NCBI GenBank assembly: GCA_963731595.1
Contig: CAVSWE010000003.1
Location: forward strand, 300,948 to 345,914
DNA from: an uncultured delta proteobacterium
GTDB taxonomy: Bacteria; Myxococcota_A; Polyangia; Polyangiales; Polyangiaceae
Length of the DNA: 44,967 nucleotides
Direction: 5' to 3'
In this document: piece after piece, positions 1 to 44,967 of the stretch
Numbering within the stretch: the first letter of the stretch is position 1
How the letters are laid out: each line of letters begins with the position of its first letter
Position numbers and translations under genes: made by a program
Notes under the pieces: generated by a model
Databases searched by the model: none
What the model saw: the letters and a program-made list of their open reading frames with translations, nothing else
What the model was told of the DNA's origin: nothing

Positions 1-115
1 CAAGCGCTTCGACGATATGCGTCTGCGGCGTGATGGGATAGGCGCAGATTACCTGGGGCCGGCAAAGCGCGATCGCCTCTGCAACCGCGCGCGATCCTTC
101 GGTCTGTTTAAGCAT
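1..115 (-). CDS. 2-oxoacid:ferredoxin oxidoreductase alpha subunit. Only the N-terminal 38 codons are present because the gene runs off the left edge.
   Basis: The reverse strand reads [38 protein letters not shown], a typical PorA/KorA N-terminus with the YPITPQT motif. The ATG at 113-115 overlaps the end of the gamma subunit gene. Confidence 0.75.
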
Positions 116-734
116 CGATCGTGTCTTTCGCTTGGGCGGCGAGCTCGAATGCTTCCGTCGCCGCGGCGACGTTCTTCTCCGCTACCGCCGCAGGAAATTT
201 CTGGCGGATGGCCGCGACGACCGAAGCCAGCGCGATCCGCTCAGTAACCGCGGCAAAGCCGCCGAGCAGCGCCGCGTTCGGCACCGGGCGGCCCACGTGC
301 TTGAGCGCAAGCTCGGTGGCCGGGAGCGAGCACAGGCGATAGCGCCCGACGCCCCGCGCGAACGGGCCCAGCCCGAGCTCGTCGAAGCTGCGCGTCGAGT
401 TGATCAGGATATAGCCATGCGGCTGGAGGCCACTGAACACGTCGACCTGATGCAGCAACGTCGGGTCCTGCACGATCAATGCATCGGGCTCCAGGACCGG
501 CTCGCGTAAGCGAATTTCCTTGTCGTCGATGCGGCAGAACGCCATCACGGGCGCGCCCATGCGCTCCGAGCCGAAGCTGGGAAACGCCTGGGCATAACGC
601 CCTTCGAGAAACGCCGCGACGGACAGCATTTCGGCGCCCGATACCACGCCCTGACCACCGCGGCCGTGAATCCGGATCTGGAACATGTCTGGTCGCGCCT
701 CGGTGTTCGCCGCAAGCCCTTGCGGCCCATTCAT
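108..734 (-). CDS. 2-oxoacid (pyruvate/2-ketoisovalerate type):ferredoxin oxidoreductase gamma subunit
   Basis: The ORF contains [21 protein letters not shown], the hallmark N-terminus of PorG-type gamma subunits. The start at 734 has AGGAGG about 10 nt upstream. The start at 686 (MFQIRIHG) is an equally plausible alternative. Confidence 0.85.
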
Positions 735-789
735 TGGGGAAAATCCTCCTGCCGACCCGGGAATTGTCCCCGTATTGCCGAAACCTATC

Positions 790-803
790 TTGACGCAGGT
801 CAA
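790..803. promoter_or_regulatory. FNR/CRP-family palindromic box TTGAC-GCAG-GTCAA in the divergent por/frd intergenic region
   Basis: A perfect 5-4-5 inverted repeat lies about 145 nt upstream of the frdC ATG and 56-104 nt upstream of the porG start candidates. It matches the TTGAT-N4-ATCAA family consensus in 8 of 10 half-site positions. Confidence 0.4.
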
Positions 804-942
804 CACTCGCCGACGGACCACGCGCTAGCTTCACGGGGCCTCGCCCGGATGACTGCAGCGGCCCGTGGACGGGCCGTTTCAGCCGGGACCGCGAGCCCGG
901 AAACGAGCACGGCGTCGACCACGCCGGGAAAGGAAGCGCACG

Positions 943-1750
943 ATGGAGCATAGCGGCCCGCTCATCGCCGGCGTCGGGCTCACCGACCCTGCCCGGCGCA
1001 GCCATTGGCCGGCGAGGCTGGACCTGGCGCAGAGCGCCTCGGGTCTCCTGCTCGCGCTTTTCATGTGGGCGCATATGGCCTTCGTCTCGTCGATCCTGCT
1101 TGGCAAGGACGTCATGTGGATGGTCACGAAATTCTTTGAAGGCTATTTTCTCTTCGGCCGGTCCTATCCGGGGCTTGTCTCGACCGTGGTCGCGCTGGTC
1201 ATCGCGCTCGTGGTAACGCACGCCATTCTGGCGCTGCGCAAATTCCCGATTAACTACCGTCAGTTCAGCACCTTTCGCGGCCATATGCGGATGCTGCGGC
1301 ACGAGGACACAACGCTTTGGTTCTGGCAGGTTGTCACTGGCTTCGCCCTGTTCTTTCTCGCCTCGGTGCACCTCTACATCATGCTTACCCGGCCCGACCG
1401 TATCGGGCCGTTCGAATCCGCCGACCGGGTGTGGAGCGACCATTTCTGGCCGCTGTATATCGTGCTACTGCTGACCGTCGAGGTGCACGGCGGGGTCGGC
1501 CTGTACCGGCTTGGCCGTAAAATGGGGTTGGTTCGCAGGCGGCGATGCGAACGCGGTGCGGCGTCGGCTCAAGCTCGCCAAATGGGCGCTGACGGCCTTC
1601 TTTCTGGTCCTTGGCGTGGCGACTCTGGCCGCCTATATCAAGATCGGCATCGAGCACCGTGACCACTATGGCGAGCACTACGTTCCCGCGGCGCAGCAAG
1701 CGTCGTCACCCCAACCCGCCGCTGGGGGCGCGGCGGGGAGCCCTCGGTGA
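943..1750 (+). CDS. frdC: Fumarate reductase/succinate dehydrogenase dihaem cytochrome b subunit (type B, Wolinella-like), with one apparent +1 frame disruption near 1510
   Basis: The ATG at 943 follows AGGAAG. The protein reads MEHSGPL...[13 protein letters not shown]...HGGVGLYRL, then the frame must shift (cttGgcc) to continue [11 protein letters not shown]...[12 protein letters not shown]. The stop overlaps the frdA GTG as GTGA at 1747-1750. Confidence 0.8.
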
Positions 1751-3765
1751 ACGTGATCTACACCGACGTGCTGGTGATCGGCGGTGGCCTCGCCGGGTTG
1801 CGGATCGGCATCGGTGCCAAACGCCGCGGCCAAGACGTGATCATCCTGTCGCTCGTCCCGCCCAAGCGCTCGCACTCTGCGGCGGCGCAAGGCGGCATGC
1901 AGGCGAGCCTGGGCAACGTCGTCAAGGCGATGGGTGACAACGAGGACGTGCATTTCGAAGACACCGTGCGGGGCAGCGACTGGGGCGCCGATCAGCGCGT
2001 CGTGCGCATGTTCGTCGACACGGCGCCCAAGGCCGTGCGCGAGCTTGCCGCGTGGGGCGTGCCGTGGAGCCGCGTGCAGAAAGGTGACCGGAAGGTGATC
2101 ATCAACGGGCAGAAGGTCACGATCACGGAGCGCGACGAAGCGCATGGACTGGTGATGCAACGCGACTTCGGTGGTACCAAGAAATGGCGCGCCTGCTACG
2201 TCTCCGACGGCACGGGTCACGCCATGCTGTACGCGATGAGCGACCAGGCAATCGCCCACGCGATCAGCGTGCACGAGCGCATGGAGGCCCTGGCGCTGAT
2301 CCACGACGGGTCGCGCTGCTATGGTGCGGTAGTACGCAACCTCGTGACCGGGAAATTGGTCGCGTACGTCGCCAAGGCTACCGCCATTGCGAGCGGCGGC
2401 GCGGGACGCCTCTATCGCGCGACGACCAACGCGGTCATCTGCGAGGGCATCGGCACGGCGCTGGCGTTGGAGACCGGCGTGGCAATGGTAGCCAACATGG
2501 AGGCGATCCAGTTTCACCCGACGGCAATCTTTCCGGCATGCATTCTGGTCACCGAAGGCTGCCGTGGGGACGGTGGATTGCTGCGCGACGCTGCGGGCAA
2601 GCGCTTCATGCCCGACTACGAGCCGGAGAAGAAGGAACTCGCCTCGCGCGACGTCGTATCCCGGCGCATGGAAGAGCACATCCGCAGGGGCGCGGGCGTG
2701 AAGTCACGGTTCGGCGAGCATCTGTGGCTCGACATCACCCTGCTCGGGGCCAAGCACATCGACAGCAACCTGCGCGAAGTGAAGGAGATCTGCCACTATT
2801 TCCTCGGCATCGATCCGATCAAGGATTGGATACCGGTGCGACCGGCACAGCATTACACGATGGGCGGGATCCGGACCGACCACACCGGCGGTAGCCCGAC
2901 GCTCAAAGGACTCTACGCCGCCGGCGAAGCCGCGTGCTGGGACCTGCACGGCTTTAACCGCCTGGGTGGAAACTCGGTCGCGGAAACCGTCGTCGGCGGC
3001 ATGATCGTGGGCGAGTTCATCGCCGATTTCTGTGCTCGTCCCGAGAGCAACCTGCAGTTCTCCACCGGCCTGATCCGCGAATTCCTGGAGCACGAGCAGG
3101 CCAAGCTCGACGCGCTCGCCGGTAACCGGGGCGGGGAAGAAGCCAACGCATTGCGGGTCCGAATGCAGGAGATCATGACGACCAAGGTCGGGATCTTCCG
3201 CACCGGCGGGGAGCTTGCCGCCGCGGTCGAGGAGCTGCAGTCGCTGCTGCGGCGCAGTCAGAACATCGGCCTGCGCTGCACCGCAAGTGGCGCAAATCCG
3301 GAGCTCGTTTCCGCCTACCGGGTCCAGAAGATGCTGCGGCTGGCGCTGTGCGTCGCCTACGGCGCGCTGACTCGGACCGAGAGCCGGGGCGCGCATTTTC
3401 GCCATGACTATCCGCGGCGCGACGACGCCGAATGGCTGAACCGCACGCTAGCAACGTGGAAGAGCGCCGACGACATGCTGCCGACGCTGGCACGCGAATC
3501 GCTTGACGTGATGCAGATGGAGCTGCCGCCGGGGTGGCGCGGATATGGGGCGAAGGACTACGTCGAGCATCCCGACACGGCGCGTCGTACCGCGGAGGTG
3601 GAGGCGATCAGGACCAGGCTCGTCAGTGCCGGCCGCGGGGTCGTACAGGAGGCCCTGATGCCGTACGCTGAGCTCATGCCCGAGCGCTTCCGCGGACCCA
3701 ACGAGCGCATCGATGAGCCGCTGCCACCGTCTCCCGCAGGCCCGCAACGACCGAGCCCGACATGA
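1747..3765 (+). CDS. frdA: Fumarate reductase/succinate dehydrogenase flavoprotein subunit
   Basis: An intact 672-aa ORF. It shows the FAD-binding N-terminus [22 protein letters not shown] (the covalent-FAD histidine context), and [18 protein letters not shown] near the C-terminal domain. Confidence 0.95.
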
Positions 3766-3822
3766 CCGGAGCCACCGCCATGGCCATCCCCGCCGGGGCC
3801 GCCTGAACGACCGCGGCGCAAG

Positions 3823-4536
3823 GTGCGGATTAGCGTCCTGCGCTACAACCCGCAGGAGCGCGGCAGTGTTCCCCGCATGCAGGCCTACGAACTCGAAGAG
3901 GCCGAGGGAATGACGCTGTTCATCGCGCTCAACGAAATCCGCGAAAAGCAGGACGCATCCCTGCAATTTGACTTCGTCTGCCGCGCCGGGATATGCGGCA
4001 GCTGCGGGATGCTGATCAATGGGCGCCCAGGGCTCGCCTGCCGTACGCTGACAAAGAACCTGGACCCGGAGATCACGCTGGCGCCCCTGCCGGTCTTCGA
4101 ATTGATCGCCGACCTTTCGGTGAACACCGGCAAGTGGATGCGGGCGATGAGCGAACGGCTGCAGACCTGGGTGCACATGCGCCAGAAAGAGGTGGACACT
4201 TCCCGGCTCGAGGAGCGCATGGAGCCGGAGCTGGCGCAGAAAATTTACGAACTTGATCGCTGCATTGAATGCGGGTGCTGCGTCGCCGGTTGTGGCACCG
4301 CGCGCATGCGCGAAGACTTTGTCGGCGCGGTCGGCCTGAACAAGATCGCCCGTTTCCGGCTCGACCCGCGCGACACGCGCACCGACGCAGACTTCTACGA
4401 ACTGGTCGGTGACGACAGCGGTGTATTCGGTTGCATGTCCTTGCTCGCTTGCCACGATGTCTGCCCGAAGGAGTTGCCGCTCGCAACGCAAATCGCCTTC
4501 ATGCGTCGCAAGATGGTGAGCATCGGTTGGAAATAG
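3823..4536 (+). CDS. frdB: Fumarate reductase/succinate dehydrogenase iron-sulfur subunit
   Basis: An intact 237-aa ORF with a GTG start. Cysteine motifs are CRAGICGSCGMLINGRPGLAC (2Fe-2S), CIECGCCVAGC and CMSLLACHDVCP (4Fe-4S/3Fe-4S). Confidence 0.93.
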   Translation: MRISVLRYNPQERGSVPRMQAYELEEAEGMTLFIALNEIREKQDASLQFDFVCRAGICGSCGMLINGRPGLACRTLTKNLDPEITLAPLPVFELIADLSVNTGKWMRAMSERLQTWVHMRQKEVDTSRLEERMEPELAQKIYELDRCIECGCCVAGCGTARMREDFVGAVGLNKIARFRLDPRDTRTDADFYELVGDDSGVFGCMSLLACHDVCPKELPLATQIAFMRRKMVSIGWK

Positions 4537-4568
4537 CAGCGTCTTTTTGCACCCTATGTGGAGGAGTC

Positions 4569-5575
4569 ATGAAGGTCGCAACGAAGTTTGCAACACTAAG
4601 TGTCGCACTGGCTAGTTTAGCGATTGCGTTCGGGGCACCCGCACAGCAGCCGATCATCATCAAGTTCAGCCACGTCGTTGCCGTCGACACGCCCAAGGGC
4701 AAGGGCGCGGAGAAATTCAAGCAGCTGGCCGAGGAGCGTACGAAGGGCCGGGTCAAGGTCGAGGTCTACCCGAACAGCACGCTGTACAAGGACGGCGAGG
4801 AAATCGACGCCCTGCAGCTGGGCTCGGTGCAGATGCTCGCCCCCTCGGTGGCCAAGTTCGGGCCGATGGGGGTGCGCGAATTCGAAGTCTTCGACCTGCC
4901 GTACATCTTTGACGACTTCGGCGAGCTGCACAAGGTCACCGAAGGCGCGGTTGGGAAACTGCTGTTCCAGAAACTCGATTCGAAGGGCATCGTCGGTCTT
5001 GCCTATTGGGACAACGGCTTCAAGGATTTCAGTGCCAACAAGCCGCTTAGGCTTCCCGGCGACGTCAGGGGTCTGAAGATGCGCATCCAGTCGTCGAAGG
5101 TGCTCGATGCCGAAATTCGTGCCCTCGGGGGGATTCCGCAGGTGATGGCCTTCTCCGAGGTGTATCAGGCGCTGCAGACCGGCGTGGTCGACGGCACCGA
5201 GAATCCACCGTCGAATTTCTATACCCAGAAGATGAACGAAGTGCAGAAGTATCTGACCCTGAGCGATCACGGCGTCATCGAATACGCGGTAATCGCGAAC
5301 AAGAAATTCTGGGATGGCTTGCCGGCGGATATCCGCACCATCCTCGAAGGCGCGATGAAGGATGCGACCAAATACGCCAACGACATCGCCAAGGAGGAGA
5401 ACGACAAGGCGCTCGCGGCGGTCAAGGCGACCGGGAAGACTGAAATCCTGACGCTCAGCCCCGATGCGAAGGCGGCCTGGAAAAAGGCGCTCTGCCGGTG
5501 CATCGAGAGATGGAAAGCCGGGTCGGCAAGGACATCATCCAGGAGGTCTACAAGGAAACCGGGTTCAAGCCCTGA
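4569..5575 (+). CDS. dctP: TRAP transporter C4-dicarboxylate-binding periplasmic protein DctP, with one apparent -1 frame disruption near 5491
   Basis: GGAGGA precedes the ATG at 4569. A signal peptide and a DctP-like body (IIIKFSHVVAVDTPKGKGAEKF...YWDNGFK) follow. After ...AKAAWKKAL the frame must change to read LPVHREMESRVGKDIIQEVYKETGFKP-stop at 5573-5575. Confidence 0.88.
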
Positions 5576-5624
5576 CCGAGCGTTGCAGCGCCTGATGCGC
5601 GAGCCGGGTTCGACGCAAACCGAC

Positions 5625-5652
5625 GCCGCTGCGGCCCGCAGCGGCTTTTTTG
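5625..5652 (+). terminator. Rho-independent terminator/attenuator between dctP and dctQ
   Basis: A 9-bp GC stem (GCCGCTGCG / CGCAGCGGC) with a 3-nt loop is followed directly by TTTTTT. Confidence 0.7.
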
Positions 5653-5694
5653 TGTGCAGCAGAACGGCGGTCGACCAACCGGGGACGCTTGCGC

Positions 5695-6306
5695 ATGCTG
5701 AAGCTCCTTGACCACCTCGAAGAGTGGCTCATCGCGCTGCTCATGGGCGGCGCGACGTTGATCATCTTCGTGGCCGTCGTTCACCGCTATGCCGCGGGCC
5801 TGCCCATCCCCGTGGTGCAGGACTGGCTGCTTGCGCTCAACCTGTCGTGGGCGCAGGAAGCATGCATCTACATGTTCGTATGGATGGCCAAGTTCGGTGC
5901 CGCTTACGGCGTGCGCACCGGCATCCACGTCGGCGTGGACGTGGTGATCAATCACCTGCCCGACGGCGTGCGCCGCAAGTTCATTCTTTTCGGACTGGGC
6001 GCCGGCGCGCTGTTCACCGGCGTGGTGGCCTCGTTCGGCGCCAGTTTCGTGTGGCAGCTCGCCCACACCGACCAGACCTCGCCCGACATGGAGCTGCCGA
6101 TGTGGCTGGTCTATCTGGCCATTCCCTGCGGCTCGGGGCTGATGTCCTTCCGCTTCCTCCAGGTGGCGTGGAACTTCTGGCGCACGGGCGAGCTGCCGCA
6201 TCACGACCCGACCGACGTGGCGGGCGTCGAAAAAATTGCCGACCAGGACGCCCACGTCGGCCTGGCGCAAGACAATCTTTTTCCCGCGCCGCCTGGCAAG
6301 CGCTGA
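5695..6306 (+). CDS. dctQ: TRAP transporter small permease DctQ
   Basis: Starts MLKLLDHLEEWLIALLMGGATLIIF and is a hydrophobic four-TM type protein. Its position between dctP and dctM fits. The ORF is intact. Confidence 0.85.
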   Translation: MLKLLDHLEEWLIALLMGGATLIIFVAVVHRYAAGLPIPVVQDWLLALNLSWAQEACIYMFVWMAKFGAAYGVRTGIHVGVDVVINHLPDGVRRKFILFGLGAGALFTGVVASFGASFVWQLAHTDQTSPDMELPMWLVYLAIPCGSGLMSFRFLQVAWNFWRTGELPHHDPTDVAGVEKIADQDAHVGLAQDNLFPAPPGKR

Positions 6307-6309
6307 GCC

Positions 6310-7605
6310 ATGACCTCCGCCATCATCTTCGGGCTGTTGATCGCGCTCATGCTCACCGGCATGCCCATCTCGATCGCGCTCGGGCTCACGGTCCTGACTT
6401 TCGTGTTCACCATGACCCAGGTGCCGATCGAATCGGTGGCCCTGAAGCTGTTCACCGGCATCGAGAAGTTCGAGATCATGGCCATCCCCTTCTTCATCCT
6501 CGCCGGCACTTTCCTCACCCATGGCGGGGTGGCGCGGCGGATGATCAATTTCGCCGCCTCCATGGTCGGCCATTGGCATGGAGGGCTGGCGCTCGCAGGC
6601 ATCATCGCCTGCGCGATGTTCGCGCTTGTATGCGGTTCGAGCGTCGCCACGGTGGTGGCCATCGGCTCCATCGTGCTGCCGGAGATGGTCAAGCGCGGCA
6701 TCCCCATGGACTTCGGCGCCGCCGTGATCACCGTCGCCGGTTCGCTCGGCATCCTGATGCTGCCGTCGATCCCCAAGGTCATCTACGCGATCGCCACCAA
6801 CACCTCGATCGGCGCGTTGTTTGTCGCCGGCCTGCTGCCGGGGATCCTGCTGACCACGATGCTCTGCCTGGTCACCTGGTATATCGCCAAGAAGCGCAAT
6901 TACCCGCGGCTGCCGCGCGAAAGCTGGGGCGCGCGCTTCAAGGCGTTCCGAGAGTCCGTCTGGGGCCTGATGCTCGTGGTCATCATCATCGGCGGCATCT
7001 ACTCGGGGATCTTCACCGCCACCGAGGCGGCCGCGATGGCCGCGGTGTACGCGTTCTTCGTGTCGGTGTTCGTGTACAAGGCCATGCCGCTCAAGGATTT
7101 GCGCAAGGTGCTGCTGACCTCGGCCAACATGAGCGCAATGCTGCTCTACATCATCACCAACGCGGCACTGTTCTCGTTCATCCTCACCAACGAGAACATT
7201 CCGCATGCCCTGGCGGACTGGATTATTGCCAAGGATCTGGGCTGGGTGGGGTTCCTGTTGCTGGCCAACGTGCTGTTGCTCCTGGCCGGCAATTTCATGG
7301 ACCCGTCCTCGGTCATTCTCATCATGGCGCCGATTCTCTACCCCGCGGCGATGACGCTCGGGATCAATCCGGTGCATCTCGGCATCCTGATCGACGTCAA
7401 CATGGAGGTCGGGCTCTGCCATCCCCCGGTGGGGCTCAATCTGTACGTGGCCTCGGGCATTTCGCGCCTCGGCATCACGCAGCTGACCAAGGCGCTGGTT
7501 CCCTGGCTCGTCACCATGCTGATCTTCCTGGTCATCGTCACCTATTGGCCGGCGCTGTCGACCTGGCTGCCGCAGAAGATGGGTATGATGGGGCCGTTGC
7601 CCTAG
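6310..7605 (+). CDS. dctM: TRAP transporter large permease DctM
   Basis: An intact 431-aa polytopic membrane ORF that starts 4 nt after the dctQ stop. It has a DctM-like sequence throughout. Confidence 0.92.
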   Translation: MTSAIIFGLLIALMLTGMPISIALGLTVLTFVFTMTQVPIESVALKLFTGIEKFEIMAIPFFILAGTFLTHGGVARRMINFAASMVGHWHGGLALAGIIACAMFALVCGSSVATVVAIGSIVLPEMVKRGIPMDFGAAVITVAGSLGILMLPSIPKVIYAIATNTSIGALFVAGLLPGILLTTMLCLVTWYIAKKRNYPRLPRESWGARFKAFRESVWGLMLVVIIIGGIYSGIFTATEAAAMAAVYAFFVSVFVYKAMPLKDLRKVLLTSANMSAMLLYIITNAALFSFILTNENIPHALADWIIAKDLGWVGFLLLANVLLLLAGNFMDPSSVILIMAPILYPAAMTLGINPVHLGILIDVNMEVGLCHPPVGLNLYVASGISRLGITQLTKALVPWLVTMLIFLVIVTYWPALSTWLPQKMGMMGPLP

Positions 7606-7701
7606 GTCCGGCGGGTCGAATCGACAAACGGCCGCTTTTCCGCGGCTATGTTACTCCGACCCACTTCGCAGATAAACTTCAGTTCTTTTGGCCCAACCAG
7701 T

Positions 7702-7953
7702 ATGCGGCTCGCAAAGTTCGTCAAGGTACGCGAGGAGAAATTTGGCGGCGTCCTCTTCGAGACGCGCTCGGAGAAGGTTTTTACGCTCAATCCAACGGCC
7801 ATGGCGGTCGTGCGCGAGATCGAAGCAGGCCATGACGAGCGCGAGATCGCCATGCGACTGAAGGCGCGCTTTAACGACAGTACCGACGTGATCGAGCGCG
7901 AAGTCGTCGCGTTCATCGCGGAGCTGCGGCAGAGAAGCCTTGTCGAGGGTTGA
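7702..7953 (+). CDS. PqqD/MftB-like peptide chaperone (RiPP recognition element protein)
   Basis: An 83-aa protein, MRLAKFVKVREEKFGGVLFETRSEKVFTLNPTAMAVVREIEAG... The R-E-x-FGgvL segment and overall size resemble the MftB RPExFGAL/PqqD family. Its end overlaps the next gene. Confidence 0.75.
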   Translation: MRLAKFVKVREEKFGGVLFETRSEKVFTLNPTAMAVVREIEAGHDEREIAMRLKARFNDSTDVIEREVVAFIAELRQRSLVEG

Positions 7954-8959
7954 GCGCGTGACAACATTGGCAACGGATAACGGACCCGACTCCGCGATCC
8001 CAGCGACGACCTCGACCTACGCCTGCTCGGAGGACCTCGCCGCGCCACTCTACGTGGCCTGGCAGATCACCAACGAATGCAACCTCGCCTGCCTGCACTG
8101 TATCGAGGAGAGCGGGCCGGGCAAGGCGTTCGCAGATGAGCTCGACGCGGCGCAGATATTCTCGGTGCTCGACCAGTTGCTGGACCACCAAGTCCCCTAC
8201 ATGTCCTTCTCGGGCGGCGAGCCTATGCTGCATCCGCAGTTCTTCGAGATGGTGGAGCACGTCTGCGCGCGTGGCGCCCAGCTCAAGATCGAGACCAACG
8301 GTCATTATCTGTCCGCCGAAAACTGTGCGCGGATGAAGGAACTCGGCGTCAAGGCGGTCCAGGTGAGCCTCGACGGCGCGTCCGCCAAGACGTTCGAGCG
8401 TATGCGCGTGCGCGGGAACTTCGATCGCACGCTCGATGGCCTGCGCAACCTTCGCGCGGCAGGCGTGCCCGTGGAGATTAACTTCTCGCCCGCCTGCTTC
8501 AACGTCCATGAGATCGGCGCGGTCGTCGACCTCGCATACAAGCTGGGCGCATACAGCTTCTACACCGGGACGCACGATGTACACCGGCAACGCCGTCAAG
8601 GCTTGGCGCCACCTGGAAGTTTCGGAGCCGAGCAATACGAGGCGTTCTTCGCTGTTCTGCGGCAAAAAGCCGAGGAGTACCACGGCCGCATGCGCGTCTA
8701 CTTTCACGAGGCGGGGTTGCTCGAGGAGCTGCGTTATCGCCTGCAGCACCCGGCTGCGCTGCTGATCGTGCTCCCGAACGGCCTGGTCAAGCTCATCAAC
8801 GCCTTGCCCTTCGTGTGCGGCGATTTTCGCCGCCAGACGCTGCGGGAAATCTGGGCGAATTTCCGCCGCGCCTGGCACGACCCGCGCGTGGCACAGTTCG
8901 TCGACGAGCTTGGCACCGACCCGGGCGGACACGGACGCTGCACCAATGGGTCTATCTTT
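7940..8959 (+). CDS. Radical SAM peptide-maturase-like protein, paralog 1 (MftC/PqqE-like N-terminal half, no SPASM cysteine cluster), frame-disrupted
   Basis: Motifs present: WQITNECNLACLHC (CxxxCxxC), FSGGEPMLHP, LKIETNG, VQVSLDGAS. Around 8568-8627 the paralog-conserved segment TGRTMYTGNAVKAWRHLEVS lies in another frame, implying two compensating shifts. The C-terminal LIVLPNGLVKLINALPFVCGDFRRQTLREIW is conserved. The true stop is uncertain: 8957-8959 if shifted at aatggg, otherwise the ORF runs to 9112. The start is TTG 7940 or GTG 7958. Confidence 0.75.
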
Positions 8960-9897
8960 GACTGCGCTGCCCGTGCGATCCGGCCGTTCGGCGCGCACGG
9001 CGCTGCACCGGCTGCTCGCCGTTTGCCGCCTGGTGCGCTACCGGTTTTTCCTATATGCCGGGCTGCTGCCGTATCTGCTCGGCGCGGCCTGGGCCTACGC
9101 TCGCGCTGGTAGCCTTCGACGCGCCGATTTTCTGGAGCGGCCTCGCGGGTGTAGTGCTCGCCGTAATCGGCGTCGAGGCATTCAACGAGTATTTCGATTC
9201 ACGCATGGGCACCGACCGCGTCTTCAACCCGGCCGAACTCCCGCCGATGTCTGACGCAGTGCTCTGGTTGGGCATTGCGGCCTTCGCCGGCGCGCTGGCG
9301 GTCGGCATCTACCTGACCGTGCGTGGCGGCTGGCCGATCCTGGCCTTCGCACTCCTGGGTGGAACGGCGGCGATCTTTTATGTGGCGCCCCCGATACGCT
9401 GGGCCTATCGTGGCCTGGGCGAACTGGTCATCGCCCTGTCCTACGGGCCCTGGATGGTACTGGGCAGCCTCTACCTGCAGAGCCAGGCGCTGTCGTGGGG
9501 GGCGCTCTTCGCGTCGCTCGTACCGGGATGCCTGATCATGGCGCTCGCGGTCGTCAACGCGATTCCCGATTACCACCAGGATCGCTTGGTCGGCAAGCGC
9601 AATCTCGTCGTGCGGCTCGGCCGCCGGCGCGCGGTTTGGCTGTATCTTGCCCTTGCGGCAGGCGGACTGCTGGTGGTGCCGGTCGGCGTAGCGAGCGGCA
9701 TCTCCCCGCCACCTGCCTGGCGGCCTTACTGGCGGTGCCGCTGCTCGTGGCCAGCGGCCGCTGCGCGCTGCGGCACTTATGAAACACCGCGCGCCTTTGT
9801 TCCCGCCGTGCGCAGCATCGTCGGCTGCTATCTGGTCGCCGTCGTGCTGTTCACCGCCGGCGTCCTGTGCAGTGGCGTAGCGTCCTTGCGCCCATGA
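8946..9897 (+). CDS. UbiA-superfamily (MenA-like) polyprenyltransferase, frame-disrupted
   Basis: First Asp-rich motif is AFNEYFDSRMGTD (NxxxDxxxxxxD form). Second motif is IPDYHQDRLVGKRNLVVRLG (MenA-like DxxxDxxxGKxxL). The protein is multi-TM and hydrophobic. Frame changes are needed near 9099, near 9700 and near 9775, where the alternate frame gives the hydrophobic LAALLAVPLLVASG. Its TGA overlaps the next ATG (ATGA at 9894-9897). Confidence 0.75.
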
Positions 9898-10856
9898 ACT
9901 GGATCGATCGCCTGCGCGCGCCGCTGTTCGTGTCCTGGCAGATCACGCGCGACTGCGACCTGTGCTGCCTGCATTGCTGCACCGAGTCGGCGCCGGGGAA
10001 GCGGTTGCCGGACGAACTCGACGCTGCCGAAGCGACGTGGCTGGCCGAGGAGATCGTCCGCAACGCAGTGCCCTACGTGATGCTTTGCGGCGGCGAGCCT
10101 TTGGTCGTGCCGCACTTTTTCGCCCTTGCCGAAGTCGCTGGGGCGGGCAGGCGTCCAGCTGAAGATCGAGACGAACGGGCAGCGCTTCGATGCCAAACTC
10201 GCCGCCCGGCTCGCCCGCCTGCCCGTCCGGTCGGTACAGATTAGCCTGGACGGCGACACACAGGAGGTCTACGAGCGCCAGCGGCCCGGGCGGCTTCGCT
10301 CGCCAAAGCCCATGCGGCCTGCCGCGCCGCTCGTGCGGCCGGGCTGCCGCTCGAAGTCACCTTTGCGCCGACCCGGCTCAACATTCACCAGGCCGGGCCG
10401 GTCATCGAGCGGGCGCGGGCGCTTGGTGCCTTTCGCTTCAATACCGGGCGGCTCATGCGCATCGGCACCGCCGCGCGGCTGTGGGAGAAGCTCGAGCCTT
10501 GCCGAGGAGCAATACCGGGAATTCCGCGCCTGTTGAACCGCATGGCCCGGCGCCTAGAGGGGCAACTGGAGATTTGCCATGCTCCGTTTGACCTCGCGGA
10601 AGGGCTGCGCGGCAGCCTCCAGAACGCCGCCGGCAACCCTGCTCGTGCTGCCCAACGGCTGGGTCAAGGTTGCCGCGGCACTGCCGCAGATCTGCGCTGA
10701 CTTGCGCCGCCATAGCCTTGACGGAGGCCTGGGAGGCCTACCGCAACGCGTGGCGGAGTGATACAGTGCTGGCGGAAGTACGGCGCGCGGTCGCCGATCC
10801 ATCGCGTCACGCGCGAGGCCAACAGTTGGCAGTTGTTGCCCGTCGCCCCGGTGTGA
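9894..10856 (+). pseudogene. Radical SAM peptide-maturase-like protein, paralog 2, needing about 6-7 frame changes to read
   Basis: Recognisable pieces lie in alternating frames: MNWIDRLRAPLFVSWQITRDCDLCCLHCCTESAPGK, LCGGEPLVVP, VQLKIETNGQRF, VQISLDGDTQEVYERQRPG, AAGLPLEVTFAPTRLNIHQAGPVIERARALGAFRFNTGRLMRIGTAARLWEKLEP, EEQYREFRA, LNRMARRLEGQLEICHAPFD, LLVLPNGWVKVAAALPQICADLRRHSLD, EAWEAYRNAWRSDTVLAEV. The stop is at 10854-10856 or 10859-10861. Confidence 0.7.
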
Positions 10857-10871
10857 CCTGACGGAGGGAAA

Positions 10872-11026
10872 ATGAGCGAGTTGAACCTGACGATCGAAGC
10901 CGCCAAGACCGGCGACGAACGCAAGACCGATACGGTGCAGCCGGCGCAAAAGCCGCATGGGAAACGCCCAAGCTCGAGGACGTGTCCGAGCAGGTGATGG
11001 CCCAACCGTATATCCGCTTCACCTGA
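10872..11026 (+). CDS. Candidate precursor peptide (PqqA/MftA-like), with one frame disruption in an A4 run
   Basis: GGAGGG sits 3-4 nt before the ATG at 10872. Frame 0 reads MSELNLTIEAAKTGDERKTDTVQPAQK, and after the aaaa run at 10948-10951 the -1 frame reads AAWETPKLEDVSEQVMAQPYIRFT-stop at 11024-11026. The second frame has no start codon of its own upstream. The gene lies between radical SAM paralogs 2 and 3. Confidence 0.6.
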
Positions 11027-11045
11027 GATACCCAGAACTTTCGCA

Positions 11046-12013
11046 ATGCCGGGGCGTTCGGTAGAAGAGTACCGAGCACCCCTTTTTCTTGCCTGGCAGC
11101 TGACCAACCGCTGCGCTGCGCGCTGCATCACCTGCTGCGAGGAATCCGGTCCCGATAAGGCATGGGGCGATGAGCTTTCCCGTGACGAGGCGATCGCGCT
11201 TGCACGGCGCATCGCGGCGTTCGGCATCGCCTACGTTGCCTTCGGCGGCGGCGAGCCGCTAGGTGTACCGCATTGCTGGGATCTGCTCGAGCTGCTCGCC
11301 GCGGCCGGCATCGCTCTTAAGATCGAGACCGACGGCAGTCACATCGACGCTTCCGCGGCCGATCGGCTCTCGGCGCTCGGCGTCGAGTGCATCCAAATTT
11401 CGGTCGACGGAGCGACAGCGGCGACGCATGAGCGCGTGCGTCCGGGATCGAGCTTCGCCGCGGCGGTCGCCGCCATCGAGCGACTGGTCGCGCGCGGTCG
11501 TGCACCGCAATTGGTGTTCGTTCCCACCCGCTTCAACTGCACGAGATCGTCGCCGCGTTCGATCTGGCGGCAACGCTCGGCTGCGGCGCATTCGTCACCG
11601 GCCCGCTGATGCGCATCGGCCGCGCCGCGGGCGCACTGGCAGCGCATCGCCTGCAGCAGACGAGGAGTGGCGCGCCGCGGTTACCGCGTTGAGAGAACGC
11701 ACCGCGTCGATGCGGCCCCGGAATGGCCCTTGTCGATCTATCCTTGGGACATTCGTTGCGGAGATGGAAACGCGGCTCGAGCGACCGCAGGCGATGCTGC
11801 TGGTCGTGCCCAACGGCAAGGTCAAGCTGCTCAATGCGCTCCCGTTCGCCGCCGCCGACCTGCGCCGCGATTCGCTCGAGGACGCGTGGCGGGCCTATCG
11901 CGACGCCTGGCATGCGCCGGAGGTGCGCGAATTCATCACCCGCTGCCGCAGCCAATCCAGCGCTGCTGATGCACGCCAATGAGACATGGCCGATGGTTAG
12001 GAACGACGGTTGA
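11046..12013 (+). pseudogene. Radical SAM peptide-maturase-like protein, paralog 3, needing about 5-6 frame changes to read
   Basis: Recognisable pieces: APLFLAWQLTNRCAARCITCCEESGPDK, FGGGEPLGVP, ALKIETDGSHI, IQISVDGATAATHERVRPGSSF, FVPTRFN then LHEIVAAFDLAATLGCGAFVTGPLMRIGRAAG, DEEWRAAVTALRER, EMETRLERPQAMLLVVPNGKVKLLNALPFAAADLRRDSLEDAWRAYRDAWHAPEVREFI. The C-terminus is either ...SAADARQ (stop at 11982) or NPALLMHANETWPMVRNDG (stop at 12013). Confidence 0.7.
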
Positions 12014-12112
12014 CCCCCGCGCCAGAAACCCCAATACTTAAGCGGCTGTGATTGAATACTTACCCGTCGTAGCGAAGCTTTTGAGGGCCCGGGAGCCCGC
12101 TGATCGGTTGCG

Positions 12113-12442
12113 ATGCATCGACTGACATTGGGACTACTCGCCGCCTGCACCGCTGGCGCAATCGCGGTTGCGGCCCAGCCAGCGCCGGACAGCTCCCGCG
12201 GCGAGCTCCTCTATTCCACCCATTGCATCGGTTGCCATAGCGCGCAGGTGCATTGGCGCGAAAAGAGGCTGGCGACAGACTGGGCAAGTCTCAGGATGCA
12301 AGTATTTCGATGGCAGATGAACACGGGCCTCGCCTGGAGCGACGAGGACATCGTCGCTGTCACCCGCTATCTGAACGATCTCTACTACCGTTTTCCGACG
12401 CCGGACAGGCCGGTGGCATTTCAGGGGTCGTCGGGTAACTGA
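12113..12442 (+). CDS. Small periplasmic monohaem cytochrome c
   Basis: An intact 109-aa ORF with a signal peptide (MHRLTLGLLAACTAGAIAVAAQP) and a single CIGCH haem-binding motif. Confidence 0.8.
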   Translation: MHRLTLGLLAACTAGAIAVAAQPAPDSSRGELLYSTHCIGCHSAQVHWREKRLATDWASLRMQVFRWQMNTGLAWSDEDIVAVTRYLNDLYYRFPTPDRPVAFQGSSGN

Positions 12443-12585
12443 TCCCGGGCTGCCGCGTCAAATCGATGTGAGTCGCTCGTTCTTTGCCGTCGACAAATGC
12501 TCTAGCTCGGGAGGCGCGCGCATACGACGGTCGAGTCCATCTCCCAGCGAGTGATCACTCGTGCCCCCAACGCGAGTGTACTGTT

Positions 12586-13095
12586 CTAGCTTGGCCGCCG
12601 CTGCAATAACGTGCCCAGGAGCAGAGCGAAGCCCAGGAAAATGACAAGCGACGCTTGCGCCAGAGTAAGTCCCAGGATCTTAAAGGACGTATCGGAACAG
12701 TCTCCCGTGGCATGCAGCAGTTGGGTCAGTACTTCGCTGACCGCCATGGTGTCCAGCATGTAGGCCAGGCCGGCACTGCAAGAGGCGACGCTTGGTGCCG
12801 GAAAAAGTTGCAGGTACGTCTGATAGCCGGCGACCCCGAGTCCTTCCAACGTCAGGATCGCAGCCATCCAAAGGAGAGCCCGCTGTACTCGACCTTGGGG
12901 CCGCGCCACGGCTGCGGCAAAGAAGACGGGTATCAGGCCAAGATACGTGAGCCGTTGGATGATGCACAAGGGGCACGGTTCGATCCCCAGTATGTGCTGG
13001 ACAAAAAAGCTTGCACCGACAAGACCGGTGCAGGTCACTCCAAGCAAGATCGAAACTTGGGCAGGAGAAGTCAGCACACGCGAAAGCCTATTCAC
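12586..13095 (-). CDS. dsbB: Disulfide bond formation protein B
   Basis: An intact 169-aa four-TM protein with CPLCIIQR in the first periplasmic loop and a second Cys pair region (SCSAG ... DCSD). Confidence 0.85.
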   Translation of the reverse strand: MNRLSRVLTSPAQVSILLGVTCTGLVGASFFVQHILGIEPCPLCIIQRLTYLGLIPVFFAAAVARPQGRVQRALLWMAAILTLEGLGVAGYQTYLQLFPAPSVASCSAGLAYMLDTMAVSEVLTQLLHATGDCSDTSFKILGLTLAQASLVIFLGFALLLGTLLQRRPS

Positions 13096-13511
13096 GGAAA
13101 TCGGCCGGCAATGCAGCTCCCCGCGGGACCCAGTACGCTAGGGGAATTTTGCCACGTCCGAGCCTGATCTCAGAAGTTTCTCCTCCGCAAAGGGCTGCTT
13201 CACCGCCCCAGGCCCGACGCGCGGAGCTTGGCCGCAATGGCTGGTGAATTTCGGCTTCACGACCCGGTGATCGCCCGGAGGCGCATCGCGAAATGCGCCT
13301 GGTCTGCGCCAAAGTGGCGCGAACGGCGCCTGGTTGACAGTCGGGGAATCGCCTGGCGGTTGCATGTTAAATCAATAACTTGCGACGCTTACCCTCTTAG
13401 TTGCGCATGAATTAGCGTCGTTGGAGTTTCCTTGAGGTACATCAACAGCCCAGATACGGCTTGGCTATAGGCTTCGTATTGCGGTGCAACAAAATCACGT
13501 CAGGAGCGCCC

Positions 13512-14327
13512 ATGGAGTTTCAAGGAAAAGTTGCGGTAATTACCGGTGCGGCCAGCGGCATCGGACGGGCGGTGGCGTTTGAATTGGCGCGCCGCAACGT
13601 GCGCGCGATGGCGCTGGTGGACATAGGCGAGAACATCGATGGCGTCGCCGCAGAAGTCAATGCGAAGGCCGGCCGTCAGGTCGCCTACCCTTACCGGGGC
13701 GATACGACCGACGAGGCGTTTCGCGCTTCGGTTTTCGATTCCATCAGTAGCCAGTTCGACACCGTCACGATGTGCGTGCCGGCCGCCGGCATCACGCGCG
13801 ACGAACTTGCAGTCCGTATCGACAAGATCACTGGCAAGGCACGGATCTATCCGGTGGACCGGTTCAAGCAGGTCATCGATGTGAACCTCGTGGCGCCGGT
13901 CTACTGGGCGCTCGAGATGATCGGACGCATCGCCGAGAATCGCGCCGCCTGCGGCCTCAAGCGATGGCAGCCGTCGGAGGGCATGCAAGGGGCCATAGTG
14001 TTCATCGGCTCAGTTTCTTCGCAGGGCAATCGTGGCCAGATCTCCTACGCCAGCGCCAAGGCCGGCCTCGAGGGAGCGGCCGCGACGATTATGAAGGAGG
14101 CGGTTTTCTACGGCGTTCGCTGCGGGCTTATCCACCCGGGGTTCACCGACACACCTATGGTGCGCGCAATGGGTGATGACTACATCAGCAAGCACATATT
14201 ACCTTTCACCCAATTGAGCCGGTTGATTCGCCCCGAGGAAATTGCCGATGCGATCTGCTTCATGCTCGCCAACTCGGCGGTGAGCGGCGAATTGTGGGCG
14301 GACGCAGGCTGGCATGCACCCGCGTAG
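13512..14327 (+). CDS. Short-chain dehydrogenase/reductase (SDR) family oxidoreductase
   Basis: CAGGAG precedes the ATG at 13512. The cofactor motif is MEFQGKVAVITGAASGIGRA (TGxxxGxG), and YASAKAG is the catalytic YxxxK. The ORF is intact. Confidence 0.88.
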   Translation: MEFQGKVAVITGAASGIGRAVAFELARRNVRAMALVDIGENIDGVAAEVNAKAGRQVAYPYRGDTTDEAFRASVFDSISSQFDTVTMCVPAAGITRDELAVRIDKITGKARIYPVDRFKQVIDVNLVAPVYWALEMIGRIAENRAACGLKRWQPSEGMQGAIVFIGSVSSQGNRGQISYASAKAGLEGAAATIMKEAVFYGVRCGLIHPGFTDTPMVRAMGDDYISKHILPFTQLSRLIRPEEIADAICFMLANSAVSGELWADAGWHAPA

Positions 14328-14631
14328 CCGCGGTGACCTGGCAGCTTCGAGCGAGGGTCCTACCGCTGCTCCGCCGACGCGGGATGAGGCCGTCGACACG
14401 GAGGGTGAATCCGAGGTGCCGGCGCGCGGCGCCCAGCGGCAATGGCCCGGAACGGATCCGAACCAGTTTCCTTGGACTAAGGCTCTCGCCGGCGATCCCA
14501 GTCTTGTCGCGCCGGTGATTGCCTCGCCGGAGGAGATCCTCCGTGCCCGGGAAATACGAGAGCAACTCAAGAAGACATACTTAGATCGCCCAAGCCAACC
14601 TTGCTCCCTATGGTGGGTTGATATTGACTAA
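14314..14631 (+). CDS. Hypothetical protein (Pro/Ala/Glu-rich N-terminus, C-terminus ...EEILRAREIREQLKKTYLDRPSQPCSLWWVDID)
   Basis: This is an open frame only, overlapping the SDR stop by 14 nt. I do not recognise the family. Confidence 0.25.
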   Translation: MHPRSRGDLAASSEGPTAAPPTRDEAVDTEGESEVPARGAQRQWPGTDPNQFPWTKALAGDPSLVAPVIASPEEILRAREIREQLKKTYLDRPSQPCSLWWVDID

Positions 14632-14904
14632 GTAACCCGTAGCCGGGTCGCCAATTTTCGGGCCAATGTTAGACGAACCCGCCATCTTGTGCCGTGAACA
14701 GCAGATCCCATGGACTGTCGCCAGTGCCGATCCAATATGAAATCAATCCTTCTTCTCGACCTTACGCGAACTCAGCGAGAAAATGTAGCACTTGCAGTAT
14801 TGCAATAGGGTTTCGGGAGCTTGGGCTGTTGCACCGTGGACATTATGGCGACGCAAGGAGCTCCAGCGCGAGGGCTCGAGGCAACCGATGATCTGCGAAC
14901 GCTC

Positions 14905-16553
14905 TTATGGACGCGCGGCGTCGATGCGCTCGCGGACCGCCCGCCACGCATCCGGCTGGCGCGCCTGCTCGAGCGGCGCTTCGCTATCGTAGGCGACGAC
15001 GAACGCCTGCTCCTCCGGCGCGAGGGGCTCGCACGTACGTAGCTGATAATCGAGCACCGCCAAATCGGCGTCCGAAGCGTCGGATCCTGCCGCGGCACGC
15101 TGCGCTATGCGCTCCCGAAGGGTCGAGTGCGCGCCATGAAATCCACGATCACGAAGGCGATGCCGAGCTCGATCGCGAGATTGCGGAAGAGGTCTCGCTG
15201 CCAGCGGTTGAGGAAAGTCGCGTCGATAATTGCAACGAAGCCGGCACCGACCACCTCTCGCGCCAGCGCGCCAAGCTCCCGGTATGTCGCCTCCGTCGCG
15301 CCGGCCGCGTACAGGCCACGATCGATGCCCGTCGCACCGCGCTCGTGGGCGTCGAGCCCGTGCATGCGCTTGCGCTCGACGTCGCTGCGGATTCGCACCG
15401 CGCCGATCGTCTCCAGCAGCACTCTGCGACAGGGTGGTCTTGCCGCAGCCGGCGAGCCCGTGGGTGACGAGGAGCGCGGGCCGTGTCGGCTGCGCGTAGC
15501 TTCGCGCCAGAGTCACGTGCGCGCGGTATTCGGCAAGCAATGCGCGTCGCGCTGCGCCGGCTTCGAGCTGTGCCGCGCGCAGCCGCGCGATCTTGGCGCG
15601 CACCATCGCGCGGTACACGAGATAGAAGCGCAGCACGGTCAGGCCAGCGTAGTCCCCCGTCCGCTCCAGGTACGCGTTGAGGAAGCGACGGGCCAGATCG
15701 ACTCGTCCGCGATAGTGGAGATCCATGACCGTGAACGCGACCTCGTTCATCACATCAATCCAGCGCATCGCCTCGTTGAATTCGATGCAATCGAAAATGA
15801 CAAGCTCGTCGTCGATGCGCGCGATGTTGTTGAGATGCAGGTCGCCGTGGCACTCGCGGATGAAGCCTTCCTTGCGCCGCCGCAGGAATGCGCCTTGGCA
15901 CGCGGCATGCTCGCGGTCGGTCCAGACGCGGAGCTCTTCGAGCTCGTCGCGTTCCGCCGCCGTCGCCACGTGCGGTCGGAACTGCGCGAAATTTTGCCGC
16001 GCGACGCGCAGAATCTCCTCCGGCGAGCCGAATGTGCCGTCGCGAGGAACGACACCGCTCGAGTCGTGAAAGGCGGCGACCTTCGCCGCCAGCGCATCAA
16101 TGTCGGCGGGTGAGAGCTCGCCGCGCGCCAGGATGCGGCTGGCCAGCGCGTCCTGCGGGAACTCGCGCATCTTCACCGCGTACTCGAGTGCCGGACCGTC
16201 GCCGCCGAGGACCGGAGCGTCAATGCTGCCCGTTATCGGCACGACGTCGAGGTAGAGCGCGGGTGCAAGCCGGCGATTGAGGCGCAACTCCTCTGTGCAG
16301 AAGAATCGCCGCGCCGCGAGTGTCGTGAAATCGAGAAAGCCGAAGTCGACCGCTTTCTTGATCTTGTACGCGTAGTGCCCGGCCAGGAAAACGCAGGAGA
16401 TGTGCGTTTCCAGCCGCTCGACGCGCCGCAGTCCGGCCCGAAGACCGCGGGACGGGAGAGCGCCGCCAGCAGTCGAACCTGATCCGTCTCGGTTGCGACG
16501 AGGGTCGTGGCCCGCTCGGGCGGCATGCGGTGGAAGATGCGTGGTGGCATCTG
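14905..16553 (-). pseudogene. Bifunctional aminoglycoside-phosphotransferase-like / P-loop (AAA_33-type) kinase, with at least 3 frame disruptions
   Basis: Pieces in different frames: ...LLAALSRPAVFGPD; VERLETHISCVFLAGHYAYKIKKAVDFGFLDFTTLAARRFFCTEELRLNRRLAPALYLDVVPITG; HGDLHLNNI (kinase catalytic loop); THGLAGCGKTTLSQ (P-loop); LLETIGAVRIRSDVERKRMHGL...FVAIIDATFLNRWQRDLF. Confidence 0.7.
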
Positions 16554-16569
16554 GCCGCCTGAAACTGAT

Positions 16570-17051
16570 TCAGCCCGTGAACTCATGCGCCCTGACCTGG
16601 CCGTGCTGGCGGCGAGCGACGTCTTTCAGCCGCGCGGTGAGGCTCGCGAAGCCGTCGCGCAGCGCGACATACACTTCCTCGTCGTGGTCGCAATTGACGA
16701 CGAGCTCGTGGCCCGGAAGATCCGTGAGGTCCGGATTGCCACCATGCGACGGCATCTGTCGGACACCCTTAAGCGCATTCTTTTCCGCACCCGCCCGGTG
16801 CTCCAACTTCAGCCGGTCAAGCAGCGGTGCCGCGTCCGGAAGGCGCACACGCAAAAGCTGGAACAGATACTGATCCTCCTTGGGATGGTGAAAGCACTCG
16901 CGGAATGCATCGATGTAATAGATCATCGCCCCAGCACGCCGAAATCCGACGTGGCTCCCCGGTCGCGGATCTGGTGCACCAGATAAAGCATGCCGTGCAA
17001 GACCGCCGCCAGCGAACGGTGTTCGTCCTGAATGGCGCGGTTCGCCTGCAT
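16570..17051 (-). CDS. Hemerythrin-like (HHE cation-binding) domain protein, with one frame disruption near 16925
   Basis: Reads MQANRAIQDEHRSLAAVLHGMLYLVHQIRDRGATSDFGVLG, then shifts to AMIYYIDAFRECFHHPKEDQYLFQLL...LEHRAG. The start is 26 nt downstream of the reconstructed hemN stop. Confidence 0.6.
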
Positions 17052-17076
17052 ATTCGTCCTTCTTTCCCGAATGCAT

Positions 17077-18478
17077 CAGATGATGCGCGAGTTGCGCGCC
17101 GCCCACGCTGCTCACGCAGGTAACGGTCGAATACCATCGCCACCGTGCGAACTAAGAGCCGACCGCGCGGCGTCACGTGGATCGCGTCCGATGCGATTTC
17201 GACCAACCCGTCGTCGGCCAGCGGTGCAAGTGACTTGAGCTCGGTTGCGAAGTAATCGCGGAACGCGATGGCGTACGCGCTCTCGACGCGCTCGAACGAG
17301 ACGGTGAATTGGCACATGAACGCGTGGATCACATCGCGCCGCAAAACGGTCGTCGGCAGAAAGCCGCCAGCCGCGAAAACATGGTAGCGCATCGTCGTCG
17401 AGCCGGGCGTAGTAATCATCCAGAGTACGCAGATTCTGGCTGTAGGACGCACCGACCTTGCCGATTGCGGAAATACCGAATGCCAAAAGATCGCAATCAG
17501 CGTGCGTCGAGTAGCCTTGAAAATTGCGGTGCAGCTTGCCTCACGCTGTGCGACAGCAAGCGCGTCGTCGGGCCGCGCGAAATGATCCATGCCGATGTAG
17601 ACGTAACCGGCGCCGGTCAACTTTTCGATTGCAAGCTCAAGAAGGGCTAACTTGGCCTCCGCCGACGGCAACTCCGCTTCGCTGATGCGCCGCTGCGGCT
17701 TAAACAGATGTGGCACGTGCGCATAGCTGTATAGCGCAAGTCTATCCGGCGCACCGTCGAGCACCTTGTCCAACGTGACGGCCGAAGCCGGCCAAAGTCT
17801 GCCGCGGGAGACCATAGATTAAGTCGATGTTTAAGGAGCGGAAGCCATTCGCACGTGCGGCGTCGAGTACAAATGCGAGTCTCGGCTTCCGATTGAATGC
17901 GGTTCACCGCCTGTTGTACGGCTGGGTCGAAGTCCTGTACGCCGATGCTCATCCGGTTGAAGCCAAGCTCCGAGAGAAGCTTAACCGTCCCGGCGACGCC
18001 AAATGGCGGGGGTCGACTTCGATCGAGCATTCGGCGTCAGGCACAAACGCAAAGCTGTCGTGTAGGACACGCCATAGCAACTGTCATTTCCTCGGCCGAC
18101 AGGAACGTCGGCGTGCCGCCGCCCCAGTGCAACTGTGTGACGGGGGACGCCGAATCGACGAGCCCCGACACGATTGCGACCTCCCTGCCGAGATAGTGGA
18201 TATATTTTGCGGAGCGGCCATGGTCCCGGGTCGTGACCTTGTTGCACGCGCAGTAGTAGCAGATGGTGTTGCAGAACGGCACGTGCACGTACAGCGACAG
18301 CGGCTGCGGCGCGCCGGCTCTGGCGGTTGACAAGCGCGTTAGCGAGATGGTCGGCGGTGAATGCTTCCGTAAAGCGATCTGCCGTCGGATAGGAGGTGTA
18401 GCGCGGCCCAAAGCCATCGTACTTGCGGATCAGATCCGAGTCGAACGGGAGGCCTGTAGTCGGCGTGCAGTGAACCAT
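17077..18478 (-). pseudogene. hemN: Oxygen-independent coproporphyrinogen III oxidase (radical SAM HemN), needing about 6 frame changes to read
   Basis: HemN-collinear pieces: FDSDLIRKYDGFGPRYTSYPTA; PLSLYVHVPFCNTICYYCACNK (CxxxCxxC); LHWGGGTPTFLS; [25 protein letters not shown]; [22 protein letters not shown]; GYVYIGMDHFARPDDALAVAQREA; GISAIGKVGASYSQNLRTLDDYY; RDVIHAFMCQF; GLVEIASDAIHVTPRGRLLVRTVAMVFDRYLREQ; the terminal ARNSRII-stop lies in a third frame. Confidence 0.85.
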
Positions 18479-18512
18479 GTTGGCATCGTGCCAGCCGACC
18501 ATTGCTTTGAAC

Positions 18513-18526
18513 TTGAGCTAGATCAA
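18513..18526. promoter_or_regulatory. FNR/Anr-type box TTGAG-CTAG-ATCAA upstream of hemN
   Basis: Matches TTGAT-N4-ATCAA at 9 of 10 positions. It is centred about 41 nt upstream of the candidate hemN ATG at 18478. hemN is classically FNR/Anr-activated. Confidence 0.5.
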
Positions 18527-18706
18527 GCCGGCTGCAGACTCGTTCAGAATCGTGGACACGTGCGCACGTTGCCTCGGCCCATCGCCTATTCGACATCCAT
18601 GTCAGACTGACCGGCCGGGGGGGGCGATTTCTGGGTAGTCCGCACGCCACCACGTCGAGCGACGTAAAGCCACACGGTCGAGGCAAAGTGTGCAGAGAGC
18701 TAAGCA

Positions 18707-19230
18707 TCAAAGTCCAGAGCGTCGGCAACCGAGGAGATTGGCACGCATCCAGACTGCGTGTTCACGTTCAGGCGGCATTTGCGGTCGCTCATCAACGACG
18801 TTGTAGGCGACTTCATAGTGCGCCACGCTGCGGTCATGGCTAAGCATCATGGCTTCGACAGGGGGCGGGACGACAGCGACTCCAACGTCGGCGCCAGCAA
18901 ACGCTTTGATAGCCCCCAAAGACTCCCACAGCGTTAGAGCGCGGATGCTTCCGTCGCCTTCACCGCCTGGATCCCCGACCGGATGCCCTCGGACAGCATC
19001 GCGGCAAACGGCGTCTCTCCAAACGGGGGCCCTCAGCGTCCAGGAAACGCGTGCCACAGATCCTCGCCAAAGTAGGCGAGAGAACTGTATTGGCTGGGCT
19101 GCAACGCGTCCGGCGGCAGCGAATTGGTCGCGGAGAGGCGGTACCATGCCAGCGTGGTTGCCAAACAGACTGCCACGGCGACCGCCATGGCGATTCGAGT
19201 GGCCGATTTGCGCGGGATCCGATTCGTCAT
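18707..19230 (-). pseudogene. ABM (antibiotic-biosynthesis-monooxygenase-like) domain protein, disrupted. Only the C-terminal half is confidently readable.
   Basis: GSIRALTLWESLGAIKAFAGADVGVAVVPPPVEAMMLSHDRSVAHYEV matches the conserved C-terminal half of small ABM-fold proteins. The upstream part lies in other frames and crosses a TGA at 19033-19035, so the N-terminus is unresolved. Confidence 0.4.
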
Positions 19231-19948
19231 CGCCGAATCCTCCTATCACCGTTGCGACACTGGTTGCATGTCGAAAACATACCGAGACGATCCGAGAATA
19301 TTATGGTCAGGACTACCGCGAAGCGTCTTGATCAAGGTCAACTAGGCGCGTCTTCGCCTAGCGGCGTTGACTGGCCTCGGCGTCCGGCTCGCTGTTGACT
19401 TTGGCACACCCCTTGCGGGTCGCTGACTTGGTAGGTGGCGGTTTACTACCGTGTGAGTTACCCCCGCTGACGCTGCTCGTTACATAGCGACGCCGGTGAC
19501 GCTCGCCGACCGCAATCGCCGGAATGCAAGGAGAGTGCAATCGGCATCACCGAAATCGACCACACGATCTACCTGTGCACGACCCGGTCGTGAAGATTGC
19601 GACGTTTTACCGCGATCGTTCAAGACGTCACAGACGTCGGCATCCGTTGGAGCGCCCTCGGCGGTCACCGTTGGTGCTTGTTACGTCGTCACAGCAACGG
19701 TGTGCCGGACTCCGCGAGTTGCCGGAACATCAACGCGATGTCGTCGTTTTTGCGCCAGCGACGGGATTGCGGCGCTGAAAGCCTATAAACTGCCCTGGTT
19801 CCAGTACGCGACGCGGAAGTCGTTATCGGTCGCAAACAGCGGGCGCACGCGGGACGAAATGCGGCCGGGAGGTGAAAATCCCGGCCGCGACACACGATGT
19901 CCCACGCTATCCGTTATGACGCTCGGCGAGGGGAGATTTGCATCGATC

Positions 19949-20554
19949 TTAAGACTTGCCGTATTGCGCCTTTGCGTTACTAACGCATGTATCCTTCGCG
20001 GAGCCCGCGAGTGCGTCGCACTTCTCGATCGCGACCTTGAAATCTGCGTCACGCTTGTCCGCGTTCGCCTCGTTGCGGGCGTTGGCCTGCTTCGTCGCCG
20101 CGTCCTGGTGCGTGTCGGCTGTGACACGGTCGACCTTGGCGTCGGCCTTACCCTTGACGAGAGCGGCATCCGCTTCCTTTACGCACACGTCCTTAGAATT
20201 GCCCGAAAGTTCGTCACATTTCTCCTTAGCAACGCTGTGGGTCGCTTCGGCCCGGGTAGCACGCGCATCCTCGCGCGCCGCCGGGGTGTTCTTGTACGCG
20301 GCTTCGGCGTCGGCCTTAGCAACCTTCTCCTTACCGTTGGCTTCCGCGAGGCAAATGTCCTTGGCGTTACCGCTTCGCGAAGAGCAGGCATCCTTGTCCA
20401 TCTTGCCTTGCGTCTCGGCGTTCTTAACCGCCATGTTGTAAGCATCCTTGGATATCGGCGTCGAATCGATCTTCGGGCCATTCATCTGCGCCGCGGCAGG
20501 TCCCGCTAAACCGAGGCTGCCAGCGACAAATAGTGCAATCATCGTCTTGGACAT
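19949..20554 (-). CDS. Secreted Ala/Lys/Asp-rich protein with three C-x4-G-x2-KD-x-C repeats
   Basis: An intact 201-aa ORF with AAGGAA upstream and a signal peptide (MSKTMIALFVAGSLGLAGPAAA). The repeats are CSSRSGNAKDIC, CDELSGNSKDVC and CDALAGSAKDTC. Confidence 0.7.
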   Translation of the reverse strand: MSKTMIALFVAGSLGLAGPAAAQMNGPKIDSTPISKDAYNMAVKNAETQGKMDKDACSSRSGNAKDICLAEANGKEKVAKADAEAAYKNTPAAREDARATRAEATHSVAKEKCDELSGNSKDVCVKEADAALVKGKADAKVDRVTADTHQDAATKQANARNEANADKRDADFKVAIEKCDALAGSAKDTCVSNAKAQYGKS

Positions 20555-20793
20555 GTTAGTTCCTTATGGTTCGATTATGGTGCCAGCAGCCTTGTCAAAG
20601 GCTAAAACGCCAAGGTTCCAATTCGTGCGGCTCGACGACCCTCAGTGTCAAACGAATCGACATAGGGACCCCTTAGCGAGAAGGATGCCTTTCCCCTCTG
20701 ATCTGAACGATAGGCGCGATACCCAATTGCGTCTGTGCGCCAGCGTACCCATTCCGTGCGGGATCCGCCGAGAGAGCAGGGTAAGTCCGTCGC

Positions 20794-21630
20794 TTAGCGC
20801 ACCGGGCCTTGCAGCTTGACCTCGTCGGTCCATACCTTGAAGCTGGTCAGTATATTGGGTCCGAACGTACTACTGATCGCGACGTCGCATGCGTCACGGC
20901 CGCGTGCAATGAGCACCCTTCCAATGCGCGGCATGTTGTTGCGGGGGTCGAAGGTGTACCAACGGCCATCGAGAAAGGCTTCGAACCAGGCAGCGAAATC
21001 CATCGGGCCGTACGGGGGCGGCACGCCAATGTCGCCGAGCTAGCCGGTGCAGTAGCGTGCAGGAATGTTCATGCATCGGCAAAAGGCGACTGCGAGGTGT
21101 GCATAGTCTCGACAGACCCCGGTTTTGTCGTAAAAAGCCTCGAATGCCGTGCGCGTCATGCGCGCATGCTCATAGCCAAATACGATATGTCGATGGACAT
21201 AATCGCAGATCGCTTGAACGCGACTCCATCCCGTTCGAATGTGCCCAAACAGATTCCACGCCGTCTCCGACAATCGGTCAGTTTCGCAATGCCGGCTTCC
21301 CAATAGGAACAGCAGCGTTTCCTCAGGGAGGTCTGCCACGGCTAGCTGTTGGGCCTGGGGAGCGATCACGTCCAGCGCCCCCGTATCGTTCACGATAGCA
21401 TTGGCCGACAGACACGTCCGACCCGTCGGCGCGACGATGCGGGTACACCAGTTGCCAAAGCTGTCCCGATAGGCTGCCATCGGTACCGGTGGGTTGACCA
21501 CCAAATCATCGCGGCCGATGAGATCGGAAACACGCGTGAAGTGGACGTTCAGGTTGAATACCATCGGAGTCGGCTTCGGGCACTCGTAGATCATTTCGAA
21601 CCCAACGCGTATTTGCAAAGTTGACCTCAA
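20794..21630 (-). pseudogene. Transglutaminase-like cysteine protease family protein interrupted by an in-frame TAG
   Basis: The two ORFs 21040-21630 and 20794-21024 are in the same frame. The read-through sequence is ...GVCRDYAHLAVAFCRCMNIPARYCTG-TAG-LGDIGVPPPYGPMDFAAWFEAFLDGRWYTFDPRNN. This is a transglutaminase core (catalytic Cys in GVCRDYAH, downstream His/Asp region) plus the N-terminal bacterial transglutaminase-N domain. Confidence 0.75.
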
Positions 21631-22056
21631 GCATGCGCAAATGAAAACGAGAAGCTTCTATTCCGAATCCACGGGTGGGCACTTGGGCGAACAATACTGG
21701 CGCCCTGCAGAACGTCTCGCGCTACCTACGCCGCTATGCGTAACGCGCGATGCAAAATTGCATTCCGGGACGGGCACTTGGGGAAGCGCCCCGTCACAGC
21801 CGACTCGCCGTCAACGCAACAAAAACCCGTGCGTGGAGCTTTATCCTCGAGGTGTCAATGGCCGCCGCCGTGGCCGGTAGAACGCCTTTCTAAGCATGGC
21901 TCATGCAATTTTTCTGCACGCGCACCAGTCGGCACGCATTCCCTGACTTACAACCTATATCGTCCAATGTAGTGACGCGTAGTGACGCCCGCGAGCGCCC
22001 ACTCCACTTCACCAGTTGAATTGCCGGCGCGCCCGGGCTCAAAGAAATGAGCGTAC

Positions 22057-22215
22057 TCACATCTTCTGTTGGGCGTCCTTTGCCGTGTCGTGAATCGCCT
22101 GGCCGCCACGCTCGACGTCGGTGCCCGCGCCGGCGATGGTGTTGCAACCTGAGATCGTGCTAATCGCGCCGAGCAAGCCGAGCAACATCAGTACTGCGAG
22201 CATCCTTCTTGTCAT
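22057..22215 (-). CDS. Entericidin A/B family lipoprotein
   Basis: Reads MTRRMLAVLMLLGLLGAISTISGCNTIAGAGTDVERGGQAI... The lipobox is ISGC and the CNT..G.G.D...G pattern is typical of entericidins. Confidence 0.75.
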   Translation of the reverse strand: MTRRMLAVLMLLGLLGAISTISGCNTIAGAGTDVERGGQAIHDTAKDAQQKM

Positions 22216-22281
22216 GATTGATTTCCTCGTGTTATGCGTCCCACGTTCGTCAGACAACTGTCCAAGGCGTTGGATCCGTTT

Positions 22282-22440
22282 TCAGATCTTCCCAAGTAAT
22301 AACAATACAATCAGAACGACGACGATCAGCCCTAACCCTCCGCTGGGTCCGTACCCCCAGCTCCTACTATGCCCCCAAGTTGGTAACACGCCTACCAGCG
22401 CTAAGATAAGAACGATAAGAAGGATTGTGCCGATACTCAT
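22282..22440 (-). CDS. DUF3309 family small membrane protein (below the ORF-track size cutoff)
   Basis: The manual translation is MSIGTILLIVLILALVGVLPTWGHSRSWGYGPSGGLGLIVVVLIVLLLLGKI (52 aa). This is the characteristic DUF3309 pattern: two hydrophobic helices around PxWxxSRxWGYxPSGG. Confidence 0.8.
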   Translation of the reverse strand: MSIGTILLIVLILALVGVLPTWGHSRSWGYGPSGGLGLIVVVLIVLLLLGKI

Positions 22441-22488
22441 TGTTCTGCCCCGGAAAGAGTTGTCTATCGATGCCGGCCCCGATGCGGC

Positions 22489-22731
22489 CTAACGCGCTCG
22501 CATTGTGGTGACGTAGCGCACTACTAGCGATACCTGTCGACGCTTGATCTCCTCCGCCGCATGGTCGCCGACAGCAACGGGTTTCTTGGGTTCACTTCGG
22601 CTTGCCTCGGGGCCCAAGTACGGCGCGCCGTTCATAATGGTCTCGTCCCCGGCGCCGACCGGCTTTGCGTCGCCAGATACCCGGAATCTGCTAGTCCAGC
22701 CCATTGCTGTTTGCCTCACCATAGTCAACAT
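22489..22731 (-). CDS. Hypothetical protein
   Basis: An 80-codon open frame between recognised stress genes on the same strand. No family recognised. Confidence 0.2.
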   Translation of the reverse strand: MLTMVRQTAMGWTSRFRVSGDAKPVGAGDETIMNGAPYLGPEASRSEPKKPVAVGDHAAEEIKRRQVSLVVRYVTTMRAR

Positions 22732-22778
22732 TGGCCCTCCGCCGATGGCCGGGTCGATTTTTCTGCACTCTGCGTCGG

Positions 22779-22967
22779 TCAGCGGCCTTTCCTGTCTGCC
22801 TTTTCAAGTGCCTGCTCGACATTTCCCACTCCCTTTTGTACGTTGCCTTCCACCTGCTTCGCAACGCCTTTGAGCTGCTGGGTCTTATTGCCCGTCAGTT
22901 GTCCAACCTTCTGCTGAACCTTACCGGCAACATCCTTTACAGTGCCTTTCACTTGATCGCGGTTCAT
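22779..22967 (-). CDS. CsbD family general stress protein
   Basis: Reads MNRDQVKGTVKDVAGKVQQKVGQLTGNKTQQLKGVAKQVEGNVQKGVG, the canonical CsbD repeat pattern. Confidence 0.85.
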   Translation of the reverse strand: MNRDQVKGTVKDVAGKVQQKVGQLTGNKTQQLKGVAKQVEGNVQKGVGNVEQALEKADRKGR

Positions 22968-23037
22968 GGTGTGCTCCTTAAGTGCGGCTCAGGATCCTGG
23001 TCCAGGCCCCGTTGCCGCTGTTCGCGAAATTGTTGAC

Positions 23038-23400
23038 TTACAGCCGCGCTAAGCGACCGATCAAATAGCCGACGACGAGCGCGCCAGCAACCATGGCGAT
23101 CGGACGCGCTCGTATCGAAGTGCTTGCCGATTCTGTGAGTTGTGCGTGAACTTGCTTGGCTTGCCCGGCTATCGTCGACGCCCATTCGGCCGCAGACATT
23201 GTGGCATCGGCGGCGTTGTCGACTGCACGATGGACCGCCTCAGAGGAACGATCCACTTGCGTAGCAGCCCTATACGCGATTTTGTCCGTTGCCATGTGCG
23301 CCGCCTGCGCTGCGTCATCTATTTCCGAGTTAACTGGATTGGCAAGGTTACTGTTCGCGGTACCTTTACCACTACCGCCCATTGTCGTGGTTCGTTCCAT
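23038..23400 (-). CDS. DUF883/ElaB/YqjD-type C-tail-anchored stress protein
   Basis: Starts at MERTTTMGG. It has an Ala-rich helical body and a C-terminal anchor, RARPIAMVAGALVVGYLIGRLARL, typical of the family. Confidence 0.7.
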   Translation of the reverse strand: MERTTTMGGSGKGTANSNLANPVNSEIDDAAQAAHMATDKIAYRAATQVDRSSEAVHRAVDNAADATMSAAEWASTIAGQAKQVHAQLTESASTSIRARPIAMVAGALVVGYLIGRLARL

Positions 23401-23866
23401 GGAGGAGCCCCTTCGAGGAAATTGCGTTGCCGATACGGTTAATACTCCAATGCCAGTTGCGGAAATATCAACCCTTTGAAGCCATTCAGTTAGCGGACCC
23501 AGTCTGATTCTGTCGTAGGACAAATGCGTACCTCTAGTAGATACAGATAGATACGCACGCGCTGGAATGGCTACGACTGAGACAGAGTACGCCGGAGCTG
23601 GCGCCGCGTCTGCGCGCTAGCGCACATAGGGACTCAGTGCGATGCTTACCGTGCGACATACAGCCGTCCCGCGCGCGGCTCGTGCCATAGAGCCGCCTTC
23701 GATAAGCATTGCGGGCGCCAGCTGTCCGGGCGGCATGGTACGTGGCAAGCCTTACCGCCCTGGCGCCGATGGTGGCGACGTCAAGCTTGCGCGACCCTCA
23801 TATGCTGCACATTTCAAACAGTCCCATCGTTTCTTGATCATGACCGTTACTTCATATTGCGAGGGA

Positions 23867-24490
23867 CTACGCGAGGTTGTCGCCGGCAAAGCCCCAGTTG
23901 ATCAGTTTGTCGAGCACGGCATTCACGTAGTCCGCGCGACGGTTCTGATAATCCAGGTAGTAGGCGTGTTCCCATACGTCGATAGCCAACAGCCGCTTCA
24001 CGCCCTTGGTCAGGGGCGTCTCTGCATTGCCAGTCTTGACCACTTTCAGCTTGCCTGCTTCCTGCACGAGCCATGCCCAGCCGCTGCCGAATTCGCTCGT
24101 CGCCGCCATCGCCAGGTCCCTCTTGCACGCATCTAGATTGCCGAATGAAGCCTCGATCTTTTGCTTCAGTGCCGCCGGAGGCTCACCGCCGCCCTTCGGT
24201 CGCAAGCTACGCCAATAGAAGGTGTGGTTCCACGTCTGCGCTGCATTGTTGAAGATCGCAACCTTGTCGGCTTTGCCGGTTGTCTCGGCGATGAGTTTCT
24301 CCAACGAGAGGCTGGCGAGTTCGGTCCCTGCTAGAAGCTTGTTTAGGGTATCGACGTACCCTTTGTGGTGCTTGCCATAGTGGAGCCCTATCGTCCTACC
24401 GGAAATTACGGGATCCATCGCGTTTTCCGCGTAAGGCAGGGGCGGTAGAACATGCAAAGTTGTTTTTTCGATCACGTCAATGTCGCTCAT
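23867..24490 (-). CDS. sodB: Fe/Mn superoxide dismutase (Fe-type features)
   Basis: [28 protein letters not shown] at the N-terminus, [14 protein letters not shown] in the middle, and [15 protein letters not shown] at the C-terminus. AGGAAAG precedes the ATG at 24490. The ORF is intact. Confidence 0.93.
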
Positions 24491-24856
24491 TTGATCTTCC
24501 TTTCCAATAATGTTCATCCGATGTTCGCAGACTATGAATCGACGCACGGGAACCAGCTGTGCACTTTCAAATTACTCAAGTAGGACCGCCCGCGACCATT
24601 ACTCCCAAGTACCACATTCGCTTTGCGGTCGATCTTGGCACGGTCTGCTGCACGCAGGTCCCCACCGCGAAACTGCAGTGCGGCGTGAGCGGCGGCGGAA
24701 ATGCGCTCCGAGGCGTAACCCGCTGCAGGCGAGTTCCCGGGGGCGGACACGTCGTCGCGCCAGGCGAGATGCCCGCCCCTCCTGATTCCCAACTTCATCA
24801 TTAAATAAAGGTTCGCATCCGTTTGCGAAAGTGACAATAAAACCGTAGTGCGCGTC

Positions 24857-25141
24857 TCAAAGAGACAGCAGTCGCTCAAAGAACGAGCGATAACGACGCA
24901 GGGCAACGCGTAGATTCTCCGTAGACGTTTTGTCCGTTTGGTCGATCTCACTCTCAAGCTTTGTGCGTTCGTTGGAAAATGTTTCCGCTAAGCCTTTCAT
25001 GACTTGAGCAACGAGCTCATCCGCTTGCCGGACAGCTTGGCTCGGGTCATCGACAAAACCTCTTTGAACCGCGTCCCAGCGCGAACGAAACTCCTTCGCT
25101 GCATCTGGCGAGAAGAGCGCGGCCAAGCTGCTTCTCCGCAC
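24857..25141 (-). CDS. Conserved hypothetical protein (F-x2-RW-x3-Q-x2-FVDDP ... LR-x-AL-RRYR-x-FF-x-RLL family). It may be the 3' part of a 141-codon frame split by TGA.
   Basis: Reads ALFSPDAAKEFRSRWDAVQRGFVDDPSQAVRQADELVAQVMKGLAETFSNERTKLE...TENLRVALRRYRSFFERLLSL. The upstream in-frame 45 codons start at ATG 25282 with a GGAGA Shine-Dalgarno and end at TGA 25145-25147. Confidence 0.55.
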   Translation of the reverse strand: MRRSSLAALFSPDAAKEFRSRWDAVQRGFVDDPSQAVRQADELVAQVMKGLAETFSNERTKLESEIDQTDKTSTENLRVALRRYRSFFERLLSL

Positions 25142-25463
25142 TCCTCACATCGGAGTTTTGAGTTTGATTTCGCGTACCATCTCGTGGGACAGTGGGCAAG
25201 CAAGCGCGATCTCTTCTGCCGTTGCTAAGCATGGTGTCGTAAGACTTCTCTCGTCCGGCTCTCTGTCTAAGGTTGTATTCATGATTGCGTCTCCATTTAC
25301 TTTACTGATATGGGCCTTTTACGGTATTAGCCGTCGTTTGTAGCCGTCCGACGTCGCCGTCACATAACGGGGTATCGCACAGCCCGAGCAAGCGGCGAAT
25401 TAAGTCCGAGCTGCATGTGAGATGCGCTGAATCCCGACACGCTTCACGCGCCAGGACAAGCGT

Positions 25464-26699
25464 TTAATGCCGATTCTGGTAGTTCAAGGATTGATGAAAC
25501 GAATCGCGCTGCCAGTCTGGCATTTCGCCGTAAGGATACTCGTTCGAAATCCGGCGACCCGACGCGATGCCGTTGTATAGACCTGGAAGCGATGCATAGT
25601 CGCCTGGGCCGAACGTTCGGCATTCGCCGCGGAAATTCGCATCGCTGCAGAAGATCCAGTAGCCGCGATCGACCCGCAGCGACGACGCTCGTTCGGTGAA
25701 TTTGTCATACAGGTCATCCTGGCCCTCGCTACTGAGACGGAATTCACGGCCGGTGAGGTTGGGTCCCGAAAACAGCGTGGCGCTGGCGCGACCGCGTATT
25801 CCGTCGCGTGGCATTTCGCCGCGCTGATCGTAGGACGGGCGAACCGAACTGATACGACCGCTGAGACCGCCGAGTTCCGCATATCGACCCGGAACGAAAA
25901 TTCGACAACCGCCGCGGAAATCGGCGTCCACGCAAAGCTCCCAAGCGCCGCCCTCGACGATCGCTGATTGATATCGCTCAACCGCGTGCGATGAAGCAAA
26001 ATTGGGATCCGGTTGGTCTATCATAAATTTGCTTCCGCCAAAATTCTCGGACTCAAAGAATATGATGCCTCCTTTTGCTCGCGGCGTAATAGCCGGCGGT
26101 GGCAGTGTCGCCATCGGTACCGAAAGCGGACGCGCAGAGCTGATGCGACGCGACCAAGCGTCGAGGATCGGGTAACGGCCCGGGCCTAGGGTCGTGCAAT
26201 CGCCACCGAAGTTAGAGGCGGCGCAGACTTCCCATGCTCCTCCTTCCACCACTGCCGATTGGGGCCGGCCATTAAAGCCGCTCGGACCGAAATTTGACAG
26301 CGTCCGGTCGGTCGAAATTTGATGGCCGCCGAAGTTTTCGTTTTCATAGAATGTGATGCTACCGGTAGGCTGTAACCCTATTACGGGTGTTGTACCAACC
26401 GGCCGTGCGGAGCTGACCCGCCCCGACAGTCCACCGAGGCTTGGATAACGACCGGGCGCGAGGACCGTGCAGCCACCACCGAAATTCTGGTCGAGACACA
26501 GCTCCCATGAGTTGCCGTCGACGATAGCCGATTGCGCACCGTTGTTGAAACCGACGACGCTGAAATTCGGCAGCGATTGGTCAACGGTAATTTGGTGCCC
26601 GGCGAAGTTCTCAGTTTCAAAGAACGTAACGTTGCCCATCGCCGTACCGGAGGCAAATGCCGCGATGCCAAAGATGAAATGCTGCAATAGTCGGTTCAT
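25464..26699 (-). CDS. Secreted protein with four tandem beta/gamma-crystallin (Greek-key) domains
   Basis: A signal peptide (MNRLLQHFIFGIAAFASGTAMG) is followed by four repeats of about 95-100 aa: VTFFETENFAGHQI.., ITFYENENFGGHQI.., IIFFESENFGGSKF.., ATLFSGPNLTGREF... Each contains SA.V.GG.WE.C....F.G.C....PGRY..L and ISS.RP. The ORF is intact. Confidence 0.8.
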   Translation of the reverse strand: MNRLLQHFIFGIAAFASGTAMGNVTFFETENFAGHQITVDQSLPNFSVVGFNNGAQSAIVDGNSWELCLDQNFGGGCTVLAPGRYPSLGGLSGRVSSARPVGTTPVIGLQPTGSITFYENENFGGHQISTDRTLSNFGPSGFNGRPQSAVVEGGAWEVCAASNFGGDCTTLGPGRYPILDAWSRRISSARPLSVPMATLPPPAITPRAKGGIIFFESENFGGSKFMIDQPDPNFASSHAVERYQSAIVEGGAWELCVDADFRGGCRIFVPGRYAELGGLSGRISSVRPSYDQRGEMPRDGIRGRASATLFSGPNLTGREFRLSSEGQDDLYDKFTERASSLRVDRGYWIFCSDANFRGECRTFGPGDYASLPGLYNGIASGRRISNEYPYGEMPDWQRDSFHQSLNYQNRH

Positions 26700-27668
26700 T
26701 GCTGTTGACCCCTCGTTGGTGTCCACGAACTTTAGCGTTCCGATCGAGCATAGCTGCTTGATAGTTCTAAAGTCTGGCGGAAGCACTGGAGGACGTCTGT
26801 GCGGGATCGCACACAGAGAAGTTCTTCTCCACCTACTAGCACTCGCTATAAAGGGAAAGCCGCTCAAGATCAGTGGCGACGCGGATAGCTACAACCATCA
26901 AGATGGGAACGAGGATTAACGCCAAGCAGGCACCTTGTATCGGTTCATTGATGGGTCCCAAAAATCGCGACTTGTCGGCAACCTTGCTGGCGCGCTAAAG
27001 GTCGTGCCGCGCTTTATTCAGGCGCGACAGATTGGTCAGTTCTGTAAAGAGGGCCCGACTATGGCGGCCACGTAGCTGTGGGTCTAGGCATCAAGATCGA
27101 TGACACTATCGGCCAAACGGCATAATGTCCTGTCTGGACCCATGATTTCATTAGTTATGGTCGACAGCGCCATCGAACGACCACTGTCGGCGACTTCGCG
27201 GTATGGCCGCTTTTAGCCGGGCGTTGACCGGCAAGAACGTATCTCGGTTCTTGACCGCCTCCCGTCGCGTTGCGGACTGGGTCCTCGGTGGCTCAGACCG
27301 CTTGCCTGGGCCCCGATAGGTATCGGGCTGTGTCACAATCGACCAACAAGGCCACCAGCACGACGACTACCACGGTTCCTAAGCCGCTCGGATACCACCC
27401 ATAGCTGTGATGCCATGGACCAATCCGACATTGCGCCGACAGACCGCGCGCTCCGCCATACGGCGGGAAACGTACCCAATGCTTGGAAGATTTCCCATCG
27501 GCTGTCAGTGCAGCAGCGGACACTTGCGCTGGATCGGCGAGCGCAGTGGATATGCTGGCCCATCATGACTTCGAACTCGATATTGGCGGCGCACAGCTTC
27601 GCTCAGTGCGAGGGAAGTGCGAGCAAGTACCGCGCGCAGCGGATTACGGTAAGAAAGCGGTCGGTGAG

Positions 27669-28454
27669 CTACTTGGCGACGTACGGCAGTAAACGATCGA
27701 ACTCTTTCTTGACCACCTGGTAACACTCGCAAGACCGCTTCTCCAGGCCAGGGCGATCAAGCACGGTGATCCTGCCGCGCTGGTAACGAATCAACCCGGC
27801 TTCCTGCAGCTTCCCCGCGGCCTCGGTAACCCCTTCGCGACGGACGCCAAGCATGTTCGCGATCAACTCCTGAGTCATCGAAAGTTCGTTCGTCGCCAAA
27901 CGATCCAGGCTAAGCAGCAACCAGCGGCACAATTGCTGGTCGACTGAATGGTGCCGATTGCATACCGCGGTCTGCGCCATCTGCGTAATTAGCCCCTGGG
28001 TGTAGCGCAGCAACAGATGCATCATTGGGCCGAAACGCGCGAACTCGTCTTTCAGCAACTGAGCCTTCAAACGGACGCCATAGCCTGCGCTTTGGACAAC
28101 CGCATGACTGGGGGTCGTGTCCCCGCCCATGAAGAGGGATATACCGAGCACACCTTCGTTCCCGACGACAGCGATTTCCGCCGACGCGCCATCCTCCATG
28201 ACGTAAAGCAAGGAAACGATGGCTGTTGTGGGGAAATAGACGTACCGCAGCCGGGCGCCTGGTTCGTAGAGGACCTCACCCAACCCCATCGACACTGTTT
28301 CCAGGTGAGGTTTTAGACGGACGTAATCGCCTGCAGGCAACGCATCCAAAAGATGGTTCTGATGACCGTTTTCGCGCGCGGGCGCAGCCAAATGCAACCT
28401 GCCCTTCAAGGGTGTGTTCGACGCCTTTCGGACGCGTCGGCTAGGACCCGCCAT
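27669..28454 (-). CDS. Crp/Fnr family transcriptional regulator (no N-terminal FNR Cys cluster)
   Basis: A cNMP-binding-like domain (LYEPGARLRYVYFPTTAIVSLLY...GNEGVLG) and a C-terminal HTH (MTQELIANMLGVRREGVTEAAGKLQEAGLIRYQRGRITVLD). The ORF is intact. Confidence 0.88.
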   Translation of the reverse strand: MAGPSRRVRKASNTPLKGRLHLAAPARENGHQNHLLDALPAGDYVRLKPHLETVSMGLGEVLYEPGARLRYVYFPTTAIVSLLYVMEDGASAEIAVVGNEGVLGISLFMGGDTTPSHAVVQSAGYGVRLKAQLLKDEFARFGPMMHLLLRYTQGLITQMAQTAVCNRHHSVDQQLCRWLLLSLDRLATNELSMTQELIANMLGVRREGVTEAAGKLQEAGLIRYQRGRITVLDRPGLEKRSCECYQVVKKEFDRLLPYVAK

Positions 28455-28709
28455 TCGAATATTTTACGCCATCGAGCCGCTTCTTTGTCAGGTAGCGTAC
28501 GAAGGCTGGCGGATGCCACTCGACCCGGTTACCGCTGATTGCGCTGGAAAATCGGCCCGCTTCTGTGCGCAACCGCACGGACAGCACAGAGGAGCCTGGA
28601 TAAGAATGCTACAAATCGACTGAGCAATTTACGCGTTATTGGAATTGCAGCGGCACAGATTAGTGTGCTGCTGCAGTGTGAGAGTCAGCCCATTCAACGG
28701 AGGAACACT

Positions 28710-29156
28710 ATGAGCGAGAGCCTGTTTCGTCAACGCGTTCTACTTATTGGGATTGCCCTGGCGGGCGCGCTTGGGATCCTTATCGGTTGTGCATCGATGT
28801 CCCAGTCGTCGACCCAGCAAATAGTCCTTTCCGGAAGCAATGAGGTGCCTCCGGTAACGACTTCCGCATCGGGCACTGGAACCGTCACCATCAATCCCGA
28901 TCACACCGTCAGCGCAAGCATCACCGTAACAGGAATGGTGGCGACCGCATCACATATTCACGAAGGTGCCGTGGGTATCAACGGTCCCGTTATCGTTCCC
29001 TTCACCAAGACTGGCGACAACACATTCGTTGCACCTGCCGGGGCAAAGCTCACGGACAGCCAATACGCCAGTTACAAGGCGGGCAACCTGTATGTCAATG
29101 CACACAGCGCCCAGCATCCAGGCGGCGAGATCCGCGCTCAGCTCAAAGGCAATTGA
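28710..29156 (+). CDS. CHRD domain-containing lipoprotein
   Basis: GGAGGA precedes the ATG at 28710. The lipobox is LIGC. LSGSNEVPPVTTSASGTGTVTI...ASHIHEGAVGINGPVIV...LYVNAHSAQHPGGEIRAQL matches the CHRD pattern. Confidence 0.8.
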   Translation: MSESLFRQRVLLIGIALAGALGILIGCASMSQSSTQQIVLSGSNEVPPVTTSASGTGTVTINPDHTVSASITVTGMVATASHIHEGAVGINGPVIVPFTKTGDNTFVAPAGAKLTDSQYASYKAGNLYVNAHSAQHPGGEIRAQLKGN

Positions 29157-29522
29157 TGGCGAGCATCGTTGCGGGGCCCGGCGCCTAAGCGACGGGCTTA
29201 GTCTTACTCTCTAAGCAGCTCCGATATTGAATGCGTGCGCTAGCGTACAGACGCAACTGGGTATCGCGCCTATCTTTCGCATAAGAGGGGAAGGGCATCT
29301 TTCTCGCTAAGGGGCCGCTATTTCGATTCGCTTGACACTGAGGGTCATTGAGCTACAAGAAGTGCACTCTTCGTGCTTTAGCCTTTGAAGGGCCGATGAA
29401 AATCTCGCTCGCTGTACTTCGTAACGGTAGCACGGGAGACCGCGTGTCGCGGCTGGGATTCTCGTCCCGGCCGCATTTTCGTCCGTTCGTGCGCCCACGG
29501 TTTGCGACGAGAGGCCAAACCA

Positions 29523-30306
29523 ATGACAGACCAAAAACATACTAATAGGGTGTTGGCAAGCATTCCGCCAAAGGAGTATCAGCGATTACGGGCTCAACTC
29601 GAGCCGGTTACCCTGAGATTCGGGCAGGTACTCTACCAGCCAGGAAAACCGATTCAGCATGTCTACTTTCCCGTCGACTGCCTAATTTCCCTGCTTACGG
29701 CGGTCGACAAACGCCGGACGCTTGAGGTCGGCATGGTTGGCAACGAAGGCATGGCCGGGATGCCCTTCATCCTGGGGATTGGAGTCTCCGGAGTCCGCGC
29801 TCTTGTACAGGGCGGCGGCAACGCGCTTCGCATGGACGCGGCACATTTTCGTATCGAGTTCGACCGCAATCCACCATTGCAGCAGGCGCTCTACCGATAT
29901 ACGTATGCATTGATGGCGCAGATCTCGCAAACTGCGGCGTGCAACCGTTTTCACGAGACCGAAGCGCGCGTGGCCCGGTGGCTTTTGATGACCCGCGACC
30001 GCGTGGGATCGGACGAGTTTCCACTGACGCACGAATTTCTTGCGCATATGTTGGGCTTGCGGCGCGTGGGGGTCACGGAGGCCGCCAGCGCACTCAAGCG
30101 GCGCAAGCTAATCGGTTATAGCCGAGGCAAGATACACGATCCTAGATACCAAGGGGCTTAAGGCGGCGTCTTGCTCGTGCTATCAAGCCGTAAAGACGGT
30201 GTACGACCGCGCGCAGAACGCCAACGGCGTGAGACAAGGGCCACGTCGTCGTGTCGGCAATTCCGGACGGCACCACATCGCCAACGAGAAGCGATTGGCG
30301 TCGTAG
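29523..30306 (+). CDS. Crp/Fnr family transcriptional regulator, paralog of 27669-28454, with one frame disruption near 30137
   Basis: Collinear with the neighbouring paralog (LYQPGKPIQHVYFPVDCLISLL...GNEGMAG...LTHEFLAHMLGLRRVGVTEAASALKRRKLIGYSRGKI). After GKI the paralog-like tail ILDTKGLKAASCSCYQAVKTVYDRA is in the +1 frame. The true stop is uncertain (30161 as annotated, 30306 in the shifted frame). Confidence 0.75.
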
Positions 30307-30408
30307 GCACACGCCGCCCGCAAACGCCGTCGCTAGCCGCCGCCCCGGATCCCAACACGCTTCGGTGTCCAGGAACAACAAGCTCACGATATCACGCGGC
30401 GTCACTGC

Positions 30409-30993
30409 TCACCTCGACGCCACCACAAAGCGATCGGCGCTCATACGCAGCCAGGCACCGCCGGGATCGACGTCGTACGCGCGCGCCCACGCAGCAGCGT
30501 CGGTGTCGCCGTCGACATGAAATCCGTGGCGCGCTAGTAGCGCCGCCATCTCCTCCGGGCGATATCGCGATCGAAACGGCTCGCGGAGGAGCGCGGCGAG
30601 GAGGCCAGTAAAGCGGGTGGACCACTTCGGTTTGTTGTAGTGCACGAGCACGCGACTCTTCGGCGCCGAGCGTAGCTGGACCACGGCGAACGTGGCAGCG
30701 ACGGCGGCGGGCTCGAGGTACATGATCACGCCCTCCCAGACCCACGTCGTCGGGCACGACGGATCGTGTCCGGCGTCCTCGAGCGCGCCATCGAGTGCGT
30801 CGCGGGTGAAGTCGAACGGGACGAAGCGCACTTCGCGCGCCGCGACAGGAAAAGCCGCGATGCGTTCGCGCTTCTCCTTCTGCGTGTCGGGATGATCGAC
30901 CTCGAAGACGACACTGTCGGAGAGCTCCTTCATGCGCCAGGCGCGTCCGTCGAGGCCCACGCCGAGGATCACAATCTGCGCGCCCGGGTTCAT
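30409..30993 (-). pseudogene. Class I SAM-dependent methyltransferase (TIGR00027/LCM-like O-methyltransferase), probably N-terminally truncated
   Basis: QIVILGVGLDGRAWRM, VFEVDHPDTQKEKRERI and WVWEGVIMYL are typical of this family. The roughly 60-70 N-terminal residues expected are missing or overlap the divergent ChaN start, and no good start codon is seen. Confidence 0.5.
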
Positions 30994-31056
30994 CGTGCCT
31001 GGGACGAATTGCTGAGTGTGACAGGCCGAATCCAGAGCGCGATGTACACTGGTCGC

Positions 31057-31944
31057 ATGTTCCGAGCACGCCTCGGATTGGAAGTCGCCGCCTGTTTGCT
31101 TTGGCTGACCCCGGCTGCCGGTGCCTTGGCAGCAGCGGTTGAGCTTAACCCGACCCCTGGCGCACTGGTGCAGGCGATGCAAGGCCACCGCGTCGTCCTG
31201 CTCGGGGAGGTACACGACAATGCCGCACAACACGCGCTGCGAGCCGCGGCCTTGCGCCAATGGGTCCTGCAGGGCGCTCGTCCCGCTCTCGCGTTCGAGC
31301 AGTTCGACCGGGAACGTCAGGCCGACATCGAACGCGCCCGGCGCGAACGGCCAACCGACGCCGATTACCTCATCGCGCAAGCCAAGAGCGGCGGCGACTG
31401 GCGCTGGGAATCCTACCGTCCGTTCGTGGCTTTGGCGCTCGAATATGGACTACCGATCGTCGCCGCGAATCTGTCTCGCGGCGAGGCGATGCAGGTGGCA
31501 AAGGACGGCTGGCCTGCGCTTTTCGATTCGGCGACACGCAGCGCTCTTGCGCTCGACGCGCTACCCGCCGACTTCTGGCACAAACACGAGGATGCGATTG
31601 CCCTCGGCCATTGCAACTTGCTCTCGGCAGAAGAGCTGCCGGCCCTGGCGCGCGCACAAATGGCGCGCGACATCGTCATAGCGCGTTCGATCCGCCCTTA
31701 CATCGACCGGGGCGTCGTGCTCTTGACCGGAAATGGTCATGTGCGTCGTGACATCGGAGTTCCATTCTGGCTACCGGCTGATGCTGCGCAGAGTGCGCTT
31801 AGTATTGGCATGCTTGAGCGCGACGACGGATTGGCGTCCGAGTCCGCGGACGAATTCGATGCCTATGTAATCACCGAACGCGCCCAGCGAACGGACCCCT
31901 GCATAGGACTGACAAGAGACCTCAAGCATGCCACTTCGCCATGA
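31057..31944 (+). CDS. ChaN-like haem-binding/uptake (Tiki superfamily) protein
   Basis: A signal-like N-terminus (MFRARLGLEVAACLLWLTPAAGALAA) is followed by VVLLGEVHDNAAQHALRAA..., FEQFDRERQ, and LLTGNGHVRRDIGVPFWL (GNGH motif). The start at 31042 is an alternative. Confidence 0.7.
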   Translation: MFRARLGLEVAACLLWLTPAAGALAAAVELNPTPGALVQAMQGHRVVLLGEVHDNAAQHALRAAALRQWVLQGARPALAFEQFDRERQADIERARRERPTDADYLIAQAKSGGDWRWESYRPFVALALEYGLPIVAANLSRGEAMQVAKDGWPALFDSATRSALALDALPADFWHKHEDAIALGHCNLLSAEELPALARAQMARDIVIARSIRPYIDRGVVLLTGNGHVRRDIGVPFWLPADAAQSALSIGMLERDDGLASESADEFDAYVITERAQRTDPCIGLTRDLKHATSP

Positions 31945-32182
31945 GCGCAGGACAATCCCCTTCGGTACTAAGCGCGGAAGTCGAAGTGCGACGGACGAAG
32001 TGCCGAGCGTGACGCGCTCAATATGAAGAATTTCGCGCGAAGAAAGGCCGCGTCGCGCTCACTGGCTCCATATGGTTAAACAAGCCTGCCGTCGAATGCG
32101 TGCCAAGAACCCCGTACGACGAATGAGGTATAAAGAACCGGTTGAGTTCGTTCGTAGAGCACCCGACTACATCGATCCAAGA

Positions 32183-32731
32183 ATGTCGGACCGTCTAATG
32201 TCTCTCAAAACCGCTTGGCGGCTTATTTGCGTGGCCATGTTGTGGACCGGGGCTTGGATCTGCCATGCGCAGATGCATAGTGGAGAACTGAAGACCATTG
32301 CTATCCTTGAATTTGATCTTGTAGATGATCAGCACGAGCTTTCTCCTGCAACCGTCGAATATCAGCGTCTGACCGCAATCCATGACCAGTTGCAAGACGA
32401 GTTCGCCAAAAACGGTCTGTATCGCATCATCGACGTGGGACCAGCCACGGAGCTAATCAAGGTGCATCAATCCAGGTCCCAGCTACGTGAATGCAATGGT
32501 TGCGAGCTTGACATAGCTCGCTCGTTGCAAGCCGATCGGGTCTTGATTGGCTGGGTCCAGAAGGTGAGCAATCTGATTGTCAATATCAACATTCAGATTG
32601 AAGATGCGGCAACCGGCGCGATATTGCTGAACAAATCGGTCGACTTGCGCGGCAATACGGACGAGTCTTGGGGACGCGGCGTCTCCTATATCGTCAAAAG
32701 CATGATCGAGAAAAACCAAGGCAATCTTTGA
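32183..32731 (+). CDS. Periplasmic DUF3280/DUF2380-like protein
   Basis: A signal peptide (MSLKTAWRLICVAMLWTGAWICHAQ) is followed by IAILEFDLVDD..., CNGCELDIARSLQADRVLIGWVQKVSNLIVNINIQIED and DLRGNTDESWGRG. I recall this pattern for that family, but the name is from memory. The start may be 32198. Confidence 0.55.
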   Translation: MSDRLMSLKTAWRLICVAMLWTGAWICHAQMHSGELKTIAILEFDLVDDQHELSPATVEYQRLTAIHDQLQDEFAKNGLYRIIDVGPATELIKVHQSRSQLRECNGCELDIARSLQADRVLIGWVQKVSNLIVNINIQIEDAATGAILLNKSVDLRGNTDESWGRGVSYIVKSMIEKNQGNL

Positions 32732-32905
32732 CAAAACAATCCCGGTAAGTAGATCAGGTCGGTCGACGTCCTGAGCACCGGGTACTAAGTGCCTCGCGCC
32801 AAGTGCGTCGTGCTTCGAGCGACAACGCCGATGAGATTTGACGCTGATCAAAGCTAGGAATATGGTTGCCGAGAGATTGATGTTTCGGAACCCTTGGCGC
32901 TGCCG

Positions 32906-34516
32906 ATGAACCTTGCACGTGTCGCCTGTCTCACTGCTTTTGTCCTGGCAGGCTCGATTTCAATTAACTCGGCCGCGGGTCCGTCCGAGGATGCGGATGC
33001 CGCCTTCAAAAATGGTGACTACGCAACCGCGCTTCGCTTATCGCGTGAGTTGGCCGAACAGGGTGAAGCCTTTGCCCAATCTCGTCTCGGCGTGATGTAC
33101 CGCGACGGTCGTGGTGTGTTGCGGGACGATCAGCAGGCGGTGGAGTGGTTTCGCAAGGCGGCCGAGCAAGGCAGGGCAAACGCCCAAGACAATCTCGGTG
33201 GCATGTACGAAACGGGCCGCGGCGTCGCCAAGGACGACGCGGAGGCGGTCAAGTGGTATCGCAAAGCAACGGAGCAAGGCAATGCCATCGGCCAAGCCAA
33301 GCTCGGCTACATGTACGAAACCGGCCGTGGCGTCGCCAAGGATGAGGCGCAAGCGGTCGAGTGGTACCGCAAAGCTGCCGAACAGGGCAACACGATCGCC
33401 CAGACCAATCTTGGCTACATGTATGAAACCGGCCGCGGTGGTCTGCCACAGGATGATACGCAGGCGGTTATGTGGTTTCGCAAGGCCGCCGAGCAAGGTA
33501 ATACGATTGGTCAATCTCGTCTCGGAGCGATGTACCACGAGGGCCGGGGTGGTCTGCCGCAGGATGATAAGCAGGCGGTTGAGTGGTATCGCAAAGCGGC
33601 CGCGCAAGGTGACACAAACGCTAAGAACGTCCTAGCTTCGGTTGAACAAAGAGGCCACGAGGATGCTGACCTATCTCGCACGGTCGCGGACCTCGTCAAG
33701 GCGAACGAGAAAGACCTTCCCACCACACCAGTTGCCGACACCGAGCGCGCCGCCCTCGCCCACGAAATCACTGAAGCTACTCACGCACGCGAGATACTGT
33801 CCAATATGCCGGCGGATATCAAAGGGGGGTGGGATCCTGCAAACCCAGCCTCGAAGCTCCCACCGAAGCTGTTGGACGCGCTTCGCGCCACAGCCCTTGC
33901 TACGTTCCAGCCCGACCCGATCCTGACTTCCTTCGAGCAAAAATTGGCCGAAACGCTCGATGCTTCGACGTTGCTGATTGGGTTGCAGTGGGAGCGCTCC
34001 GACCTTGGACAGCATATGACCCGCCTTCAGCTCGAAGCGAAAGGGCCTGAACAACGCGCCGCTTACAAGGAGTTCGCTCGCCAATTCCTAAGCCAGGGCG
34101 GCATGGTCAATGACGGGCGCGCGCGCGCCTGCGCACAGGCAGACGTCCTCGAGAACAATACGGAGGTCATGCTCCCCTTTCTTGAAGCGGTCGCCACTGG
34201 CGGAATCATGGCGGCACTCACCCAACAGGGAAGGCCCCTAGATATGAAGGAAATAGAGCGTGCCATCGTCAAGATAAGGCCGCTGTTGCGCGAATCGGCG
34301 CGTCAAGGAGCGTTGGCGAGCTGCCTGTTCCAAAGCCGGGAGCTGACCGACACGGAGCTGGAGCAGTGGGTCGAATTCTTGCGCAGCGATGCCGGGGGGC
34401 GCTACGCACGGGGAACAAATGCGGCGATGAGGGATGCTCTGCTTGCACGGGCCGAAATCTTCACCCGCGTGATGCTTGAAATGGCGCGGCAACTCAAGGG
34501 GCGTGCAGAATCCTGA
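32906..34516 (+). CDS. Secreted Sel1-like (SLR/TPR) repeat protein with a roughly 280-aa non-repeat C-terminal domain
   Basis: A signal peptide precedes about 6 tandem approximately 36-aa Sel1 repeats (A.A..NLG.MYE.GRGV.KD...AV.WYRKAAEQG). The region from about residue 250 onward is non-repetitive and helical. The ORF is intact. Confidence 0.85.
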   Translation: MNLARVACLTAFVLAGSISINSAAGPSEDADAAFKNGDYATALRLSRELAEQGEAFAQSRLGVMYRDGRGVLRDDQQAVEWFRKAAEQGRANAQDNLGGMYETGRGVAKDDAEAVKWYRKATEQGNAIGQAKLGYMYETGRGVAKDEAQAVEWYRKAAEQGNTIAQTNLGYMYETGRGGLPQDDTQAVMWFRKAAEQGNTIGQSRLGAMYHEGRGGLPQDDKQAVEWYRKAAAQGDTNAKNVLASVEQRGHEDADLSRTVADLVKANEKDLPTTPVADTERAALAHEITEATHAREILSNMPADIKGGWDPANPASKLPPKLLDALRATALATFQPDPILTSFEQKLAETLDASTLLIGLQWERSDLGQHMTRLQLEAKGPEQRAAYKEFARQFLSQGGMVNDGRARACAQADVLENNTEVMLPFLEAVATGGIMAALTQQGRPLDMKEIERAIVKIRPLLRESARQGALASCLFQSRELTDTELEQWVEFLRSDAGGRYARGTNAAMRDALLARAEIFTRVMLEMARQLKGRAES

Positions 34517-34779
34517 GGACGCATGTACGGTCTTGACCGCGACGCAGTGCCGGTAGCGATCCTCGGGTGCGTCGCTGCACAGAAGCGCGCAGAAGCTAAA
34601 CAAACCCCGCTCGGAAGGCGAGGTCCTCGCACCTGGCACGGCGCACTGAGTTCTTAGCCGTCGTGCGAAGTGCTCCGAGCTCTGAACTGCGAATGACGCG
34701 CGGTTGCATCAACGGGTCCATCGCTCCCGGCTGGCGTTGAGGCGTGTACCATGAGACTGTTATTCGCAGAGCGGCGATC

Positions 34780-35349
34780 ATGAACACGAAAGCAAGGCTC
34801 GACGAAGCCAGCGCTCGTAGGATCGCGGCGGGGCGCTTAGCAGCGATTCAAGACCGCATAGTTGCTGGACTCGGGGCGCTGGGCCCACTACCAACGAAGC
34901 CCATAGCGCGAGAGCAGAGGATGACCGCTGTTCTCAGACGGGCATTCGGTGACTGGCTGCTTGGCGTAAGGCAATGGGGTCGTAGGACGGGGTATCTGGT
35001 TGCGCAACCCAGTGACCCGGACGGTTGGATTGCAATCGTACTTATCATGTATAACGCCCGCAGCGACCGAAAGCAATTCTGGGTCTTGGCGAGCATTTCG
35101 GCGCACGCCACCGCTCGGCTCTTAGAACGGCGGCGCGACGTGAACCTAGAGCGGATTCTTGAAGAGGAACTGGGCGGCGCGGCAGCGTTAATTGAGTTCG
35201 CCGTAAGGTTCTGCCTAAATAAACTTAGCGATGAAGAAGCGCGCCAGACCAGTTTCGTATTTAGCACGACAAATGGCGAATTCCGACTGACGCGCGACGG
35301 TGATTCGCTAGTCGCGACGACTTGGGTGCCCAAGAAGGCAGGGTCATAG
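34780..35349 (+). CDS. Hypothetical protein
   Basis: A 189-201 codon open frame with no recognisable motifs. The start is 34744 or 34780. Confidence 0.3.
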   Translation: MNTKARLDEASARRIAAGRLAAIQDRIVAGLGALGPLPTKPIAREQRMTAVLRRAFGDWLLGVRQWGRRTGYLVAQPSDPDGWIAIVLIMYNARSDRKQFWVLASISAHATARLLERRRDVNLERILEEELGGAAALIEFAVRFCLNKLSDEEARQTSFVFSTTNGEFRLTRDGDSLVATTWVPKKAGS

Positions 35350-35465
35350 GGAGTCTGCCCGGGCTCGCACTTGGTAGCGAGTCTCCGCACTTTGTACCTG
35401 GTGCTTCGAAGAACCATTTCGTATAACGATCAAGCATCCTCGACTCGCTTACGAAGCGGTGCCCA

Positions 35466-36041
35466 ATGAATGGAAAGATCATTCTAGTCAATGGTGCGTC
35501 GAGCTCGGGGAAGTCGACGTTCTGTCGGGCTCTTCAGGCACGCCTCGATGAACCCTTTTGGCATTTCTCAATTGATCACTTACGTGGTGCCGGCATCTTG
35601 CCTACGGCGCGCATCGAGAAGGGGGACTTTTCTTGGTCTGGAATGCGGCCAGCATTCTTCGAAGGATTTCACCGCTGCTTGCCAGCACTCGCCGAAGCCG
35701 GCAATAACCTAATCGTCGAGCACATCATTGAGACCAAGGCGTGGATGTCTCGCCTTACACACCTCCTTGAGTCATTTGACGTGTTCTTTGTTGGACTTCA
35801 TTGCCCACTTTCCGAGCTTGAGAAGCGCGAACTTCAACGCGGCGACCGACGGACAGGCGAAGCCCGCCAAGACTACGACGTGGTGCATACATTCGGGACC
35901 TATGACCACGAAATTAACTCGATCCAACTGCCTGAGGACAACGTCAATGAAGTGCTTAAGATGTGGCAGTTGCGAACGCTACCGTCCGCTATGGATAGGA
36001 TGCTGGCCGCCGAACGGCGAGCTATTCAAAATGCGCCCTAA
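35466..36041 (+). CDS. Chloramphenicol-phosphotransferase-like (CPT family) P-loop kinase
   Basis: MNGKIILVNGASSSGKSTFCRALQ (P-loop GxSSxGKS), FSIDHL and LIVEHI blocks, and a size of about 190 aa are typical of the CPT family. The ORF is intact. Confidence 0.75.
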   Translation: MNGKIILVNGASSSGKSTFCRALQARLDEPFWHFSIDHLRGAGILPTARIEKGDFSWSGMRPAFFEGFHRCLPALAEAGNNLIVEHIIETKAWMSRLTHLLESFDVFFVGLHCPLSELEKRELQRGDRRTGEARQDYDVVHTFGTYDHEINSIQLPEDNVNEVLKMWQLRTLPSAMDRMLAAERRAIQNAP

Positions 36042-36135
36042 CCACGCCATTGTGCCGATCCCAACGGACGACCAGAAAGGCCACCTACGGAAAGAGCTTT
36101 AGGACTGCTCGGGGTCGGTTCGGGACTGTCGATGA

Positions 36136-36288
36136 ATAGGCGGCTCTCGAGTAGCAGACAGCCGCGAATTCGAGCTCGCGGGAATTGCAGTGCACGTGGG
36201 CGCGCGGATTGCCGCGACGGCGCATGCCGGCGAGGTAGTCGTGTCGAGCACCGTGCGCGATCTTGTTGCCGGCTCAGGGCTCGAGCTA
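36136..36288 (+). pseudogene. Orphan C-terminal fragment of an adenylate/guanylate cyclase catalytic domain
   Basis: Reads ...EFELAGIAVHVGARIAATAHAGEVVVSSTVRDLVAGSGLEL. This is the conserved GxAVHxGARIxxxAxxGEVLVSxTVxDLVxGSG block, with no N-terminal part. It ends where the IS fragment begins. Confidence 0.5.
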
Positions 36289-36576
36289 ATGCCACATCAG
36301 CTCAACGTTGCGCTGGGCTTCCATCTCCAGCCGACGCGTCGACTGGATCCGGTTCAGGTAACCGTAGATGTACAGCTTGAGCAGAACGGAGGGGTGGTAC
36401 GCGGGCCGACCGGTCACCGCCGGGTCGATGCTCTTGAATCCCAGGCTGCGTAGCTCGAGTTCCTCGATAAAGGCTTCTACCACTCGGACCGGATTGTCCT
36501 CTGCAACGTAGTCGTCCAACGATTCCGGTAGTAAAGTGCCCTGGGTGCGGTCCACGCCTTCAATGAATCGCTTCAT
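36286..36576 (-). mobile_element. IS1182-family transposase, N-terminal 96-codon fragment only
   Basis: Reads MKRFIEGVDRTQGTLLPESLDDYVAEDNPVRVVEAFIEELELRSLGF...TGRPAYHPSVLLKLYIYGYLNRIQSTRRLEMEAQRNVELMW, the typical IS1182/IS5-type N-terminal (DUF772) domain. The DDE domain is absent. Confidence 0.75.
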
Positions 36577-36837
36577 AGGCTGCCCTCCGATACGCTTTAT
36601 CTACTTATAGAACATCTTTACGTTTTTACACAGGCTCGGCCAGGTGCAGACGGTCAGGGGCGCCGTCCAATTTCCCTGGAACCGGACACTCATCTCGGGC
36701 CTGCTTTGCTGGGGCGCGCACGGCATGAACTGGCCCCGTCCGCAACGACATGTAGGCCGCCGGTGCGGCAGGGCGTTCGGGAGGTAGGCCCCTGGAAATG
36801 ATTCGCCTACTAACGCCCTCGGTCCGACTTAGTAACG

Positions 36838-38010
36838 CTACTTTATCTGGTCAAACGCCCAATTGGGGATATCGCCGAGATTGGGAGGAACGGTCAACCA
36901 ATGGTCGGGCTGCTTCGCAAGCGCACGCCCCGCATCAAATGCTGCACGCATCTGTTTCGGATCAAAGGCGAGCGGGTCTTTACCGACGTTTACGTTGTCG
37001 GGAATCGCAACCATTTTGAAGTTGTAGCCTAGAAACTTGGCTCCGAAATAGGACCGCGTCATAGCCGTCAGCATAGACTGGTCCATCATCACGCTGACGG
37101 TCGTGGCTGCCACGGGCCCGATGGCCCTGCGCAAAGCCTCGGGCGGGTTATGAAGCCTACCGTTGTCAACCAGGTACACGTTACCTGGACCATATAGTGG
37201 AGGCGGGGGGCGCTCGGTCCCACCCAACCCTGCGATGACAACATTCGAACGGGCGGCCCCGTCGACGAACAGATGACCATCGATTTCCACCGGCGGAAAG
37301 ACGATGGGGAACGATGCAGAGGCGAGCAATACGTCACGATAAAGCGCGAGGTTTCCGTCCTTGGCGATCGCCGACATATTCCAGACCCAGGTCTGGCCGT
37401 AATCGATGTTGGTCGTGCCAACAAGCAGAATCCGGTTGTCGTCGTACGCGGCAGCCACGCGCTTTAACGTCTCCGCGGTAATGTGTTTAGCGATGAGTGC
37501 TCGCAGCGGCGTGGTGTCTGAGAGCGAATCAGCGCCGAACGCGAGGCTCAAGATCCCTCTTTCATTATGAACGTCTTTCTTGGTGATTTGCGTGTACATC
37601 TCTTCGAGCTGCGCATCGTCAGCCGGGGTGCCGAGCAGAGCGTGCGTCGCCAGTAAAGCTCCGGTGCTCACGCCGCCGACCATATCGAACTCGGGTCGTT
37701 GACCGCTTTCGCGCCAACCAAGCAAGAAGCCGGCCCCAAAGGCGCCGTTCTCGCCACCGCCTGAGAGGGACAGAATATTGAGCGCGCGCCCGTGCTTGCG
37801 CTCCATCTGACGGATAAGATTCGTGTCTCCCGCCGCAGCCGCGGCGTAGAGGGGCGAAAGCTGGTCCGGATTCAGCGGAGCGTGCCCATTTGGCAGCGTG
37901 GCATATGACGGAGCCTTTTGTGAAAGCACCCGTTCCGGAGCCGATGCACATCCCGCGAGCAGCACCGCTGCCACAACACCTACGAAAATAATCAGCTTTC
38001 TGTCTCTCAT
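36838..38010 (-). CDS. Patatin-like phospholipase family lipoprotein
   Basis: The lipobox is LLAGC. The oxyanion motif is LSLSGGGENGAFGAG, the nucleophile elbow is GVSTG (GxSxG), and the catalytic Asp context is FVDGA. The ORF is intact, and a start at 38031 is possible. Confidence 0.85.
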   Translation of the reverse strand: MRDRKLIIFVGVVAAVLLAGCASAPERVLSQKAPSYATLPNGHAPLNPDQLSPLYAAAAAGDTNLIRQMERKHGRALNILSLSGGGENGAFGAGFLLGWRESGQRPEFDMVGGVSTGALLATHALLGTPADDAQLEEMYTQITKKDVHNERGILSLAFGADSLSDTTPLRALIAKHITAETLKRVAAAYDDNRILLVGTTNIDYGQTWVWNMSAIAKDGNLALYRDVLLASASFPIVFPPVEIDGHLFVDGAARSNVVIAGLGGTERPPPPLYGPGNVYLVDNGRLHNPPEALRRAIGPVAATTVSVMMDQSMLTAMTRSYFGAKFLGYNFKMVAIPDNVNVGKDPLAFDPKQMRAAFDAGRALAKQPDHWLTVPPNLGDIPNWAFDQIK

Positions 38011-38160
38011 ATTCAGGTCCGTTCTGCTCATCAGGAAGCAAGTTTCTTCAGCGCAATCTGCGAATGATAATCATGTAGCCGGCCTCCTCGCCGCGGTTAA
38101 GCGGCGGGGTTAAAGTCAATTTGCGAAATGGACTTTGACCCAAAGGAGACCGACATGAAA

Positions 38161-38188
38161 TATTGTGGCATAGATATTGTGGCATAGA
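38161..38188. repeat. Perfect 14-bp tandem duplication (tattgtggcataga x2)
   Basis: Read directly from the sequence. It lies 9 nt left of the CTAG that flanks the IS5-like element. Confidence 0.9.
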
Positions 38189-38196
38189 CCGCTTGT

Positions 38197-39520
38197 CTAG
38201 CAGCCTGATGCAAAACTGGACATTTCTCGATTATCGGCTACCTTGTGAATAAGGTCCGACTCCGAGAAAGAAACACAATGCGCGGTCATCAGGAACCTCA
38301 AGAGTCAGATGTTTAGTTACTTCTCGCCGGAGTCGCGGGTGCCGGTGGATCATCCGCTGCGCAGCATCAAGGCGCTACGCCGATCCGGGTGCTCAAGGAG
38401 CTGTACGCGGGACTTCGATGCACTGTACGCGAGACACGGGCCGGCCCTCGATTCCGCCGGAGCGACTGCTCGAAGGGCCAGTCTGCTGATCGCGCTGTAT
38501 TCGGTGCGCTCGGACCGGCATGTTCTGCCAGATGCTCGACTACAACATCCTGTTTCGCTGGTTCCTGGACATGAGCCTGGAGGATGCGGGGCTTGGACCA
38601 GTCGAACTTCTCGCGCCTGCGCGAGCGGCTGGTCGATAGCGAGGATCTGGCGCAGCGCTTCTTCGATGCGATCGTGAAGGTCGCGCGCGCGAGGGAGCTG
38701 CTGTCCTCGGAGCACCTGACGGTGGACGGCACGCTGATCGAGGCGTGGGCGGGAGCCAAGAGCTTCAAGCCCAAGGACGGACCGCCGCCGGCGCTCGGAC
38801 GGTCGAGGCGGAGTCAATTTCCGCGGCGAGCACCGCGCACCAACGACACCCATGCTTCGACGACCGATCCGGAAGCCAAGTCCGCCCGCAAAGGCAAAGG
38901 CAAGGAAGCCAAGCTGTGCTTTGGCGGCCATGCGCTCATGGAGAACCGCAACGGACTGTGCGTCGATATCCGGATGAGTTCGGCGCTCGAGACCGAGACC
39001 GCGCGGCCGAGGCAGCTGCTGAAGCGCCAGCGACGCAAGCGGCTGAAGCCGACCAGCGCTGGGCGCCGACAAGGGCTACCACAGCAAGGCATTTCGTGCG
39101 CATTTCCTGCGCCGCCGAGGCATCCGCCCGCACATGGCGCAGATCGAAGGGCGCAACACGCCAGGGCTGGATGCACGCACCACGCGTCATGCGAGTTACA
39201 GCGATGAGCCAGACGAAAGCGCAAGCGCGTCGAAGAGATCTTCGGCTGGATGAAAGCGTACGGCGGACTGCGCCGCACGCTGCTTCCGTGGCCTGCGCCC
39301 GCGTGCAGCTGCACGCCTACCTCGTCGGTGCGGCCTACAACCTGCTGCGGCTCACTCGATTGCGGCCGCTTACAGGGTAGTTGCGTCCAGATATAGGCCA
39401 TAGCCTTCAAACTCAGCAAAGCAGCGCGGTTACAAAGTCAGAACGGCTCATCTGAACCCCAAAAAGATCGAAGCGATGTTATCTCTCACCGTATTCGGCC
39501 GTTCTGCATCGGCCTGCTAG
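38197..39520 (+). mobile_element. IS5-family insertion sequence with imperfect terminal inverted repeats, CTAG at both ends, and a decayed transposase gene
   Basis: The left end is CTAG-CAGCCTGATGCAAAAC (38197-38216). The right end reverse complement is CTAG-CAGGCCGATGCAGAAC (39501-39520), giving 13 of 16 matches after CTAG. The transposase reading frames lie between them. Confidence 0.7.
38278..39380 (+). pseudogene. IS5-family (DDE, InsH-type N-terminus) transposase, with many frame disruptions
   Basis: Pieces across the three frames: MRGHQEPQ, MFSYFSPESRVPVDHPLRSIKA, LIALYSVRSDR, LDYNILFRWFLDMSLEDAGLDQSNFSRLRERLVDSEDLAQRFFDAIVKVARARELLSSEHLTVDGTLIEAWAGAKSFKPKDGPPP, HASTTDPEAK.ARKGKGKEAKLCFGGHALMENRNGLCVDI, GADKGYHSKAF, IRPHMAQIEGRNTPGLD, EEIFGWMKAYGGLRR, VQLHAYLVGAAYNLLRLTRL. 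Confidence 0.8.
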
Positions 39521-39599
39521 AGCACGAAGGGCAGCAACGGGTCAGTTTGCGACGGCGGGGCGAAGGTTGGCTGCTGTATGTCCTTCACCAGCCGCTCGG

Positions 39600-40811
39600 T
39601 CGAATCGCGTCAATGCCGGCGACCGGCCAAGAGCAGTCGGGTGGCGCCGCCACCCAAATTGCCGGAAAGGGGACGCTCACGGGGCCAGGCTAGGCCGATT
39701 GGCGGGTTCCTTGATCTGTGGCAAAGCTCGTACCTCGGGCTCTGTCACATTGCCCGCTTCGGGCCACCCTTTTGCCAAGGAGAAGCGGAATGAATTGACC
39801 CACACGAAGAACGGCTTGCCCGCCGCCTTGGCCTTGTCGATGAACTTCACCGAGTAATCGAGGATGTCCTCGTCGACCGTTTCCATGTTGTATTTGATGC
39901 CGGGCATCGGGTGCGGTGGCAGCGGACCCATATCCTCCAATCCCACTCGCGTGCACATCATCTCGCATTTGTCGCCGAAATACGCGGCCAGGCTGACCCC
40001 GGAGAATGGGTGGTATCTGCAAGAAGCGGTGATGTCCCAACTCGACGACGTGGTTGGCGGCCTGCTGGACAAGCTGAAGGCCGAGGGGCTTGAGGACAAT
40101 ACAATCGTTGTGTTCACGACCGATAACGGCGCCGAGAACTTCACTTGGCCGGATGGCGGCAACACGCCCTTCGCCGCGGGCAAGGGGACGATCATGGAAG
40201 GTGGCATGCGCGTGCCAATGATCGTTCGCTGGCCGAGTCACGTCCCGGCCGGGAAGGTCGAAAATGGAATCATGTCGGGTATGGACTTCTTCCCGACATT
40301 TGTTGCCGCGGCTGGCGATCCGAACATCAAGGACGAACTGATCAAGGGCAAGCAGTTGGGTGACAGGACCTACAAGGTTCATCTCGATGGCTACAACCAA
40401 CTGGACATGTTGACCGGCAAGGTGCCTTCCAACCGACACGAAATCTTTTACTTTGCCGAGGGCACTTTGGGCGCGGTTCGTATCGATGACTGGAAATTCA
40501 GACTGATCGACCAGCCCGAGGGCATGATCGGGGGAACGGTCAAAGTCAATGCGCCGACGCTCGTCAATCTCCGGCTCGATCCGTTTGAGCGAATGGGGTG
40601 GTCGAGGGGCAACGACGGGTCCTTCGAATATTTCGGAGCTTTCTATCAACATGAATTCTGGCGCTTCGTTTTTCTTCAGCAGAAGGTCGGCGAATATGCC
40701 CAGACATTCCTCGACTTTCCGCCGATGCAGCGTGCAGCGAGCTTCAACCTCGACGCGGTCAAGGCCGAAATTGCCGCGCGAATCGCGGAGATGAAGGGCA
40801 GGACGGAATAA
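39600..40811 (+). pseudogene. Arylsulfatase (COG3119 type). It is 5'-truncated, frameshifted in its upstream part, and carries a 148-bp internal inversion (39794-39941).
   Basis: The downstream part is intact in frame 0: NPTRVHIISHLSPKY...IVVFTTDNGAENFTWPDGGNTPFAAGKGTIMEGGMRVPMIVRWP...DPFERMGW. The immediately preceding residues (LEDMGPLPPHPMPGIKYNMETVDEDILDYSVKFIDKAKAAGKPFFVWVN) are encoded on the opposite strand. The upstream plus strand carries RFGPPFAKEKRNE and weaker sulfatase-like traces. The sulfatase N-terminus with the catalytic C/SxPxR motif is absent. Confidence 0.75.
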
Positions 40812-40820
40812 TGGCTTTGC

Positions 40821-41130
40821 TTGGCGTCGCCGATCGTGAATAGCGCTAAGTTGAACCGGTCCGCCAGCTTGAGGCTCGGGCTGGTCGTGTTGGCGTTGGG
40901 TGCCGGCCTACTCGCGTCGGGCCCGGCGGCGAGTGAAGACGTGGACATGAACGACGGGCAGTGGCACTTCGGCATCACGCCCTACGGATGGCTGCCGAGC
41001 CTTCATGGCAACCTGAACCTCATTCTGCCGTCGGGGTCCACTTCGGCGGCAGTGGAAATCAACCCGAGCAGCTACCTGTCCAACCTCCAGTTCGGATTGA
41101 TGGTTGCCGGCGAGGCGCGCAAGGGTGAAG
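40821..41130 (+). pseudogene. Outer-membrane beta-barrel protein, N-terminal fragment (about 100 codons)
   Basis: A signal peptide (LGLVVLALGAGLLASGPAASE) is followed by WHFGITPYGWLPSLHGNLNL...SYLSNLQFGLMVAGEARKG. This is typical of the first strands of a family of about 250-300 aa OM proteins. Similarity stops at about 41125, where an integrase scrap begins on the other strand. Confidence 0.5.
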
Positions 41131-41222
41131 ATCGTGAGGTCCGCCAAATGTTCCGGGAGCGCCGCGATTAGCTGCTGGGCGTGGTCTTTGGTCAGTACGC
41201 TTTCGCTTGGTCCGGATAGCAT
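41118..41222 (-). pseudogene. Tyrosine recombinase/phage integrase internal fragment (about 35 codons)
   Basis: SVLTKDHAQQLIAALPEHLADLTIFTLA resembles the LT.eE...Ll.alp.hl..l..faL.TG block preceding the catalytic domain of tyrosine integrases. There is no N-terminus and no catalytic residues. Confidence 0.4.
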
Positions 41223-41343
41223 TTAGCGCCGCATGCGGAGCGTATGGCCGAACATGTGGGCACGTTTTGGGCACAGCCCGTGGACGACAATCAAAAGCCG
41301 CGCAAGAAGGCGGCCACATGACATTGTTTCCACAGCAAAAATC

Positions 41344-41388
41344 TGGTGGCCAAGGGCGGAATTGAACCACCGACACACGGATTTTCAG
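41344..41388 (-). tRNA. tRNA-Phe(GAA) 3' fragment from the anticodon loop to CCA. It is not a complete gene and is probably an att-site repeat.
   Basis: The reverse strand reads CTGAAAA-TCCGT-GTGTC-GGTGG-TTCAATT-CCGCC-CTTGGCC-A-CCA. That gives the anticodon loop with GAA, the 3' anticodon stem strand, the variable loop, a complete T arm, the 3' acceptor strand, the discriminator and CCA. The sequence 5' of it cannot form the D arm or the acceptor 5' strand. Confidence 0.75.
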
Positions 41389-41740
41389 TCTGATAACAGG
41401 TGAAGTAAAGTTGCTCGGTTTGTCAATTAATCAATGGCTTGCGAAGCTTGCCACTTTTCCGTTTTCGCCAATTCCAGCCTCACTCAGGCTGATTTTGGGC
41501 ACTGCCAATCTCAGTTCGTCACAAACGCGTCTCGCAGCAAAATGAACCTGTCGCTACTCGGATCTCATCTAGCAGACACGGTCAGGTCGGCTTTCGTTCG
41601 CGACAGGTCTAGTTTCGTTAAGAGGCGCTGCAATCAAGTCAGTCCAAGTCGCTTCGCAATGCCGGACGCCAGCACATGATAGCCAACCCAGTTAACGGTT
41701 TACAAAACGTTTCGTACGAACGTAGAAGTTTGTTACCGCT

Positions 41741-42046
41741 TCAGACGCGCGGCTGTCGACCTCGACTGGTATGCCAAAACGCAAGCACGTCAACAAACTC
41801 TCCCGCCACCCGATAGTAGATGTAGTACCGCACCCGGGCCAGCGTCACACGACGCACGCCCTTGGCGCGGCTGCGACGAGCCGGTGCACCTATGCCAGGC
41901 TGCATGCATAGCACATCCAGCATCTCGGCAACGTCGTGGTGTATGGCATTGGGTGCCGATGGTCGGTTTCGGGCCCACCACTCCGCCGCCTCTTCGATTT
42001 GGCTCAGGGCCCGCTGAGAGACCCTGATCTTGCGCAGTAAAGTCAA
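41741..42046 (-). CDS. ParE/RelE-family type II toxin
   Basis: A 101-aa protein with a TTG start. ...VRRVTLARVRYYIYYRVAGEFVDVLAFWHTSRG is the typical ParE/RelE C-terminal pattern. It overlaps the upstream antitoxin stop by 4 nt (TTGA). Confidence 0.75.
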   Translation of the reverse strand: MTLLRKIRVSQRALSQIEEAAEWWARNRPSAPNAIHHDVAEMLDVLCMQPGIGAPARRSRAKGVRRVTLARVRYYIYYRVAGEFVDVLAFWHTSRGRQPRV

Positions 42047-42264
42047 CCGAATCGGCGCAGCCGCTCGAGCAGTTGCTCACCTGAGACGAACTCCCCTCGC
42101 TCGATTTGAGCGATGGAGTCGAGCAGCTCGTCCTCCTCTCCAGGAGTTAGCTCGAATGCTTCTTCGTTGTCGCGGAGTACCACGGTAACAGTCGAGCCTT
42201 CGGCCAAGGACTCCCCCTCGACCACGACTTTTCCGTCGACAACGATGCCGGTAGTGACTTTCAT
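42043..42264 (-). CDS. Type II antitoxin partner of the ParE/RelE toxin
   Basis: A 73-aa acidic protein, MKVTTGIVVDGKVVVEGESLAEGSTVTVVLRD...EEDELLDSIAQIERGEFVSGEQLLERLRRFG. Its position and translational coupling are typical of an antitoxin. Confidence 0.65.
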   Translation of the reverse strand: MKVTTGIVVDGKVVVEGESLAEGSTVTVVLRDNEEAFELTPGEEDELLDSIAQIERGEFVSGEQLLERLRRFG

Positions 42265-42405
42265 GCTCGGTATTCTACCTTTGACCAGAGTCCGTGTCTC
42301 GTCTCCTCGTCTCCGCTCGACTTGCCGCCGGTGGCTGCAATCTCTTGCGGTTTCAACCGGTCAATGCAACGCACTATAGCCTGAGCAATCAGAGGAGTGT
42401 TGCAG

Positions 42406-42700
42406 ATGAGACCTCGGATCTATTACACGGAGAGTCAGAGGGCGCTGATGTGGGAGCGCTGGCAGAAGGGTGATTCTCTACACCAAATCGCGCGGTTGTT
42501 TGATCGGAACCACCCATCTATAGCGCGGATTTTAGGCGAGACGGGTGGGATCCGTCCGGCGCCACGAAAGCGCTCGCGATTGGCGTTGACCTTGGCCGAA
42601 CGCGAAGAGATCTCGCGCGCGGTGGTTGCCGGTCATTGCATGCGTTCGATAGCAGTGCACCTCGGCCGAGCGCCATCGACGATCAGTCGGGAGCCTCTCT
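42406..42700 (+). mobile_element. IS30-family transposase, N-terminal HTH fragment only
   Basis: MRPRIYYTESQRALMWERWQKGDSLHQIARLFDRNHPSIARIL...LTLAEREEISRAVVAGHCMRSIAVHLGRAPSTISRE matches the double-HTH N-terminus of IS30 transposases. Similarity ends after STISRE, and the DDE domain is absent. Confidence 0.7.
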
Positions 42701-42820
42701 TGGCGAAACGTCTCGAGCCTTCGTGGCGGCACCTGCGTGAGCGCGTCGGTACCGGCACTGCCTCGGACGCAACGTTCCGAGCGCCACACAAATGCTCAAC
42801 CGATTGCGCCGACACGCAGC

Positions 42821-42979
42821 CTATGGCCGCTTGCCAACGACCTTTCCGTTCTCCCAAACGTAGATGCGCGTGCCGTGCACGCGCGCAGTCTTCCTTGCTT
42901 GGCGCGCCGCTCTTTGAATTGCCCGGGCCACAGCCGCGAAGAAACGTTCGTTCTCCTTGGATTTCGCGTGTTTTATCAT
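42821..42979 (-). CDS. Small (52-aa) basic protein translationally coupled to the zeta-like kinase (below the ORF-track cutoff)
   Basis: The manual translation is MIKHAKSKENERFFAAVARAIQRAARQARKTARVHGTRIYVWENGKVVGKRP. Its ATG overlaps the upstream TGA (ATGA at 42976-42979). Confidence 0.45.
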   Translation of the reverse strand: MIKHAKSKENERFFAAVARAIQRAARQARKTARVHGTRIYVWENGKVVGKRP

Positions 42980-43527
42980 GGACCTCGCTCGATCAGCTTT
43001 GGTTTGTCTCCCGCATTATCGTAGACGGTCCACACGTCTGCCATGGGCCGATAAATGGCCCAAAAATTATCCCAGCTTCGCTGAAATCGACGCCGTACGT
43101 CGACCTCGGGGACATCATGTCCCCCTTGCTTGACGCGCTCGGCAATCCTTCGCAGGGCGAGCCGTGGGGACGGTAGCTTCAAGTAAACGATCTCCACTCT
43201 ATAGCCGGCCGTCTTCCAGCGTTTTAACCGCGACAGGTATGCAACGCCACTGAGTGTACTCTCAAACGCAAAATCTACCCGTTCGGCTGCGAGCCGGTCC
43301 AGTTCCCTAAGAAAGATTCGTCCCGCGGCCAGCGCTGCCATTTCGGGGCGAAGTGGAGCGAGACCCGCGGCGATCAAATCTGCGTTCACAAAGTGGATCA
43401 CCTTGGCGTCAATTGGAAGAAATTGACGAGCGAAGGTCGTCTTCCCTGCCCCGTTCGGCCCGGCGATGACGATGCAGCGGTGTGCTTTTCGACGCCGCCG
43501 GGTGGCAGCACTCGCCCTAGTCGTCAT
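42976..43527 (-). CDS. Zeta-toxin-like / AAA_33-type P-loop kinase
   Basis: IVIAGPNGAGKTTFARQFLP (Walker A), FVNADLIAAGL, FAFESTLSG and VEIVYLKLPSPRLALRRIAERVKQGGHDVPEVDVRRRF are typical of the zeta toxin family. The ORF is intact. Confidence 0.75.
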   Translation of the reverse strand: MTTRASAATRRRRKAHRCIVIAGPNGAGKTTFARQFLPIDAKVIHFVNADLIAAGLAPLRPEMAALAAGRIFLRELDRLAAERVDFAFESTLSGVAYLSRLKRWKTAGYRVEIVYLKLPSPRLALRRIAERVKQGGHDVPEVDVRRRFQRSWDNFWAIYRPMADVWTVYDNAGDKPKLIERGP

Positions 43528-43864
43528 CGTGGCTTCTTGTTGTTTTGGAGATCACTATTATAGCTAGCCCTTTTAGTGCAAGCGCGCACGGCGCTGGCTC
43601 GCTTGCCCAGGAAGCTGGGACGCCATCGCGCATTGCGGTGCAACCGAGGGCCTGCTGCATAGCCCACAGCGCCCATCGAGGAGTGAAGGGCGGCTATGAG
43701 CAACAGAGCCGCCAGCGGGCGCCTCGGTTCCAATGGGCGTGAACGACCCCAATCCGGTCATCGAGCCTTATGAAAACCAATGGGATGGACCCCTCCTCAC
43801 CTAGCGGCATCGATGTGCCAGACCGGAAGTGTCAGCCACCAGTCAACGGGAGAAGGAGTCCACC

Positions 43865-44400
43865 ATGAAGCTTATTCGCGTTGGGGTCGATTTGGCAAAG
43901 AACGTCTTCCAGGTCCACGGTGTAGATCGGAACGAGAAAGCGATATGGTGCCGCAAGCTAGGGCGGGAGAGCTGGGTGAAGATTCTGCTGGAGACCGTTG
44001 AGTCTGGCTGTGAGATTGGCATGGAGTCGTGCGGTGGCGCGCACCATTGGGCTCGCCAACTGCAGGCGCACGGGTTGAAGGTGAGGATGATTGCGCCGCA
44101 GTTCGTCAAACCGTATGTGACGAGTAACAAGAATGACGCCAACGATGCCGAGGCGATCTGTGAGGCAATGAGCCGGCCCAAGATGCGCTTTGTGGCGGTG
44201 AAGACGGTGGAGCAACAAGACATCCAGGCGGTACACCGAATTCGCGCCGAGCTGACCAAGCAACGCACAGCCAAAGGGAACCAGATCCGGGGCCTGGTCG
44301 CCGAGTACGGGTTGGTGGCACCTAAGGAGCTGGAGCATTTGCGCAGGGCGTTACCCTGTTGGTTGGAAGACGCAGAGAACGGCTTGAGCGGGCGGTTCCG
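43865..44400 (+). mobile_element. IS110-family transposase, N-terminal (DEDD) domain fragment
   Basis: Reads MKLIRVGVDLAKNVFQVHGVDRNEKAIWCRKL...GMESCGGAHHWARQLQAHGLKVRMIAPQFVKPYVTSNKNDANDAEAICEA...IQAVHRIRAELTKQRTA..NQIRGLVAEYG. Similarity decays after about residue 180, and the C-terminal Transposase_20 domain is absent. Confidence 0.75.
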
Positions 44401-44702
44401 GCGACTACAGGTCGATCAACCGCGTCGCAAACAGGAGCACATCCACCACGATTGCTAAGCAAACCGAACGATGGCAAACAGGTCGAACCGGCGCCGGCAG
44501 ATCCCGAGAACGTCCATGTGCGAGAAGCACGAAAAACCAATGGGGAGCTGGCGCGCGAATAGCCCATCATGGCCCGGCATCGTCAAATCGATGCGGCAGT
44601 TAGAGGCCGGATATACGTGAGCAGTCGTACCTCACCGCCAAAGATCGGAATGCTTGCAAACGAGGAGGGGTCCATATACGGACGTTCGCATAACGTAATC
44701 CT

Positions 44703-44967
44703 TTACTGCCCCCCAGCAACGTTGACTGGCACCGAGCTGCTCGTGGTCCAGCTGTTGCCGAGTTGACCGGAGCTGTTATCGCCCCAGCAATACACCGCAC
44801 CGCCGAGGCTTGGGCCGCCGGGCGTTGGGCCGGTATACGGAAGACCTATCATGCCACACGTGTGGCGGCCCCCCGCACTGATCCACGCAAAACTAAGTCC
44901 ACCCGAAACAAGCACCGGTGTCGTGCTGTTCGTCATCGTGCCGTTACCGAGTTGTCCAAAGCTGTTG
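44703..44967 (-). CDS. RCC1/BLIP-II-type repeat protein. Only the C-terminal part is present because the gene continues beyond the right edge.
   Basis: The reverse strand reads ...[37 protein letters not shown]...[27 protein letters not shown]. These are repeated YCWG.N..GQLG blades typical of RCC1-like beta-propellers. Confidence 0.65.

Follow-up and report, generated by a model that had tools for sequence, protein, structure and literature searches.

Within a 44,967-nucleotide stretch of DNA from an uncultured delta proteobacterium (the window), six genes on the plus strand (7702-12013) make up an operon, tightly conserved across hundreds of bacteria, that is so far undescribed. Its product, we propose, is a prenylated redox cofactor of the membrane, derived from a peptide and used in anaerobic electron transport. 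We rate this inference at about an even chance; no chemistry has been observed. The cluster shares with the PQQ and mycofactocin systems a logic of small peptide, chaperone, and radical SAM (rSAM) enzyme, and varies it with a membrane prenyltransferase. No publication on the cluster was found. All six genes were recovered on one strand, essentially at the coordinates and with the identities that an earlier note, made from the DNA letters alone, had given them:

7702-7953, plus strand: PqqD-family peptide chaperone (RRE), 83 aa, intact; PF05402 at 4.3e-13
7958-8961, plus strand: rSAM-1, 333 aa in orthologs; PF04055 at 2.9e-25; frameshifts at 8565, 8627, and 8925
8946-9880, plus strand: integral-membrane UbiA prenyltransferase of the MenA/UBIAD1 branch, about 310 aa; PF01040 at 3e-22; six indels
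9894-10856, plus strand: rSAM-2, 318 aa in orthologs; PF04055; seven indels
10872-11026, plus strand: precursor peptide of 51 codons; frame lost through a 1-nt deletion at 10957
11046-12013, plus strand: rSAM-3, 320 aa in orthologs; PF04055 at 1.7e-20; seven indels

The start of rSAM-1 is most likely at 7958, judging from the orthologs, which begin at the equivalent of GTG 7958 and not TTG 7940; the 14-nt overlap with the chaperone gene claimed earlier (7940-7953) is therefore doubtful.

The broken frames that had been suspected are real, and the window copy is not intact as read. Comparison with an intact ortholog, which we obtained on a Logan contig (L002, 96.9% identity), indicated 25 indels, each of one or two bases, in the interval 8565-11954: three in rSAM-1, six in UbiA, seven in rSAM-2, one in the peptide gene, and seven in rSAM-3. 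The PqqD copy was 100% identical to its L002 ortholog. These breaks could mean that the cluster in the window is decaying into pseudogenes and no longer works as an operon, which would concern this copy only and not the family. Indeed, 25 frameshifting indels in 4.3 kb affect five of the six genes, at a density higher than in the flanks. Against decay, 87 of the 124 substitutions between the window and L002 (70%) fell at third codon positions, 84 of the changed codons were synonymous vs 35 non-synonymous, and 25 indels per 124-126 substitutions is far more than neutral decay would leave. Moreover, the indels clustered where strain mismatches to L001 were densest (8-12 kb and 17-19 kb), and hemN and dctP were also affected. 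The near-identical L001 (98.5%) carries its own, different frameshifts, and the short-read contig L002 is intact. We regard a dead copy as improbable; given the third-position and synonymous bias and the clustering of indels at strain mismatches, the frame breaks are probably consensus or assembly errors.

An arrangement unique to this contig would have refuted the earlier note, but the same order was present in at least 80 species. Across 80 species genomes (218 hits), it was kept wherever the locus lay on a contig long enough to show it, a recurrence far beyond chance, and it was also found in many metagenome contigs. Even loci that are only 40-60% identical (L087, L089, L111, L130) retained it. 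Every type I locus opens with the PqqD gene. Low-GC contigs carried a minimal form (peptide-PqqD-one rSAM-UbiA), and homologs of its rSAM carry the NCBI names Omnitrophota or Planctomycetota. The rSAM triplication described earlier thus holds here and in Proteobacteria but is not universal.

The precursor peptide consists of a variable, K/E-rich leader followed by WETPKLEDVSEQVMAQPYIRFT and the stop, with GGAGG lying 5 nt upstream of its gene. Its tail, (V/I)(M/T)AQPYIRFT, was essentially invariant at the protein level with synonymous third-position variation: AQPYIRFT was identical in 72 of 72 unique cores (74 loci), and the entropy at codon positions 1, 2, and 3 was 0.12, 0.14, and 0.85. The tail was also found unchanged in distant lineages. 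The small ORF was kept beside the rSAM genes everywhere, with coding-type substitutions, and so the test of conservation that could have undone the earlier reading was passed. The label 'PqqA-like' did not survive; the resemblance is one of spacing only, no PqqA model matched, and the position of the PqqA Glu is Met or Thr here. Profile searches matched the peptide to no Pfam or NCBIfam family, and in the protein database it fell into 1294 90%-clusters, the named ones being 'hypothetical' except one. The conservation seen in the tail is that of cofactor precursors such as PqqA or MftA; it fits a precursor of this kind, not an antibiotic.

All three rSAM enzymes matched PF04055 (Radical_SAM), and PF13186 (SPASM) was absent from the intact orthologs even at E<=10, which bears out the loss of the SPASM cysteines read from the window. 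rSAM-1, whose homologs are 71-91% identical, carries the motifs CX3CX2C and GGEP, and its C-terminal hairpin is degenerate and poor in cysteines; the enzyme is 42% identical to rSAM-2, and rSAM-3 is without even the single C-terminal Cys that the other two retain. In fold (a moderate AF2 model of rSAM-1, pLDDT 63) and in sequence, the nearest relatives were the peptide maturases SkfB, PqqE, and SuiB and the MftC model. More distant members of this SPASM-less group also adjoin PqqD genes. None of the curated NCBIfam cut-offs for MftC, PqqE, AhbD, MenA, or PqqA was reached, the best scores lying 2- to 5-fold below: the top match was AhbD for rSAM-1 (125 bits, cut-off 500), with NirJ2 next, and MftC for rSAM-2 (107 vs 265) and rSAM-3 (101-107 vs 265). 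The PqqD protein likewise scored under the MftB and PqqD equivalog cut-offs. With such scores, none of the intact orthologs is assigned to a pathway for haem, menaquinone, PQQ, or mycofactocin; an assignment of that kind would have overturned the earlier note.

The AhbD and NirJ2 matches of rSAM-1 raise the idea that the cluster tailors tetrapyrroles, with the rSAMs as AhbD/NirJ-like modifiers of haem side chains, UbiA as a haem O synthase-like farnesyltransferase, and the peptide as only a chaperone or regulator. hemN and many cytochrome genes lie nearby, and in L090 a gene between hemE and hemH encodes an rSAM that shares 50% identity with the minimal-form enzyme. That locus, however, has no PqqD, peptide, or UbiA gene. 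The AhbD/NirJ scores are 4-fold under their cut-offs, UbiA matches MenA models with haem O synthase absent from its 17 NCBIfam families at E<=1, and the ever-present PqqD/RRE gene and invariant peptide would be left unexplained. We consider this explanation very remote.

UbiA orthologs show both Asp-rich motifs, NEYFDxxxxxD and DYHQD. Their best PDB match was UBIAD1 (8djk), and their top NCBIfam matches were all DHNA prenyltransferase models, below cut-off (TIGR00751, 71 vs 102). We know of no UbiA-family enzyme that acts on a peptide. These features leave room for two products from one operon, serving the same respiratory chain: a soluble PQQ- or mycofactocin-like cofactor made by the peptide, PqqD, and rSAMs, and an ordinary quinone precursor prenylated by UbiA as a separate MenA paralog. 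Further in its favor, UbiA in L104 and L176 fills the polyprenyl-synthase-adjacent slot that a canonical MenA holds in the low-GC carrier L098. Yet UbiA fell under every MenA equivalog cut-off, while the true MenA of L098, encoded 6.5 kb away with its own polyprenyl synthase, passed (TIGR00751, 127 vs 102), and men/mqn head-group genes were not seen near any locus. Moreover, both architectures and distant lineages have UbiA together with the genes for the peptide, PqqD, and rSAM, always in the slot directly 3' of the first rSAM. Its gene shares 16 nt with the end of rSAM-1, in the window as in orthologs, and 4 nt with rSAM-2 in L003. We find two separate products unlikely, though not negligible. 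Because the order is kept in versions only 40-60% identical and UbiA is present in the minimal form, UbiA is a core component of the cluster and not a passenger. The canonical MenA in at least one carrier means that the product is not simply a menaquinone replacement everywhere.

The surroundings of the cluster also point to respiration, and the context that had been claimed for it was right:

789-802, plus strand: FNR/Dnr-type palindrome TTGACGCAGGTCAA, about 140 nt upstream of frdC; read from sequence, function inferred
943-4536, plus strand: frdCAB, Wolinella-type dihaem quinol:fumarate reductase, upstream; mapped by tblastn
4569-7605, plus strand: dctPQM C4-dicarboxylate TRAP transporter, between frd and the cluster; dctP frameshifted
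12113-12442, plus strand: monohaem cytochrome c, 109 aa, directly downstream; PF00034, weak
12586-13095, minus strand: DsbB, quinone-dependent disulfide oxidoreductase, convergent; PF02600 (L001 ortholog); tblastn 100%

The Frd orthologs in L003 matched the W. succinogenes QFR structure 2bs2 (subunit C, 1e-78; subunit A, 2e-275), an enzyme that uses menaquinol. FNR-type boxes numbered five in the window vs 0.65 expected. The cytochrome c gene was found in close relatives only (L001, L002, L005). At least one quinone-linked module lay within 10 kb in 40 of 51 long-flank loci (FrdA 15, NapC/CymA 21, MtrA-like decahaem 20, Fdn-like 8); the loci counted are not independent of one another phylogenetically. 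In nine loci, rSAM-2 and the peptide gene were separated by a NapC/NirT tetrahaem gene (PF03264, 2e-52), and in 16 further loci such a gene lay within 400 nt. An MtrA/B-like conduit was another recurrent neighbor, and the minimal form occurred 3' of Rnf/Nqr or Nuo operons and 5' of an NrfD-type molybdoenzyme. A polyprenyl-diphosphate synthase directly adjoined the cluster in five loci (L087, L111, L130, L104, L176).

These neighbors also bear on whether the product is instead a lipidated RiPP, a peptide with a prenyl group that would be secreted or serve for signaling or as an antibiotic. An RRE, an rSAM, and a short peptide are standard RiPP architecture, and in archaea, distant members of the rSAM group share clusters with B12-rSAM genes and with MFS or ABC transporters. 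RiPP antibiotic cores, however, are normally hypervariable, and this core is invariant in Proteobacteria, on low-GC (Omnitrophota/Planctomycetota-type) contigs, and in other lineages. In the loci compared, no gene for a transporter, for immunity, or for a leader peptidase or other protease was conserved with the cluster, and the neighbors are respiratory complexes and polyprenyl synthases. We therefore hold a natural product of this kind to be quite unlikely.

For the proposed redox cofactor, we envisage the following route. The 51-aa precursor is translated, as its coding-type conservation shows, and the stand-alone PqqD/RRE protein would bind the conserved W-x-x-P-x-[LM]-E-[DE]-V-S segment and present (V/I)(M/T)AQPYIRFT. 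The SPASM-less rSAMs, of which the minimal form has one and Proteobacteria have three paralogs, may then take H atoms from the tail in an oxygen-independent step, giving oxidative C-C or C-X cross-links or decarboxylation around the invariant Tyr. MftC, PqqE, SkfB, and AhbD, the nearest characterised relatives, do such chemistry. UbiA, whose gene we infer to be coupled in translation to those of the rSAMs, would join a long polyprenyl chain to the aromatic or phenolic ring so formed, the chain presumably being supplied by the polyprenyl-diphosphate synthase that adjoins the operon in several lineages; an unlinked protease may excise the product beforehand. There are no data on the modified residue or the prenyl acceptor. 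The membrane-anchored redox cofactor suggested in the earlier note gains support from the adjacent polyprenyl synthases, the NapC/CymA genes inside the operon, and the quinone-dependent neighbors, and remains unproven. We infer that the product is most likely a quinone-like electron carrier, and that this lipid-anchored molecule would partner fumarate reductase, NapC/CymA-type quinol dehydrogenases, MtrAB-like conduits, and Nuo/Nqr/NrfD-type complexes.

ORF listing and HMM scans of the window recovered, between 7702 and 12013, the six same-strand genes described in the earlier note:

7702-7953, + strand, PqqD-family chaperone (PF05402, 4e-13)
7958-8961, + strand, rSAM-1 (PF04055)
8946-9880, + strand, UbiA-family prenyltransferase (PF01040)
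9894-10856, + strand, rSAM-2 (PF04055)
10872-11026, + strand, small ORF, the precursor peptide (conserved tail, codon-position entropy)
11046-12013, + strand, rSAM-3 (PF04055)

As read, the frames of five of the six genes are broken. The window is 96.9% identical to L002, an intact short-read contig, and 98.5% identical to the 505-kb contig L001. With L002 as reference, the stretch from 8565 to 11954 contains 25 indels of one or two bases, and the indels sit where strain mismatch peaks (8-12 kb and 17-19 kb), which suggests local consensus errors at places where strains differ. Broken frames could also mean that this copy of the cluster is dead, but the substitutions relative to L002 speak against it: 87 of 124 fall at third codon positions, and 84 codons differ synonymously versus 35 non-synonymously. 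Genuine pseudogenisation was accordingly judged unlikely, and a dead copy seems to us improbable. From the alignments, we instead attribute the frameshifts to consensus errors, not gene decay, in an assembly that mixes strains and was probably made from long reads, an attribution that cannot be proven without the reads. Compared with L001 and L002, the cluster (8565-11954) and the hemN region (17000-19000) are two hot spots of indels and strain mismatches, dctP near 5495 being affected as well; the flanking dctM, pqqD, cytochrome c and dsbB genes are clean. Chimeric assembly, which would have undone the observation, was ruled out because the same gene order recurs in independent assemblies.

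The small ORF proved to be conserved, with coding-type entropy, in both cluster forms: type I, with the order PqqD-rSAM-1-UbiA-rSAM-2-peptide-rSAM-3, and a minimal form, peptide-PqqD-one rSAM-UbiA. Across 74 type I loci (72 unique nucleotide cores), the N-terminal ~27 residues are variable and K/E-rich, and the C-terminal 22 residues read W-E-T-P-K-[LM]-E-D-V-S-E-[QE]-V-[MT]-A-Q-P-Y-I-R-F-T, with the final eight invariant. The tail (V/I)MAQPYIRFT is identical in divergent type I clusters and in minimal clusters. Nucleotide entropy per codon position (0.12/0.14/0.85) is, on sequence variation alone, the clear mark of a gene that is translated and kept by purifying selection. In the protein database the peptide accounts for 1294 clusters, named 'hypothetical protein' at source except for one mislabelled 'prefoldin subunit 5'. 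The peptide matched no Pfam family (E<=10) and no NCBIfam family (E<=1), although weak matches with E above about 0.1 could have been lost to filtering. Its description as PqqA-like held only in part: the core resembles PqqA in what we take to be the PqqA spacing (W-x-x-P ... Tyr, then four residues), but no PqqA model matched, and the residue four before the Tyr, the cross-linking Glu of the PqqA E-x3-Y motif, is Met or Thr. By analogy, the resemblance may serve as a lead, not as evidence of membership.

The three radical SAM (rSAM) paralogs are mutually 40-43% identical. Each of them, like the minimal-form rSAM, meets the superfamily definition with CX3CX2C and GGEP, and the rSAMs score 64-90 bits against PF04055 (cut-off 29.5). 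Common to the paralogs is a C-terminal segment, 'LPNG.VK..NALPF.C.DLRR..L..W', which by its residues looks like the first hairpin of a SPASM/twitch domain and may be its remnant. The SPASM/twitch subfamily itself was not met: intact orthologs gave no PF13186 match at E<=10 and lack the auxiliary-cluster cysteines, bearing out the loss claimed earlier, and the minimal-form rSAM lacks them as well. One cysteine is kept in the C-terminal hairpin of rSAM-1, rSAM-2 and the minimal form, and none in rSAM-3. MftC is the best curated match for rSAM-2, rSAM-3 and the minimal-form rSAM, and the nearest solved relatives by sequence are SkfB, BlsE and PqqE; the MftC and PqqE models both score below cut-off. 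AhbD and NirJ membership was judged by TIGR04545, TIGR04051 and TIGR04055 (at least 500 bits).

Scores of the cluster rSAMs against curated models
MftC (TIGR03962): 101-123 bits; cut-off 265; not met
AhbD: 80-125 bits; cut-off 500; not met
NirJ: about 80-108 bits; cut-off 515; not met
PqqE (TIGR02109): 62-76 bits; cut-off 381; not met

An AF2 model of rSAM-1, built from a shallow alignment (pLDDT 63), had SkfB, PqqE and SuiB as PDB neighbours at TM about 0.6; these neighbours support the general family only. The chaperone likewise meets its superfamily model, PF05402 (49.8 bits in the window and 45.4 in the divergent locus L087; gathering score 23.4), and neither equivalog: 35 and 31 bits for PqqD (TIGR03859, at least 46 required) and 25.6 and 18.9 bits for MftB (TIGR03967, at least 33). 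A representative search also found a wider group of SPASM-less rSAMs of about 320 aa; members ~30-37% identical adjoin PqqD genes in the low-GC locus L085 and in archaeal RiPP-like clusters (L091-L093). On these archaeal-looking contigs (L091/L092 7739-9939, L093 7718-10991), PqqD and the SPASM-less rSAM are joined either by a SPASM rSAM with an MFS transporter or by a B12-rSAM with an ABC transporter, and the sets look like uncharacterised RiPP clusters. On contig L090 (2178-3152), hemE (URO-D) and hemH (ferrochelatase) flank a SPASM-less rSAM 50% identical to the minimal-form enzyme; next comes a gene of the FAD amine-oxidase type (HemY/CgoX-like by sequence), and PqqD and peptide genes are absent. 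The rSAM is a candidate for a coproheme decarboxylase that works without oxygen, or for a substitute of AhbD.

The prenyltransferase meets the UbiA superfamily (PF01040, 79.6-86.6 bits; cut-off 34.2), and its orthologs carry both Asp-rich motifs, NEYFDSRMGTD and DYHQD. It is MenA-like, as had been claimed, in that its nine best NCBIfam matches are all DHNA, naphthoate or related (MenA-type) prenyltransferase models, all below cut-off. MenA itself was not met (TIGR00751: 71 bits in L003, a relative locus with intact orthologs, and 60 bits in the minimal form; at least 102.15 required), and UBIAD1 is the only solved relative by sequence. Because no haem, PQQ, mycofactocin or MenA equivalog cut-off tested was reached, assignment to any of these families was rejected, and with it the possibility that the cluster is a known haem or menaquinone pathway. 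Tetrapyrrole tailoring would leave the PqqD protein and the peptide unexplained and would call for a prenyltransferase like haem O synthase, whereas the enzyme found here resembles MenA; we give this reading very little credence. Low-GC contig L098, which carries a minimal cluster, also encodes a separate genuine MenA (TIGR00751 127 bits, above 102) with its own polyprenyl synthase, and therefore in low-GC carriers the product coexists with menaquinone rather than replacing it. The cluster's UbiA gene overlaps rSAM-1 by 16 nt and, in L003, also rSAM-2 by 4 nt. If the cluster made a soluble cofactor, the UbiA gene would be an unrelated MenA paralog; as a fixed, translationally coupled core member in both architectures that fails the MenA cut-offs, it makes this explanation unlikely, and prenylation is retained as an inferred step.

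Homologs of rSAM-1 are very numerous (70-91% identical, about 333 aa) and carry no more than generic names, 'radical SAM protein' or 'MoaA/NifB/PqqE/SkfB family radical SAM enzyme'. When one genome per species was scanned, relatives turned up in 218 species; the best 80 of these 218 are Casimicrobiaceae, Usitatibacter, Caldimonas and other Burkholderiales, together with some Steroidobacteraceae, Acidocella, Rhodopila and Gammaproteobacteria, and among them is the complete genome CP019169.1 (isolate GR16-43, locus L048). Recurrence of the six-gene arrangement, posed as a question in the earlier note, could be answered directly: tblastn mapping placed PqqD-rSAM1-UbiA-rSAM2-peptide-rSAM3 in every locus long enough to show the order, a metagenome scan added 80 further loci, and the order is intact in copies only 40-60% identical (L087/L088, L089, L111, L130). 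The minimal architecture was found on low-GC contigs (L096, L098, L104, L109, L110, L125, L157, L175, L176), and its rSAM homologs, where NCBI names them, belong to Candidatus Omnitrophota, Planctomycetota, Phycisphaerales and Sedimentisphaerales. Since this second architecture exists, the conserved core comprises four components. The rSAM triplication thus holds for type I loci but not for the minimal form with its single rSAM, and is a lineage-specific elaboration of the core. Two insertions or additions were seen: a 23S rRNA intervening-sequence protein gene (PF05635) between rSAM and UbiA of the minimal cluster in L176 (10992-11363), and, in the divergent type I locus L087 (4707-5435), a DUF6624 protein of unknown role that overlaps the rSAM-3 stop by 4 nt and whose N-terminus, judged by eye, is hydrophobic and signal-peptide-like.

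In the window, frdCAB and dctPQM lie upstream of the cluster on the same strand, and a 109-aa cytochrome c and DsbB lie downstream, in agreement with the fumarate reductase, TRAP transporter, cytochrome and DsbB context noted earlier. To look at neighbourhoods more widely, flanking ORFs of 83 loci were clustered and representatives were checked against Pfam. At least one quinone-linked module was present in 40 of the 51 loci whose flanks reach 8 kb or more upstream and 5 kb or more downstream: NapC/NirT (CymA-like) tetrahaem cytochromes in 21, MtrA-like decahaem cytochromes in 20 (with an MtrB/PioB porin in 8), FrdA in 15, and Fdn-like Fe-S and cytochrome b561 subunits in 8. Other recurrent neighbours were 2-oxoacid:ferredoxin oxidoreductase, malic enzyme, Crp/Fnr regulators and a COQ10/RatA-type START protein. 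In nine loci (L060-L062, L102, L103 at 9145-9783, L108, L128, L136 and L138), the NapC/NirT gene (PF03264, 2e-52) interrupts the operon, with rSAM-2 before it and the peptide gene after it, and in 16 more it is at most 400 nt away. The cluster-adjacent Frd is closely homologous to the dihaem quinol:fumarate reductase of Wolinella succinogenes (subunit C 1e-78, subunit A 2e-275), an enzyme that uses menaquinol. A polyprenyl-diphosphate synthase gene is directly adjacent in five loci, ending at the PqqD start in L087, upstream of the cluster in L111 and L130, and downstream of UbiA in L104 and L176.

The minimal form is preceded by an Rnf/Nqr-type operon in L176 and L175, by nuoH-N genes in L110, and by Hdr/Mvh-like genes in L104 and L098; in L176, an NrfD-type molybdoenzyme follows it. 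The operon directly upstream in L176 (4076-9503) is a hybrid whose first subunit scores above the RnfC cut-off and whose last reaches the NqrF cut-off (296 vs 295). In the flanks of the loci examined, no men or mqn head-group genes were found, and no transporter, immunity or protease gene recurred with the cluster. The absence of export genes counts against a secreted lipidated RiPP as the product, as does the invariant core, and we consider that reading unlikely as well. Two neighbourhood observations stand apart. The START protein (PF03364) lies immediately upstream of the cluster in L039 (9026-9520), L070 (8948-9415) and five other loci; its family includes quinone-binding proteins, and the adjacency may be a housekeeping-locus coincidence. 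In the window (1-4536) and L003 (3025-9674), 2-oxoacid:ferredoxin oxidoreductase is divergent from the Wolinella-type fumarate reductase, with malic enzyme nearby in relatives, a set that hints at a reductive TCA branch in soil Burkholderiales.

Regulatory signals were also searched. An FNR/Dnr-like palindrome with two mismatches lies at 789-802, about 140 nt upstream of frdC, and FNR-type palindromes (TTGAT-N4-ATCAA, at most one mismatch) are enriched in the window, with five (13432, 18513, 19328, 25968 and 32838) against 0.65 expected; one is just upstream of hemN. Boxes were found only upstream of frdC and elsewhere in the window, and none directly upstream of pqqD. A Crp/Fnr regulator is encoded at 27669-28454 (- strand). 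A search with Rfam gave no RNA family for the window. Immediately past dctP and ahead of dctQ, at 5625-5645, stands a strong terminator-like hairpin (a 9-bp stem with 8 GC pairs and a T-run behind it), which may work as an attenuator and so set binding protein:permease stoichiometry. From 20000 to 44967, GC falls from about 0.60-0.68 to 0.53-0.60 in most 1-kb bins, except at 30-32 kb (0.63-0.65), and this part may be a more recently acquired segment. It encodes:

23867-24547, - strand, Fe/Mn SOD
25464-26867, - strand, four-repeat beta/gamma-crystallin protein
30766-31944, ChaN haem-binding protein
32894-34516, Sel1-repeat protein
36838-38031, - strand, patatin
42397-43176, HTH_38 helix-turn-helix protein

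Mycofactocin, a redox cofactor derived from a peptide and extended by a tail, is made by the MftA peptide, the MftB RRE protein, the MftC rSAM and the tailoring enzymes MftE/D/F. Like that pathway, the cluster pairs a short precursor, invariant in its C-terminal tail, with a PqqD-family chaperone encoded on its own, and has an enzyme that would add a tail (glycosyl in mycofactocin, prenyl here) and a product inferred to be a redox cofactor rather than an antibiotic. Unlike it, the cluster has rSAMs without a SPASM domain and well below the MftC cut-off, a chaperone below that of MftB, a tail ending IRFT (...AQPYIRFT) rather than ...GVY, and a membrane UbiA prenyltransferase, and no MftD/E/F-type gene was found among called or clustered neighbours. 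Mycofactocin is best known from actinobacteria, whereas here the hosts are Proteobacteria and low-GC lineages, the latter with homologs listed at NCBI as Omnitrophota or Planctomycetota. The PQQ pathway (PqqA, PqqD, PqqE) shares the PqqD chaperone, the general idea of a quinone derived from a Tyr in a ~23-residue peptide core, and PqqE as one of the nearest solved folds; it differs in the equivalog scores, in its PqqB, PqqC and PqqF, which the cluster lacks, and in having neither one or three SPASM-less rSAMs nor a prenyltransferase. PQQ, TPQ, CTQ and TTQ are all Tyr- or Trp-derived peptide or protein quinones.

The other likeness is to the MenA/UBIAD1 step and to Tyr-derived prenylquinones. 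Ubiquinone, via 4-hydroxybenzoate, and plastoquinone, via homogentisate, have rings derived from tyrosine that are prenylated by UbiA-family enzymes, and the same logic is inferred here; the adjacent polyprenyl-diphosphate synthase and respiratory-chain neighbours likewise recall quinone operons. In contrast to MenA systems, a ribosomal peptide worked on by radical SAM chemistry is the predicted source of the head group. RRE-dependent maturases (SkfB, SuiB, sactisynthases, 3-residue cyclophane formers) share the rSAM core fold, the N-terminal motifs, the RRE dependence and the hairpin remnant, but not the missing auxiliary Fe-S cysteines and PF13186, the invariant rather than variable core, or the absence of export and immunity genes. 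The logic of RRE, rSAM and peptide yielding a cofactor is already known from PQQ and mycofactocin; the UbiA prenyltransferase as a core member, the loss of SPASM clusters and the new invariant precursor family are unprecedented. Indeed, full-text literature searches (PqqD/UbiA/radical SAM/RiPP combinations, the peptide motif, carrier genera) found no description of the system, and neither NCBIfam (June 2026) nor Pfam has a component-specific model, so the novelty claimed for the embedded prenyltransferase and SPASM-less enzymes withstood the search.

Together, these data establish a real, translated, strongly constrained and widespread operon, outside every curated family and built around a peptide, an RRE chaperone, at least one SPASM-less rSAM and a prenyltransferase of the MenA branch. 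The operon's link with quinone-dependent respiratory modules and polyprenyl-diphosphate supply has persisted through many independent rearrangements. The earlier interpretation, a prenylated molecule derived from a ribosomal peptide, is supported as far as computation can go. In the mechanism we infer, the RRE would deliver the invariant tail to the rSAM(s), which would carry out oxidative chemistry near the invariant Tyr without using oxygen; prenylation of the product by the UbiA enzyme would follow, and the lipid-anchored molecule would then serve CymA/NapC, fumarate reductase and related complexes as a carrier or cofactor resembling a quinone. No peptidase is linked to the cluster, so the product may remain a lipopeptide rather than be excised. 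More specifically, and only tentatively, it could be a new isoprenoid respiratory quinone or lipid redox cofactor, with a Tyr-tail head group carved by the rSAM without oxygen and prenylated by the MenA-like enzyme.

The system is abundant yet unannotated, present in 218 species-level genomes under generic or 'hypothetical protein' names, and the four-gene minimal form is small enough for direct testing by heterologous expression. If the product is an electron carrier of this kind, derived from a peptide and prenylated, membrane redox cofactors would gain a new class, UbiA-family enzymes a new use, and quinone-like molecules an oxygen-independent route; the carrier would form a third family of peptide-derived redox cofactors beside PQQ and mycofactocin, and the first that is membrane-bound. 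Soil Burkholderiales (Casimicrobiaceae, Usitatibacter, Caldimonas relatives) belong to groups generally regarded as ubiquinone-only, yet they have low-potential quinol enzymes (fumarate reductase, CymA/NapC and MtrAB-like extracellular electron transfer), and what powers these enzymes is a puzzle. If the tentative reading is true, it would explain how such bacteria are able to operate a Wolinella-type menaquinol:fumarate reductase and CymA/MtrAB conduits.

Follow-up and report, generated by a model that had tools for sequence, protein, structure and literature searches.

Three radical SAM paralogues lacking auxiliary cluster ligands in a widespread operon with a putative precursor peptide and a prenyltransferase

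What could three neighbouring radical SAM (rSAM) enzymes do that have kept the start of the SPASM/twitch fold and lost its cysteine ligands? The question is raised by a stretch of 44,967 nucleotides (hereafter the window) from an uncultured delta proteobacterium of the Polyangiaceae, in which an earlier note had recognized such a triplet. The observation itself is confirmed by our analysis and its interpretation is supported overall, with the three genes being part of a larger conserved peptide–prenyl cassette and not an isolated triplet. The first reading had missed a PqqD gene, a prenyltransferase gene between paralogues 1 and 2, and the gene of a 51-aa peptide between paralogues 2 and 3.

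Six genes in a fixed order

The cassette occupies positions 7702-12013 of the window (+ strand) and consists, in this order, of a PqqD chaperone, rSAM1, a MenA-like UbiA prenyltransferase, rSAM2, the 51-aa peptide and rSAM3, with short or overlapping junctions between the genes. The six genes form a single tightly packed operon. We consider it slightly more probable than the contrary that it is a RiPP-type maturation cassette, and that this pathway leads to a prenylated, tyrosine-centred, lipid-anchored peptide derivative, possibly a new respiratory cofactor. The gene order is identical in every sufficiently long locus among the 80 loci fetched, including two distant versions (L086 and L088) whose enzymes are only 40-45% identical to those of the window. 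The cassette has at least 569 matches in a one-genome-per-species collection, and its three rSAM genes are found together and in an unchanged order in Beta-, Gamma- and Alphaproteobacteria as well as in lineages further away. The operon is widespread and so far without a name, as we found no curated family, name or paper for it.

Its first gene (7702..7953, +) encodes an 83-aa protein of the PqqD family (RiPP recognition element; PF05402, 49.8 bits versus a cutoff of 23.4), which is 100% identical to the orthologue in locus L002 and lies immediately 5' of rSAM1 wherever a locus includes the region upstream of this gene. PqqD proteins are an established family of peptide chaperones (PMC10906245). 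The set resembles the PQQ core (PqqA/PqqD/PqqE) in combining a small peptide with a conserved tyrosine near its C-terminus, a separate PqqD and a PqqE-like barrel, but differs from it by three rSAM enzymes instead of one, by the added prenyltransferase, and by the lack of PqqB, PqqC and PqqF genes. Similarly, it shares with mycofactocin (MftA/MftB/MftC), a redox cofactor made from the C-terminal tyrosine of a peptide, the PqqD-like chaperone, yet MftD, MftE and MftF genes are not present with the cassette, its peptide core does not end in Gly-Val-Tyr as that of MftA, and its product is predicted to be lipidated.

Radical SAM enzymes without auxiliary cluster ligands

In the raw window, indels break all three reading frames, in 4 columns for rSAM1 (at 8565, 8627-8628 and 8925), 8 for rSAM2 and 7 for rSAM3. 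The frame-corrected genes, all on the + strand, encode proteins of 333 aa (rSAM1, 7958..8961), 318 aa (rSAM2, 9894..10856) and 320 aa (rSAM3, 11046..12013), which are 98%, 97% and 98% identical to their L002 orthologues (P0001, intact, in the case of rSAM1). The claim that they are paralogues holds: pairwise identities among the intact L002 orthologues are 38-41% (BLASTP E = 1e-71 to 1e-77), and the C-terminal domains by themselves match each other at E = 1e-20 to 1e-24, far beyond chance. All core motifs listed in the earlier note are present (WQ(I/L)T, CxxxCxxC, ES(G/A)P(G/D)K, GGEP, LKIET(N/D)G, Q(V/I)S(L/V)DG and TG.(L/T)M..G.A), as is the C-terminal block LL(I/V)V(L/V)PNG.VK...ALP....D(F/L)RR..L.(E/D).W...R.AW. 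Of the tail proposed to be common to all three (DP...H..(A/T)N.W), a proline (P321) and a tryptophan (W330) are indeed shared and the rest is not, the real C-termini being TDPGRTRTLHQWVYL, SNPSRHARANSWQLL and SHPALLMHANETWPMV. The paralogues do not stem from a recent local duplication, as they constitute three orthogroups in fixed order across proteobacterial classes and beyond, and a neighbour-joining tree, which carries no bootstrap support, groups the three as one monophyletic clade; judging from these sequences, the triplication is old and was afterwards retained.

Their assignment to the PqqE/MftC/SkfB-like branch is supported by several comparisons. MftC is the top NCBIfam match for all three, at 109-124 bits versus a cutoff of 265, and the PqqE model (TIGR02109) gives 55-84 bits versus 381. 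The twitch-domain sactisynthase SkfB (PDB 6efn) is the best match both by sequence (profile E = 8e-28) and by structure: the AlphaFold model of rSAM1 (pLDDT 93.4) aligns to it with a Foldseek E of 7e-19 and a TM score of 0.72 over 298 columns, followed by PqqE, BlsE, SuiB and anSME. SkfB also has a short C-terminal domain of twitch length, but this domain binds an auxiliary cluster (MftC, too, has SPASM clusters), and SkfB carries an N-terminal peptide-binding domain. In rSAM1-3 both of these features are missing, and the cassette is predicted to leave peptide binding to the separate PqqD. The adjoining PqqD gene and the conserved precursor peptide likewise support the label of peptide-type enzymes given to them earlier.

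The loss of the auxiliary cluster ligands is consistent throughout the orthologues. A CxxCx5CxxxC motif was found nowhere in rSAM1, rSAM2 or rSAM3 (77, 69 and 57 orthologues, respectively), and the cysteine survey bears out that only isolated residues remain. Apart from the CxxxCxxC motif (C41/C45/C48 in rSAM1, which matches PF04055), rSAM1 has a sole C-terminal cysteine, C286, in PFVCGD (100% conserved); rSAM2 has C29, C65, C142, C227 and C266, of which the last two are C-terminal and C266 (PQICAD) is 100% conserved; rSAM3 has C31, and an alanine at the PF(V/A)(C/A)(G/A)D position. Neither the frame-corrected nor the orthologous sequences conceal a SPASM motif behind the frameshifts, and the Pfam SPASM model (PF13186) does not match the intact proteins even at E <= 10, while a cysteine-bearing relative of 31% identity, used as a control, matches it at 8e-13. 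The scaffold persists: the hairpin and the following helix align with SPASM-bearing relatives (...P(D/N)G.V...G(D/N)(L/F)R..(T/S)L.E.W), with all seven cysteine positions substituted or missing, and the confident, PqqE/SkfB-like model of rSAM1 shows strands at 267-270, 275-277 and 284-288, then helices. The proposal that the start of the fold was kept and its ligands lost is thus supported by alignment and model; by sequence, every auxiliary iron-sulfur ligand is lost from rSAM1-3, and the SAM-cleaving site, the barrel and the hairpin-helix are kept.

In PqqE, the auxiliary clusters AuxI and AuxII, whose ligands are absent from the cassette enzymes, are essential for cross-linking (PMC10906245). 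Since rSAM1-3 are predicted to lack such clusters, an internal electron sink should not be needed. Their reactions may be redox-neutral, or else a hydrogen donor may quench them, a role for which the invariant C286 of rSAM1 and C266 of rSAM2 are candidates. Alternatively, the three paralogues could be an obligate hetero-oligomer carrying out essentially one transformation, with the subunits serving as structural or electron-relay components in place of the lost clusters rather than each making a modification of its own. Their strict co-occurrence and fixed order, the single PqqD for all three, the single old triplication kept ever since and the call for a substitute electron path after the loss of clusters essential in PqqE are all in line with this. 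Yet CxxxCxxC and GGEP are kept by all three paralogues in all orthologues, which gives them the look of active enzymes; a subunit with a structural role alone could do without these motifs, and relatives belong to cassettes that contain just one or two enzymes of this type (L089, L090, L092). We regard this alternative as rather unlikely.

The putative precursor peptide and the prenyltransferase

The peptide gene (10872..11026, +; in the window one nucleotide is deleted near 10957) encodes 51 aa with a variable leader, MSELNLTIEAAKTGDERKTDTVQPAQKP, and a near-invariant core, WETPKLEDVSEQVMAQPYIRFT (W-E-T-P-K-L-E-D-V-S-E-Q-V-M-A-Q-P-Y-I-R-F-T). It is found between rSAM2 and rSAM3 in 74 loci, over which 12 of the 22 core residues are invariant. 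Synonymous sites evolve freely: 72 of the 74 core DNA sequences differ while the protein is nearly constant, which indicates purifying selection on the protein level. A profile search returned 2,696 database clusters, unnamed or 'hypothetical' among the matches listed. In L090, a locus of archaeal appearance, a related core (WEPP..DVT..LMAQPY) lies beside genes for PqqD and a cysteine-less rSAM enzyme. By its sequence and conservation, the peptide behaves like a RiPP precursor. As in PqqA, a W-x-x-P lies upstream of the core and 22 residues extend from the tryptophan to the C-terminus, with W1, P4, D8 and Y18 at the positions they have in PqqA. The Pfam PqqA model does not match the peptide, and the residue four before the core tyrosine is Met or Thr; PQQ formation uses a Glu at this place.

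The third gene (8946..9880, +), which overlaps the rSAM1 stop by 16 nt and is always present in the six-gene cassette, encodes a UbiA-family polyprenyltransferase of 310 aa after correction (PF01040, 79.6 bits versus a cutoff of 34.2). The NCBIfam models that fit it best are without exception MenA types (E = 7e-30), and its Asp-rich motifs, NEYFDSRMGTD and NAIPDYHQDRLVGKRNL, are readable as the MenA-like N..xD...G.D and N...D...D...GK. It stays, however, below every MenA equivalog cutoff (e.g. TIGR00751, 71.5 versus 102 bits) and sits in a peptide-modification operon instead of a men or mqn pathway. A polyprenyl diphosphate synthase gene adjoins two related cassettes (L086 and L089). In the archaeal-looking relative L090, an MFS transporter but no UbiA is encoded close by, so not every member of the peptide family is linked to prenylation. 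To our knowledge, UbiA-family enzymes do not take peptides as substrates; the phenol of tyrosine resembles 4-hydroxybenzoate, a UbiA substrate.

Gene neighbourhood and possible product

Directly upstream of the cassette, and outside it, the window carries genes for a fumarate reductase (FrdC, a dihaem cytochrome b, FrdA and FrdB; 865..4536, +; NF010072, NF006383 and NF010071, all above the equivalog cutoffs) and a TRAP C4-dicarboxylate-type transporter (DctP/Q/M; 4431..7605, +; Pfam DctP and DctM on the syntenic contig L001), of which DctP is frameshifted near 5493 according to the indel map. Downstream, a small c-type cytochrome (CIGCH; 12113..12442, +; weak Pfam cytochrome c match) is confined to L001, L002 and L004 (plus a weak match in L059) and is not a conserved neighbour. 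Fumarate reductase, a NapC/NirT quinol dehydrogenase or the conduit proteins MtrA/MtrB lie within 5 kb of the cassette in 44 of 69 loci (Frd subunits in 14-15), and 25 have none of the five marker genes; the gamma subunit of formate dehydrogenase and Fnr-like regulators are also recurrent. This signal is in part inherited synteny of related lineages. Low-potential quinones are the partners of fumarate reductase, and menaquinone was ancestrally lost in Pseudomonadota (PMC11707229); CymA, of the NapC/NirT family, uses menaquinone-7 (PMC3340143). From these neighbourhoods, we infer a membrane redox-carrier role of the product.

A secreted or membrane-inserted bioactive lipopeptide, signal or antibiotic, would share the RiPP architecture of PqqD chaperone and rSAM enzymes, and other members of the wider cysteine-less clade do have ABC or MFS transporter genes and an M16 peptidase gene as neighbours (L090, L092). 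We nevertheless hold such a product to be quite unlikely: in the fetched loci, the six genes have no conserved companion that encodes a transporter, protease or immunity protein, no plasmid copy of the cassette was found, the neighbours are respiratory genes, and from Alpha-, Beta- and Gammaproteobacteria to lineages beyond them the core hardly varies, as is typical of cofactor precursors (PqqA, MftA), whereas antibiotic cores evolve fast.

It is very improbable, in our view, that the rSAM enzymes and UbiA act on a non-peptide such as a tetrapyrrole or quinone precursor, the small ORF being a scaffold, a regulator or a non-substrate. AhbD/NirJ and haem O or chlorophyll synthases do work on substrates of this kind, tetrapyrrole prenyltransferases belong to the UbiA family, and multihaem cytochromes are common neighbours. 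The best NCBIfam matches include the models of AhbD, NirJ and NirJ2, with similar scores for the N-terminal barrel (E about 1e-35), and hemE and hemH flank the gene of a cysteine-less relative (P0137, 37% identical) in a haem gene cluster (L085), which means that the clade is not dedicated to peptides alone. However, the cassette enzymes score far under the AhbD/NirJ cutoffs (94-122 bits versus 500, with 122 for AhbD), the UbiA protein matches MenA best and not CyoE or ChlG, AhbD and NirJ come without a PqqD or precursor peptide, and if no peptide were modified, there would be little reason for a dedicated PqqD and an invariant core. Unlike rSAM1-3, AhbD and NirJ have auxiliary clusters in their SPASM/twitch domain (PMC10452713).

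That the cassette is a decaying pseudogene cluster with real frameshifts (28 of 39 indels relative to a 98%-identical contig lie in 8.5-12 kb, about 8 per kb versus 0.8 elsewhere, and mismatches are likewise denser there) is highly doubtful, because full-length proteins 96-98% identical to L002 reappear once the indels are taken out, each indel spans just 1-2 nt, with insertions predominating and larger deletions absent, frameshift-type indels occur elsewhere in the window (roughly 25 frameshifts overall, dctP included), and the sister long contig L001 shows a different set of indels in the same GC-rich stretch. Given an intact short-read contig of 97% identity, mainly synonymous substitutions (synonymous to non-synonymous against intact L002: 22:7 in rSAM1, 23:14 in UbiA, 23:9 in rSAM2 and 14:6 in rSAM3) and no stops in the corrected proteins, the frameshifts are most likely assembly errors, by the sequence comparison; as the window genes are frameshifted, function in this particular strain is not guaranteed.

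Returning to the RiPP-type pathway, the gene set, its order and distribution, the cysteine loss, the retained fold, the peptide architecture and selection and the neighbourhood bias are observed, whereas the modification steps are proposed by analogy with the enzyme families. The 51-aa peptide would be translated first, and the PqqD-like chaperone would bind its leader around the W-x-x-P region and hand the invariant C-terminal core (V-S-x-x-V-M-A-Q-P-Y-I-R-F-T) to the three rSAM paralogues. With the SAM-cleaving [4Fe-4S] site complete in each of them, the three enzymes probably take different hydrogens and make one modification apiece around the M-A-Q-P-Y tyrosine, one after another or inside one complex. 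The MenA-like UbiA would then add a polyprenyl chain to the resulting aromatic group, giving a membrane-anchored product. Against this reading, the cassette genes include no protease, hydroxylase or methyltransferase, which gives no account of how a small head group would be freed from the peptide. If the reading is true, the product would act as a cofactor or carry electrons in anaerobic respiration linked to quinols.

Gene content, reading frames and spread of the cassette

The whole region is present on two further contigs, L002 (4.8 kb, from short reads, 97% identical to the window) and L001 (506 kb, 98% identical), and projection of the L002 genes places six genes on the forward strand at 7702-12013. 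These encode a PqqD protein (7702-7953), a first radical SAM enzyme (rSAM1, 7958-8961), a UbiA-family prenyltransferase (8946-9880), a second radical SAM enzyme (rSAM2, 9894-10856), a peptide of 51 aa (10872-11026), and a third radical SAM enzyme (rSAM3, 11046-12013). A six-frame read of 7600-12150 shows each of the three radical SAM coding regions split over two or three frames, and a protein search recovers hundreds of intact, 333-aa orthologues of rSAM1. The window differs from L002 by 25 indels between positions 8565 and 11954, none of them in homopolymers. As these indels measure only 1-2 nt and are mostly insertions, and as synonymous substitutions outnumber non-synonymous ones in all four large enzymes (22:7 in rSAM1, 23:14 in UbiA, 23:9 in rSAM2, and 14:6 in rSAM3), they are most likely consensus errors of the long-read assembly. 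The frameshifts could also be real and mark a very recent decay into pseudogenes, as the clustering of indels might suggest: 28 of the 39 found over 17 kb compared with L001 fall within 8.5-12 kb, where mismatches are denser too, and the indel density in the GC-rich cassette is about ten-fold that elsewhere when the window is set against the near-identical contigs. Yet removal of the indels restores full-length proteins without any stop codon, 96-98% identical to those of L002. Single-base indels are also scattered through other parts of the window (834-876, 1508, 3784, 5493, 6064, and 14724-16426; the one near 5493 affects the C-terminus of dctP), and L001 carries separate indels of its own within the same GC-rich stretch. 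Given the synonymous bias and the restored proteins, we consider decay of the cassette quite improbable and retain assembly error as the explanation for its broken frames.

The order PqqD-rSAM1-UbiA-rSAM2-peptide-rSAM3 is identical in all sufficiently long loci among the 80 retrieved, and it is unchanged in two distant cassettes (L086 and L088) whose enzymes are 40-45% identical to those described here. At least 569 stretches with rSAM1 relatives were found when one genome per species was scanned. Most of the carriers named belong to the Beta-, Gamma-, and Alphaproteobacteria of soils and wetlands; those listed include Casimicrobiaceae, Usitatibacter, Caldimonas, other Burkholderiales, Steroidobacteraceae, Rhodopila, and Acidocella, and a complete genome is available for Betaproteobacteria bacterium GR16-43 (CP019169). 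No plasmid matched when rSAM1 was used as query, and a promoter and terminator scan of 7400-12700 returned nothing usable for defining operon boundaries. We discounted the small c-type cytochrome (CIGCH) encoded directly after the cassette (12113-12442) as a possible seventh member, as its occurrence is confined to the closest relatives and it is not conserved across loci; it is followed by a DsbB-like gene on the reverse strand (12586-13095). At the distant locus L086, the gene upstream of pqqD (L086:3-479) ends like a trans-polyprenyl diphosphate synthase (FQMVDDVLD motif), and a DUF6624 protein is encoded after rSAM3 (L086:4707-5435).

Radical SAM paralogues and their C-terminal domain

The paralogy of the three radical SAM genes, proposed earlier from the broken frames, holds for the intact proteins, which are 38-41% identical pairwise (BLASTP E = 1e-71 to 1e-77); the C-terminal domains alone still recognize one another (E = 1e-20 to 1e-24). 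Every core motif listed in the earlier note was found in them, and the shared tail proved loose, with one Pro and one Trp common to all three and the remaining tail residues not shared. All three exceed the cutoff of the radical SAM domain (PF04055; 84, 76, and 73 bits for rSAM1 to rSAM3 versus 29.5), and the three cysteines of CxxxCxxC are invariant in the 77, 69, and 57 orthologues. None reaches the level of a described enzyme: scores, in the same order, were 83.6, 64.6, and 55.4 bits for PqqE (TIGR02109, equivalog cutoff 381), 124.2, 123.8, and 109.2 for MftC (TIGR03962, equivalog cutoff 265), 122.5, 84.6, and 93.8 for AhbD (TIGR04545, cutoff 500), and 111.7, 77.7, and 71.6 for NirJ (TIGR04051, cutoff 515). 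In a neighbour-joining tree without bootstrap, the paralogues form three orthogroups conserved across genomes, as the earlier note had asked to be checked; these are jointly monophyletic, each contains a deep-branching member, and SPASM-bearing relatives fall outside their clade. This topology points to one old triplication.

We defined a SPASM or twitch domain by the pattern Cx9-15Gx4C ... Cx2Cx5Cx3C ... C together with a match to PF13186. The absence of its cysteine ligands is borne out on intact and orthologous sequences by motif, profile, and alignment: CxxCx5CxxxC is absent from all three orthogroups (77, 69, and 57 orthologues), and PF13186 does not match the intact enzymes even at E <= 10, while a 31%-identical relative that keeps the cysteines (P0182), used as control, matches at 8e-13. 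In an alignment with cysteine-bearing relatives, all seven SPASM cysteine positions are substituted or absent, the first three being occupied by Leu, Ile, or Val, and a helical tail of about 35 residues stands in place of the second half of the domain. The cysteines conserved besides CxxxCxxC in the orthologue alignments are C103, C123, and C286 in rSAM1, C31, C77, C115, C180, C203, and C299 in rSAM3, and C29, C65, C142, C227, and C266, scattered along the chain, in rSAM2. The sequences argue for exactly one [4Fe-4S] cluster per chain in rSAM1 and rSAM3; in rSAM2, an unconventional cluster site built from the scattered cysteines is possible.

The start of the SPASM/twitch fold, in turn, appears to be kept. 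The hairpin and helix align with those of SPASM relatives (...P(N/D)G.V(K/T).....G(D/N)(L/F)(R/K)..(T/S)(L/F).(E/D)(I/A)W), and an AlphaFold model of rSAM1, built on a 47-sequence alignment (pLDDT 93.4, pTM 0.89), predicts strands at residues 267-270, 275-277, and 284-288 followed by helices (one at 294-304) with pLDDT above 90. A Foldseek search of the PDB with this model ranked SkfB first (E = 7e-19, TM 0.72, 298 columns), then PqqE, BlsE, and SuiB, with anSME and MoaA lower and the best matches spanning about 290-314 columns; a profile-to-PDB sequence search likewise returned SkfB (8e-28), BlsE (1e-13), and PqqE (6e-11). The lost ligands, the aligned hairpin and helix, and the model matches together support the earlier structural reading, in which the first half of the domain, a beta-hairpin and helix after the partial TIM barrel, is predicted to persist. 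Judged by their sequences, all three proteins are members of the radical SAM superfamily that should be catalytically complete and free of auxiliary clusters.

This condition extends beyond the cassette. Among 1.84 billion representatives searched, 40,368 matched at E <= 1e-3, of which 107 reached E <= 1e-30, and many relatives of 300-370 aa (25-46% identity) possess the C-terminal block without the cysteines; none of ten relatives scanned against NCBIfam reached a cutoff. Their genomic contexts are mostly linked to PqqD, such as PqqD - rSAM - UbiA at L084, or PqqD - rSAM - 51-aa ORF - rSAM - ABC transporter - M16 peptidase at L092. A second, low-GC cassette type (L089:178-3625) starts with a polyprenyl diphosphate synthase and a cysteine-less radical SAM gene, followed by PqqD, a 57-aa ORF ending in ...KKDNYIVSTLF, and a UbiA gene whose Asp-rich motifs are those of its counterpart in the window, an arrangement that hints at a wider class of peptide-plus-prenyl systems. 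The exception is a haem cluster (L085:1139-5084), where P0137, a 37%-identical, cysteine-less relative, is encoded between hemE (URO-D) and hemH (ferrochelatase), with a HemY-like oxidase following; P0137 is possibly an AhbD-like enzyme that takes part in haem synthesis without auxiliary clusters.

The peptide, its partners and related systems

The peptides predicted at cassette loci are 46-53 aa long, with leaders that diverge freely and a last stretch of 22 residues that reads W-E-T-P-K-(L/M)-E-D-V-S-E-(Q/E)-V-(M/T)-A-Q-P-Y-I-R-F-T. W1, P4, S10, V13, A15, Q16, P17, Y18, I19, R20, F21, and T22 are invariant in 74 loci, 72 of which have distinct core DNA sequences, so that the ORF appears to be translated and under strong selection at the protein level. 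Distant cassettes retain ...V-S-x-K-V-M-A-Q-P-Y-I-R-F-T. Lying beside modifying enzymes and under purifying selection, with a conserved core behind its variable leader, the 51-aa ORF has the generic features of a RiPP precursor. With a profile of the peptide, 2,696 clusters were retrieved at E <= 0.01, and all 120 of these that were listed are unnamed or annotated as 'hypothetical protein'. The layout resembles that of PqqA in its W-x-x-P and in the position of its Tyr, five residues from the end of the 22-residue stretch. The peptide did not match any Pfam or NCBIfam model, PqqA included, at E <= 10, and the E-x-x-x-Y cross-link pair of PqqA is lacking in the 74 loci, where Met (70 loci) or Thr (4 loci) occupies the position Tyr minus 4. 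On the archaeal-looking contig L090, we found an uncalled 36-aa ORF, MDTTNSKIKIEWEPPIIKDVTRPLMAQPYKTSTLLI, directly before PqqD (L090:4607-4717); it ends in ...IEWEPPIIKDVTRPLMAQPYKTSTLLI, has the core W-E-x-P...D-V-(S/T)..(V/L)MAQPY as in the cassette peptide, and is accompanied by no UbiA gene. The locus (L090:4607-6939), like L091, consists of the ORF, PqqD, a cysteine-less radical SAM enzyme, a SPASM radical SAM enzyme, and an MFS transporter, with Pelota and Toprim neighbours.

The protein encoded before rSAM1 belongs to the PqqD family of RiPP recognition elements (PF05402, 49.8 bits versus cutoff 23.4) and scores below the PQQ-specific equivalog (TIGR03859, 35.3 bits versus cutoff 46). 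The gene between rSAM1 and rSAM2 encodes a UbiA domain (PF01040, 79.6 bits versus cutoff 34.2) with both Asp-rich motifs, NEYFDSRMGTD and NAIPDYHQDRLVGKRNL. The families that this protein matches best are all MenA, below cutoff (71.5 bits versus 102 for the MenA equivalog TIGR00751, and 104.6 versus 264 for the best MenA-type model), and we regard the prenyltransferase, from these features, as apparently intact and MenA-like. No specific NCBIfam or Pfam model scored above cutoff for any cassette protein, only the generic Radical_SAM, Fer4_12, PqqD, and UbiA domains, and the cassette is described by no curated model or source name that we found, nor by any paper in a literature search that covered few subscription journals. 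It belongs to the radical SAM/PqqD peptide-maturation systems, a known kind that includes the PQQ and mycofactocin cofactor pathways, but differs from these in its triplicated cluster-less enzymes, its integral membrane prenyltransferase, and its invariant new core; neither PqqB/PqqC nor MftD/E/F were detected among the six genes or the recurrent flanking clusters.

Respiratory neighbourhood and possible function

At least one respiratory marker gene lies within 5 kb in 44 of the 69 loci with both flanks. The markers are NapC/NirT tetrahaem quinol dehydrogenases, present at 22 loci with gaps down to 11 nt, MtrA-like decahaem cytochromes at 17, FrdA/FrdB at 14-15, and MtrB/PioB porins at 13. 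Other recurrent neighbours are the gamma and iron-sulfur subunits of formate dehydrogenase, pyruvate:ferredoxin oxidoreductase, and Fnr-like regulators. In the window, a pyruvate:ferredoxin oxidoreductase subunit, FrdC, FrdA, and FrdB (single-cytochrome-b fumarate reductase equivalogs above cutoff), and then a DctPQM TRAP transporter are encoded directly 5' of the cassette (108-7605), and these genes together look like a betaproteobacterial module for anaerobic fumarate respiration. Six loci have an Fnr-family regulator downstream of rSAM3 at a median gap of about 330 nt, reduced to about 36 nt in one of them (L024:11034-11957). FNR-box-like sites (TTGAT-N4-ATCAA, <=2 mismatches) upstream of pqqD were set aside as evidence, as their enrichment (15/79 loci versus 66/790 control windows) is only about two-fold and confounded by composition. 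Further downstream in the window, GC falls from about 0.65 to 0.53-0.59 at ~20000-30000, 32000-33000, and 38500-44500, with transposase-like ORFs such as 38584-39207 and 43829-44458, the latter with an IS110-like N-terminus; these segments may represent an island or an insertion-sequence-rich region.

The cassette is a conserved operon with a selected, precursor-like peptide and a peptide chaperone, set in a respiratory neighbourhood. In the mechanism that we propose, PqqD would hand the core to the three radical SAM enzymes, which would put modifications around the tyrosine of M-A-Q-P-Y, with an invariant Cys of rSAM1 and rSAM2 as candidate hydrogen donor, and the UbiA enzyme would then prenylate the aromatic product to yield a membrane-bound molecule. 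UbiA enzymes are not known to act on peptides, and the cassette encodes no protease that would release a head group. Cross-linking by PqqE requires its auxiliary clusters and is abolished by their removal (PMC10906245), so that the chemistry here is likely different or involves another hydrogen or electron partner.

From the gene neighbourhood alone, we infer that the product might be an electron carrier or cofactor. Pseudomonadota underwent an ancestral loss of menaquinone, and fumarate reductase uses low-potential quinones (PMC11707229); CymA works with menaquinone-7 (PMC3340143). One rather unlikely but possible reading is that the cassette provides an oxygen-independent route to a low-potential quinone-like carrier, in which the three radical SAM enzymes, free of auxiliary clusters, would tailor a tyrosine-based head group derived from a ribosomal peptide, and the MenA-like enzyme would add a polyprenyl chain to it. 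If true, this would be a categorically new respiratory lipid, serving fumarate reductase, CymA/NapC-type quinol dehydrogenases, and Mtr conduits in ubiquinone-only Proteobacteria.

PqqE-like peptide modifiers are generally assumed to need SPASM or twitch auxiliary clusters. The enzymes of the present clade, which is large and conserved, apparently retain the fold but have dropped every ligand, and they work in threes; either their chemistry differs or they handle the radical intermediate in another way. As a RiPP system, the cassette pairs a ribosomal peptide with a UbiA-type prenyltransferase of the membrane, a combination of which we found no description in the literature searched. The system comprises just one peptide besides its five enzymes, and some carriers, such as GR16-43, are in culture or have a complete genome. 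Low-potential anaerobic respiration in ubiquinone-only Proteobacteria is a known gap, and if the product is indeed an electron carrier or cofactor, the cassette would fill it.

Follow-up and report, generated by a model that had tools for sequence, protein, structure and literature searches.

The DNA analysed here, referred to as the window, is a stretch of 44,967 nucleotides within a deposited 345.9-kb contig of a metagenome-assembled genome (MAG). Its first part, positions 1–18974, was compared with a sister contig, L001 (ENA ERZ25039546 contig_25596), to which it is 98.46 % identical. This part holds the frd and dct genes, a cluster of three radical SAM (rSAM) genes with a prenyltransferase gene and a short conserved ORF, and a kinase–hemerythrin–hemN block; an IS5-family transposase gene and part of a sulfatase gene lie further downstream. 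The features considered below are as follows:

834..876, small patch of four indels in 43 bp, upstream of frdC
1747..3765, plus strand, frdA, clean control; 0 indels and 20 substitutions relative to L001, 19 of them synonymous
7702..7953, plus strand, PqqD-family peptide chaperone gene (Pfam PF05402); intact, with one synonymous substitution and 0 indels
7958..8961, plus strand, radical SAM gene 1, 333 aa in relatives; three +1 insertions (8565, 8627, 8631) and one −1 deletion (8925)
8946..9880, plus strand, UbiA/MenA-like prenyltransferase gene, 310 aa in relatives; six indels
9894..10856, plus strand, radical SAM gene 2, 318 aa in relatives; eight indels
10872..11026, plus strand, conserved 51-aa ORF (MSELNLTIEAAKT...QPYIRFT), candidate precursor peptide; broken by a 1-nt deletion at 10957
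11046..12013, plus strand, radical SAM gene 3, 320 aa in relatives; seven indels
8565..11954, hot patch 1, within rSAM1–UbiA–rSAM2–peptide–rSAM3; 27 window-private indels of one base each, of which 20 are insertions and 7 deletions, 8.0 per kb, from a three-way alignment with L001 and a Logan contig, L002
14905..16550, minus strand, APH/AAA_33 kinase-like gene, 548 aa in L001; three indels, at 15127, 15422 and 16425
16570..16926, minus strand, hemerythrin-domain gene, 118 aa; identical to L001, with 0 indels and 0 substitutions
17076..18502, minus strand, hemN, oxygen-independent coproporphyrinogen III oxidase gene, 474 aa and full-length in L001; 10 indels in the window
17066..18699, hot patch 2; 13 single-base indels private to the window, 8.0 per kb, 10 of the 13 in hemN
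31868..36320, clean control segment; 99.955–100 % identical to Logan contigs of two sequencing runs, 0 indels
38309..39377, plus strand, IS5-family transposase gene, 349 aa in homologs; at least nine frame changes (≈8.4 per kb), from a tblastn search of the window with P0124, P0128 and P0135

The alignment of window 1–18974 with L001 contained 55 single-base gaps, and about 50 of the indels were private to the window. Counted in 1-kb bins, the gaps numbered 4, 1, 0, 1, 0, 1, 1 and 0 from 0 to 8 kb, 6, 6, 11 and 7 from 8 to 12 kb, 0 and 0 from 12 to 14 kb, and 1, 2, 1, 8 and 5 from 14 to 19 kb. The variance-to-mean ratio of these counts was 4.1, a value reached in none of 100,000 random redistributions (p < 1e-5). 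This agrees with the sequence-only reading, which had described the disruptions as bunched and had held that a uniform error rate could not produce the pattern. Relative to L001, frdA and the segments 5493–8564 and 11955–14723 contained no private indels. At a uniform rate, the Poisson probability of finding none would be 0.005 in frdA and 3e-4 in 5493–8564, while that of finding at least 27 in 8565–11954 would be 8e-7. A uniform error rate that merely looks clustered has the small number of events in its favour and nothing else, and on these figures its probability is negligible. The indel density was alike in three separate patches: 8.0 per kb in each of the two hot patches and at least 8.4 per kb in the IS5 gene. 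A GC3 frame plot of the whole window was too noisy to place frame changes, and homolog-based mapping was used instead; for 19–31.8 kb and 41–45 kb, clean status was judged from ORF lengths and the Pfam coverage of large ORFs only.

Among the genes that had been read as clean, frdA has no indels, and the SDR block has 30 substitutions and no indels relative to L001. One of them, frdB, was not clean, its second codon being interrupted by an insertion at 3784. When the POR–frdCAB indels were polarized, five were private to the window and none to L001.

Within 7554–12360, L002 served as the third sequence, and 27 indels were private to the window, three to L001 and none to L002. The rSAM/UbiA/peptide cluster is thus heavily disrupted, as had been claimed, although the number of frame changes had been put at 18–20. 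The local readings fared less evenly. One proposed compensating pair, 9700/9775, was recovered as a −1 at 9701 and a +1 at 9771, whereas the other, 8568/8627, belongs to the three insertions in rSAM1, which sum to +3. The disruption placed in an A4 homopolymer at 10948–10951 is in fact the deletion at 10957, which falls 6 nt further downstream in a CAG codon; the A4 run itself does not differ in length from that of relatives. The rSAM1 stop is lost in the window, and the product deposited for this gene is therefore 384 aa long (P0121). We considered selection for frame restoration and rejected it: only rSAM2 ends in frame, and the start-codon frame of the UbiA gene covers just 24 % of its length, which is no more than a random walk would give.

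The kinase–hemerythrin–hemN block had been estimated to need about 10 changes. It is indeed disrupted, but the hemerythrin gene is untouched; the kinase gene has three indels, hemN has 10, and four more fall outside these genes (14724, 17066 and 18697/18699). On TIGR00538, L001 hemN scored 595.8 bits over positions 2–446 of 454, compared to 200 bits for the largest piece in the window. With L087, a second contig from the same assembly as L001, as the outgroup for 16953–18641, 11 indels and 15 substitutions were private to the window, and 0 indels and three substitutions to L001.

Further downstream, every protein segment of the IS5 transposase could still be found by tblastn at 70–89 % identity. 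The strong disruption noted earlier was confirmed, with at least nine frame changes where about eight had been counted. The 5' part of the sulfatase gene had been described as frameshifted. Mapping with full-length sulfatases from a GTDB genome scan showed instead that it is rearranged: residues 215–266 lie in reverse orientation, on the minus strand (39940→39785), and the window lacks residues 1–214. The same scan, with the sulfatase C-terminal ORF as query, returned no close relative (best match 82 %) and hence no syntenic reference for 30–45 kb. Exact-protein searches with the frdA, patatin, Crp and rSAM1 products of the window matched no record and thus gave no reference for 19–31.8 kb or 36.3–45 kb. 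A Pfam search of stop-masked six-frame translations found nothing beyond the 3' part of the sulfatase gene and weak pieces of the transposase.

All 55 gaps are 1 nt long, with 36 insertions and 19 deletions (binomial p = 0.03). In 36 of the 55 there is no identical neighbouring base, and only six lie in runs of two or more identical bases. Neither this distribution nor the unchanged A4 run is what homopolymer slippage or a phase-variable contingency locus would produce. A search for enriched 3- to 5-mers within 6 nt on either side of 50 sites gave nothing robust; the best k-mer, CAGAG, occurred at five sites (Bonferroni p = 0.04), a value inflated by adjacent site pairs. The GC content of the hot patches (0.67, 0.60 and 0.65) overlapped with that of the cold segments (0.66, 0.63 and 0.60). 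These results speak against the motif- or methylation-dependent error that had been put forward. More generally, a methylation motif, GC content or homopolymer context might make these particular sequences error-prone on the platform used, and it is true that private indels occur in the rSAM cluster of two other long-read assemblies as well (three in L001 and five to seven in L085). The main patches of L085 lie elsewhere, however: POR has 12 private indels in 1 kb, dctPQM has 11 in 3 kb and frdCAB has none. Both POR and dctPQM are clean in the window, while the hemN patch of the window is clean in L001. We regard a systematic cause of this kind as highly improbable.

We also considered the possibility that the rSAM/UbiA/peptide cluster, hemN, the kinase gene and the IS5 transposase are really decaying through frameshifts in this strain. 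The cluster and the kinase–hemerythrin genes do appear to be dispensable: L087, from a related population, lacks the rSAM/UbiA genes, dctPQM and the kinase–hemerythrin genes, and kinase–hemN is missing from L085. The 51-aa ORF has four non-synonymous substitutions and one synonymous, and dN/dS for kinase plus hemN was 0.39 (each about 0.4), above the 0.10 of the clean genes. This value, which is confounded by an excess of private substitutions, could reflect relaxed selection, but excess substitution errors explain it equally well. In the four large genes of the cluster itself, 83 window substitutions are synonymous and 31 non-synonymous; they fall mainly on third codon positions in the reference frame, and this concentration persists through the out-of-frame stretches. 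With the indels removed, the pooled dN/dS of the five cluster genes was 0.136, compared to 0.098 for the clean genes, and none of the 16 genes tested had an internal stop. Such purifying selection in the ancestral frame is expected of a consensus artefact, whereas in a decaying pseudogene dN/dS should approach 1 and the lesions should be mixed. Moreover, the 27 frameshifts in the cluster compare with no more than about 35 non-synonymous changes over 4 kb, and in the hemN block there are 11 indels to 15 substitutions.

Indels that arise naturally in bacteria are generally biased towards deletions, variable in size and concentrated in repeats. Here, every event is exactly 1 nt, insertions prevail, 65 % lie outside homopolymers, and the density of 8 per kb recurs in three unrelated patches. 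As in pseudogene decay in host-restricted or recently specialized bacterial lineages, several neighbouring genes are multiply disrupted and the same genes are lost outright in L087; unlike in such decay, dN/dS is not relaxed in the cluster, nonsense codons, multi-base deletions and deletion bias are absent, and indels are about as frequent as substitutions. Sister assemblies carry like damage at other positions. Recent pseudogenization is thus very unlikely. Still more doubtful is a real and very recent burst of single-base, mostly +1 G/C insertions in one strain, confined to the cluster, hemN and the IS5 copy, in which error-prone repair or a process linked to transcription, acting locally, might have inactivated the genes before substitutions accumulated. 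Frame changes inside transposase and other coding genes are also known from programmed ribosomal frameshifting in insertion sequences and from phase variation by homopolymer slippage, but the IS5 gene needs at least nine changes, in both directions, rather than one slippery site, and most of the indels lie outside repeats.

The comparison with orthologous loci that the sequence-only reading had suggested showed the genes intact in independent assemblies, with most of the indels private to the window, as expected of consensus artefacts: 27 of the 30 cluster indels and all 11 of those in the hemN block. The rSAM genes are whole on Logan (k-mer) contigs from the related runs ERR12035937, ERR11594406 and ERR11571140. 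Two of these three contigs contain the entire cluster from PqqD to rSAM3 (83, 333, 310, 318, 51 and 320 aa), and the one from ERR11594406 terminates past the 51-aa ORF. Logan contigs L002 and L086 are both intact. The frameshifted products P0121 and P0123 were found on a single contig, of 345,914 bp. Like damage was seen elsewhere in similar assemblies: in addition to the L085 patches, L001 has errors of its own, with three private insertions in UbiA/rSAM2 and, probably, the insertion by which its dctQ call is truncated.

Strain variation can be seen directly at these loci. L087, from the assembly that also yielded L001, lacks several of the genes concerned, as described above, and the clean segment 31868–36320 hardly varies between samples. 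Substitutions and indels private to the window co-localize (rho 0.60, p = 0.017). The SDR block, with its many substitutions and no indels, might seem to be a counter-example, but when polarized with L085 the divergent allele proved to be that of L001, not of the window. In the cluster, 18 of 20 insertions abut a differing third-codon-position base (12.0 expected, p = 0.003). This is the pattern that would arise had the consensus emitted both alleles of a strain SNP, but part of it could be due to sequence contexts that the error process prefers; the association is absent at the hemN indels. The cluster allele of the window might have been a mosaic of the L002 and L085 types, but the pairwise distances (113, 178 and 226) indicate mostly a third lineage.

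Taken together, the purifying selection, the single-base spectrum and the intact orthologues favour the first of the two options left by the sequence-only reading, locally poor consensus or decaying genes. We conclude, with a probability of about 0.9, that the reading frames are broken by single-base errors in the consensus of a long-read metagenome assembly, patchy at strain-variable loci, and not by gene decay. We infer the sequencing platform and the local coverage and strain mix; only the Flye-style contig names point to a long-read origin of the window and its relatives. Of the causes that had been proposed, collapsed strain variation or low coverage agrees best with these results. The errors would lie in patches with ≈0.8 % indels, roughly the quality of unpolished reads, amid otherwise well-polished sequence. 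The patches would mark loci that differ between co-occurring strains: the divergent rSAM/UbiA allele, the hemN block beside a strain-variable junction, and the mobile IS5. At such loci, few reads or mixed alleles may support the consensus, presumably leading to a local failure of polishing. Variation of these loci between strains is the probable reason for the patches, and the confinement of the errors to stretches of about 1–3.4 kb, with 8 errors per kb, suggests that polishing was lost locally rather than that coverage was low in general.

Frameshifting consensus indels in long-read assemblies are the target of the IDEEL test for truncated proteins. One point against a consensus artefact is the spectrum, since the errors in polished Nanopore sequence are mostly homopolymer deletions. 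As in known Nanopore or PacBio CLR consensus indels, gene calls in the window are fragmented by single-base indels private to one assembly while the orthologues are intact elsewhere; unlike those, the present errors are mostly outside homopolymers, biased towards insertions, and confined to patches rather than contig-wide. Nanopore consensus indels fragment gene calls below about 40× coverage (PMC9262707), and contigs named contig_N usually come from Flye followed by a single Medaka round (PMC12313526).

Single-base frameshifts that occur in patches, at ≈8 per kb, and are combined with intact, synonymous-biased divergence can be used as a marker of locally unpolished, strain-variable sequence in long-read metagenome assemblies. 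The 384-aa "rSAM" (P0121) and a 207-aa IS5 fragment (P0123) are artefacts that are now in public protein databases, and the apparent loss of hemN in this MAG should not be taken as biology. If the disruptions are consensus errors, the organism itself very probably has an intact rSAM/UbiA/peptide cluster, kinase gene and hemN. Judged from sequence comparison, the PqqD/triple radical-SAM/UbiA/51-aa peptide cluster would best be treated as functional and analysed from the intact sister sequences, L002 and L086, rather than from the window.

The ORF pieces were assigned to genes by scanning against Pfam and NCBIfam. In the window, several genes in the run from PqqD to hemN are broken across two or three frames:

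7702–7953, PqqD-family gene
7958–12013, three radical-SAM paralogues (rSAM1–3) and a UbiA/MenA-like prenyltransferase
14905–18502, minus strand, APH/AAA_33 kinase-like, hemerythrin-domain and hemN genes

The first ORF (390 aa) matches 333-aa homologs, the top match at 91% identity in one alignment; relative to a 333-aa homolog, a single 20-residue stretch is out of frame in the window. The window was compared with the following sequences:

L001, ENA ERZ25039546 contig_25596 (505 kb), sister contig; collinear with window 1–18974 (98.46% identity; 55 gaps, each of one base)
L002, Logan k-mer contig, run ERR12035937; rSAM cluster present, every gene whole
L086, Logan k-mer contig, run ERR11594406; cluster present until the contig ends after the 51-aa ORF, every gene whole
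L085, ENA ERZ25039470 contig_125703; a relative at 93% identity
L087, contig_171026 from the assembly of L001; a population at ≈91–93% identity, used as outgroup
L003 and L004, Logan contigs spanning window 31868–36320

The clustering of the indels, which had been noticed in the sequence-only reading, is real and highly significant: the variance-to-mean ratio of the gaps relative to L001 is 4.1, a value reached in 0 of 100,000 permutations.

Gaps per kb in the window relative to L001
0–8 kb: 4, 1, 0, 1, 0, 1, 1, 0
8–12 kb: 6, 6, 11, 7
12–14 kb: 0, 0
14–19 kb: 1, 2, 1, 8, 5

Each of the two main patches, 8565–11954 in the cluster and 17066–18699 around hemN, has a density of 8.0 indels per kb, while frdA, 5493–8564 and 11955–14723 have none relative to L001. 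After outgroup polarization, the indels private (unique) to the window amounted to 27 of 30 in the cluster, 11 of 11 in the hemN block and five in POR–frdCAB. The IS5-family transposase (38309–39377) requires at least nine frame changes relative to 349-aa homologs, or ≈8.4 per kb, where about eight had been counted. Over window 31868–36320, there were no indels relative to the two Logan contigs (99.955–100% identity). This stretch includes the ORF at 35466–36041, looked up as the presumed sodB of the sequence-only reading, which had named such a gene without coordinates within 19.9–38 kb. The recorded Pfam matches of this ORF are to CPT/AAA_33 (chloramphenicol-phosphotransferase-like kinase) rather than superoxide dismutase, and a sodB gene was found nowhere in the window.

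The cluster had rightly been described as disrupted, but the estimate of 18–20 frame changes was too low, with 27 found. Likewise, the roughly ten changes assigned to the kinase, hemerythrin and hemN genes become 13 in the hemN patch and three in the kinase; the hemerythrin gene, listed within that block, is untouched. The frdB gene, considered clean, has an insertion at 3784, in the second codon. The proposed compensating pair at 9700/9775 is a true pair (9701/9771), while that at 8568/8627 consists of three insertions that sum to +3; across the indel-bearing frames there was no preferential restoration of frame. The indel placed inside the A4 run at 10948–10951 is a deletion at 10957, outside the run.

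We considered whether the hot genes had undergone real inactivation or decay. All 55 gaps relative to L001 are one base long, 36 of them have no identical neighboring base, and the ratio of insertions to deletions is 36:19. When the window was projected onto intact reference frames, synonymous/non-synonymous substitutions numbered 22/5 in rSAM1, 25/12 in UbiA, 22/8 in rSAM2 and 14/6 in rSAM3. The cluster substitutions fall mainly on codon position 3, even where the window reads out of frame, and once the indels were removed there were no internal stops in any gene tested. The pooled dN/dS was 0.136 for the cluster (dS 0.087), compared to 0.098 for the clean genes. Twenty-seven frameshifts accompanied by so little neutral change are unlike accumulated decay. 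Private indels and substitutions in the hemN block number 11 and 15, respectively, in the window, compared to 0 and 3 in L001.

Comparison with orthologous loci in relatives, which the sequence-only reading had suggested, showed that Logan contigs from three related runs hold the rSAM cluster intact, with products of 83, 333, 310, 318, 51 and 320 aa in L002. HemN is full-length in L001 (TIGR00538, 595.8 bits, positions 2–446 of 454); its nearest named relatives are from Casimicrobiaceae MAGs, at 84–86% identity. The 384-aa frameshifted rSAM1 product (P0121) and the 207-aa IS5 fragment (P0123), both in the protein collection, were found on only one 345,914-bp contig (NCBI, ENA), which shows the window to be part of a deposited MAG. 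The sister assemblies, presumed to be long-read, display the same type of damage at other places. L001 has three private insertions in UbiA/rSAM2, and its dctQ call is probably shortened by a private insertion. In L085, there are 12 such private one-base indels within the first kb (POR), 11 in dctPQM and five in the cluster, with none in frdCAB. Consensus indels below ≈40× coverage, leading to fragmented gene calls, are documented for Nanopore assemblies (PMC9262707). For contigs named contig_N, the standard route is Flye followed by one Medaka round (PMC12313526); the platform of the present records is presumed.

Decay would find some support in the kinase and hemN dN/dS of ≈0.4, and in relatives that have lost these genes: L087:10000–14100 lacks dctPQM, rSAM1, UbiA, most of rSAM2 and rSAM3, and kinase–hemerythrin, while retaining the PqqD gene and a near-identical 51-aa peptide ORF. 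L087 hemN is 96–97% identical, far closer than the L087 flanks. We consider decay very improbable, as the spectrum, selection, lesion ratio, independent assemblies and sister-assembly damage all point to errors. Thus, the cause of the clustering is most likely technical. In L087:14078–16867, frdA and frdB are called as a single fused 929-aa product, and the crp-like gene beside hemN is split (106 + 144 aa), which suggests consensus error of the same type there.

Sequence-intrinsic causes do not fit the patches. Motif-dependent error had been proposed, but no k-mer was robustly enriched around 50 sites. GC values overlap between hot patches (0.67, 0.60 and 0.65) and cold segments (0.66, 0.63 and 0.60), and the hot patches differ among the three assemblies. 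Within 1–14.6 kb, 79 of 103 window-private substitutions and 27 of 33 window-private indels fall in 8–12 kb, and the two are correlated in 1-kb bins (Spearman 0.60, p = 0.017). This concentration of substitutions indicates that the window's cluster allele is real and distinct; in rSAM1, its diagnostic residues are C23, E96, E121, R166 and V188. The patches lie on DNA that varies among strains, as seen in the divergent cluster allele, the gene absences in L087, the break in L085 synteny directly after the SDR gene, and the mobile IS5; the clean 32–36 kb stretch is invariant across samples. A 424-bp tract in the SDR gene itself (13541–13964) has 30 substitutions relative to L001 (7%), mostly synonymous, and no indels. 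Polarization with L085 assigned the divergent allele to L001, and the tract resembles a short stretch of recombined DNA in that sister strain.

A consensus drawn from two alleles would emit both, or neither, at some SNPs. Of the 20 insertions in the cluster, 18 adjoin a third-codon-position base unlike the one inserted (expected 12.0, p = 0.003) and 13 would amount to synonymous alternative alleles (expected 8.9, p = 0.054); of six genic deletions, four remove a position-3 base. This bias fits a two-allele consensus; it is absent in hemN. The hemN and separate patches may instead be stretches stuck near raw-read quality, which would fit the ≈1:1 ratio of indels to substitutions in hemN and the equal density of 8 per kb across patches. 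Either mixed alleles or too few reads would represent a local polishing failure at strain-variable loci.

The 5' part of the sulfatase gene, previously considered frameshifted, is rearranged instead:

39939–40808, plus strand, sulfatase residues 263–552
39940→39785, minus strand, sulfatase residues 215–266, inverted and directly adjoining

Residues 1–214 were not found anywhere in the window. This arrangement reflects either a misassembly or a small inversion and truncation beside IS5. At 38160–38187, ≈120 nt upstream of where the transposase gene of IS5 begins, a 14-nt unit is perfectly duplicated in tandem (ATATTGTGGCATAG ×2). On the minus strand, 41344–41392 resembles the 3' half of a tRNA-Phe (GAA anticodon loop, T arm and acceptor end with CCA) without the 5' half; no tRNA was detected by ARAGORN or Rfam in the whole window. 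Stretches of 41127–41390 beside it match the integrase region of L085. Lying where the lower-GC 19–41 kb segment ends, the half-tRNA may be what remains of an attachment site.

All cluster proteins (window 7702–12013; L002:149–4447) fall short of every curated NCBIfam cut-off, and their best matches, to the radical-SAM families of mycofactocin, NirJ and AhbD, score far below threshold. The order PqqD, rSAM, UbiA/MenA-like prenyltransferase, rSAM, 51-aa ORF, rSAM is intact in the sister strains (L002:149–4447), and the 51-aa ORF (MSELNLTIEAAKTDNERKTDTVQPAQKLQWETPRLEDVSEQVMAQPYIRFT) is nearly invariant between strains. We take the clustering of indels to be no biological feature. In this lineage, the candidate rSAM/UbiA/peptide system should be considered intact, and it is best studied from the sister sequences.

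Follow-up and report, generated by a model that had tools for sequence, protein, structure and literature searches.

The window analysed here, the whole stretch of 44,967 nt, encodes a UbiA-superfamily membrane polyprenyltransferase inside a cassette that further comprises a PqqD-like peptide chaperone, three radical SAM proteins and a small precursor peptide. We consider it reasonably likely that this enzyme is the dedicated integral-membrane aromatic polyprenyltransferase of a peptide-maturation cassette, acting on a radical-SAM-modified, peptide-derived aromatic, a reading in which we infer the acceptor, the radical SAM chemistry and the role of the product. The latter probably derives from the peptide, carries a lipid anchor and has a link to respiration. 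The cassette is widespread yet undescribed: searches of the literature, NCBIfam and Pfam returned no description of it or of its peptide family, and no literature linking UbiA enzymes with RiPPs and radical SAM enzymes was found. A paper on a second pqqADE copy in Hyphomicrobium proved unrelated.

Organization of the cassette

All cassette genes lie on the forward strand. The first, an intact pqqD-like gene for a peptide chaperone with an RRE domain (7702–7953), occupies most of an ORF spanning 7648–7953, with the start shared by its homologues (MRLAKF) at position 7702. Radical SAM protein 1 (rSAM-1; 7958–8961, CX3CX2C motif at 8078–8101, no SPASM cysteine motif) initiates from a GTG located 5 nt past the pqqD stop. 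It is followed by ubiA, encoding a MenA/UBIAD1-like polyprenyltransferase (8946–9897 in the frame-corrected reconstruction), radical SAM protein 2 (rSAM-2; 9894–10856, CX3CX2C at 9954–9977), the precursor peptide gene (10872–11026) and radical SAM protein 3 (rSAM-3; 11046–12013, CX3CX2C at 11112–11135). The peptide comprises ~51 aa and ends in WETPKLEDVSEQVMAQPYIRFT, with QVMAQPYIRFT encoded at 10991–11023. The window contains no second UbiA-family gene, and Rfam and tRNA scans of it revealed no RNA genes.

In line with an earlier note on this DNA, which had ascribed two Asp-rich motifs to the prenyltransferase and proposed its coupling to the downstream gene, we located the first motif, FNEYFDSRMGTD (N-E-x-x-D-x-x-x-G-x-D; more fully N-E-Y-F-D-x-x-x-G-x-D), at 9181–9216 and the second, IPDYHQDRLVGKRNLVVRLG (D-x-x-x-D-x-x-x-G-K-x-N; more fully D-Y-x-Q-D-x-x-x-G-K-x-N), at 9562–9621, and an ATGA at 9894–9897 joins the ubiA stop to the overlapping rSAM-2 start. 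The ubiA start codon had likewise been placed at the end of rSAM-1. An ATG is indeed present at 8946, but rSAM-1 ends there only once a 1-nt deletion at ~8925 is corrected, which moves its stop to 8959–8961 and produces a 16-nt overlap with ubiA; in the raw sequence, the rSAM-1 ORF extends to 9112.

Interrupted reading frames in the window

The earlier note treated 8946–9897 as a single ORF, which it is not: the frame of the ATG stops at 9252 and 9780, and both Asp-rich motifs are in the +1 frame relative to it. ORF listing of this region yields only 8910–9254 and 9055–9897, and the UbiA protein of that note was a silent splice of frames. Comparison with three intact homologous cassettes and with the closest relative (locus L005) placed 1-nt indels in ubiA at ~9111, 9702–9710 and 9771, along with a compensating indel pair at 9868/9885. 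At least three 1-nt corrections are needed to restore a 315-aa protein, which shares 80–87% identity with intact 316-aa homologues over 97–100% of its length. As it stands, ubiA in the window cannot give a full-length protein by translation.

The damage extends to the remainder of the cassette. Relative to L005, the window harbors ~27 frameshifting indels of 1–2 nt, confined to 8567–11952 and interrupting every cassette gene except pqqD: in rSAM-1 at ~8567, ~8627 (2 nt) and ~8925, ~8 in rSAM-2, ~7 in rSAM-3, and a 1-nt deletion at ~10954 that splits the peptide gene over two frames. The genes sdhA/B, dctM, pqqD, dsbB and that for cytochrome c showed no indels. Such a distribution would be expected if the cassette in this genome were a dead, decaying pseudogene cluster without function in its host, and the absence of the downstream cassette half from a related locus (L037) illustrates that loss does occur. 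We nevertheless regard decay of this sort as rather doubtful: dN/dS relative to L005 is 0.09–0.18 in the cassette genes (0.08 in dctM) and, read in the L005 frame, the cassette contains just one stop codon, in ubiA. Moreover, all indels measure 1–2 nt, many lie outside homopolymers, and insertions (~20) exceed deletions (~8), whereas a deletion bias is usual in bacterial pseudogenes. The indel block begins ~600 nt into rSAM-1 and spares pqqD, and thus does not follow the functional unit, while hemN (17099–18433) and sdhC (~1508) are also split across frames, pointing to patchy sequence error.

The damage therefore most likely reflects an error in sequence or assembly that is confined to this region, or else decay of very recent date. 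The dN/dS values, the types of indel and the failure of the indel block to respect gene boundaries make an old pseudogene unlikely. Programmed frameshifting was likewise rejected, as the ~27 random 1–2-nt indels are absent from the three intact cassettes and L005, and homologous loci have uninterrupted genes. With ubiA and its partners frameshifted in the window, the sequence is no guide to activity in this particular host.

Family placement of the prenyltransferase and its partners

The frame-corrected UbiA protein matched Pfam PF01040 with 86.6 bits (cutoff 34.2; E = 2.2e-24) over profile positions 2–243 of 250. An AlphaFold2 model of the homologue P0004, which is 85% identical to the reconstructed window protein, was all-helical with ~nine long helices (pLDDT 83.8, pTM 0.82). 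Its top fold matches in the PDB were UBIAD1, DGGGP synthase, ApUbiA and AfUbiA, with UBIAD1 scoring best (TM 0.67/0.74) and also constituting the sole PDB sequence match (8djk). These data bear out both the MenA-like, UbiA-superfamily identity and the polytopic nature that the earlier note had claimed.

The best NCBIfam matches of the protein were all MenA models, the top one (NF004751) reaching 113 bits vs. a cutoff of 264. For TIGR00751 (cutoff 102.15), scores amounted to 73.8 bits for the window protein and 65.3, 72.5 and 76.1 bits for L002, P0140 and P0136, respectively, compared with 102–135 bits for the nearest proteins outside the cassette clade. Identity between cassette UbiA proteins and proteins passing TIGR00751 was 33–39%. 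By sequence comparison, the prenyltransferase thus falls closest to MenA/UBIAD1 but outside curated MenA, and apart from the housekeeping MenA cluster.

Homologues of the chaperone carry the PqqD domain PF05402, and the window PqqD matched PqqD-family chaperone models in NCBIfam, all below cutoff. rSAM-1 matched Pfam Radical_SAM (E = 2.9e-25); its best NCBIfam matches were AhbD, NirJ2 and MftC at 113–125 bits, far under the respective cutoffs. The CX3CX2C motif is kept in all three radical SAM paralogues (57–77 sequences), so that a PqqD-family protein adjoins a radical SAM enzyme with an intact motif, the arrangement of RRE-dependent radical SAM systems. Each paralogue, as well as the single enzyme of the sister clade introduced below, has just one or two conserved cysteines in its C-terminal 100 residues, and a Pfam search of the window radical SAM proteins returned no SPASM domain. 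Membership in MenA, PqqE, MftC, NirJ/AhbD or other curated radical SAM families was rejected, scores being far below cutoff.

Conservation of the cassette and its precursor peptide

Counts of gene order refer to adequately flanked loci only, namely 89 proteobacterial main-clade and 12 sister-clade loci. The order PqqD, rSAM, UbiA, rSAM, 51-aa peptide, rSAM was found in 88 of the 89 main-clade loci, and the shorter order peptide, PqqD, one rSAM, UbiA in all 12 loci of the sister clade, whose source names include Planctomycetota and Omnitrophica. Overlaps are conserved as well (−16 nt between rSAM-1 and UbiA in 66/78 homologous loci; −4 nt between UbiA and rSAM-2 in 51/79). As the flanks vary between loci, the cassette behaves as a self-contained unit. 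This upholds the earlier proposal that ubiA is part of the cassette and no stray quinone gene; also its co-occurrence with the radical SAM paralogs extends to other genomes, where orthologous clusters always contain it. One carrier, Rhodopila globiformis DSM 161 (L051), is in culture.

Main- and sister-clade UbiA proteins are only 41–47% identical, yet their Asp-rich motifs are invariant: N, E, Y, F, D and G in motif 1 (the last D being ≥90% conserved) and P, D, Q, D, G, K and N in motif 2. Many further residues of the pocket are also invariant across clades.

A peptide ORF of 30–52 aa is present in every complete locus. Its leader varies while the C-terminal 22 residues are nearly invariant, as befits a small precursor with a conserved core. 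In both clades the peptide ends in nearly invariant ...LEDVS..VMAQPYIRFT, within which P-Y-I-R-F-T is invariant and the preceding V-M-A-Q at least 90% conserved. The same core recurs in loci ranging from 37% to 71% GC and in loci titled Alpha-, Beta- and Gammaproteobacteria. It thus contains an invariant Tyr and an invariant Phe; the earlier finding on the prenyltransferase had not cited the peptide. The peptide family amounts to 2706 clusters, each labelled 'hypothetical' or carrying no name, and none has a Pfam domain.

The leader contains a W-x-x-P-x-L-x-D-V motif (a conserved W-x-x-P-x-L-E-D-V stretch) reminiscent of PqqA. Homology to PqqA was considered and rejected, the match being restricted to 10 leader columns: hhalign gave a probability of 12% against PqqA sequences, and the Pfam PqqA model hit one of 12 peptides at a non-significant E = 0.099. 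We therefore retain it as a resemblance.

Genomic neighborhood

Genes of quinone and respiratory metabolism recur around the cassette, without being universal. A polyprenyl synthetase gene directly follows ubiA, overlapping it or a few bases away, in L088, L090, L092, L093 and L107, and in L129 a SAM methyltransferase gene overlaps ubiA. Directly upstream and on the same strand, nqrA–F are found in L165, L093 and L107; Rnf and NuoEF-like genes occur in L166, NqrF-like genes in L086 and L146, and NuoA/B in L085. Among the genome-derived loci analysed, sdh adjoins the cassette in 15 main-clade loci, as it does in this window, and a NapC/NirT gene in 12. Among the tabulated genes and annotated ORFs of the examined loci, neither men nor mqn genes appeared, and the flanking genes of the loci analysed contained no universal protease, transporter or hydroxylase.

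Comparison with known systems

Of the known systems, MenA/UBIAD1 provides the best sequence and fold matches, with a shared fold and the two Asp-rich motifs, and the polyprenyl synthase and methyltransferase of some cassette loci are additions also known from quinone pathways. The cassette UbiA differs in always residing within the PqqD/radical SAM/peptide cassette and never being seen with men or mqn genes.

As in PQQ biosynthesis, the precursor is small and has an invariant Tyr close to its C-terminus, the chaperone belongs to the PqqD family, and the radical SAM enzymes are related; the leader motif resembles that of PqqA, and the extreme conservation of the core is typical of a cofactor and not of an antibiotic. 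However, the cassette peptide lacks E-x3-Y and has Met-Ala-Gln-Pro-Tyr instead (V-M-A-Q-P-Y), PqqB, PqqC and the SPASM cysteines are missing, and the PqqE model scored 50–78 bits on the cassette radical SAM proteins vs. a cutoff of 381. PQQ itself is soluble and unprenylated.

Mycofactocin offers the logic of a peptide-derived, Tyr-based redox cofactor. MftC was the top NCBIfam match of rSAM-2 and rSAM-3 (112–116 bits) and MftB was among the chaperone matches, but all scores remained under cutoff (265 for MftC). Here the peptide ends in Y-I-R-F-T and not in Gly-Val-Tyr, genes for MftD, MftE and MftF are lacking, and the tailoring enzyme is a membrane prenyltransferase as opposed to a glycosyltransferase. 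In prenylated ribosomal peptides (cyanobactin F-type enzymes; ComX/ComQ), an isoprenoid is attached to an aromatic residue of the peptide. The responsible enzymes are soluble, ABBA-type or polyprenyl-synthase-like, and use short prenyl donors, whereas the cassette enzyme is polytopic and of UbiA type.

Proposed function

In the model we favour, the PqqD-like chaperone would bind the leader of the ~50-aa precursor, probably at W-x-x-P-x-L-E-D-V, and the radical SAM enzyme(s)—one in minimal systems, three paralogues in the proteobacterial form seen here—would modify the invariant core VMAQPYIRFT. With polyprenyl diphosphate as donor, UbiA would then attach a polyprenyl chain to the modified aromatic ring, or to a piece set free from it, thereby fixing the product in the cytoplasmic membrane. 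We infer an aromatic residue of the peptide as the prenyl acceptor, with Tyr as the obvious candidate. The neighboring genes suggest that the product may work with respiratory complexes as a redox lipid, quinone-like or of another kind.

Several observations sit less easily with this model. The putative link between peptide and prenyltransferase is one of co-occurrence, which cannot tell the acceptor. In a cassette without protease, hydroxylase and transporter, it is hard to see how the peptide would yield a free quinone head group, and the auxiliary-cluster (SPASM) cysteines that characterised relatives acting on peptides typically have are missing from the radical SAM proteins.

The same gaps, i.e. 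no protease to free a head group and no SPASM clusters, would fit a scheme in which UbiA prenylates a small non-peptide acceptor, aromatic or other, while the peptide/radical SAM arm has a different task within that process; for instance, the prenylated lipid could be tailored by the radical SAM enzymes, or a respiratory complex could have the modified peptide as a partner or assembly factor. Precedent within the superfamily favours this division of labor, the enzymes characterised so far all using, to our knowledge, small-molecule acceptors (UbiA, MenA, UBIAD1, chlorophyll synthase, DGGGP synthase, haem O synthase). We consider it unlikely all the same, given that the PqqD/RRE chaperone and the invariant core argue for radical SAM enzymes acting on the peptide, and that no further enzyme is at hand to make such an acceptor where the cassette is reduced to four genes (peptide, PqqD, one rSAM, UbiA).

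More conventional still, the protein could be an ordinary housekeeping MenA, the DHNA polyprenyltransferase for menaquinone, that merely sits among radical SAM genes. Its MenA-model matches, the nearest solved structure being UBIAD1 and the source annotation of homologues as 1,4-dihydroxy-2-naphthoate octaprenyltransferase are what such an enzyme would show. Yet it falls below each curated MenA cutoff, whereas its next neighbors outside the clade pass TIGR00751; it is embedded with overlapping frames in every adequately flanked locus of two deeply diverged clades; men and mqn genes did not accompany it in the annotations of the examined loci; and Burkholderiales are ubiquinone organisms. A housekeeping MenA is accordingly highly improbable. 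Just as implausible is a UbiA-like protein that has lost catalysis and only anchors a radical SAM/PqqD complex to the membrane. Glu occupies the second position of motif 1 (N-E-x-x-D), where Asp is usual, but UBIAD1 likewise lacks Asp there, and both the invariance of metal/diphosphate-binding motifs and pocket residues across clades and the polyprenyl synthetase genes directly after ubiA in several loci speak for an active enzyme.

Beyond the favoured assignment as dedicated prenyltransferase of the cassette, we tentatively raise a more specific reading, possible though not the expected outcome: the cassette might produce a membrane redox cofactor of a previously unknown class, an isoprenoid quinone or quinone-like lipid that combines a peptide-derived head group with a polyprenyl tail added by the MenA-like enzyme. 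Radical SAM chemistry that needs no oxygen would cut or build the head group out of the invariant C-terminus with its Tyr, and the cofactor would serve complexes such as Nqr/Rnf, NapC/NirT and type-B succinate:quinone oxidoreductase in phyla that include Proteobacteria and Planctomycetota.

Implications

Cofactors of peptide origin, among them PQQ and mycofactocin, are soluble, chorismate-derived small molecules give rise to the respiratory quinones, and the known prenylated ribosomal peptides rely on soluble prenyltransferases. A PqqD/radical SAM peptide cassette that includes a UbiA-type membrane polyprenyltransferase brings these fields together. The near-invariant core, retained from 37% to 71% GC and under source names of several phyla, the thousands of metagenome representatives, and the Nqr, Rnf, Sdh, NapC/NirT and polyprenyl synthase neighbors are the marks of a housekeeping-type system that annotation has missed. 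With Rhodopila globiformis DSM 161 as a cultured carrier, the idea is directly testable. Should the product be a redox molecule with a lipid anchor, the cassette would represent a new and probably oxygen-free route to a membrane electron carrier, and the range of acceptors known for the UbiA superfamily would grow.

The ubiA-like gene and its cassette

In the window, a pqqD-like gene (7702–7953) is followed by rSAM-1 (7958–8961), a ubiA-like gene (8946–9897), rSAM-2 (9894–10856), a gene for a 51-aa peptide (10872–11026, plus strand) and rSAM-3 (11046–12013). The ubiA-like gene had been described in an earlier note as encoding a MenA-like prenyltransferase coupled inside a peptide-maturation operon. 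Both quoted Asp-rich motifs are present (FNEYFDSRMGTD at 9181–9216 and IPDYHQDRLVGKRNLVVRLG at 9562–9621), as are the claimed coupling sites, namely the ATG at 8946 and the ATGA at 9894–9897 combining the ubiA stop with the rSAM-2 start. However, 8946–9897 is not a single ORF: in-frame stops at 9252 and 9780 interrupt the frame of the ATG, both motifs are encoded in the +1 frame, and the ORF listing of the window contains only 8910–9254 and 9055–9897 at this locus. Splicing of the frames yields a 315-aa UbiA-like protein that matches Pfam UbiA (PF01040; E = 2.2e-24) and is 80–87% identical, over 97–100% of its length, to a large number of uninterrupted proteins of 316 aa, indicating that the gene is real and its window copy interrupted. 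The core observation is thus correct in essence, and comparison with other loci strengthens it greatly (see below), while its coordinates concealed a frameshifted gene. The window copy is unsuited to experiment.

Among species-representative genomes, a scan found 237 relatives, of which 80 loci were fetched. Record titles of the fetched main-clade loci (proteobacterial, with three rSAM paralogues) name Burkholderiales (Casimicrobiaceae, Usitatibacter, Caldimonas), Steroidobacteraceae, Acidocella, Rhodopila MAGs and the cultured Rhodopila globiformis DSM 161. Counting fetched genome loci and metagenome loci with enough flank, 88 of 89 main-clade loci have the complete set of six genes, identically ordered. 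The one that differs, L037 (CAVTGS010000012.1; 6001–6933 and downstream), lacks rSAM-2, the peptide gene and rSAM-3, matches rSAM-1 only partially, and may represent either genuine degradation of the cassette or a fault of assembly. Between the rSAM-1 stop and the ubiA start, 66 of 78 loci have a 16-nt overlap and nine more a 4-nt one; the ubiA stop and rSAM-2 start overlap by 4 nt in 51 of 79. The genes flanking the main-clade cassette vary between loci. In a sister clade, whose UbiA proteins are 40–48% identical to those of the main clade and whose source names include Planctomycetota, Phycisphaerales, Sedimentisphaerales and Omnitrophica, the order peptide, PqqD, one radical SAM gene, ubiA was found at all 12 loci with enough flank, none of which has a downstream radical SAM gene. 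The check proposed in the note, co-occurrence with the rSAM paralogues in other genomes, was thereby borne out decisively. The comparison establishes the MenA-like prenyltransferase, its catalytic motifs intact, as an obligate and co-translated component of a cassette of PqqD, radical SAM and peptide genes, in which the peptide core is nearly invariant.

Interrupted reading frames in the window copy

Alignment of window positions 7640–12100 with three intact homologous cassettes revealed ~24 private indels of 1–2 nt. The closest relative of the window, L005, is syntenic and 88% identical at the DNA level over 2957–13170. Relative to this locus, ~27 frameshifting indels all fall within a contiguous 3.4-kb block (8567–11952), with three in rSAM-1, ~5 in ubiA, eight in rSAM-2, one in the peptide gene and seven in rSAM-3, and none in sdhA, sdhB, dctM, pqqD, the cytochrome c gene or dsbB.

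Several features of the cassette copy argue against an old pseudogene. Its dN/dS relative to L005 is low (0.09–0.18 for the cassette genes; 0.08 for dctM), and only one stop codon, located in ubiA, occurs in the L005 frame. Insertions exceed deletions (~20:8), every indel is 1–2 nt in length with many lying outside homopolymers, and the block begins inside rSAM-1, ~600 nt into the gene, leaving pqqD clean. Frames are likewise split in hemN (oxygen-independent coproporphyrinogen oxidase gene; 17099–18433, minus strand), which is spread over three reading frames, and in sdhC (~1508, plus strand), which has a 1-nt insertion relative to the homologous locus L001; frameshifts are thus also present beyond the cassette. 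We read the interruptions as patchy sequence or assembly error, such as a stretch of the assembly that was poorly polished; at most, they would reflect very recent decay.

A UbiA branch adjoining MenA

The best NCBIfam matches of the UbiA-like protein were all MenA models (≤113 bits), followed by chlorophyll synthase (33–42 bits), DGGGP synthase (26–31), UbiA (~15) and MqnP (~14); no NCBIfam haem O synthase model gave a match, and the protein fell below every curated NCBIfam cutoff. With TIGR00751 (cutoff 102.15), cassette proteins of both clades scored 65–76 bits, and six of the eight next neighbours tested outside the clade (28–38% identical) scored 102–135 bits. The sole PDB sequence match was UBIAD1 (30 bits). 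An AF2 model of the homologue P0004 (pLDDT 83.8, pTM 0.82) forms a bundle of ~9 helices, whose best fold match was again UBIAD1 (TM 0.67/0.74), followed by DGGGP synthase and archaeal UbiA homologues. Across the two clades, both Asp-rich motifs show little or no variation. Taken together, these results place the enzyme, which is probably catalytically competent, on a distinct branch beside MenA. We consider it likely that it is dedicated to the cassette pathway and is not a housekeeping MenA.

Radical SAM proteins, chaperone and precursor peptide

All three rSAM paralogues retain the CX3CX2C motif and share a similar, conserved C-terminal domain of ~100 residues. Since this domain contains only one or two conserved Cys, as in the single sister-clade enzyme, the paralogues have no SPASM/twitch cluster motif. 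Best curated matches (NirJ2 and AhbD for rSAM-1, MftC for rSAM-2 and rSAM-3) scored 112–122 bits, far under the cutoffs of 265–500, and the best PDB sequence matches were SkfB (75 bits) and PqqE (46 bits). The chaperone matched PqqD-family models for lasso peptides, PQQ and mycofactocin, all below cutoff.

The peptide gene, which lay outside the original finding, has a 1-nt deletion at ~10954 in the window, where its product ends ...WETPKLEDVSEQVMAQPYIRFT. In both clades, the leader is variable and the C-terminus nearly fixed (...LEDVS..VMAQPYIRFT): W30, P33, E36 and P-Y-I-R-F-T are invariant, and D-V-S and V-M-A-Q at least 90% conserved. The core has no aromatic residues besides Tyr47 and Phe50. 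The family comprises 2706 clusters in the protein collection; among the matches listed, members were 'hypothetical protein' or nameless and had no Pfam domain. The W-x-x-P-x-L-x-D-V leader and the Tyr position resemble PqqA, a similarity without statistical support.

Respiratory and quinone-related neighbours

Upstream of the cassette in the window lie a three-gene sdh/fumarate reductase operon (sdhCAB, 865–4536, plus strand), encoding a large cytochrome b subunit, a 672-aa flavoprotein and an Fe-S subunit, and a TRAP transporter (4431–7605). Directly after rSAM-3 come a small c-type cytochrome with a CIGCH motif (12113–12442, plus strand) and, on the minus strand, dsbB (12586–13095; DsbB-like by sequence reading alone), both conserved in L005. 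A three-gene sdh operon adjoins the main-clade cassette in 15 further loci; one large cytochrome b makes up the membrane subunit, a mark of type-B succinate:quinone oxidoreductases. A NapC/NirT quinol dehydrogenase adjoins the cassette in 12 loci, and hemN, universal stress proteins, pyruvate:ferredoxin oxidoreductase and c-type cytochromes are further neighbours. At L001, pyruvate:ferredoxin oxidoreductase genes lie near sdh and the cassette.

In the sister clade, a polyprenyl synthetase gene immediately follows ubiA, overlapping it or within a few bases, at L088, L090, L092, L093 and L107, and a SAM methyltransferase gene overlaps and succeeds it at L129. The cassette lies directly downstream of nqrA–F at L165 (947–8867), downstream of nqr genes at L093 (417–7868) and L107, and downstream of Rnf and NuoEF-like genes at L166, in each case on the same strand; it adjoins NqrF-like genes at L086 and L146, and nuoA/nuoB at L085. 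Behind the sister-clade minimal cassettes located downstream of nqr or Rnf genes, a polyprenyl synthetase and a two-component system often follow. These neighbours are quinone-handling or low-oxygen functions, and their association with the cassette, though not universal, has been found repeatedly in independent lineages.

Elsewhere in the window, GC drops from ~0.65 to ~0.57 and long ORFs are sparse at 19000–30000, and 25464–26867 (minus strand) encodes a 467-aa protein with four beta/gamma-crystallin domains (Pfam Crystall, E = 2e-59). Other genes, at 30766–31944 (plus strand), 32894–34516 (plus), 36838–38031 (minus), 39864–40811 (plus) and 42397–43176 (plus), include those for a ChaN-type haem-binding protein, a Sel1-repeat protein, a patatin-like phospholipase, an HTH_38 protein and a sulfatase. 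The match of the sulfatase to its Pfam model is confined to the C-terminal part, and the remainder of the gene may therefore be in another frame. No tRNA or Rfam matches occur anywhere in the window.

A candidate pathway

In the pathway we propose, the PqqD-like chaperone would present the leader, one or more radical SAM enzymes would modify the core, whose sole aromatics are Tyr47 and Phe50, and the UbiA enzyme would put a polyprenyl chain on the resulting aromatic, either while this is still part of the peptide or once a protease from elsewhere in the genome has released it. The product would be retained in the membrane. As no cassette component has a signal peptide and active sites of the UbiA superfamily face the cytoplasm, the chemistry would occur at the inner membrane face. 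The mechanistic proposal of the earlier note, a peptide aromatic as acceptor, is plausible judging from these sequences, and we lean slightly towards an acceptor derived from the peptide.

As to the product, a quinone-like redox lipid is the candidate that appeals most, given the invariance of the peptide, the pairing of ubiA with polyprenyl synthase and methyltransferase genes, and the respiratory genes nearby. A lipid-anchored peptide that partners a respiratory complex fits these observations just as well, and our assignment of the product as a respiratory redox cofactor is tentative at best. The cassette would work like a cross of PQQ or mycofactocin biosynthesis with a quinone prenylation step, yet it belongs to none of the MenA, PQQ, mycofactocin and SPASM families, whose defining features, when tested, did not apply. 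Neither NCBIfam nor Pfam has a family for the peptide or one placing the enzymes in such a cassette, and the full-text literature, most subscription journals aside, yielded no description of UbiA-type enzymes within peptide clusters of the PqqD/radical SAM kind. We rate the cassette as a radical SAM system for peptide maturation whose tailoring enzyme is of an unprecedented class, and see a substantial chance that it represents a new kind of cofactor pathway.

Follow-up and report, generated by a model that had tools for sequence, protein, structure and literature searches.

An undescribed precursor-peptide family, proposed to be PqqA- or MftA-like, encoded with PqqD, radical-SAM and UbiA-type genes, often in or next to respiratory operons

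Isoprenoid quinones (ubiquinone, menaquinone, plastoquinone and rhodoquinone) draw their head group from small-molecule metabolism, and the peptide-derived redox cofactors PQQ and mycofactocin are soluble. Prenylated RiPPs are known as well (e.g. ComX and the cyanobactins), and these depend on soluble ABBA- or ComQ-type prenyltransferases with short prenyl donors. We analysed a stretch of 44,967 nucleotides from an uncultured bacterium (the window, to which all positions refer) and found a short precursor-peptide gene in a cassette that shares features with each of the peptide systems, as well as with lasso peptides and with the prenyltransferase MenA.

The cassette, located entirely on the forward strand, has the order PqqD, radical SAM (rSAM), UbiA, rSAM, peptide, rSAM (type II). 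It opens with an intact gene for a PqqD-family peptide chaperone (RRE) of 83 aa (7702..7953), 95% identical to the PqqD of the related locus L001; the orthologs carry PF05402, and the best NCBIfam matches are the lasso and PQQ PqqD models, both under their cut-offs. Radical-SAM paralog 1 (7958..8961; ortholog 333 aa) is followed by a MenA-like membrane prenyltransferase gene of the UbiA superfamily (8946..9897; ortholog 316 aa; PF01040 79.6 bits, cut-off 34.2), by paralog 2 (9894..10861; ortholog 320 aa), by the peptide gene (10872..11026) and by paralog 3 (11046..12013; ortholog 320 aa), which starts 19 nt past the peptide stop codon; the rSAM and UbiA coding regions overlap. Both Asp-rich motifs of the UbiA protein (N-E-Y-F-D-x5-D and D-Y-H-Q-D) are visible in its sequence. 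The CX3CX2C motif is visible in all three radical-SAM paralogs and PF04055 (cut-off 29.5 bits) is present on all three intact orthologs; in the window it scored 89.8 bits on paralog 1, 74.3 bits on the 5' fragment of paralog 3, and 31.0 and 21.4 bits on two fragments of paralog 2. The cysteines of CX3CX2C are the only invariant ones in six cassette rSAMs (a single C-terminal Cys, in PF[IV]CGD, is missing from paralog 3), no SPASM Pfam match was found in these proteins, and the cysteines expected of a SPASM or twitch domain are absent. Assignment of the rSAMs to AhbC, AhbD or NirJ was rejected, with scores of 95-125 bits against cut-offs of at least 500 and with PqqD and peptide genes always present.

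The peptide gene is preceded by a Shine-Dalgarno sequence, GGAGGG (10863..10868, read directly, 3 nt upstream of the ATG at 10872), that is common to five of six aligned relatives, the sixth (L009) having GGAGCG. The frame starting at this ATG reads MSELNLTIEAAKTGDERKTDTVQPAQKPHGKRPSSRTCPSR-stop (ORF 10872-10997, 41 aa), and the -1 frame, which opens at 10862, reads ...AAWETPKLEDVSEQVMAQPYIRFT-stop, with its stop codon at 11024-11026 and with ...AWETPKLEDVSEQVMAQPYIRFT-stop as the 3' part of the split peptide. One added base restores a peptide of 51 aa. The original prediction, made from sequence alone, had proposed these two frames behind GGAGGG and their union into 51 aa, which held. Its claim that the second frame lacks a start codon held for ORFs of at least 20 aa, none of which ends at 11024-11026 with a start of its own; a start codon appears in this frame only at V42 (GTG), ten codons from the end. 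Its placement of the missing base in the A4 run at 10948-10951 failed. L001 and L004 have the same CAAAAG run, which makes A4 the native state, and an alignment with six intact relatives assigns the missing base to codon 28/29: the relatives have AAG CCG GCR TGG (K-P-A-W) and the window has AAG CC-G CAT GG, the lost base being the G of CCGGCA at about 10955 (CCGCA in the window). The repaired peptide probably reads ...PAQK-P-AWETPK... and not ...QK-A-AW..., with a length of 51 aa either way; Pro occupies position 28 in 45 of 81 loci. Residues 1-27 are variable and are followed by the conserved module W30-x-x-P33-x-L-E-D-V-S-E-Q-V-M-A-Q-P-Y-I-R-F-T51. None of the seven possible repaired 51-aa sequences is present in the protein collection, in which the truncated 41-aa ORF is recorded from one NCBI/ENA contig only. 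An Rfam scan of 7000-13000 found no RNA family and a promoter/terminator scan no convincing attenuator 3' of the peptide.

The joined peptide matches 1,361 database proteins, the best 120 of which share 67-94% identity over 100% of the query and are nearly all exactly 51 aa long. At 50% identity 96 clusters were obtained, a profile made from distant members gave 2,710 matches, in other phyla, and the JGI metagenomes gave more than 600. The C-terminus of the family is W-x-x-P-x-L-E-D-V-S-x-x-[VI]-M-A-Q-P-Y-I-R-F-T-stop, with 17 of the last 22 positions conserved and a core that stays the same across at least four phyla. The last 14 residues show only two conservative changes among 81 species-level loci, V38I (once) and Q41E (twice), and synonymous codons vary (Y47 TAC 65, TAT 16; F50 TTC 52, TTT 29), as do the stop codons (TGA 58, TAA 16, TAG 7). 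Free synonymous variation behind an unchanging tail shows that the peptide is translated and under strong selection, and there is very little doubt that 10872-11026 is a genuine precursor-peptide gene. The original prediction would have counted the lack of a continuous peptide in orthologs, or of a conserved W-x-x-P...QPYIRFT segment in related clusters, as a refutation; 51-aa orthologs were found and the segment is present in every related cluster checked. The adjacency of PqqD, radical-SAM paralogs and a prenyltransferase also held, and the proposed likeness to PqqA survives only as an analogy, without a PqqA model match and without an E-x3-Y pair.

Pfam and NCBIfam scans of the repaired peptide gave no match at E <= 0.1, and those of 22 distant members gave nothing significant and no PqqA model match at E <= 10. 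In the literature searched, and among Pfam and NCBIfam models, we found no description of the peptide or the cassette; this literature held no paper on UbiA, PqqD and radical SAM together, and nothing relevant on the core motif, a RiPP with UbiA, Nqr with PqqD or the Casimicrobiaceae fumarate reductase. Within these models and this literature, peptide family and cassette are undescribed so far. A search based on the rSAM proteins found no cultured carrier and all named matches are MAGs; because all carriers are uncultured, there are no physiological data.

Among the closest described systems is that of PQQ, in which a short precursor likewise has a near-invariant C-terminal part, a PqqD-family chaperone gene likewise adjoins that of a radical-SAM enzyme (those of the cassette being PqqE/MftC-related), and the product, as presumed here, is a cofactor and not an antibiotic. 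PqqA and the new peptide share a W-x-x-P...D...Y register (hhalign probability 29%, with an approximate query sequence for the PqqA of Klebsiella pneumoniae). The differences are considerable. The new peptide does not match the PqqA models, and the cross-linked Glu of Glu-x3-Tyr is replaced by an invariant Met at Y-4, the hhalign register placing the PqqA Glu opposite Met43. Furthermore, the cassette contains a PqqD-like gene only and no pqqB, pqqC or pqqF (PqqB and PqqC were absent from all loci examined), its rSAMs lack the SPASM auxiliary-cluster cysteines, and a membrane UbiA prenyltransferase is obligatory. Mycofactocin is similar in having an RRE partner, a redox-metabolism context and an invariant extreme C-terminus at a fixed distance from the stop codon, and MftC is the best or second-best NCBIfam match of all the rSAMs (111-122 bits). 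These scores are, however, far under the MftC cut-off (TIGR03962, 265 bits), the tail is ...IRFT instead of ...GVY, homologs of MftD, MftE and MftF and a SPASM domain are lacking, and the tailoring is inferred to be prenylation and not glycosylation.

The likeness to lasso peptides is limited to the mode of chaperone binding. Their leaders carry Y-x-x-P-x-L, in 12 of 22 members the W-x-[KT]-P-x-L of the new family weakly matches the start of the paeninodin-family lasso model, and the cassette PqqD scores best with the lasso PqqD chaperone model (47.8 bits), but all scores are under the cut-offs and neither a lasso cyclase nor a leader protease is present. For the UbiA protein, MenA and UBIAD1 are the best family and structure matches (UBIAD1, 8djk, is the only PDB match); like MenA it has two Asp-rich motifs, often stands next to a long-chain polyprenyl-diphosphate synthase and adjoins menaquinol-type respiratory enzymes. 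In contrast to MenA, it remains under the cut-off of every MenA NCBIfam model, with 100-107 bits from MenA models (NF004751 107.5 versus 264) and 69.6 from TIGR00751 (versus 102.15), and is always coupled to peptide, PqqD and rSAM genes. Identity among cassette UbiA proteins is 42-57% across phyla and only about 33% to the canonical MenA of the same locus, which marks them as a separate clade. That the protein is simply the MenA of the organism was rejected, as L103 carries both and its canonical MenA passes the cut-off (127 versus 102). ComX and the cyanobactins resemble the new system in combining a ribosomal peptide with a prenyltransferase, but the enzyme found here belongs to the integral-membrane UbiA family, and a polyprenyl synthase is encoded nearby.

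The architecture of the cassette is fixed. Of 81 genome loci, 63 have the whole type-II order. The others mostly run into a contig end; L014 and L042 resemble degenerate second copies, and cassette genes are lacking in L019, L025, L033 and L057. In other phyla a type-I order was found (peptide, PqqD, one rSAM and UbiA, in many cases with a polyprenyl-diphosphate synthase gene behind them), complete in all 20 loci with enough downstream sequence. A PF05402 gene lies within the cassette in 63/81 type-II and 20/20 type-I loci, and the cassette has the layout of an RRE (PqqD)-dependent RiPP, a PqqD-family gene adjoining a short precursor and a modifying enzyme. Eight of 18 loci have the polyprenyl-diphosphate synthase. 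Apart from it, the cassette has no conserved association with a protease, hydroxylase, methyltransferase or decarboxylase, so that a true quinone head group would need unlinked enzymes; an exporter or immunity gene is not conserved nearby either. Neighbours were called by tblastn with reference proteins, because an unbiased clustering of type-II neighbours, based on longest ORFs, was contaminated with antisense ORFs (the DNA is GC-rich).

The cassette often lies in or adjoins respiratory operons. In the window it is preceded, on the same strand, by frdCAB (943..4536, assigned by synteny with L001), encoding a Wolinella-type quinol:fumarate reductase with a di-haem cytochrome b subunit C; the flavoprotein lies at 1747-3765, the Fe-S subunit ends at 4536 and FrdC has one frameshift at about 1508. 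The FrdC ortholog of L001 matches PDB 2bs2_C (E = 1e-78) and NCBIfam PRK13553 (378 bits, cut-off 187). Between frdCAB and the cassette lie TRAP transporter genes on the forward strand, dctPQM (4569..7605, by Pfam on the L001 orthologs and tblastn), a name that follows from the Pfam families DctP, DctQ and DctM of these orthologs and implies no substrate. Of the 81 loci, 27 have FrdAB-type (SdhA/B-like) genes at a distance of up to 8 kb, variously arranged. Half of the type-I loci (18/36) have an nqr gene at most 600 bp upstream, the cassette lies between nqrE and nqrF in L088, L089, L091-L093 and L095, and in L112 it comes after nuoLMN. Near some loci ahb-like genes were seen as well.

We propose that the PqqD-family chaperone would bind the W-x-x-P-x-L leader motif, for which there are no binding data and only indirect support, and would present the invariant tail to a SPASM-less radical-SAM enzyme, of which most phyla have one and the Casimicrobiaceae-type cassette has three paralogs. 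The dedicated MenA-like UbiA prenyltransferase may next attach a polyprenyl chain. The product would be a membrane-anchored, peptide-derived molecule serving quinone-dependent respiratory complexes, namely the fumarate reductase in the window and NQR, complex I or Psr/Hdr-type enzymes elsewhere. Taken as a whole, the best explanation that we can offer, and that we favour by a modest margin, is a precursor like PqqA or MftA that gives rise to a prenylated cofactor bound to the membrane. Its parts are not equally secure. That the peptide is a substrate of PqqD and rSAM is likely, with modification and binding both inferred. That the product is a prenylated respiratory cofactor could as well be wrong as right. 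Its chemistry is undemonstrated; the modified residue, the action of UbiA on the peptide and redox activity of the product are all inferences. A few distant members have Phe in place of Tyr47, which argues against Tyr as the redox ring. A bolder reading, towards which we are slightly more sceptical than inclined, is that a ribosomally encoded, rSAM-tailored head group derived from ...MAQPYIRFT, to which the dedicated MenA-like enzyme adds a polyprenyl tail, forms a new class of respiratory-chain molecule. In uncultured Planctomycetota, Omnitrophota, Thermodesulfobacteriota, Aminicenantia and Casimicrobiaceae, this molecule would carry electrons in the membrane or be an indispensable cofactor of NQR, complex I and fumarate reductase. 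It is conceivable that in Casimicrobiaceae the product acts as the low-potential partner required by a Wolinella-type menaquinol:fumarate reductase in a betaproteobacterium.

Several alternatives can be raised. It is possible that the UbiA enzyme acts on a small molecule instead of the peptide. It is not very probable that the modified peptide keeps most of the 22-residue module and works as a prenyl-anchored micro-subunit or assembly factor of respiratory complexes, and not as a diffusible cofactor. The conservation of 17 of the last 22 positions, which exceeds the requirement of one modification site, the absence of a dedicated protease and the position of the gene inside nqr operons speak for it; against it, the same peptide occurs with QFR, NQR, complex I and Hdr/Psr-like enzymes, which fits a shared pool molecule better, and PqqA and MftA are themselves conserved well beyond their modified residues. 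We also consider it improbable that the product is an ordinary secreted lipopeptide (an antibiotic or signal) without a respiratory role. A short precursor with a PqqD chaperone and one or more rSAM enzymes is indeed a classic RiPP layout, and RiPPs can be prenylated, but the core is invariant across phyla while bioactive RiPP cores usually diversify, an exporter, protease or immunity gene is not conserved in the vicinity, and the cassette lies within nqr operons and adjoins frd, nuo and polyprenyl synthase genes.

The single-base break is not special to the peptide gene: 1-bp indels abound in the whole neighbourhood, including sites at 9868-11952 and 16700-18500. Per gene, 7-11 frameshifts were counted in the rSAM genes and the housekeeping gene hemN (at least 3 frames in the window), with 7-9 each in rSAM2 (about 8 frameshifting 1-bp indels), rSAM3 (about 7) and UbiA, the last including one near its 5' end; paralog 1 has a frameshift near its 3' end and compensated shifts at 8567-8670. 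The frameshifted genes show no relaxed selection, their dN/dS being 0.10-0.19 compared with 0.10-0.23 between intact genomes. Because the neighbours, including hemN, are heavily frameshifted and yet have a normal dN/dS, the break is very likely a sequencing or assembly error, in a metagenome assembly that is rich in indels and probably based on Nanopore reads alone. MFD MAGs were assembled with Flye and went through a single round of Medaka, without polishing by short reads (PMC12313526).

A real frameshift, with cassette, hemN and hemerythrin as a decaying pseudogene cluster, is unlikely. In its favour, the frameshifts are concentrated in rSAM1-3, UbiA, the peptide, hemerythrin and hemN, which could all belong to an 'anaerobic' module, and frdA, dctM and an SDR gene (all indel-free), PqqD and dsbB are unbroken; as indels are so unevenly spread in the window, local decay of this module is not strictly excluded. 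It is contradicted by the baseline dN/dS, by far too many indels per substitution (in rSAM3 7 frameshifts versus about 50 substitutions, mostly synonymous, with a pN of only 0.021) and by similar breakage being common in Nanopore loci and rare elsewhere (split genes in 16 of 39 MFD loci versus 2 of 42 other, apparently short-read, loci). Programmed -1 ribosomal frameshifting joining the two frames in vivo, suggested by the A-rich CAAAAG just upstream of the junction, can be all but dismissed, as the junction lacks an X-XXY-YYZ slippery heptamer, the tail is in a single frame in the 168 related loci fetched (in nearly all of which the full 51 residues are matched in one frame), no ortholog conserving the split was found, and neighbouring genes would need dozens of like events.

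In the most conservative reading, these results represent a family of small genes, numbering in the thousands and so far unannotated, and a four-gene cassette not described before, both of which deserve a name and HMMs. The broken copy illustrates that small genes and whole pathways escape annotation when long-read MAGs contain indel errors. If the prenylated-cofactor proposal is true, the combination of a ribosomal peptide with a membrane MenA-like prenyltransferase in nqr, frd and nuo operons would join the worlds of the isoprenoid quinones and of the peptide-derived cofactors, and would add a new component to the anaerobic respiratory chains of abundant soil and sediment lineages.

The peptide gene can be read directly from the sequence as a GGAGGG Shine-Dalgarno motif (10863-10868, + strand like all positions in this paragraph) 5' of an ATG at 10872, which opens a first frame of 41 codons, MSELNLTIEAAKTGDERKTDTVQPAQKPHGKRPSSRTCPSR-stop (10872-10997), and a second frame that opens at 10862, ends in AAWETPKLEDVSEQVMAQPYIRFT with its stop at 11024-11026 and, on ORF inspection, lacks any start codon before the conserved segment. 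Addition of one base turns both frames into a 51-aa peptide. The original prediction had described this start signal, the split frames and the join, and all of these held, but its placement of the lesion (a missing A in the A4 run at 10948-10951) failed. Alignment to six intact relatives showed that the missing base is one G of AAG-CCG-GCR-TGG (encoding K-P-A-W), around position 10955; the A4 run is the native state, because the CAAAAG run is identical in the window and the intact relatives. Residue 28 of the repaired window peptide is most likely a Pro. The finding held in substance, and the outcome goes well beyond one broken ORF: a search with the joined peptide gave 1,361 protein matches, and profiles of relatives revealed a family far wider than Casimicrobiaceae.

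The best 120 of these relatives showed 67-94% identity at 100% query coverage, and nearly all were exactly 51 aa long; all are unnamed, several derive from Casimicrobiaceae MAGs, and no Pfam or NCBIfam model matching the peptide was found. A scan of GTDB species representatives yielded 137 peptide loci, 80 of which were fetched, all from MAGs (mainly Casimicrobiaceae and Burkholderiales, with some Steroidobacteraceae and other Gammaproteobacteria). In the fetched loci the tail VSEQVMAQPYIRFT was constant except for V38I (once) and Q41E (twice), W30 and P33 were invariant as well, and residues 1-27 were variable. Synonymous codons for the invariant residues vary freely and all three stop codons are used. 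The free codon variation points to the translated peptide, rather than an RNA or DNA element, as the target of selection; an Rfam scan of 7000-13000 gave no family match. The joined 51-aa peptide is real beyond reasonable doubt, translated and under extreme constraint.

The gene order of the three-rSAM (type II) cassette, to which the window belongs, is PqqD (83 aa), rSAM (333 aa), UbiA (316 aa), rSAM (320 aa), peptide and rSAM (320 aa), and it was found in full in the loci L001 (the intact syntenic reference, MAG MFD03346) and L002 and in 63 of 81 genome loci. Contig ends account for most of the incomplete loci; L014 and L042 resemble degenerate second copies, and L019, L025, L033 and L057 are further incomplete cases. 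The three rSAM paralogs share 37-45% identity, and each retains CX3CX2C and GGE. The C-terminal half of each is SPASM- or twitch-like but has lost the cysteines of such a region, and the nearest characterised relatives are MftC, AhbD, NirJ, SkfB and PqqE, with scores well under the curated cut-offs in every case. The UbiA protein is MenA/UBIAD1-like with both Asp-rich motifs kept, but falls under every MenA cut-off. The peptide is obligatorily linked to a PqqD chaperone, one or more SPASM-less rSAM enzymes and a MenA-like prenyltransferase; no conserved protease, exporter, hydroxylase or methyltransferase was found among the neighbouring genes.

We also observed a second peptide copy, with fragments of the cassette or none, in L014, L042, L019, L033 and L057 (in L014 and L042 directly after frdCAB); they could be duplicates in decay or additional precursor genes that stand alone. 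In the window and L001, rSAM3 is directly followed by the gene of a small c-type cytochrome (CxxCH, ~101 aa, 12137-12442), which was detected beside the cassette in none of the other fetched loci; its dN/dS is 0.9, a value derived from very few substitutions.

The break is not particular to the peptide gene. Relative to L001 (nucleotide identity 89% over window positions 879-13170 and 93% over 13313-14665), isolated 1-bp indels break FrdC, the 3' end of DctP, rSAM1, UbiA, rSAM2 (~8), rSAM3 (~7) and the peptide (1), as well as the housekeeping gene hemN (oxygen-independent coproporphyrinogen oxidase, 16717-18478, - strand), which lies in three frames with ~11 indels, and the adjoining hemerythrin gene, which lies in two; both are intact in L001. 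That the frameshifts are real and the cluster is decaying seems unlikely. The indels are clumped, with none in frdA or dctM, which leaves small room for real decay and is also compatible with local coverage or strain-mixture trouble. However, dN/dS of the broken genes against L001 (0.10-0.19) matches that of intact window genes (0.08-0.14) and of the same genes between intact genomes (0.10-0.23), so their substitution pattern is that of functional genes, and rSAM3 carries seven frameshifts yet has a pN of 0.021, a pattern that real decay could not produce. Among related loci, 16 of the 39 that are Nanopore-derived (MFD) contained split genes, versus 2 of 42 of other, apparently short-read, origin, both of the latter resembling degenerate second copies. 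The MFD catalogue was assembled from Nanopore data alone (Flye --meta with one Medaka round), and its authors report Nanopore-associated errors in low-coverage MAGs (PMC12313526). The truncated 41-aa ORF was recorded from one NCBI/ENA contig only, and the protein collection searched held no repaired version. An assembly artefact remains by far the more likely reading.

Elsewhere in the window, a 460-aa ORF (14905-16287, - strand) looks by eye like a kinase/ATPase, with a GCGKTT P-loop; it runs on in a different frame at 15105-15422 and is probably another frameshifted gene. Synonymous divergence from L001 (879-18608) varies more than 10-fold between genes (pS 0.036 for the cytochrome c, 0.086 for PqqD, 0.148 for rSAM3, 0.46 for rSAM1 and 0.58 for hemN), a spread that suggests mosaic recombination within the locus. 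The remainder of the window carries genes for a beta/gamma-crystallin protein with four repeats (25464-26867, -), two Crp/FNR-type regulators (27669-28454, -; 29502-30161, +) and an HTH_38/HTH_23 DNA-binding-domain protein, possibly a transposase fragment (42397-43176, +); a search of the entire window gave no tRNA genes.

The peptide profile matched 96 clusters at 50% identity, and a profile of distant members recovered 2,710 proteins, taking in MAGs of Thermodesulfobacteriota, Omnitrophota, Planctomycetota (Sedimentisphaerales, Phycisphaerales) and Aminicenantia; a JGI metagenome scan gave at least 600 matches. All members share the C-terminus W-x-[KT]-P-x-L-E-D-V-S-x-x-[VI]-M-A-Q-P-Y-I-R-F-T-stop. 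In the distant one-rSAM group (type I) the order is peptide, PqqD, one rSAM and UbiA; all 20 loci whose sequence reached far enough downstream had it complete, and 8 of 18 had a polyprenyl-diphosphate synthase. Positions 40-41 are Gly-Lys in type I (Gly 55/59, Lys 48/59), versus Glu (109/109) and Gln (102/109) in type II, from which we infer that the extra rSAM paralogs possibly act on, or need, Glu40 and Gln41.

Two loci were organised differently. In L094 (metagenome) proteins of the U32 peptidase and DUF169 families flank the peptide gene in place of PqqD and rSAM (2403-3134, 3752-4504), with UbiA and a polyprenyl synthase further downstream; the O2-independent ubiquinone hydroxylases UbiU and UbiV belong to the U32 family. 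In L126 (9938-11393) nqrA-F and NuoF/NuoG-like genes are followed by the peptide and a different, 421-aa radical-SAM protein with a tblastn match to HemN, and neither PqqD nor UbiA was detected at the locus. A few kb from type I cassettes (L085 2151-4296; L101 923-3015; L166 1-2106) there are repeatedly genes resembling the alternative (siroheme-dependent) haem pathway, among them a fusion of uroporphyrinogen methylase with HemD, siroheme decarboxylase domains of the NirD/L kind and an rSAM fused to NirDL.

The cassette is embedded in operons of quinone-dependent respiratory enzymes. In the window it adjoins frdCAB (window 943-4536; L001 68-3659, by synteny), which is followed by dctPQM, and in type II dctPQM sometimes lies in between. 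FrdC is the Wolinella-type di-haem cytochrome b subunit of menaquinol:fumarate reductase (PDB 2bs2_C, E = 1e-78; NCBIfam PRK13553, 378 bits, cut-off 187), a Wolinella/Campylobacter-type enzyme in a betaproteobacterial MAG. In 27 of 81 type II loci, FrdAB-type (SdhA/B-like) genes are no more than 8 kb away, in at least three arrangements. An nqr gene lies at most 600 bp upstream in 18 of 36 type I loci, the cassette being placed between nqrE and nqrF (L088, L089, L091-L093, L095) or, in others, after nqrF; it follows nuoLMN in L112 and sits amid SdhA-like, CCG/HdrB-like and HdrA-like genes in L086 and L103. L103 also holds a canonical MenA, above its cut-off, and a polyprenyl synthase; the cassette UbiA (42-57% identity across phyla, only ~33% to this MenA) therefore constitutes a distinct clade. 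In the cassette-bearing nqr-like operons the NqrA-like subunit keeps an RnfC-type 4Fe-4S C-terminal region (L085 4602-5918; L088 5639-7027) and matches both NqrA and RnfC models, all below cut-offs; possibly these operons encode an NQR/RNF intermediate complex.

The PQQ and mycofactocin pathways use the same parts (precursor, RRE and rSAM), but the cassette fails the membership tests for PQQ, mycofactocin, SPASM maturases and MenA, and a literature search turned up no publication on either the motif or the combination of PqqD, rSAM and UbiA. In the mechanism we propose, PqqD would bind the W-x-x-P-x-L segment, an inference with weak support; this segment matches a lasso-leader model weakly in 12 of 22 members, and the PqqA-like register reached an hhalign probability of 29% against a K. 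pneumoniae PqqA sequence. The rSAM would then modify the MAQPYIRFT tail and the UbiA enzyme would add a polyprenyl chain, giving a putative membrane-bound cofactor or carrier. Tyr47 is replaced by Phe in a few members, so the Tyr need not be the redox centre, and the C-terminal Thr, which is invariant and always equally far from the stop, may indicate, by analogy with MftA, that the free C-terminus matters. We infer that the cassette is an RRE/rSAM pathway to a peptide-derived cofactor whose membrane-prenylation step would be without precedent; the chance that its product is a categorically new respiratory molecule is substantial, though we would stop short of calling it probable.

Follow-up and report, generated by a model that had tools for sequence, protein, structure and literature searches.

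Throughout, the window means the whole stretch of 44,967 nucleotides that was analysed. It contains the remains of an arylsulfatase gene whose first surviving codons, a piece of 144-148 bp, lie in reverse orientation, and this flip is real, inherited and fixed. On balance it is probable that this structural scar arose through one illegitimate three-breakpoint event, in which an inversion was combined with an adjacent deletion. A sequence-only reading of the window had described the inversion as lying inside the gene, a placement that has to be revised because the segment is found at the truncated 5' edge and its left flank is unrelated DNA. The coordinates of the features are collected in Table 1.

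Table 1. Positions of the arylsulfatase relic, its junctions and the neighbouring elements in the window
Feature	Positions	Strand	Content	Basis
IS-like element	38201..39516	plus	1316 bp, inserted at CTAG, which is duplicated (38197-38200 and 39517-39520)	
Left flank (U)	39517..39793	none	277 bp of non-sulfatase DNA, 63.5% GC, adjoining the inverted fragment	
Inverted arylsulfatase fragment	39794..39937	minus	codons 212-259 (EDMGPLPP...FFVWVN)	tblastn, profile HMM, blastn
CAAT, ambiguous right-junction zone	39938..39941	none	4 bp; reverse complement of 'A TTG' or end of codons 258-259 (gtC AAT)	
Direct part of arylsulfatase relic	39942..40811	plus	codons 260-548 and stop codon	tblastn, alignment A1
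ParE-family toxin and upstream 73-aa putative antitoxin	41741-42264	minus	within the mobile-element set past the relic	
IS30-like N-terminal HTH fragment	42397-43176			
IS110-family DEDD transposase fragment	43829-44458			

The segment 39794-39941 (148 bp) starts with ATTG and finishes with CAAT, as had been read from the letters, and its minus-strand translation, LEDMGPLPPHPMPGIKYNMETVDEDILDYSVKFIDKAKAAGKPFFVWVN, aligns with residues 211-259 of intact 548-aa arylsulfatases (tblastn, 77-88% identity, E 1e-21 to 4e-25). When six homologs were placed on the window by tblastn, residues of about 211-262 fell on positions 39940-39785 of the minus strand (E 1e-21 to 4e-25) and residues of about 259-548 on positions 39939-40808 of the plus strand (about 1e-160), and a profile HMM matched the minus-strand segment at positions 211-263 (E 1.2e-27). 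The proposal of the sequence-only reading that the minus strand encodes the missing sulfatase codons is thus borne out by both methods, at a level far above chance. In alignment A1 the minus-strand peptide corresponds to the homolog residues immediately ahead of NPTR(A/V)HIISHLSPKY. With codon 259 at the left end of the segment and codon 260 just past its right end, the flipped piece is exactly what is absent between these two codons, as is expected of a micro-inversion. From 39942 onward the plus strand, reading PTRVHIISHLSPKY..., meets no stop codon before that at 40809-40811; the sulfatase does resume at 39942, as had been claimed, with residues 260-548 at about 80% identity, and over 290 aa the direct part is about 80-85% identical to the homologs (tblastn, E 1e-157 to 2e-171).

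Re-inversion of the segment gave a translation that retrieved thousands of arylsulfatases from a search of 5.8 billion protein clusters, with full-length 548-aa arylsulfatases showing 75-83% identity across 100% of the query. Alignment to intact orthologs, which had been proposed as a check, showed that the re-inverted sequence is collinear at the DNA level with 15 homologous genes, of which two close homologs are 84-86% identical to it and 13 further-off metagenomic genes 68-71% identical. The segment by itself matches one of the homologous loci, L003, in reverse orientation at 87.7% DNA identity (blastn). Because the inverted and the direct part are equally similar to L003 (88% and 85% DNA identity), both derive from one gene copy.

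The C-terminal half of the gene is homologous to and collinear with the family, residues 260-548 on the plus strand and residues 211/212-259 on the minus strand, and the restored fragment covers only positions 142-300 of the 301 positions of the Pfam profile PF00884. In alignment A1, columns 1 to about 210 are empty, the region of the SCTAGR motif included, and tblastn with word size 2 detected no N-terminal sulfatase remnant anywhere in the 45-kb window. Functional members are marked by a formylglycine motif (C/S-x-P/A-x-R; the homologs have SCTAGR) and by the metal ligands, neither of which is found here. The first approximately 210 codons, including the catalytic formylglycine half, are gone, and the locus is a relic that encodes no functional sulfatase. 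The relic pieces have a GC content of 57% and the frame runs through 339 codons with 0 frameshifts; on the direct part, gene callers report an ORF of either 286 aa (GTG at 39951) or 315 aa (ATG at 39864). The relic is decaying, since both single substitutions between its copies alter an amino acid, and since a 97.7% identical relative (L081, which begins at window position 40150, past the junctions) has indels together with 9 nonsynonymous and 2 synonymous changes. Those homologs that are named are mostly alphaproteobacterial, and the relic may be foreign DNA.

Truncation was also observed in a relative. P0001 (L002 4545-7530), with 83% identity the closest homolog of full query coverage among the matches listed, is itself 5'-truncated and begins MGDDVGW. 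A 477-aa DUF772 transposase gene finishes 23 bp upstream of P0001 in L002, which is another mobile-element strike on a sulfatase of the same family.

The DNA to the left of the segment gave a different picture from that of the sequence-only reading. In that reading, the sulfatase had been read up to "...RFGPPFAKEKRNE" on the left, which is mis-framed. The frame that joins the restored segment reads ...PASGHPFAKEKRNE / ...SVTLPASGHPFAKEKRNE, and PRWGK(I/V)GKQ, part of the motif PRWGK(I/V)GKQx-I-x-D-x-GP that is present at this place in 120 of the 120 listed homologs, is missing from the window. Left of about 39794, no sulfatase homology was found on either strand by tblastn (word size 2), blastn (word size 7) or the profile HMM. 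This HMM, for which 103 full-length homologs were used, was applied without filters to the six frames of 39400-39960; only the minus-strand piece was matched, and the flank scored below zero. Furthermore, blastn similarity to every homolog gene ends 13 nt within the segment, and none reaches the flank. The claim that re-inversion restores one continuous ORF therefore holds for its right side, which is collinear with the homologs, and fails for the left stretch, which is not sulfatase. After re-inversion, the frame does stay open leftward for about 75 stop-free codons in DNA of 63% GC, which is unremarkable; we estimate that such an open frame arises by chance about 12% of the time.

Searches for an identity of the left flank were likewise negative. 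No frame in it has a GC3 signal indicative of coding, comparison with 76 patatin loci, 15 sulfatase loci and the rest of the window gave no match, an exact 24-mer from it had 0 matches in the JGI metagenomes, and it contains no Rfam family. Two candidates were considered and rejected. A minus-strand WPEAGN resembling WPDGGN and short inverted matches to 40138-40189 were mutually non-collinear and were judged to be chance similarities of GC-rich DNA, and collinear tblastx matches to L013 9741-10105 were too weak and non-syntenic to be taken as the origin of the flank. Since the flank is not sulfatase and about 210 codons have been lost, the left inversion junction coincides with the point of 5' truncation, which speaks for an inversion coupled to a deletion, with three breakpoints. 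A simple two-breakpoint inversion would keep the original neighbours on both sides, and here only the right flank, from codon 260 onward, is the gene.

The left junction, 39793/39794, reads ...GCGGAATGA / ATTGACCCAC..., and the right junction reads ...CCCATATCCTC-CAAT-CCCACTCGC.... Plus-strand blastn similarity to L002 and L003 already begins at 39938, where the homologs read GTC AAT CC(C/A/T) ACT, while minus-strand similarity is secure from GAG at 39935-39937 leftward, with EDM found in 3 of the 120 homologs. The 4-bp ambiguity of the breakpoints that had been described stands, with the correction that the codon GAA ends at 39794 instead of 39793, an offset within these 4 bp. Residue 211 is Ile in 120 of the 120 listed homologs, and the restoration proposed in the sequence-only reading gives Leu (TTG). 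Because of this invariant Ile, an inverted duplication of CAAT is favoured over a pre-existing ATTG/CAAT pair, and CAAT at 39938-39941 is probably the direct end of codons 258-259, with ATTG at 39794-39797 as its inverted copy. The repeat search gave only ATTG/CAAT and no inverted repeat longer than 4 bp bounding the segment, in agreement with the sequence-only reading. Only 0.5% of random 148-mers drawn from the window carry an inverted repeat of 4 bp at their ends, and because chance produces this so rarely, the end signature is meaningful and non-random.

The arrangement is shared by other contigs. L001 (ENA ERZ25039546 contig_25596, 506 kb) is 99.7% identical to window positions 28623-38204 and identical over 39517-40100, both junctions included; it is without 38201-39516, and it diverges from the window past about 41396. 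L080, a second contig of the same sample (54 kb), is 100% identical over 39517-42461, is likewise without 38201-39516, and has a 3-kb IS66 insertion at window position 42461 (L080 8599-11663). The 286-aa ORF beginning with GTG at 39951 is a member of a 5-member protein cluster, and an 84-aa ORF across the left junction is on record for three contigs, the longest of 1.35 Mb, whose 286-aa ORF differs by one residue (A to P). Four distinguishable haplotypes have the truncated gene and the junction-spanning ORFs in common; in the window, L001 and L080 both junctions were read directly, and the fourth, the 1.35-Mb contig, is known through the database ORF record only. The copies differ in the IS at 38201, the IS66 insertion, the right flank and single amino-acid changes. 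The scar-bearing contigs with a retrieved sample accession belong to one ENA series, and they are to be read as different haplotypes from possibly related samples, not necessarily from independent sequencing technology. An un-flipped allele did not appear in the protein search, in which no near-identical match of full coverage was present among the 120 listed of 8000 scored candidates, and when metagenomes were scanned with a 23-mer taken from the segment, nothing closer than homologs of 68-71% identity came back. The arrangement is older than the IS movements that distinguish the strains.

The sequence-only reading had considered both a real micro-inversion and a local assembly artefact, and it is the former that the base-identical junctions in L001 and L080 and the ORF on the 1.35-Mb contig uphold. 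A local assembly or polishing error, with the segment in direct orientation in the true genome, might be suspected from the frameshifts of an error-prone type in related MAG loci (the L013 sulfatase and patatin genes) and in the IS at 38201-39516. However, such an error would have had to recur identically in copies that differ by IS, flank and substitutions; moreover, the relic is without frameshifts, and re-inverting the segment yields no intact gene because the left flank is not sulfatase. With the arrangement shared by distinct haplotypes, we consider an artefact to be effectively excluded and very improbable. Even less credible, to the point of being negligible, is a programmed invertible switch of the inverton or shufflon kind that flips a coding segment, for which the sole support is the discrete inverted segment with its short terminal inverted repeats. 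At 4 bp the inverted repeat is below the length of a recombinase site, the target gene is without its catalytic half whichever the orientation, one orientation was present in all copies seen, and no restored allele was among the listed protein matches. In addition, neither the ORFs scanned near the junction nor the Pfam annotation of L001 and L080 showed a serine or tyrosine invertase, the stretch of 28.6-36.8 kb being covered by the precomputed annotation of matching loci; the neighbours that this search returned were patatin, DUF772, IS30-like, IS110-like and IS66 transposases, and ParE.

As for the history of the scar, a single event would have involved three breakpoints, namely the boundary of the left flank, codon 211/212 and codon 259/260, and it would have flipped the 144-148 bp piece while deleting everything upstream of it. 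One route would be an inter-strand template switch, in which the nascent strand would copy leftward through codon 260 and CAAT, jump to the opposite strand at codon 212, copy rightward to the end of codon 259, and then re-prime far upstream; in four-point terms the order would be 1-3-2-4, points 1 and 3 overlapping by 4 nt and the return lying far away. The other route would be end-joining, in which a staggered break at CAAT would be filled in on both ends and a second break at codon 211/212 would be accompanied by loss of the upstream DNA; the CAAT/ATTG at the two ends of the segment would follow from this filling-in. The sequence alone fits both routes. Foldback (snap-back) priming was excluded, with a duplication no longer than 4 bp. 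We infer the order and number of events from sequences among which the ancestral or intermediate arrangement is not represented; in the synteny comparison of 76 genome loci, only the patatin gene was conserved at the DNA level and its flanks were not, so that the ancestral arrangement was not recovered. A single event is favoured because it avoids a coincidence: in any two-step history, the second breakpoint, although independent, would have to come no farther than about 4 bp from an earlier junction.

This requirement weighs on both two-step histories. The more plausible of the two, though unlikely, is an in-place inversion of codons 211-259 between a pre-existing 4-bp repeat pair, ATTG and CAAT, while the gene was intact or already dead, followed by an independent upstream deletion that ended at the left junction. 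The ATTG/CAAT ends, the perfect collinearity with homologs upon re-inversion and the richness of the region in IS and in haplotype-specific deletions and insertions are all consistent with it. Against it, the deletion endpoint would have to lie within about 4 bp of the junction, with 0 sulfatase residues detectable left of 39794, and the ancestor would need Leu (TTG) where all of the 120 homologs have Ile. A larger inversion, from codon 259/260 to the boundary of the left flank, would have brought the reverse complement of codons 1-259 beside that flank, with a later deletion of the reverse complement of codons 1-210 and the remaining block. With no microhomology needed at codon 211, it would account for the junction of the flank with reverse-complemented codon 259 and for the shared breakpoint at 259/260, but the deletion would have to stop exactly at the old right junction, where codon 260 follows after at most 4 bp of other DNA, and the 45-kb window holds no N-terminal remnant; we consider this history improbable. 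The chances are about even that the scar records one complex replication or repair error, an opposite-strand template switch (or a filled-in staggered break) with a long-range return, which was fixed naturally in an uncultured environmental bacterium. The scar is without function, and the short ORFs that gene callers place across it are by-products.

Each of these processes has a counterpart among known systems. The quasi-palindrome model of Ripley was generalised as a four-point model, in which the order 1-3-2-4 leads to an in-place inversion and a few bases may become terminal inverted repeats (Loytynoja & Goldman 2017, PMC5453318). In the scar the reverse-complement relation is shown, and the 4-bp CAAT overlap fits the model without proving it, but the return point is not adjacent, and at least 630 bp (codons 1-210) and more upstream DNA were lost. 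Typical events of this kind are also reportedly shorter than the 144-148 bp of the inverted piece. In MMBIR/FoSTeS, which has been described mainly for eukaryotic events of kilobases to megabases, one event produces several junctions, which may include a deletion together with an inverted inserted fragment, with microhomology of zero to few bases. The scar would be alike in being a multi-junction single event, but it is a sub-kilobase change in a bacterial pseudogene, for which the mechanism is deduced from the junctions only. Inversions by staggered double-strand breaks, described for Drosophila, duplicate the breakpoint sequence in inverted orientation, and a second process for comparison is bacterial Ku/LigD end-joining with fill-in. 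CAAT in opposite orientation at the two ends is what would be expected from a filled-in 4-nt overhang; in contrast, the duplication in the scar is only 4 bp long, and a third break or resection would be needed for the upstream loss. Invertases of the Hin/Gin/Fim type share with the scar a discrete segment opposite to its surroundings, but the scar has no repeats of recombinase length, no invertase gene was seen among the ORFs scanned or annotated, all copies seen have a single orientation, and the gene is dead. Inversions and adjacent deletions mediated by IS would suit an IS-dense, strain-variable region with a copy-variable IS-like element 277 bp away; this origin was rejected, however, as neither junction (39793/39794 or 39941/39942) touches an IS end and both are seamless.

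On one side the relic is neighboured by a patatin-like phospholipase gene (36838-38031, minus strand), on the other by mobile-element genes, of which the ParE, IS30-like and IS110-family pieces form a mobile-element graveyard just downstream. The IS at 38201-39516, which has 16-bp terminal inverted repeats with 13 of 16 positions matching, inserted recently, since it is absent from the near-identical L001 and L080, and it inserted after the scar was formed, since both of these contigs have the scar without it. Its transposase frame, beginning MFSYFSPESRVPVDHPLRSIKAL, is broken across at least three frames, the pieces of which had no Pfam match; the element is either degenerate and was moved in trans, or its sequence was poorly polished. 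Past about 41396, similarity to L001 is lost save for a 35-bp repeat, which is also found at L001 14470-14504, and no tRNA or integration site was found near 41400. The region is a strain-level rearrangement hot spot, in which three near-identical haplotypes differ structurally. Directly after the relic, a 116-aa ORF (40821-41171) has an N-terminus resembling a signal peptide, and its protein-like character fades past about residue 95; it had no Pfam match and no synteny with other sulfatase loci, and probably represents another truncated gene belonging to the relic.

The nearest relatives of the patatin gene are from uncultured betaproteobacterial MAGs. The gene (36823-38047, compared with L004-L013, L040 and L063) has 81-93% DNA identity to copies in many MAGs, and the similarity breaks off no more than about 15 bp from either end of the gene, with unrelated flanks; it seems to occur in variable contexts and may be mobile. 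In one uncultured betaproteobacterial MAG (L013 6168-9195), a different, paralogous arylsulfatase is followed directly downstream by a patatin gene of 90% identity, and each of the two is broken into several frames in that assembly. Elsewhere in the window, a 182-nt inverted repeat (20595-20776 and 29207-29388, 80% complementary, arms 8.4 kb apart) and a 38-nt pair close by (19797-19834 and 28846-28883) may represent inverted paralogous genes. At 33124-33669, inside a 540-aa ORF (32894-34516), a unit of 108-111 nt occurs five times in tandem at 66-79% identity; the L001 homolog of this ORF is annotated as Sel1 repeat. A 467-aa ORF on the minus strand at 25464-26867 contains four beta/gamma-crystallin domains (Pfam PF00030, E 2e-59), which is an uncommon architecture in bacteria.

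Taken as a whole, the finding is an ordinary decay scar of a known mechanistic kind, non-functional and situated in an IS-rich variable region. Its biological weight is small, the gene being already dead and the scar functionless. It nevertheless illustrates how a small flipped piece can lead gene callers to report spurious ORFs, in this case of 84, 286 and 315 aa, which are on record in public protein collections, and it offers a clean bacterial example of a three-breakpoint inversion and deletion with a 4-bp end signature. As a strain-level marker the region around it is useful, near-identical strains differing there by three IS-type events. If the proposed history is true, short inversion-deletion events such as those catalogued in primate genomes would also shape decaying bacterial genes, and the scars of pseudogenes could be mined to measure how frequently such events occur.
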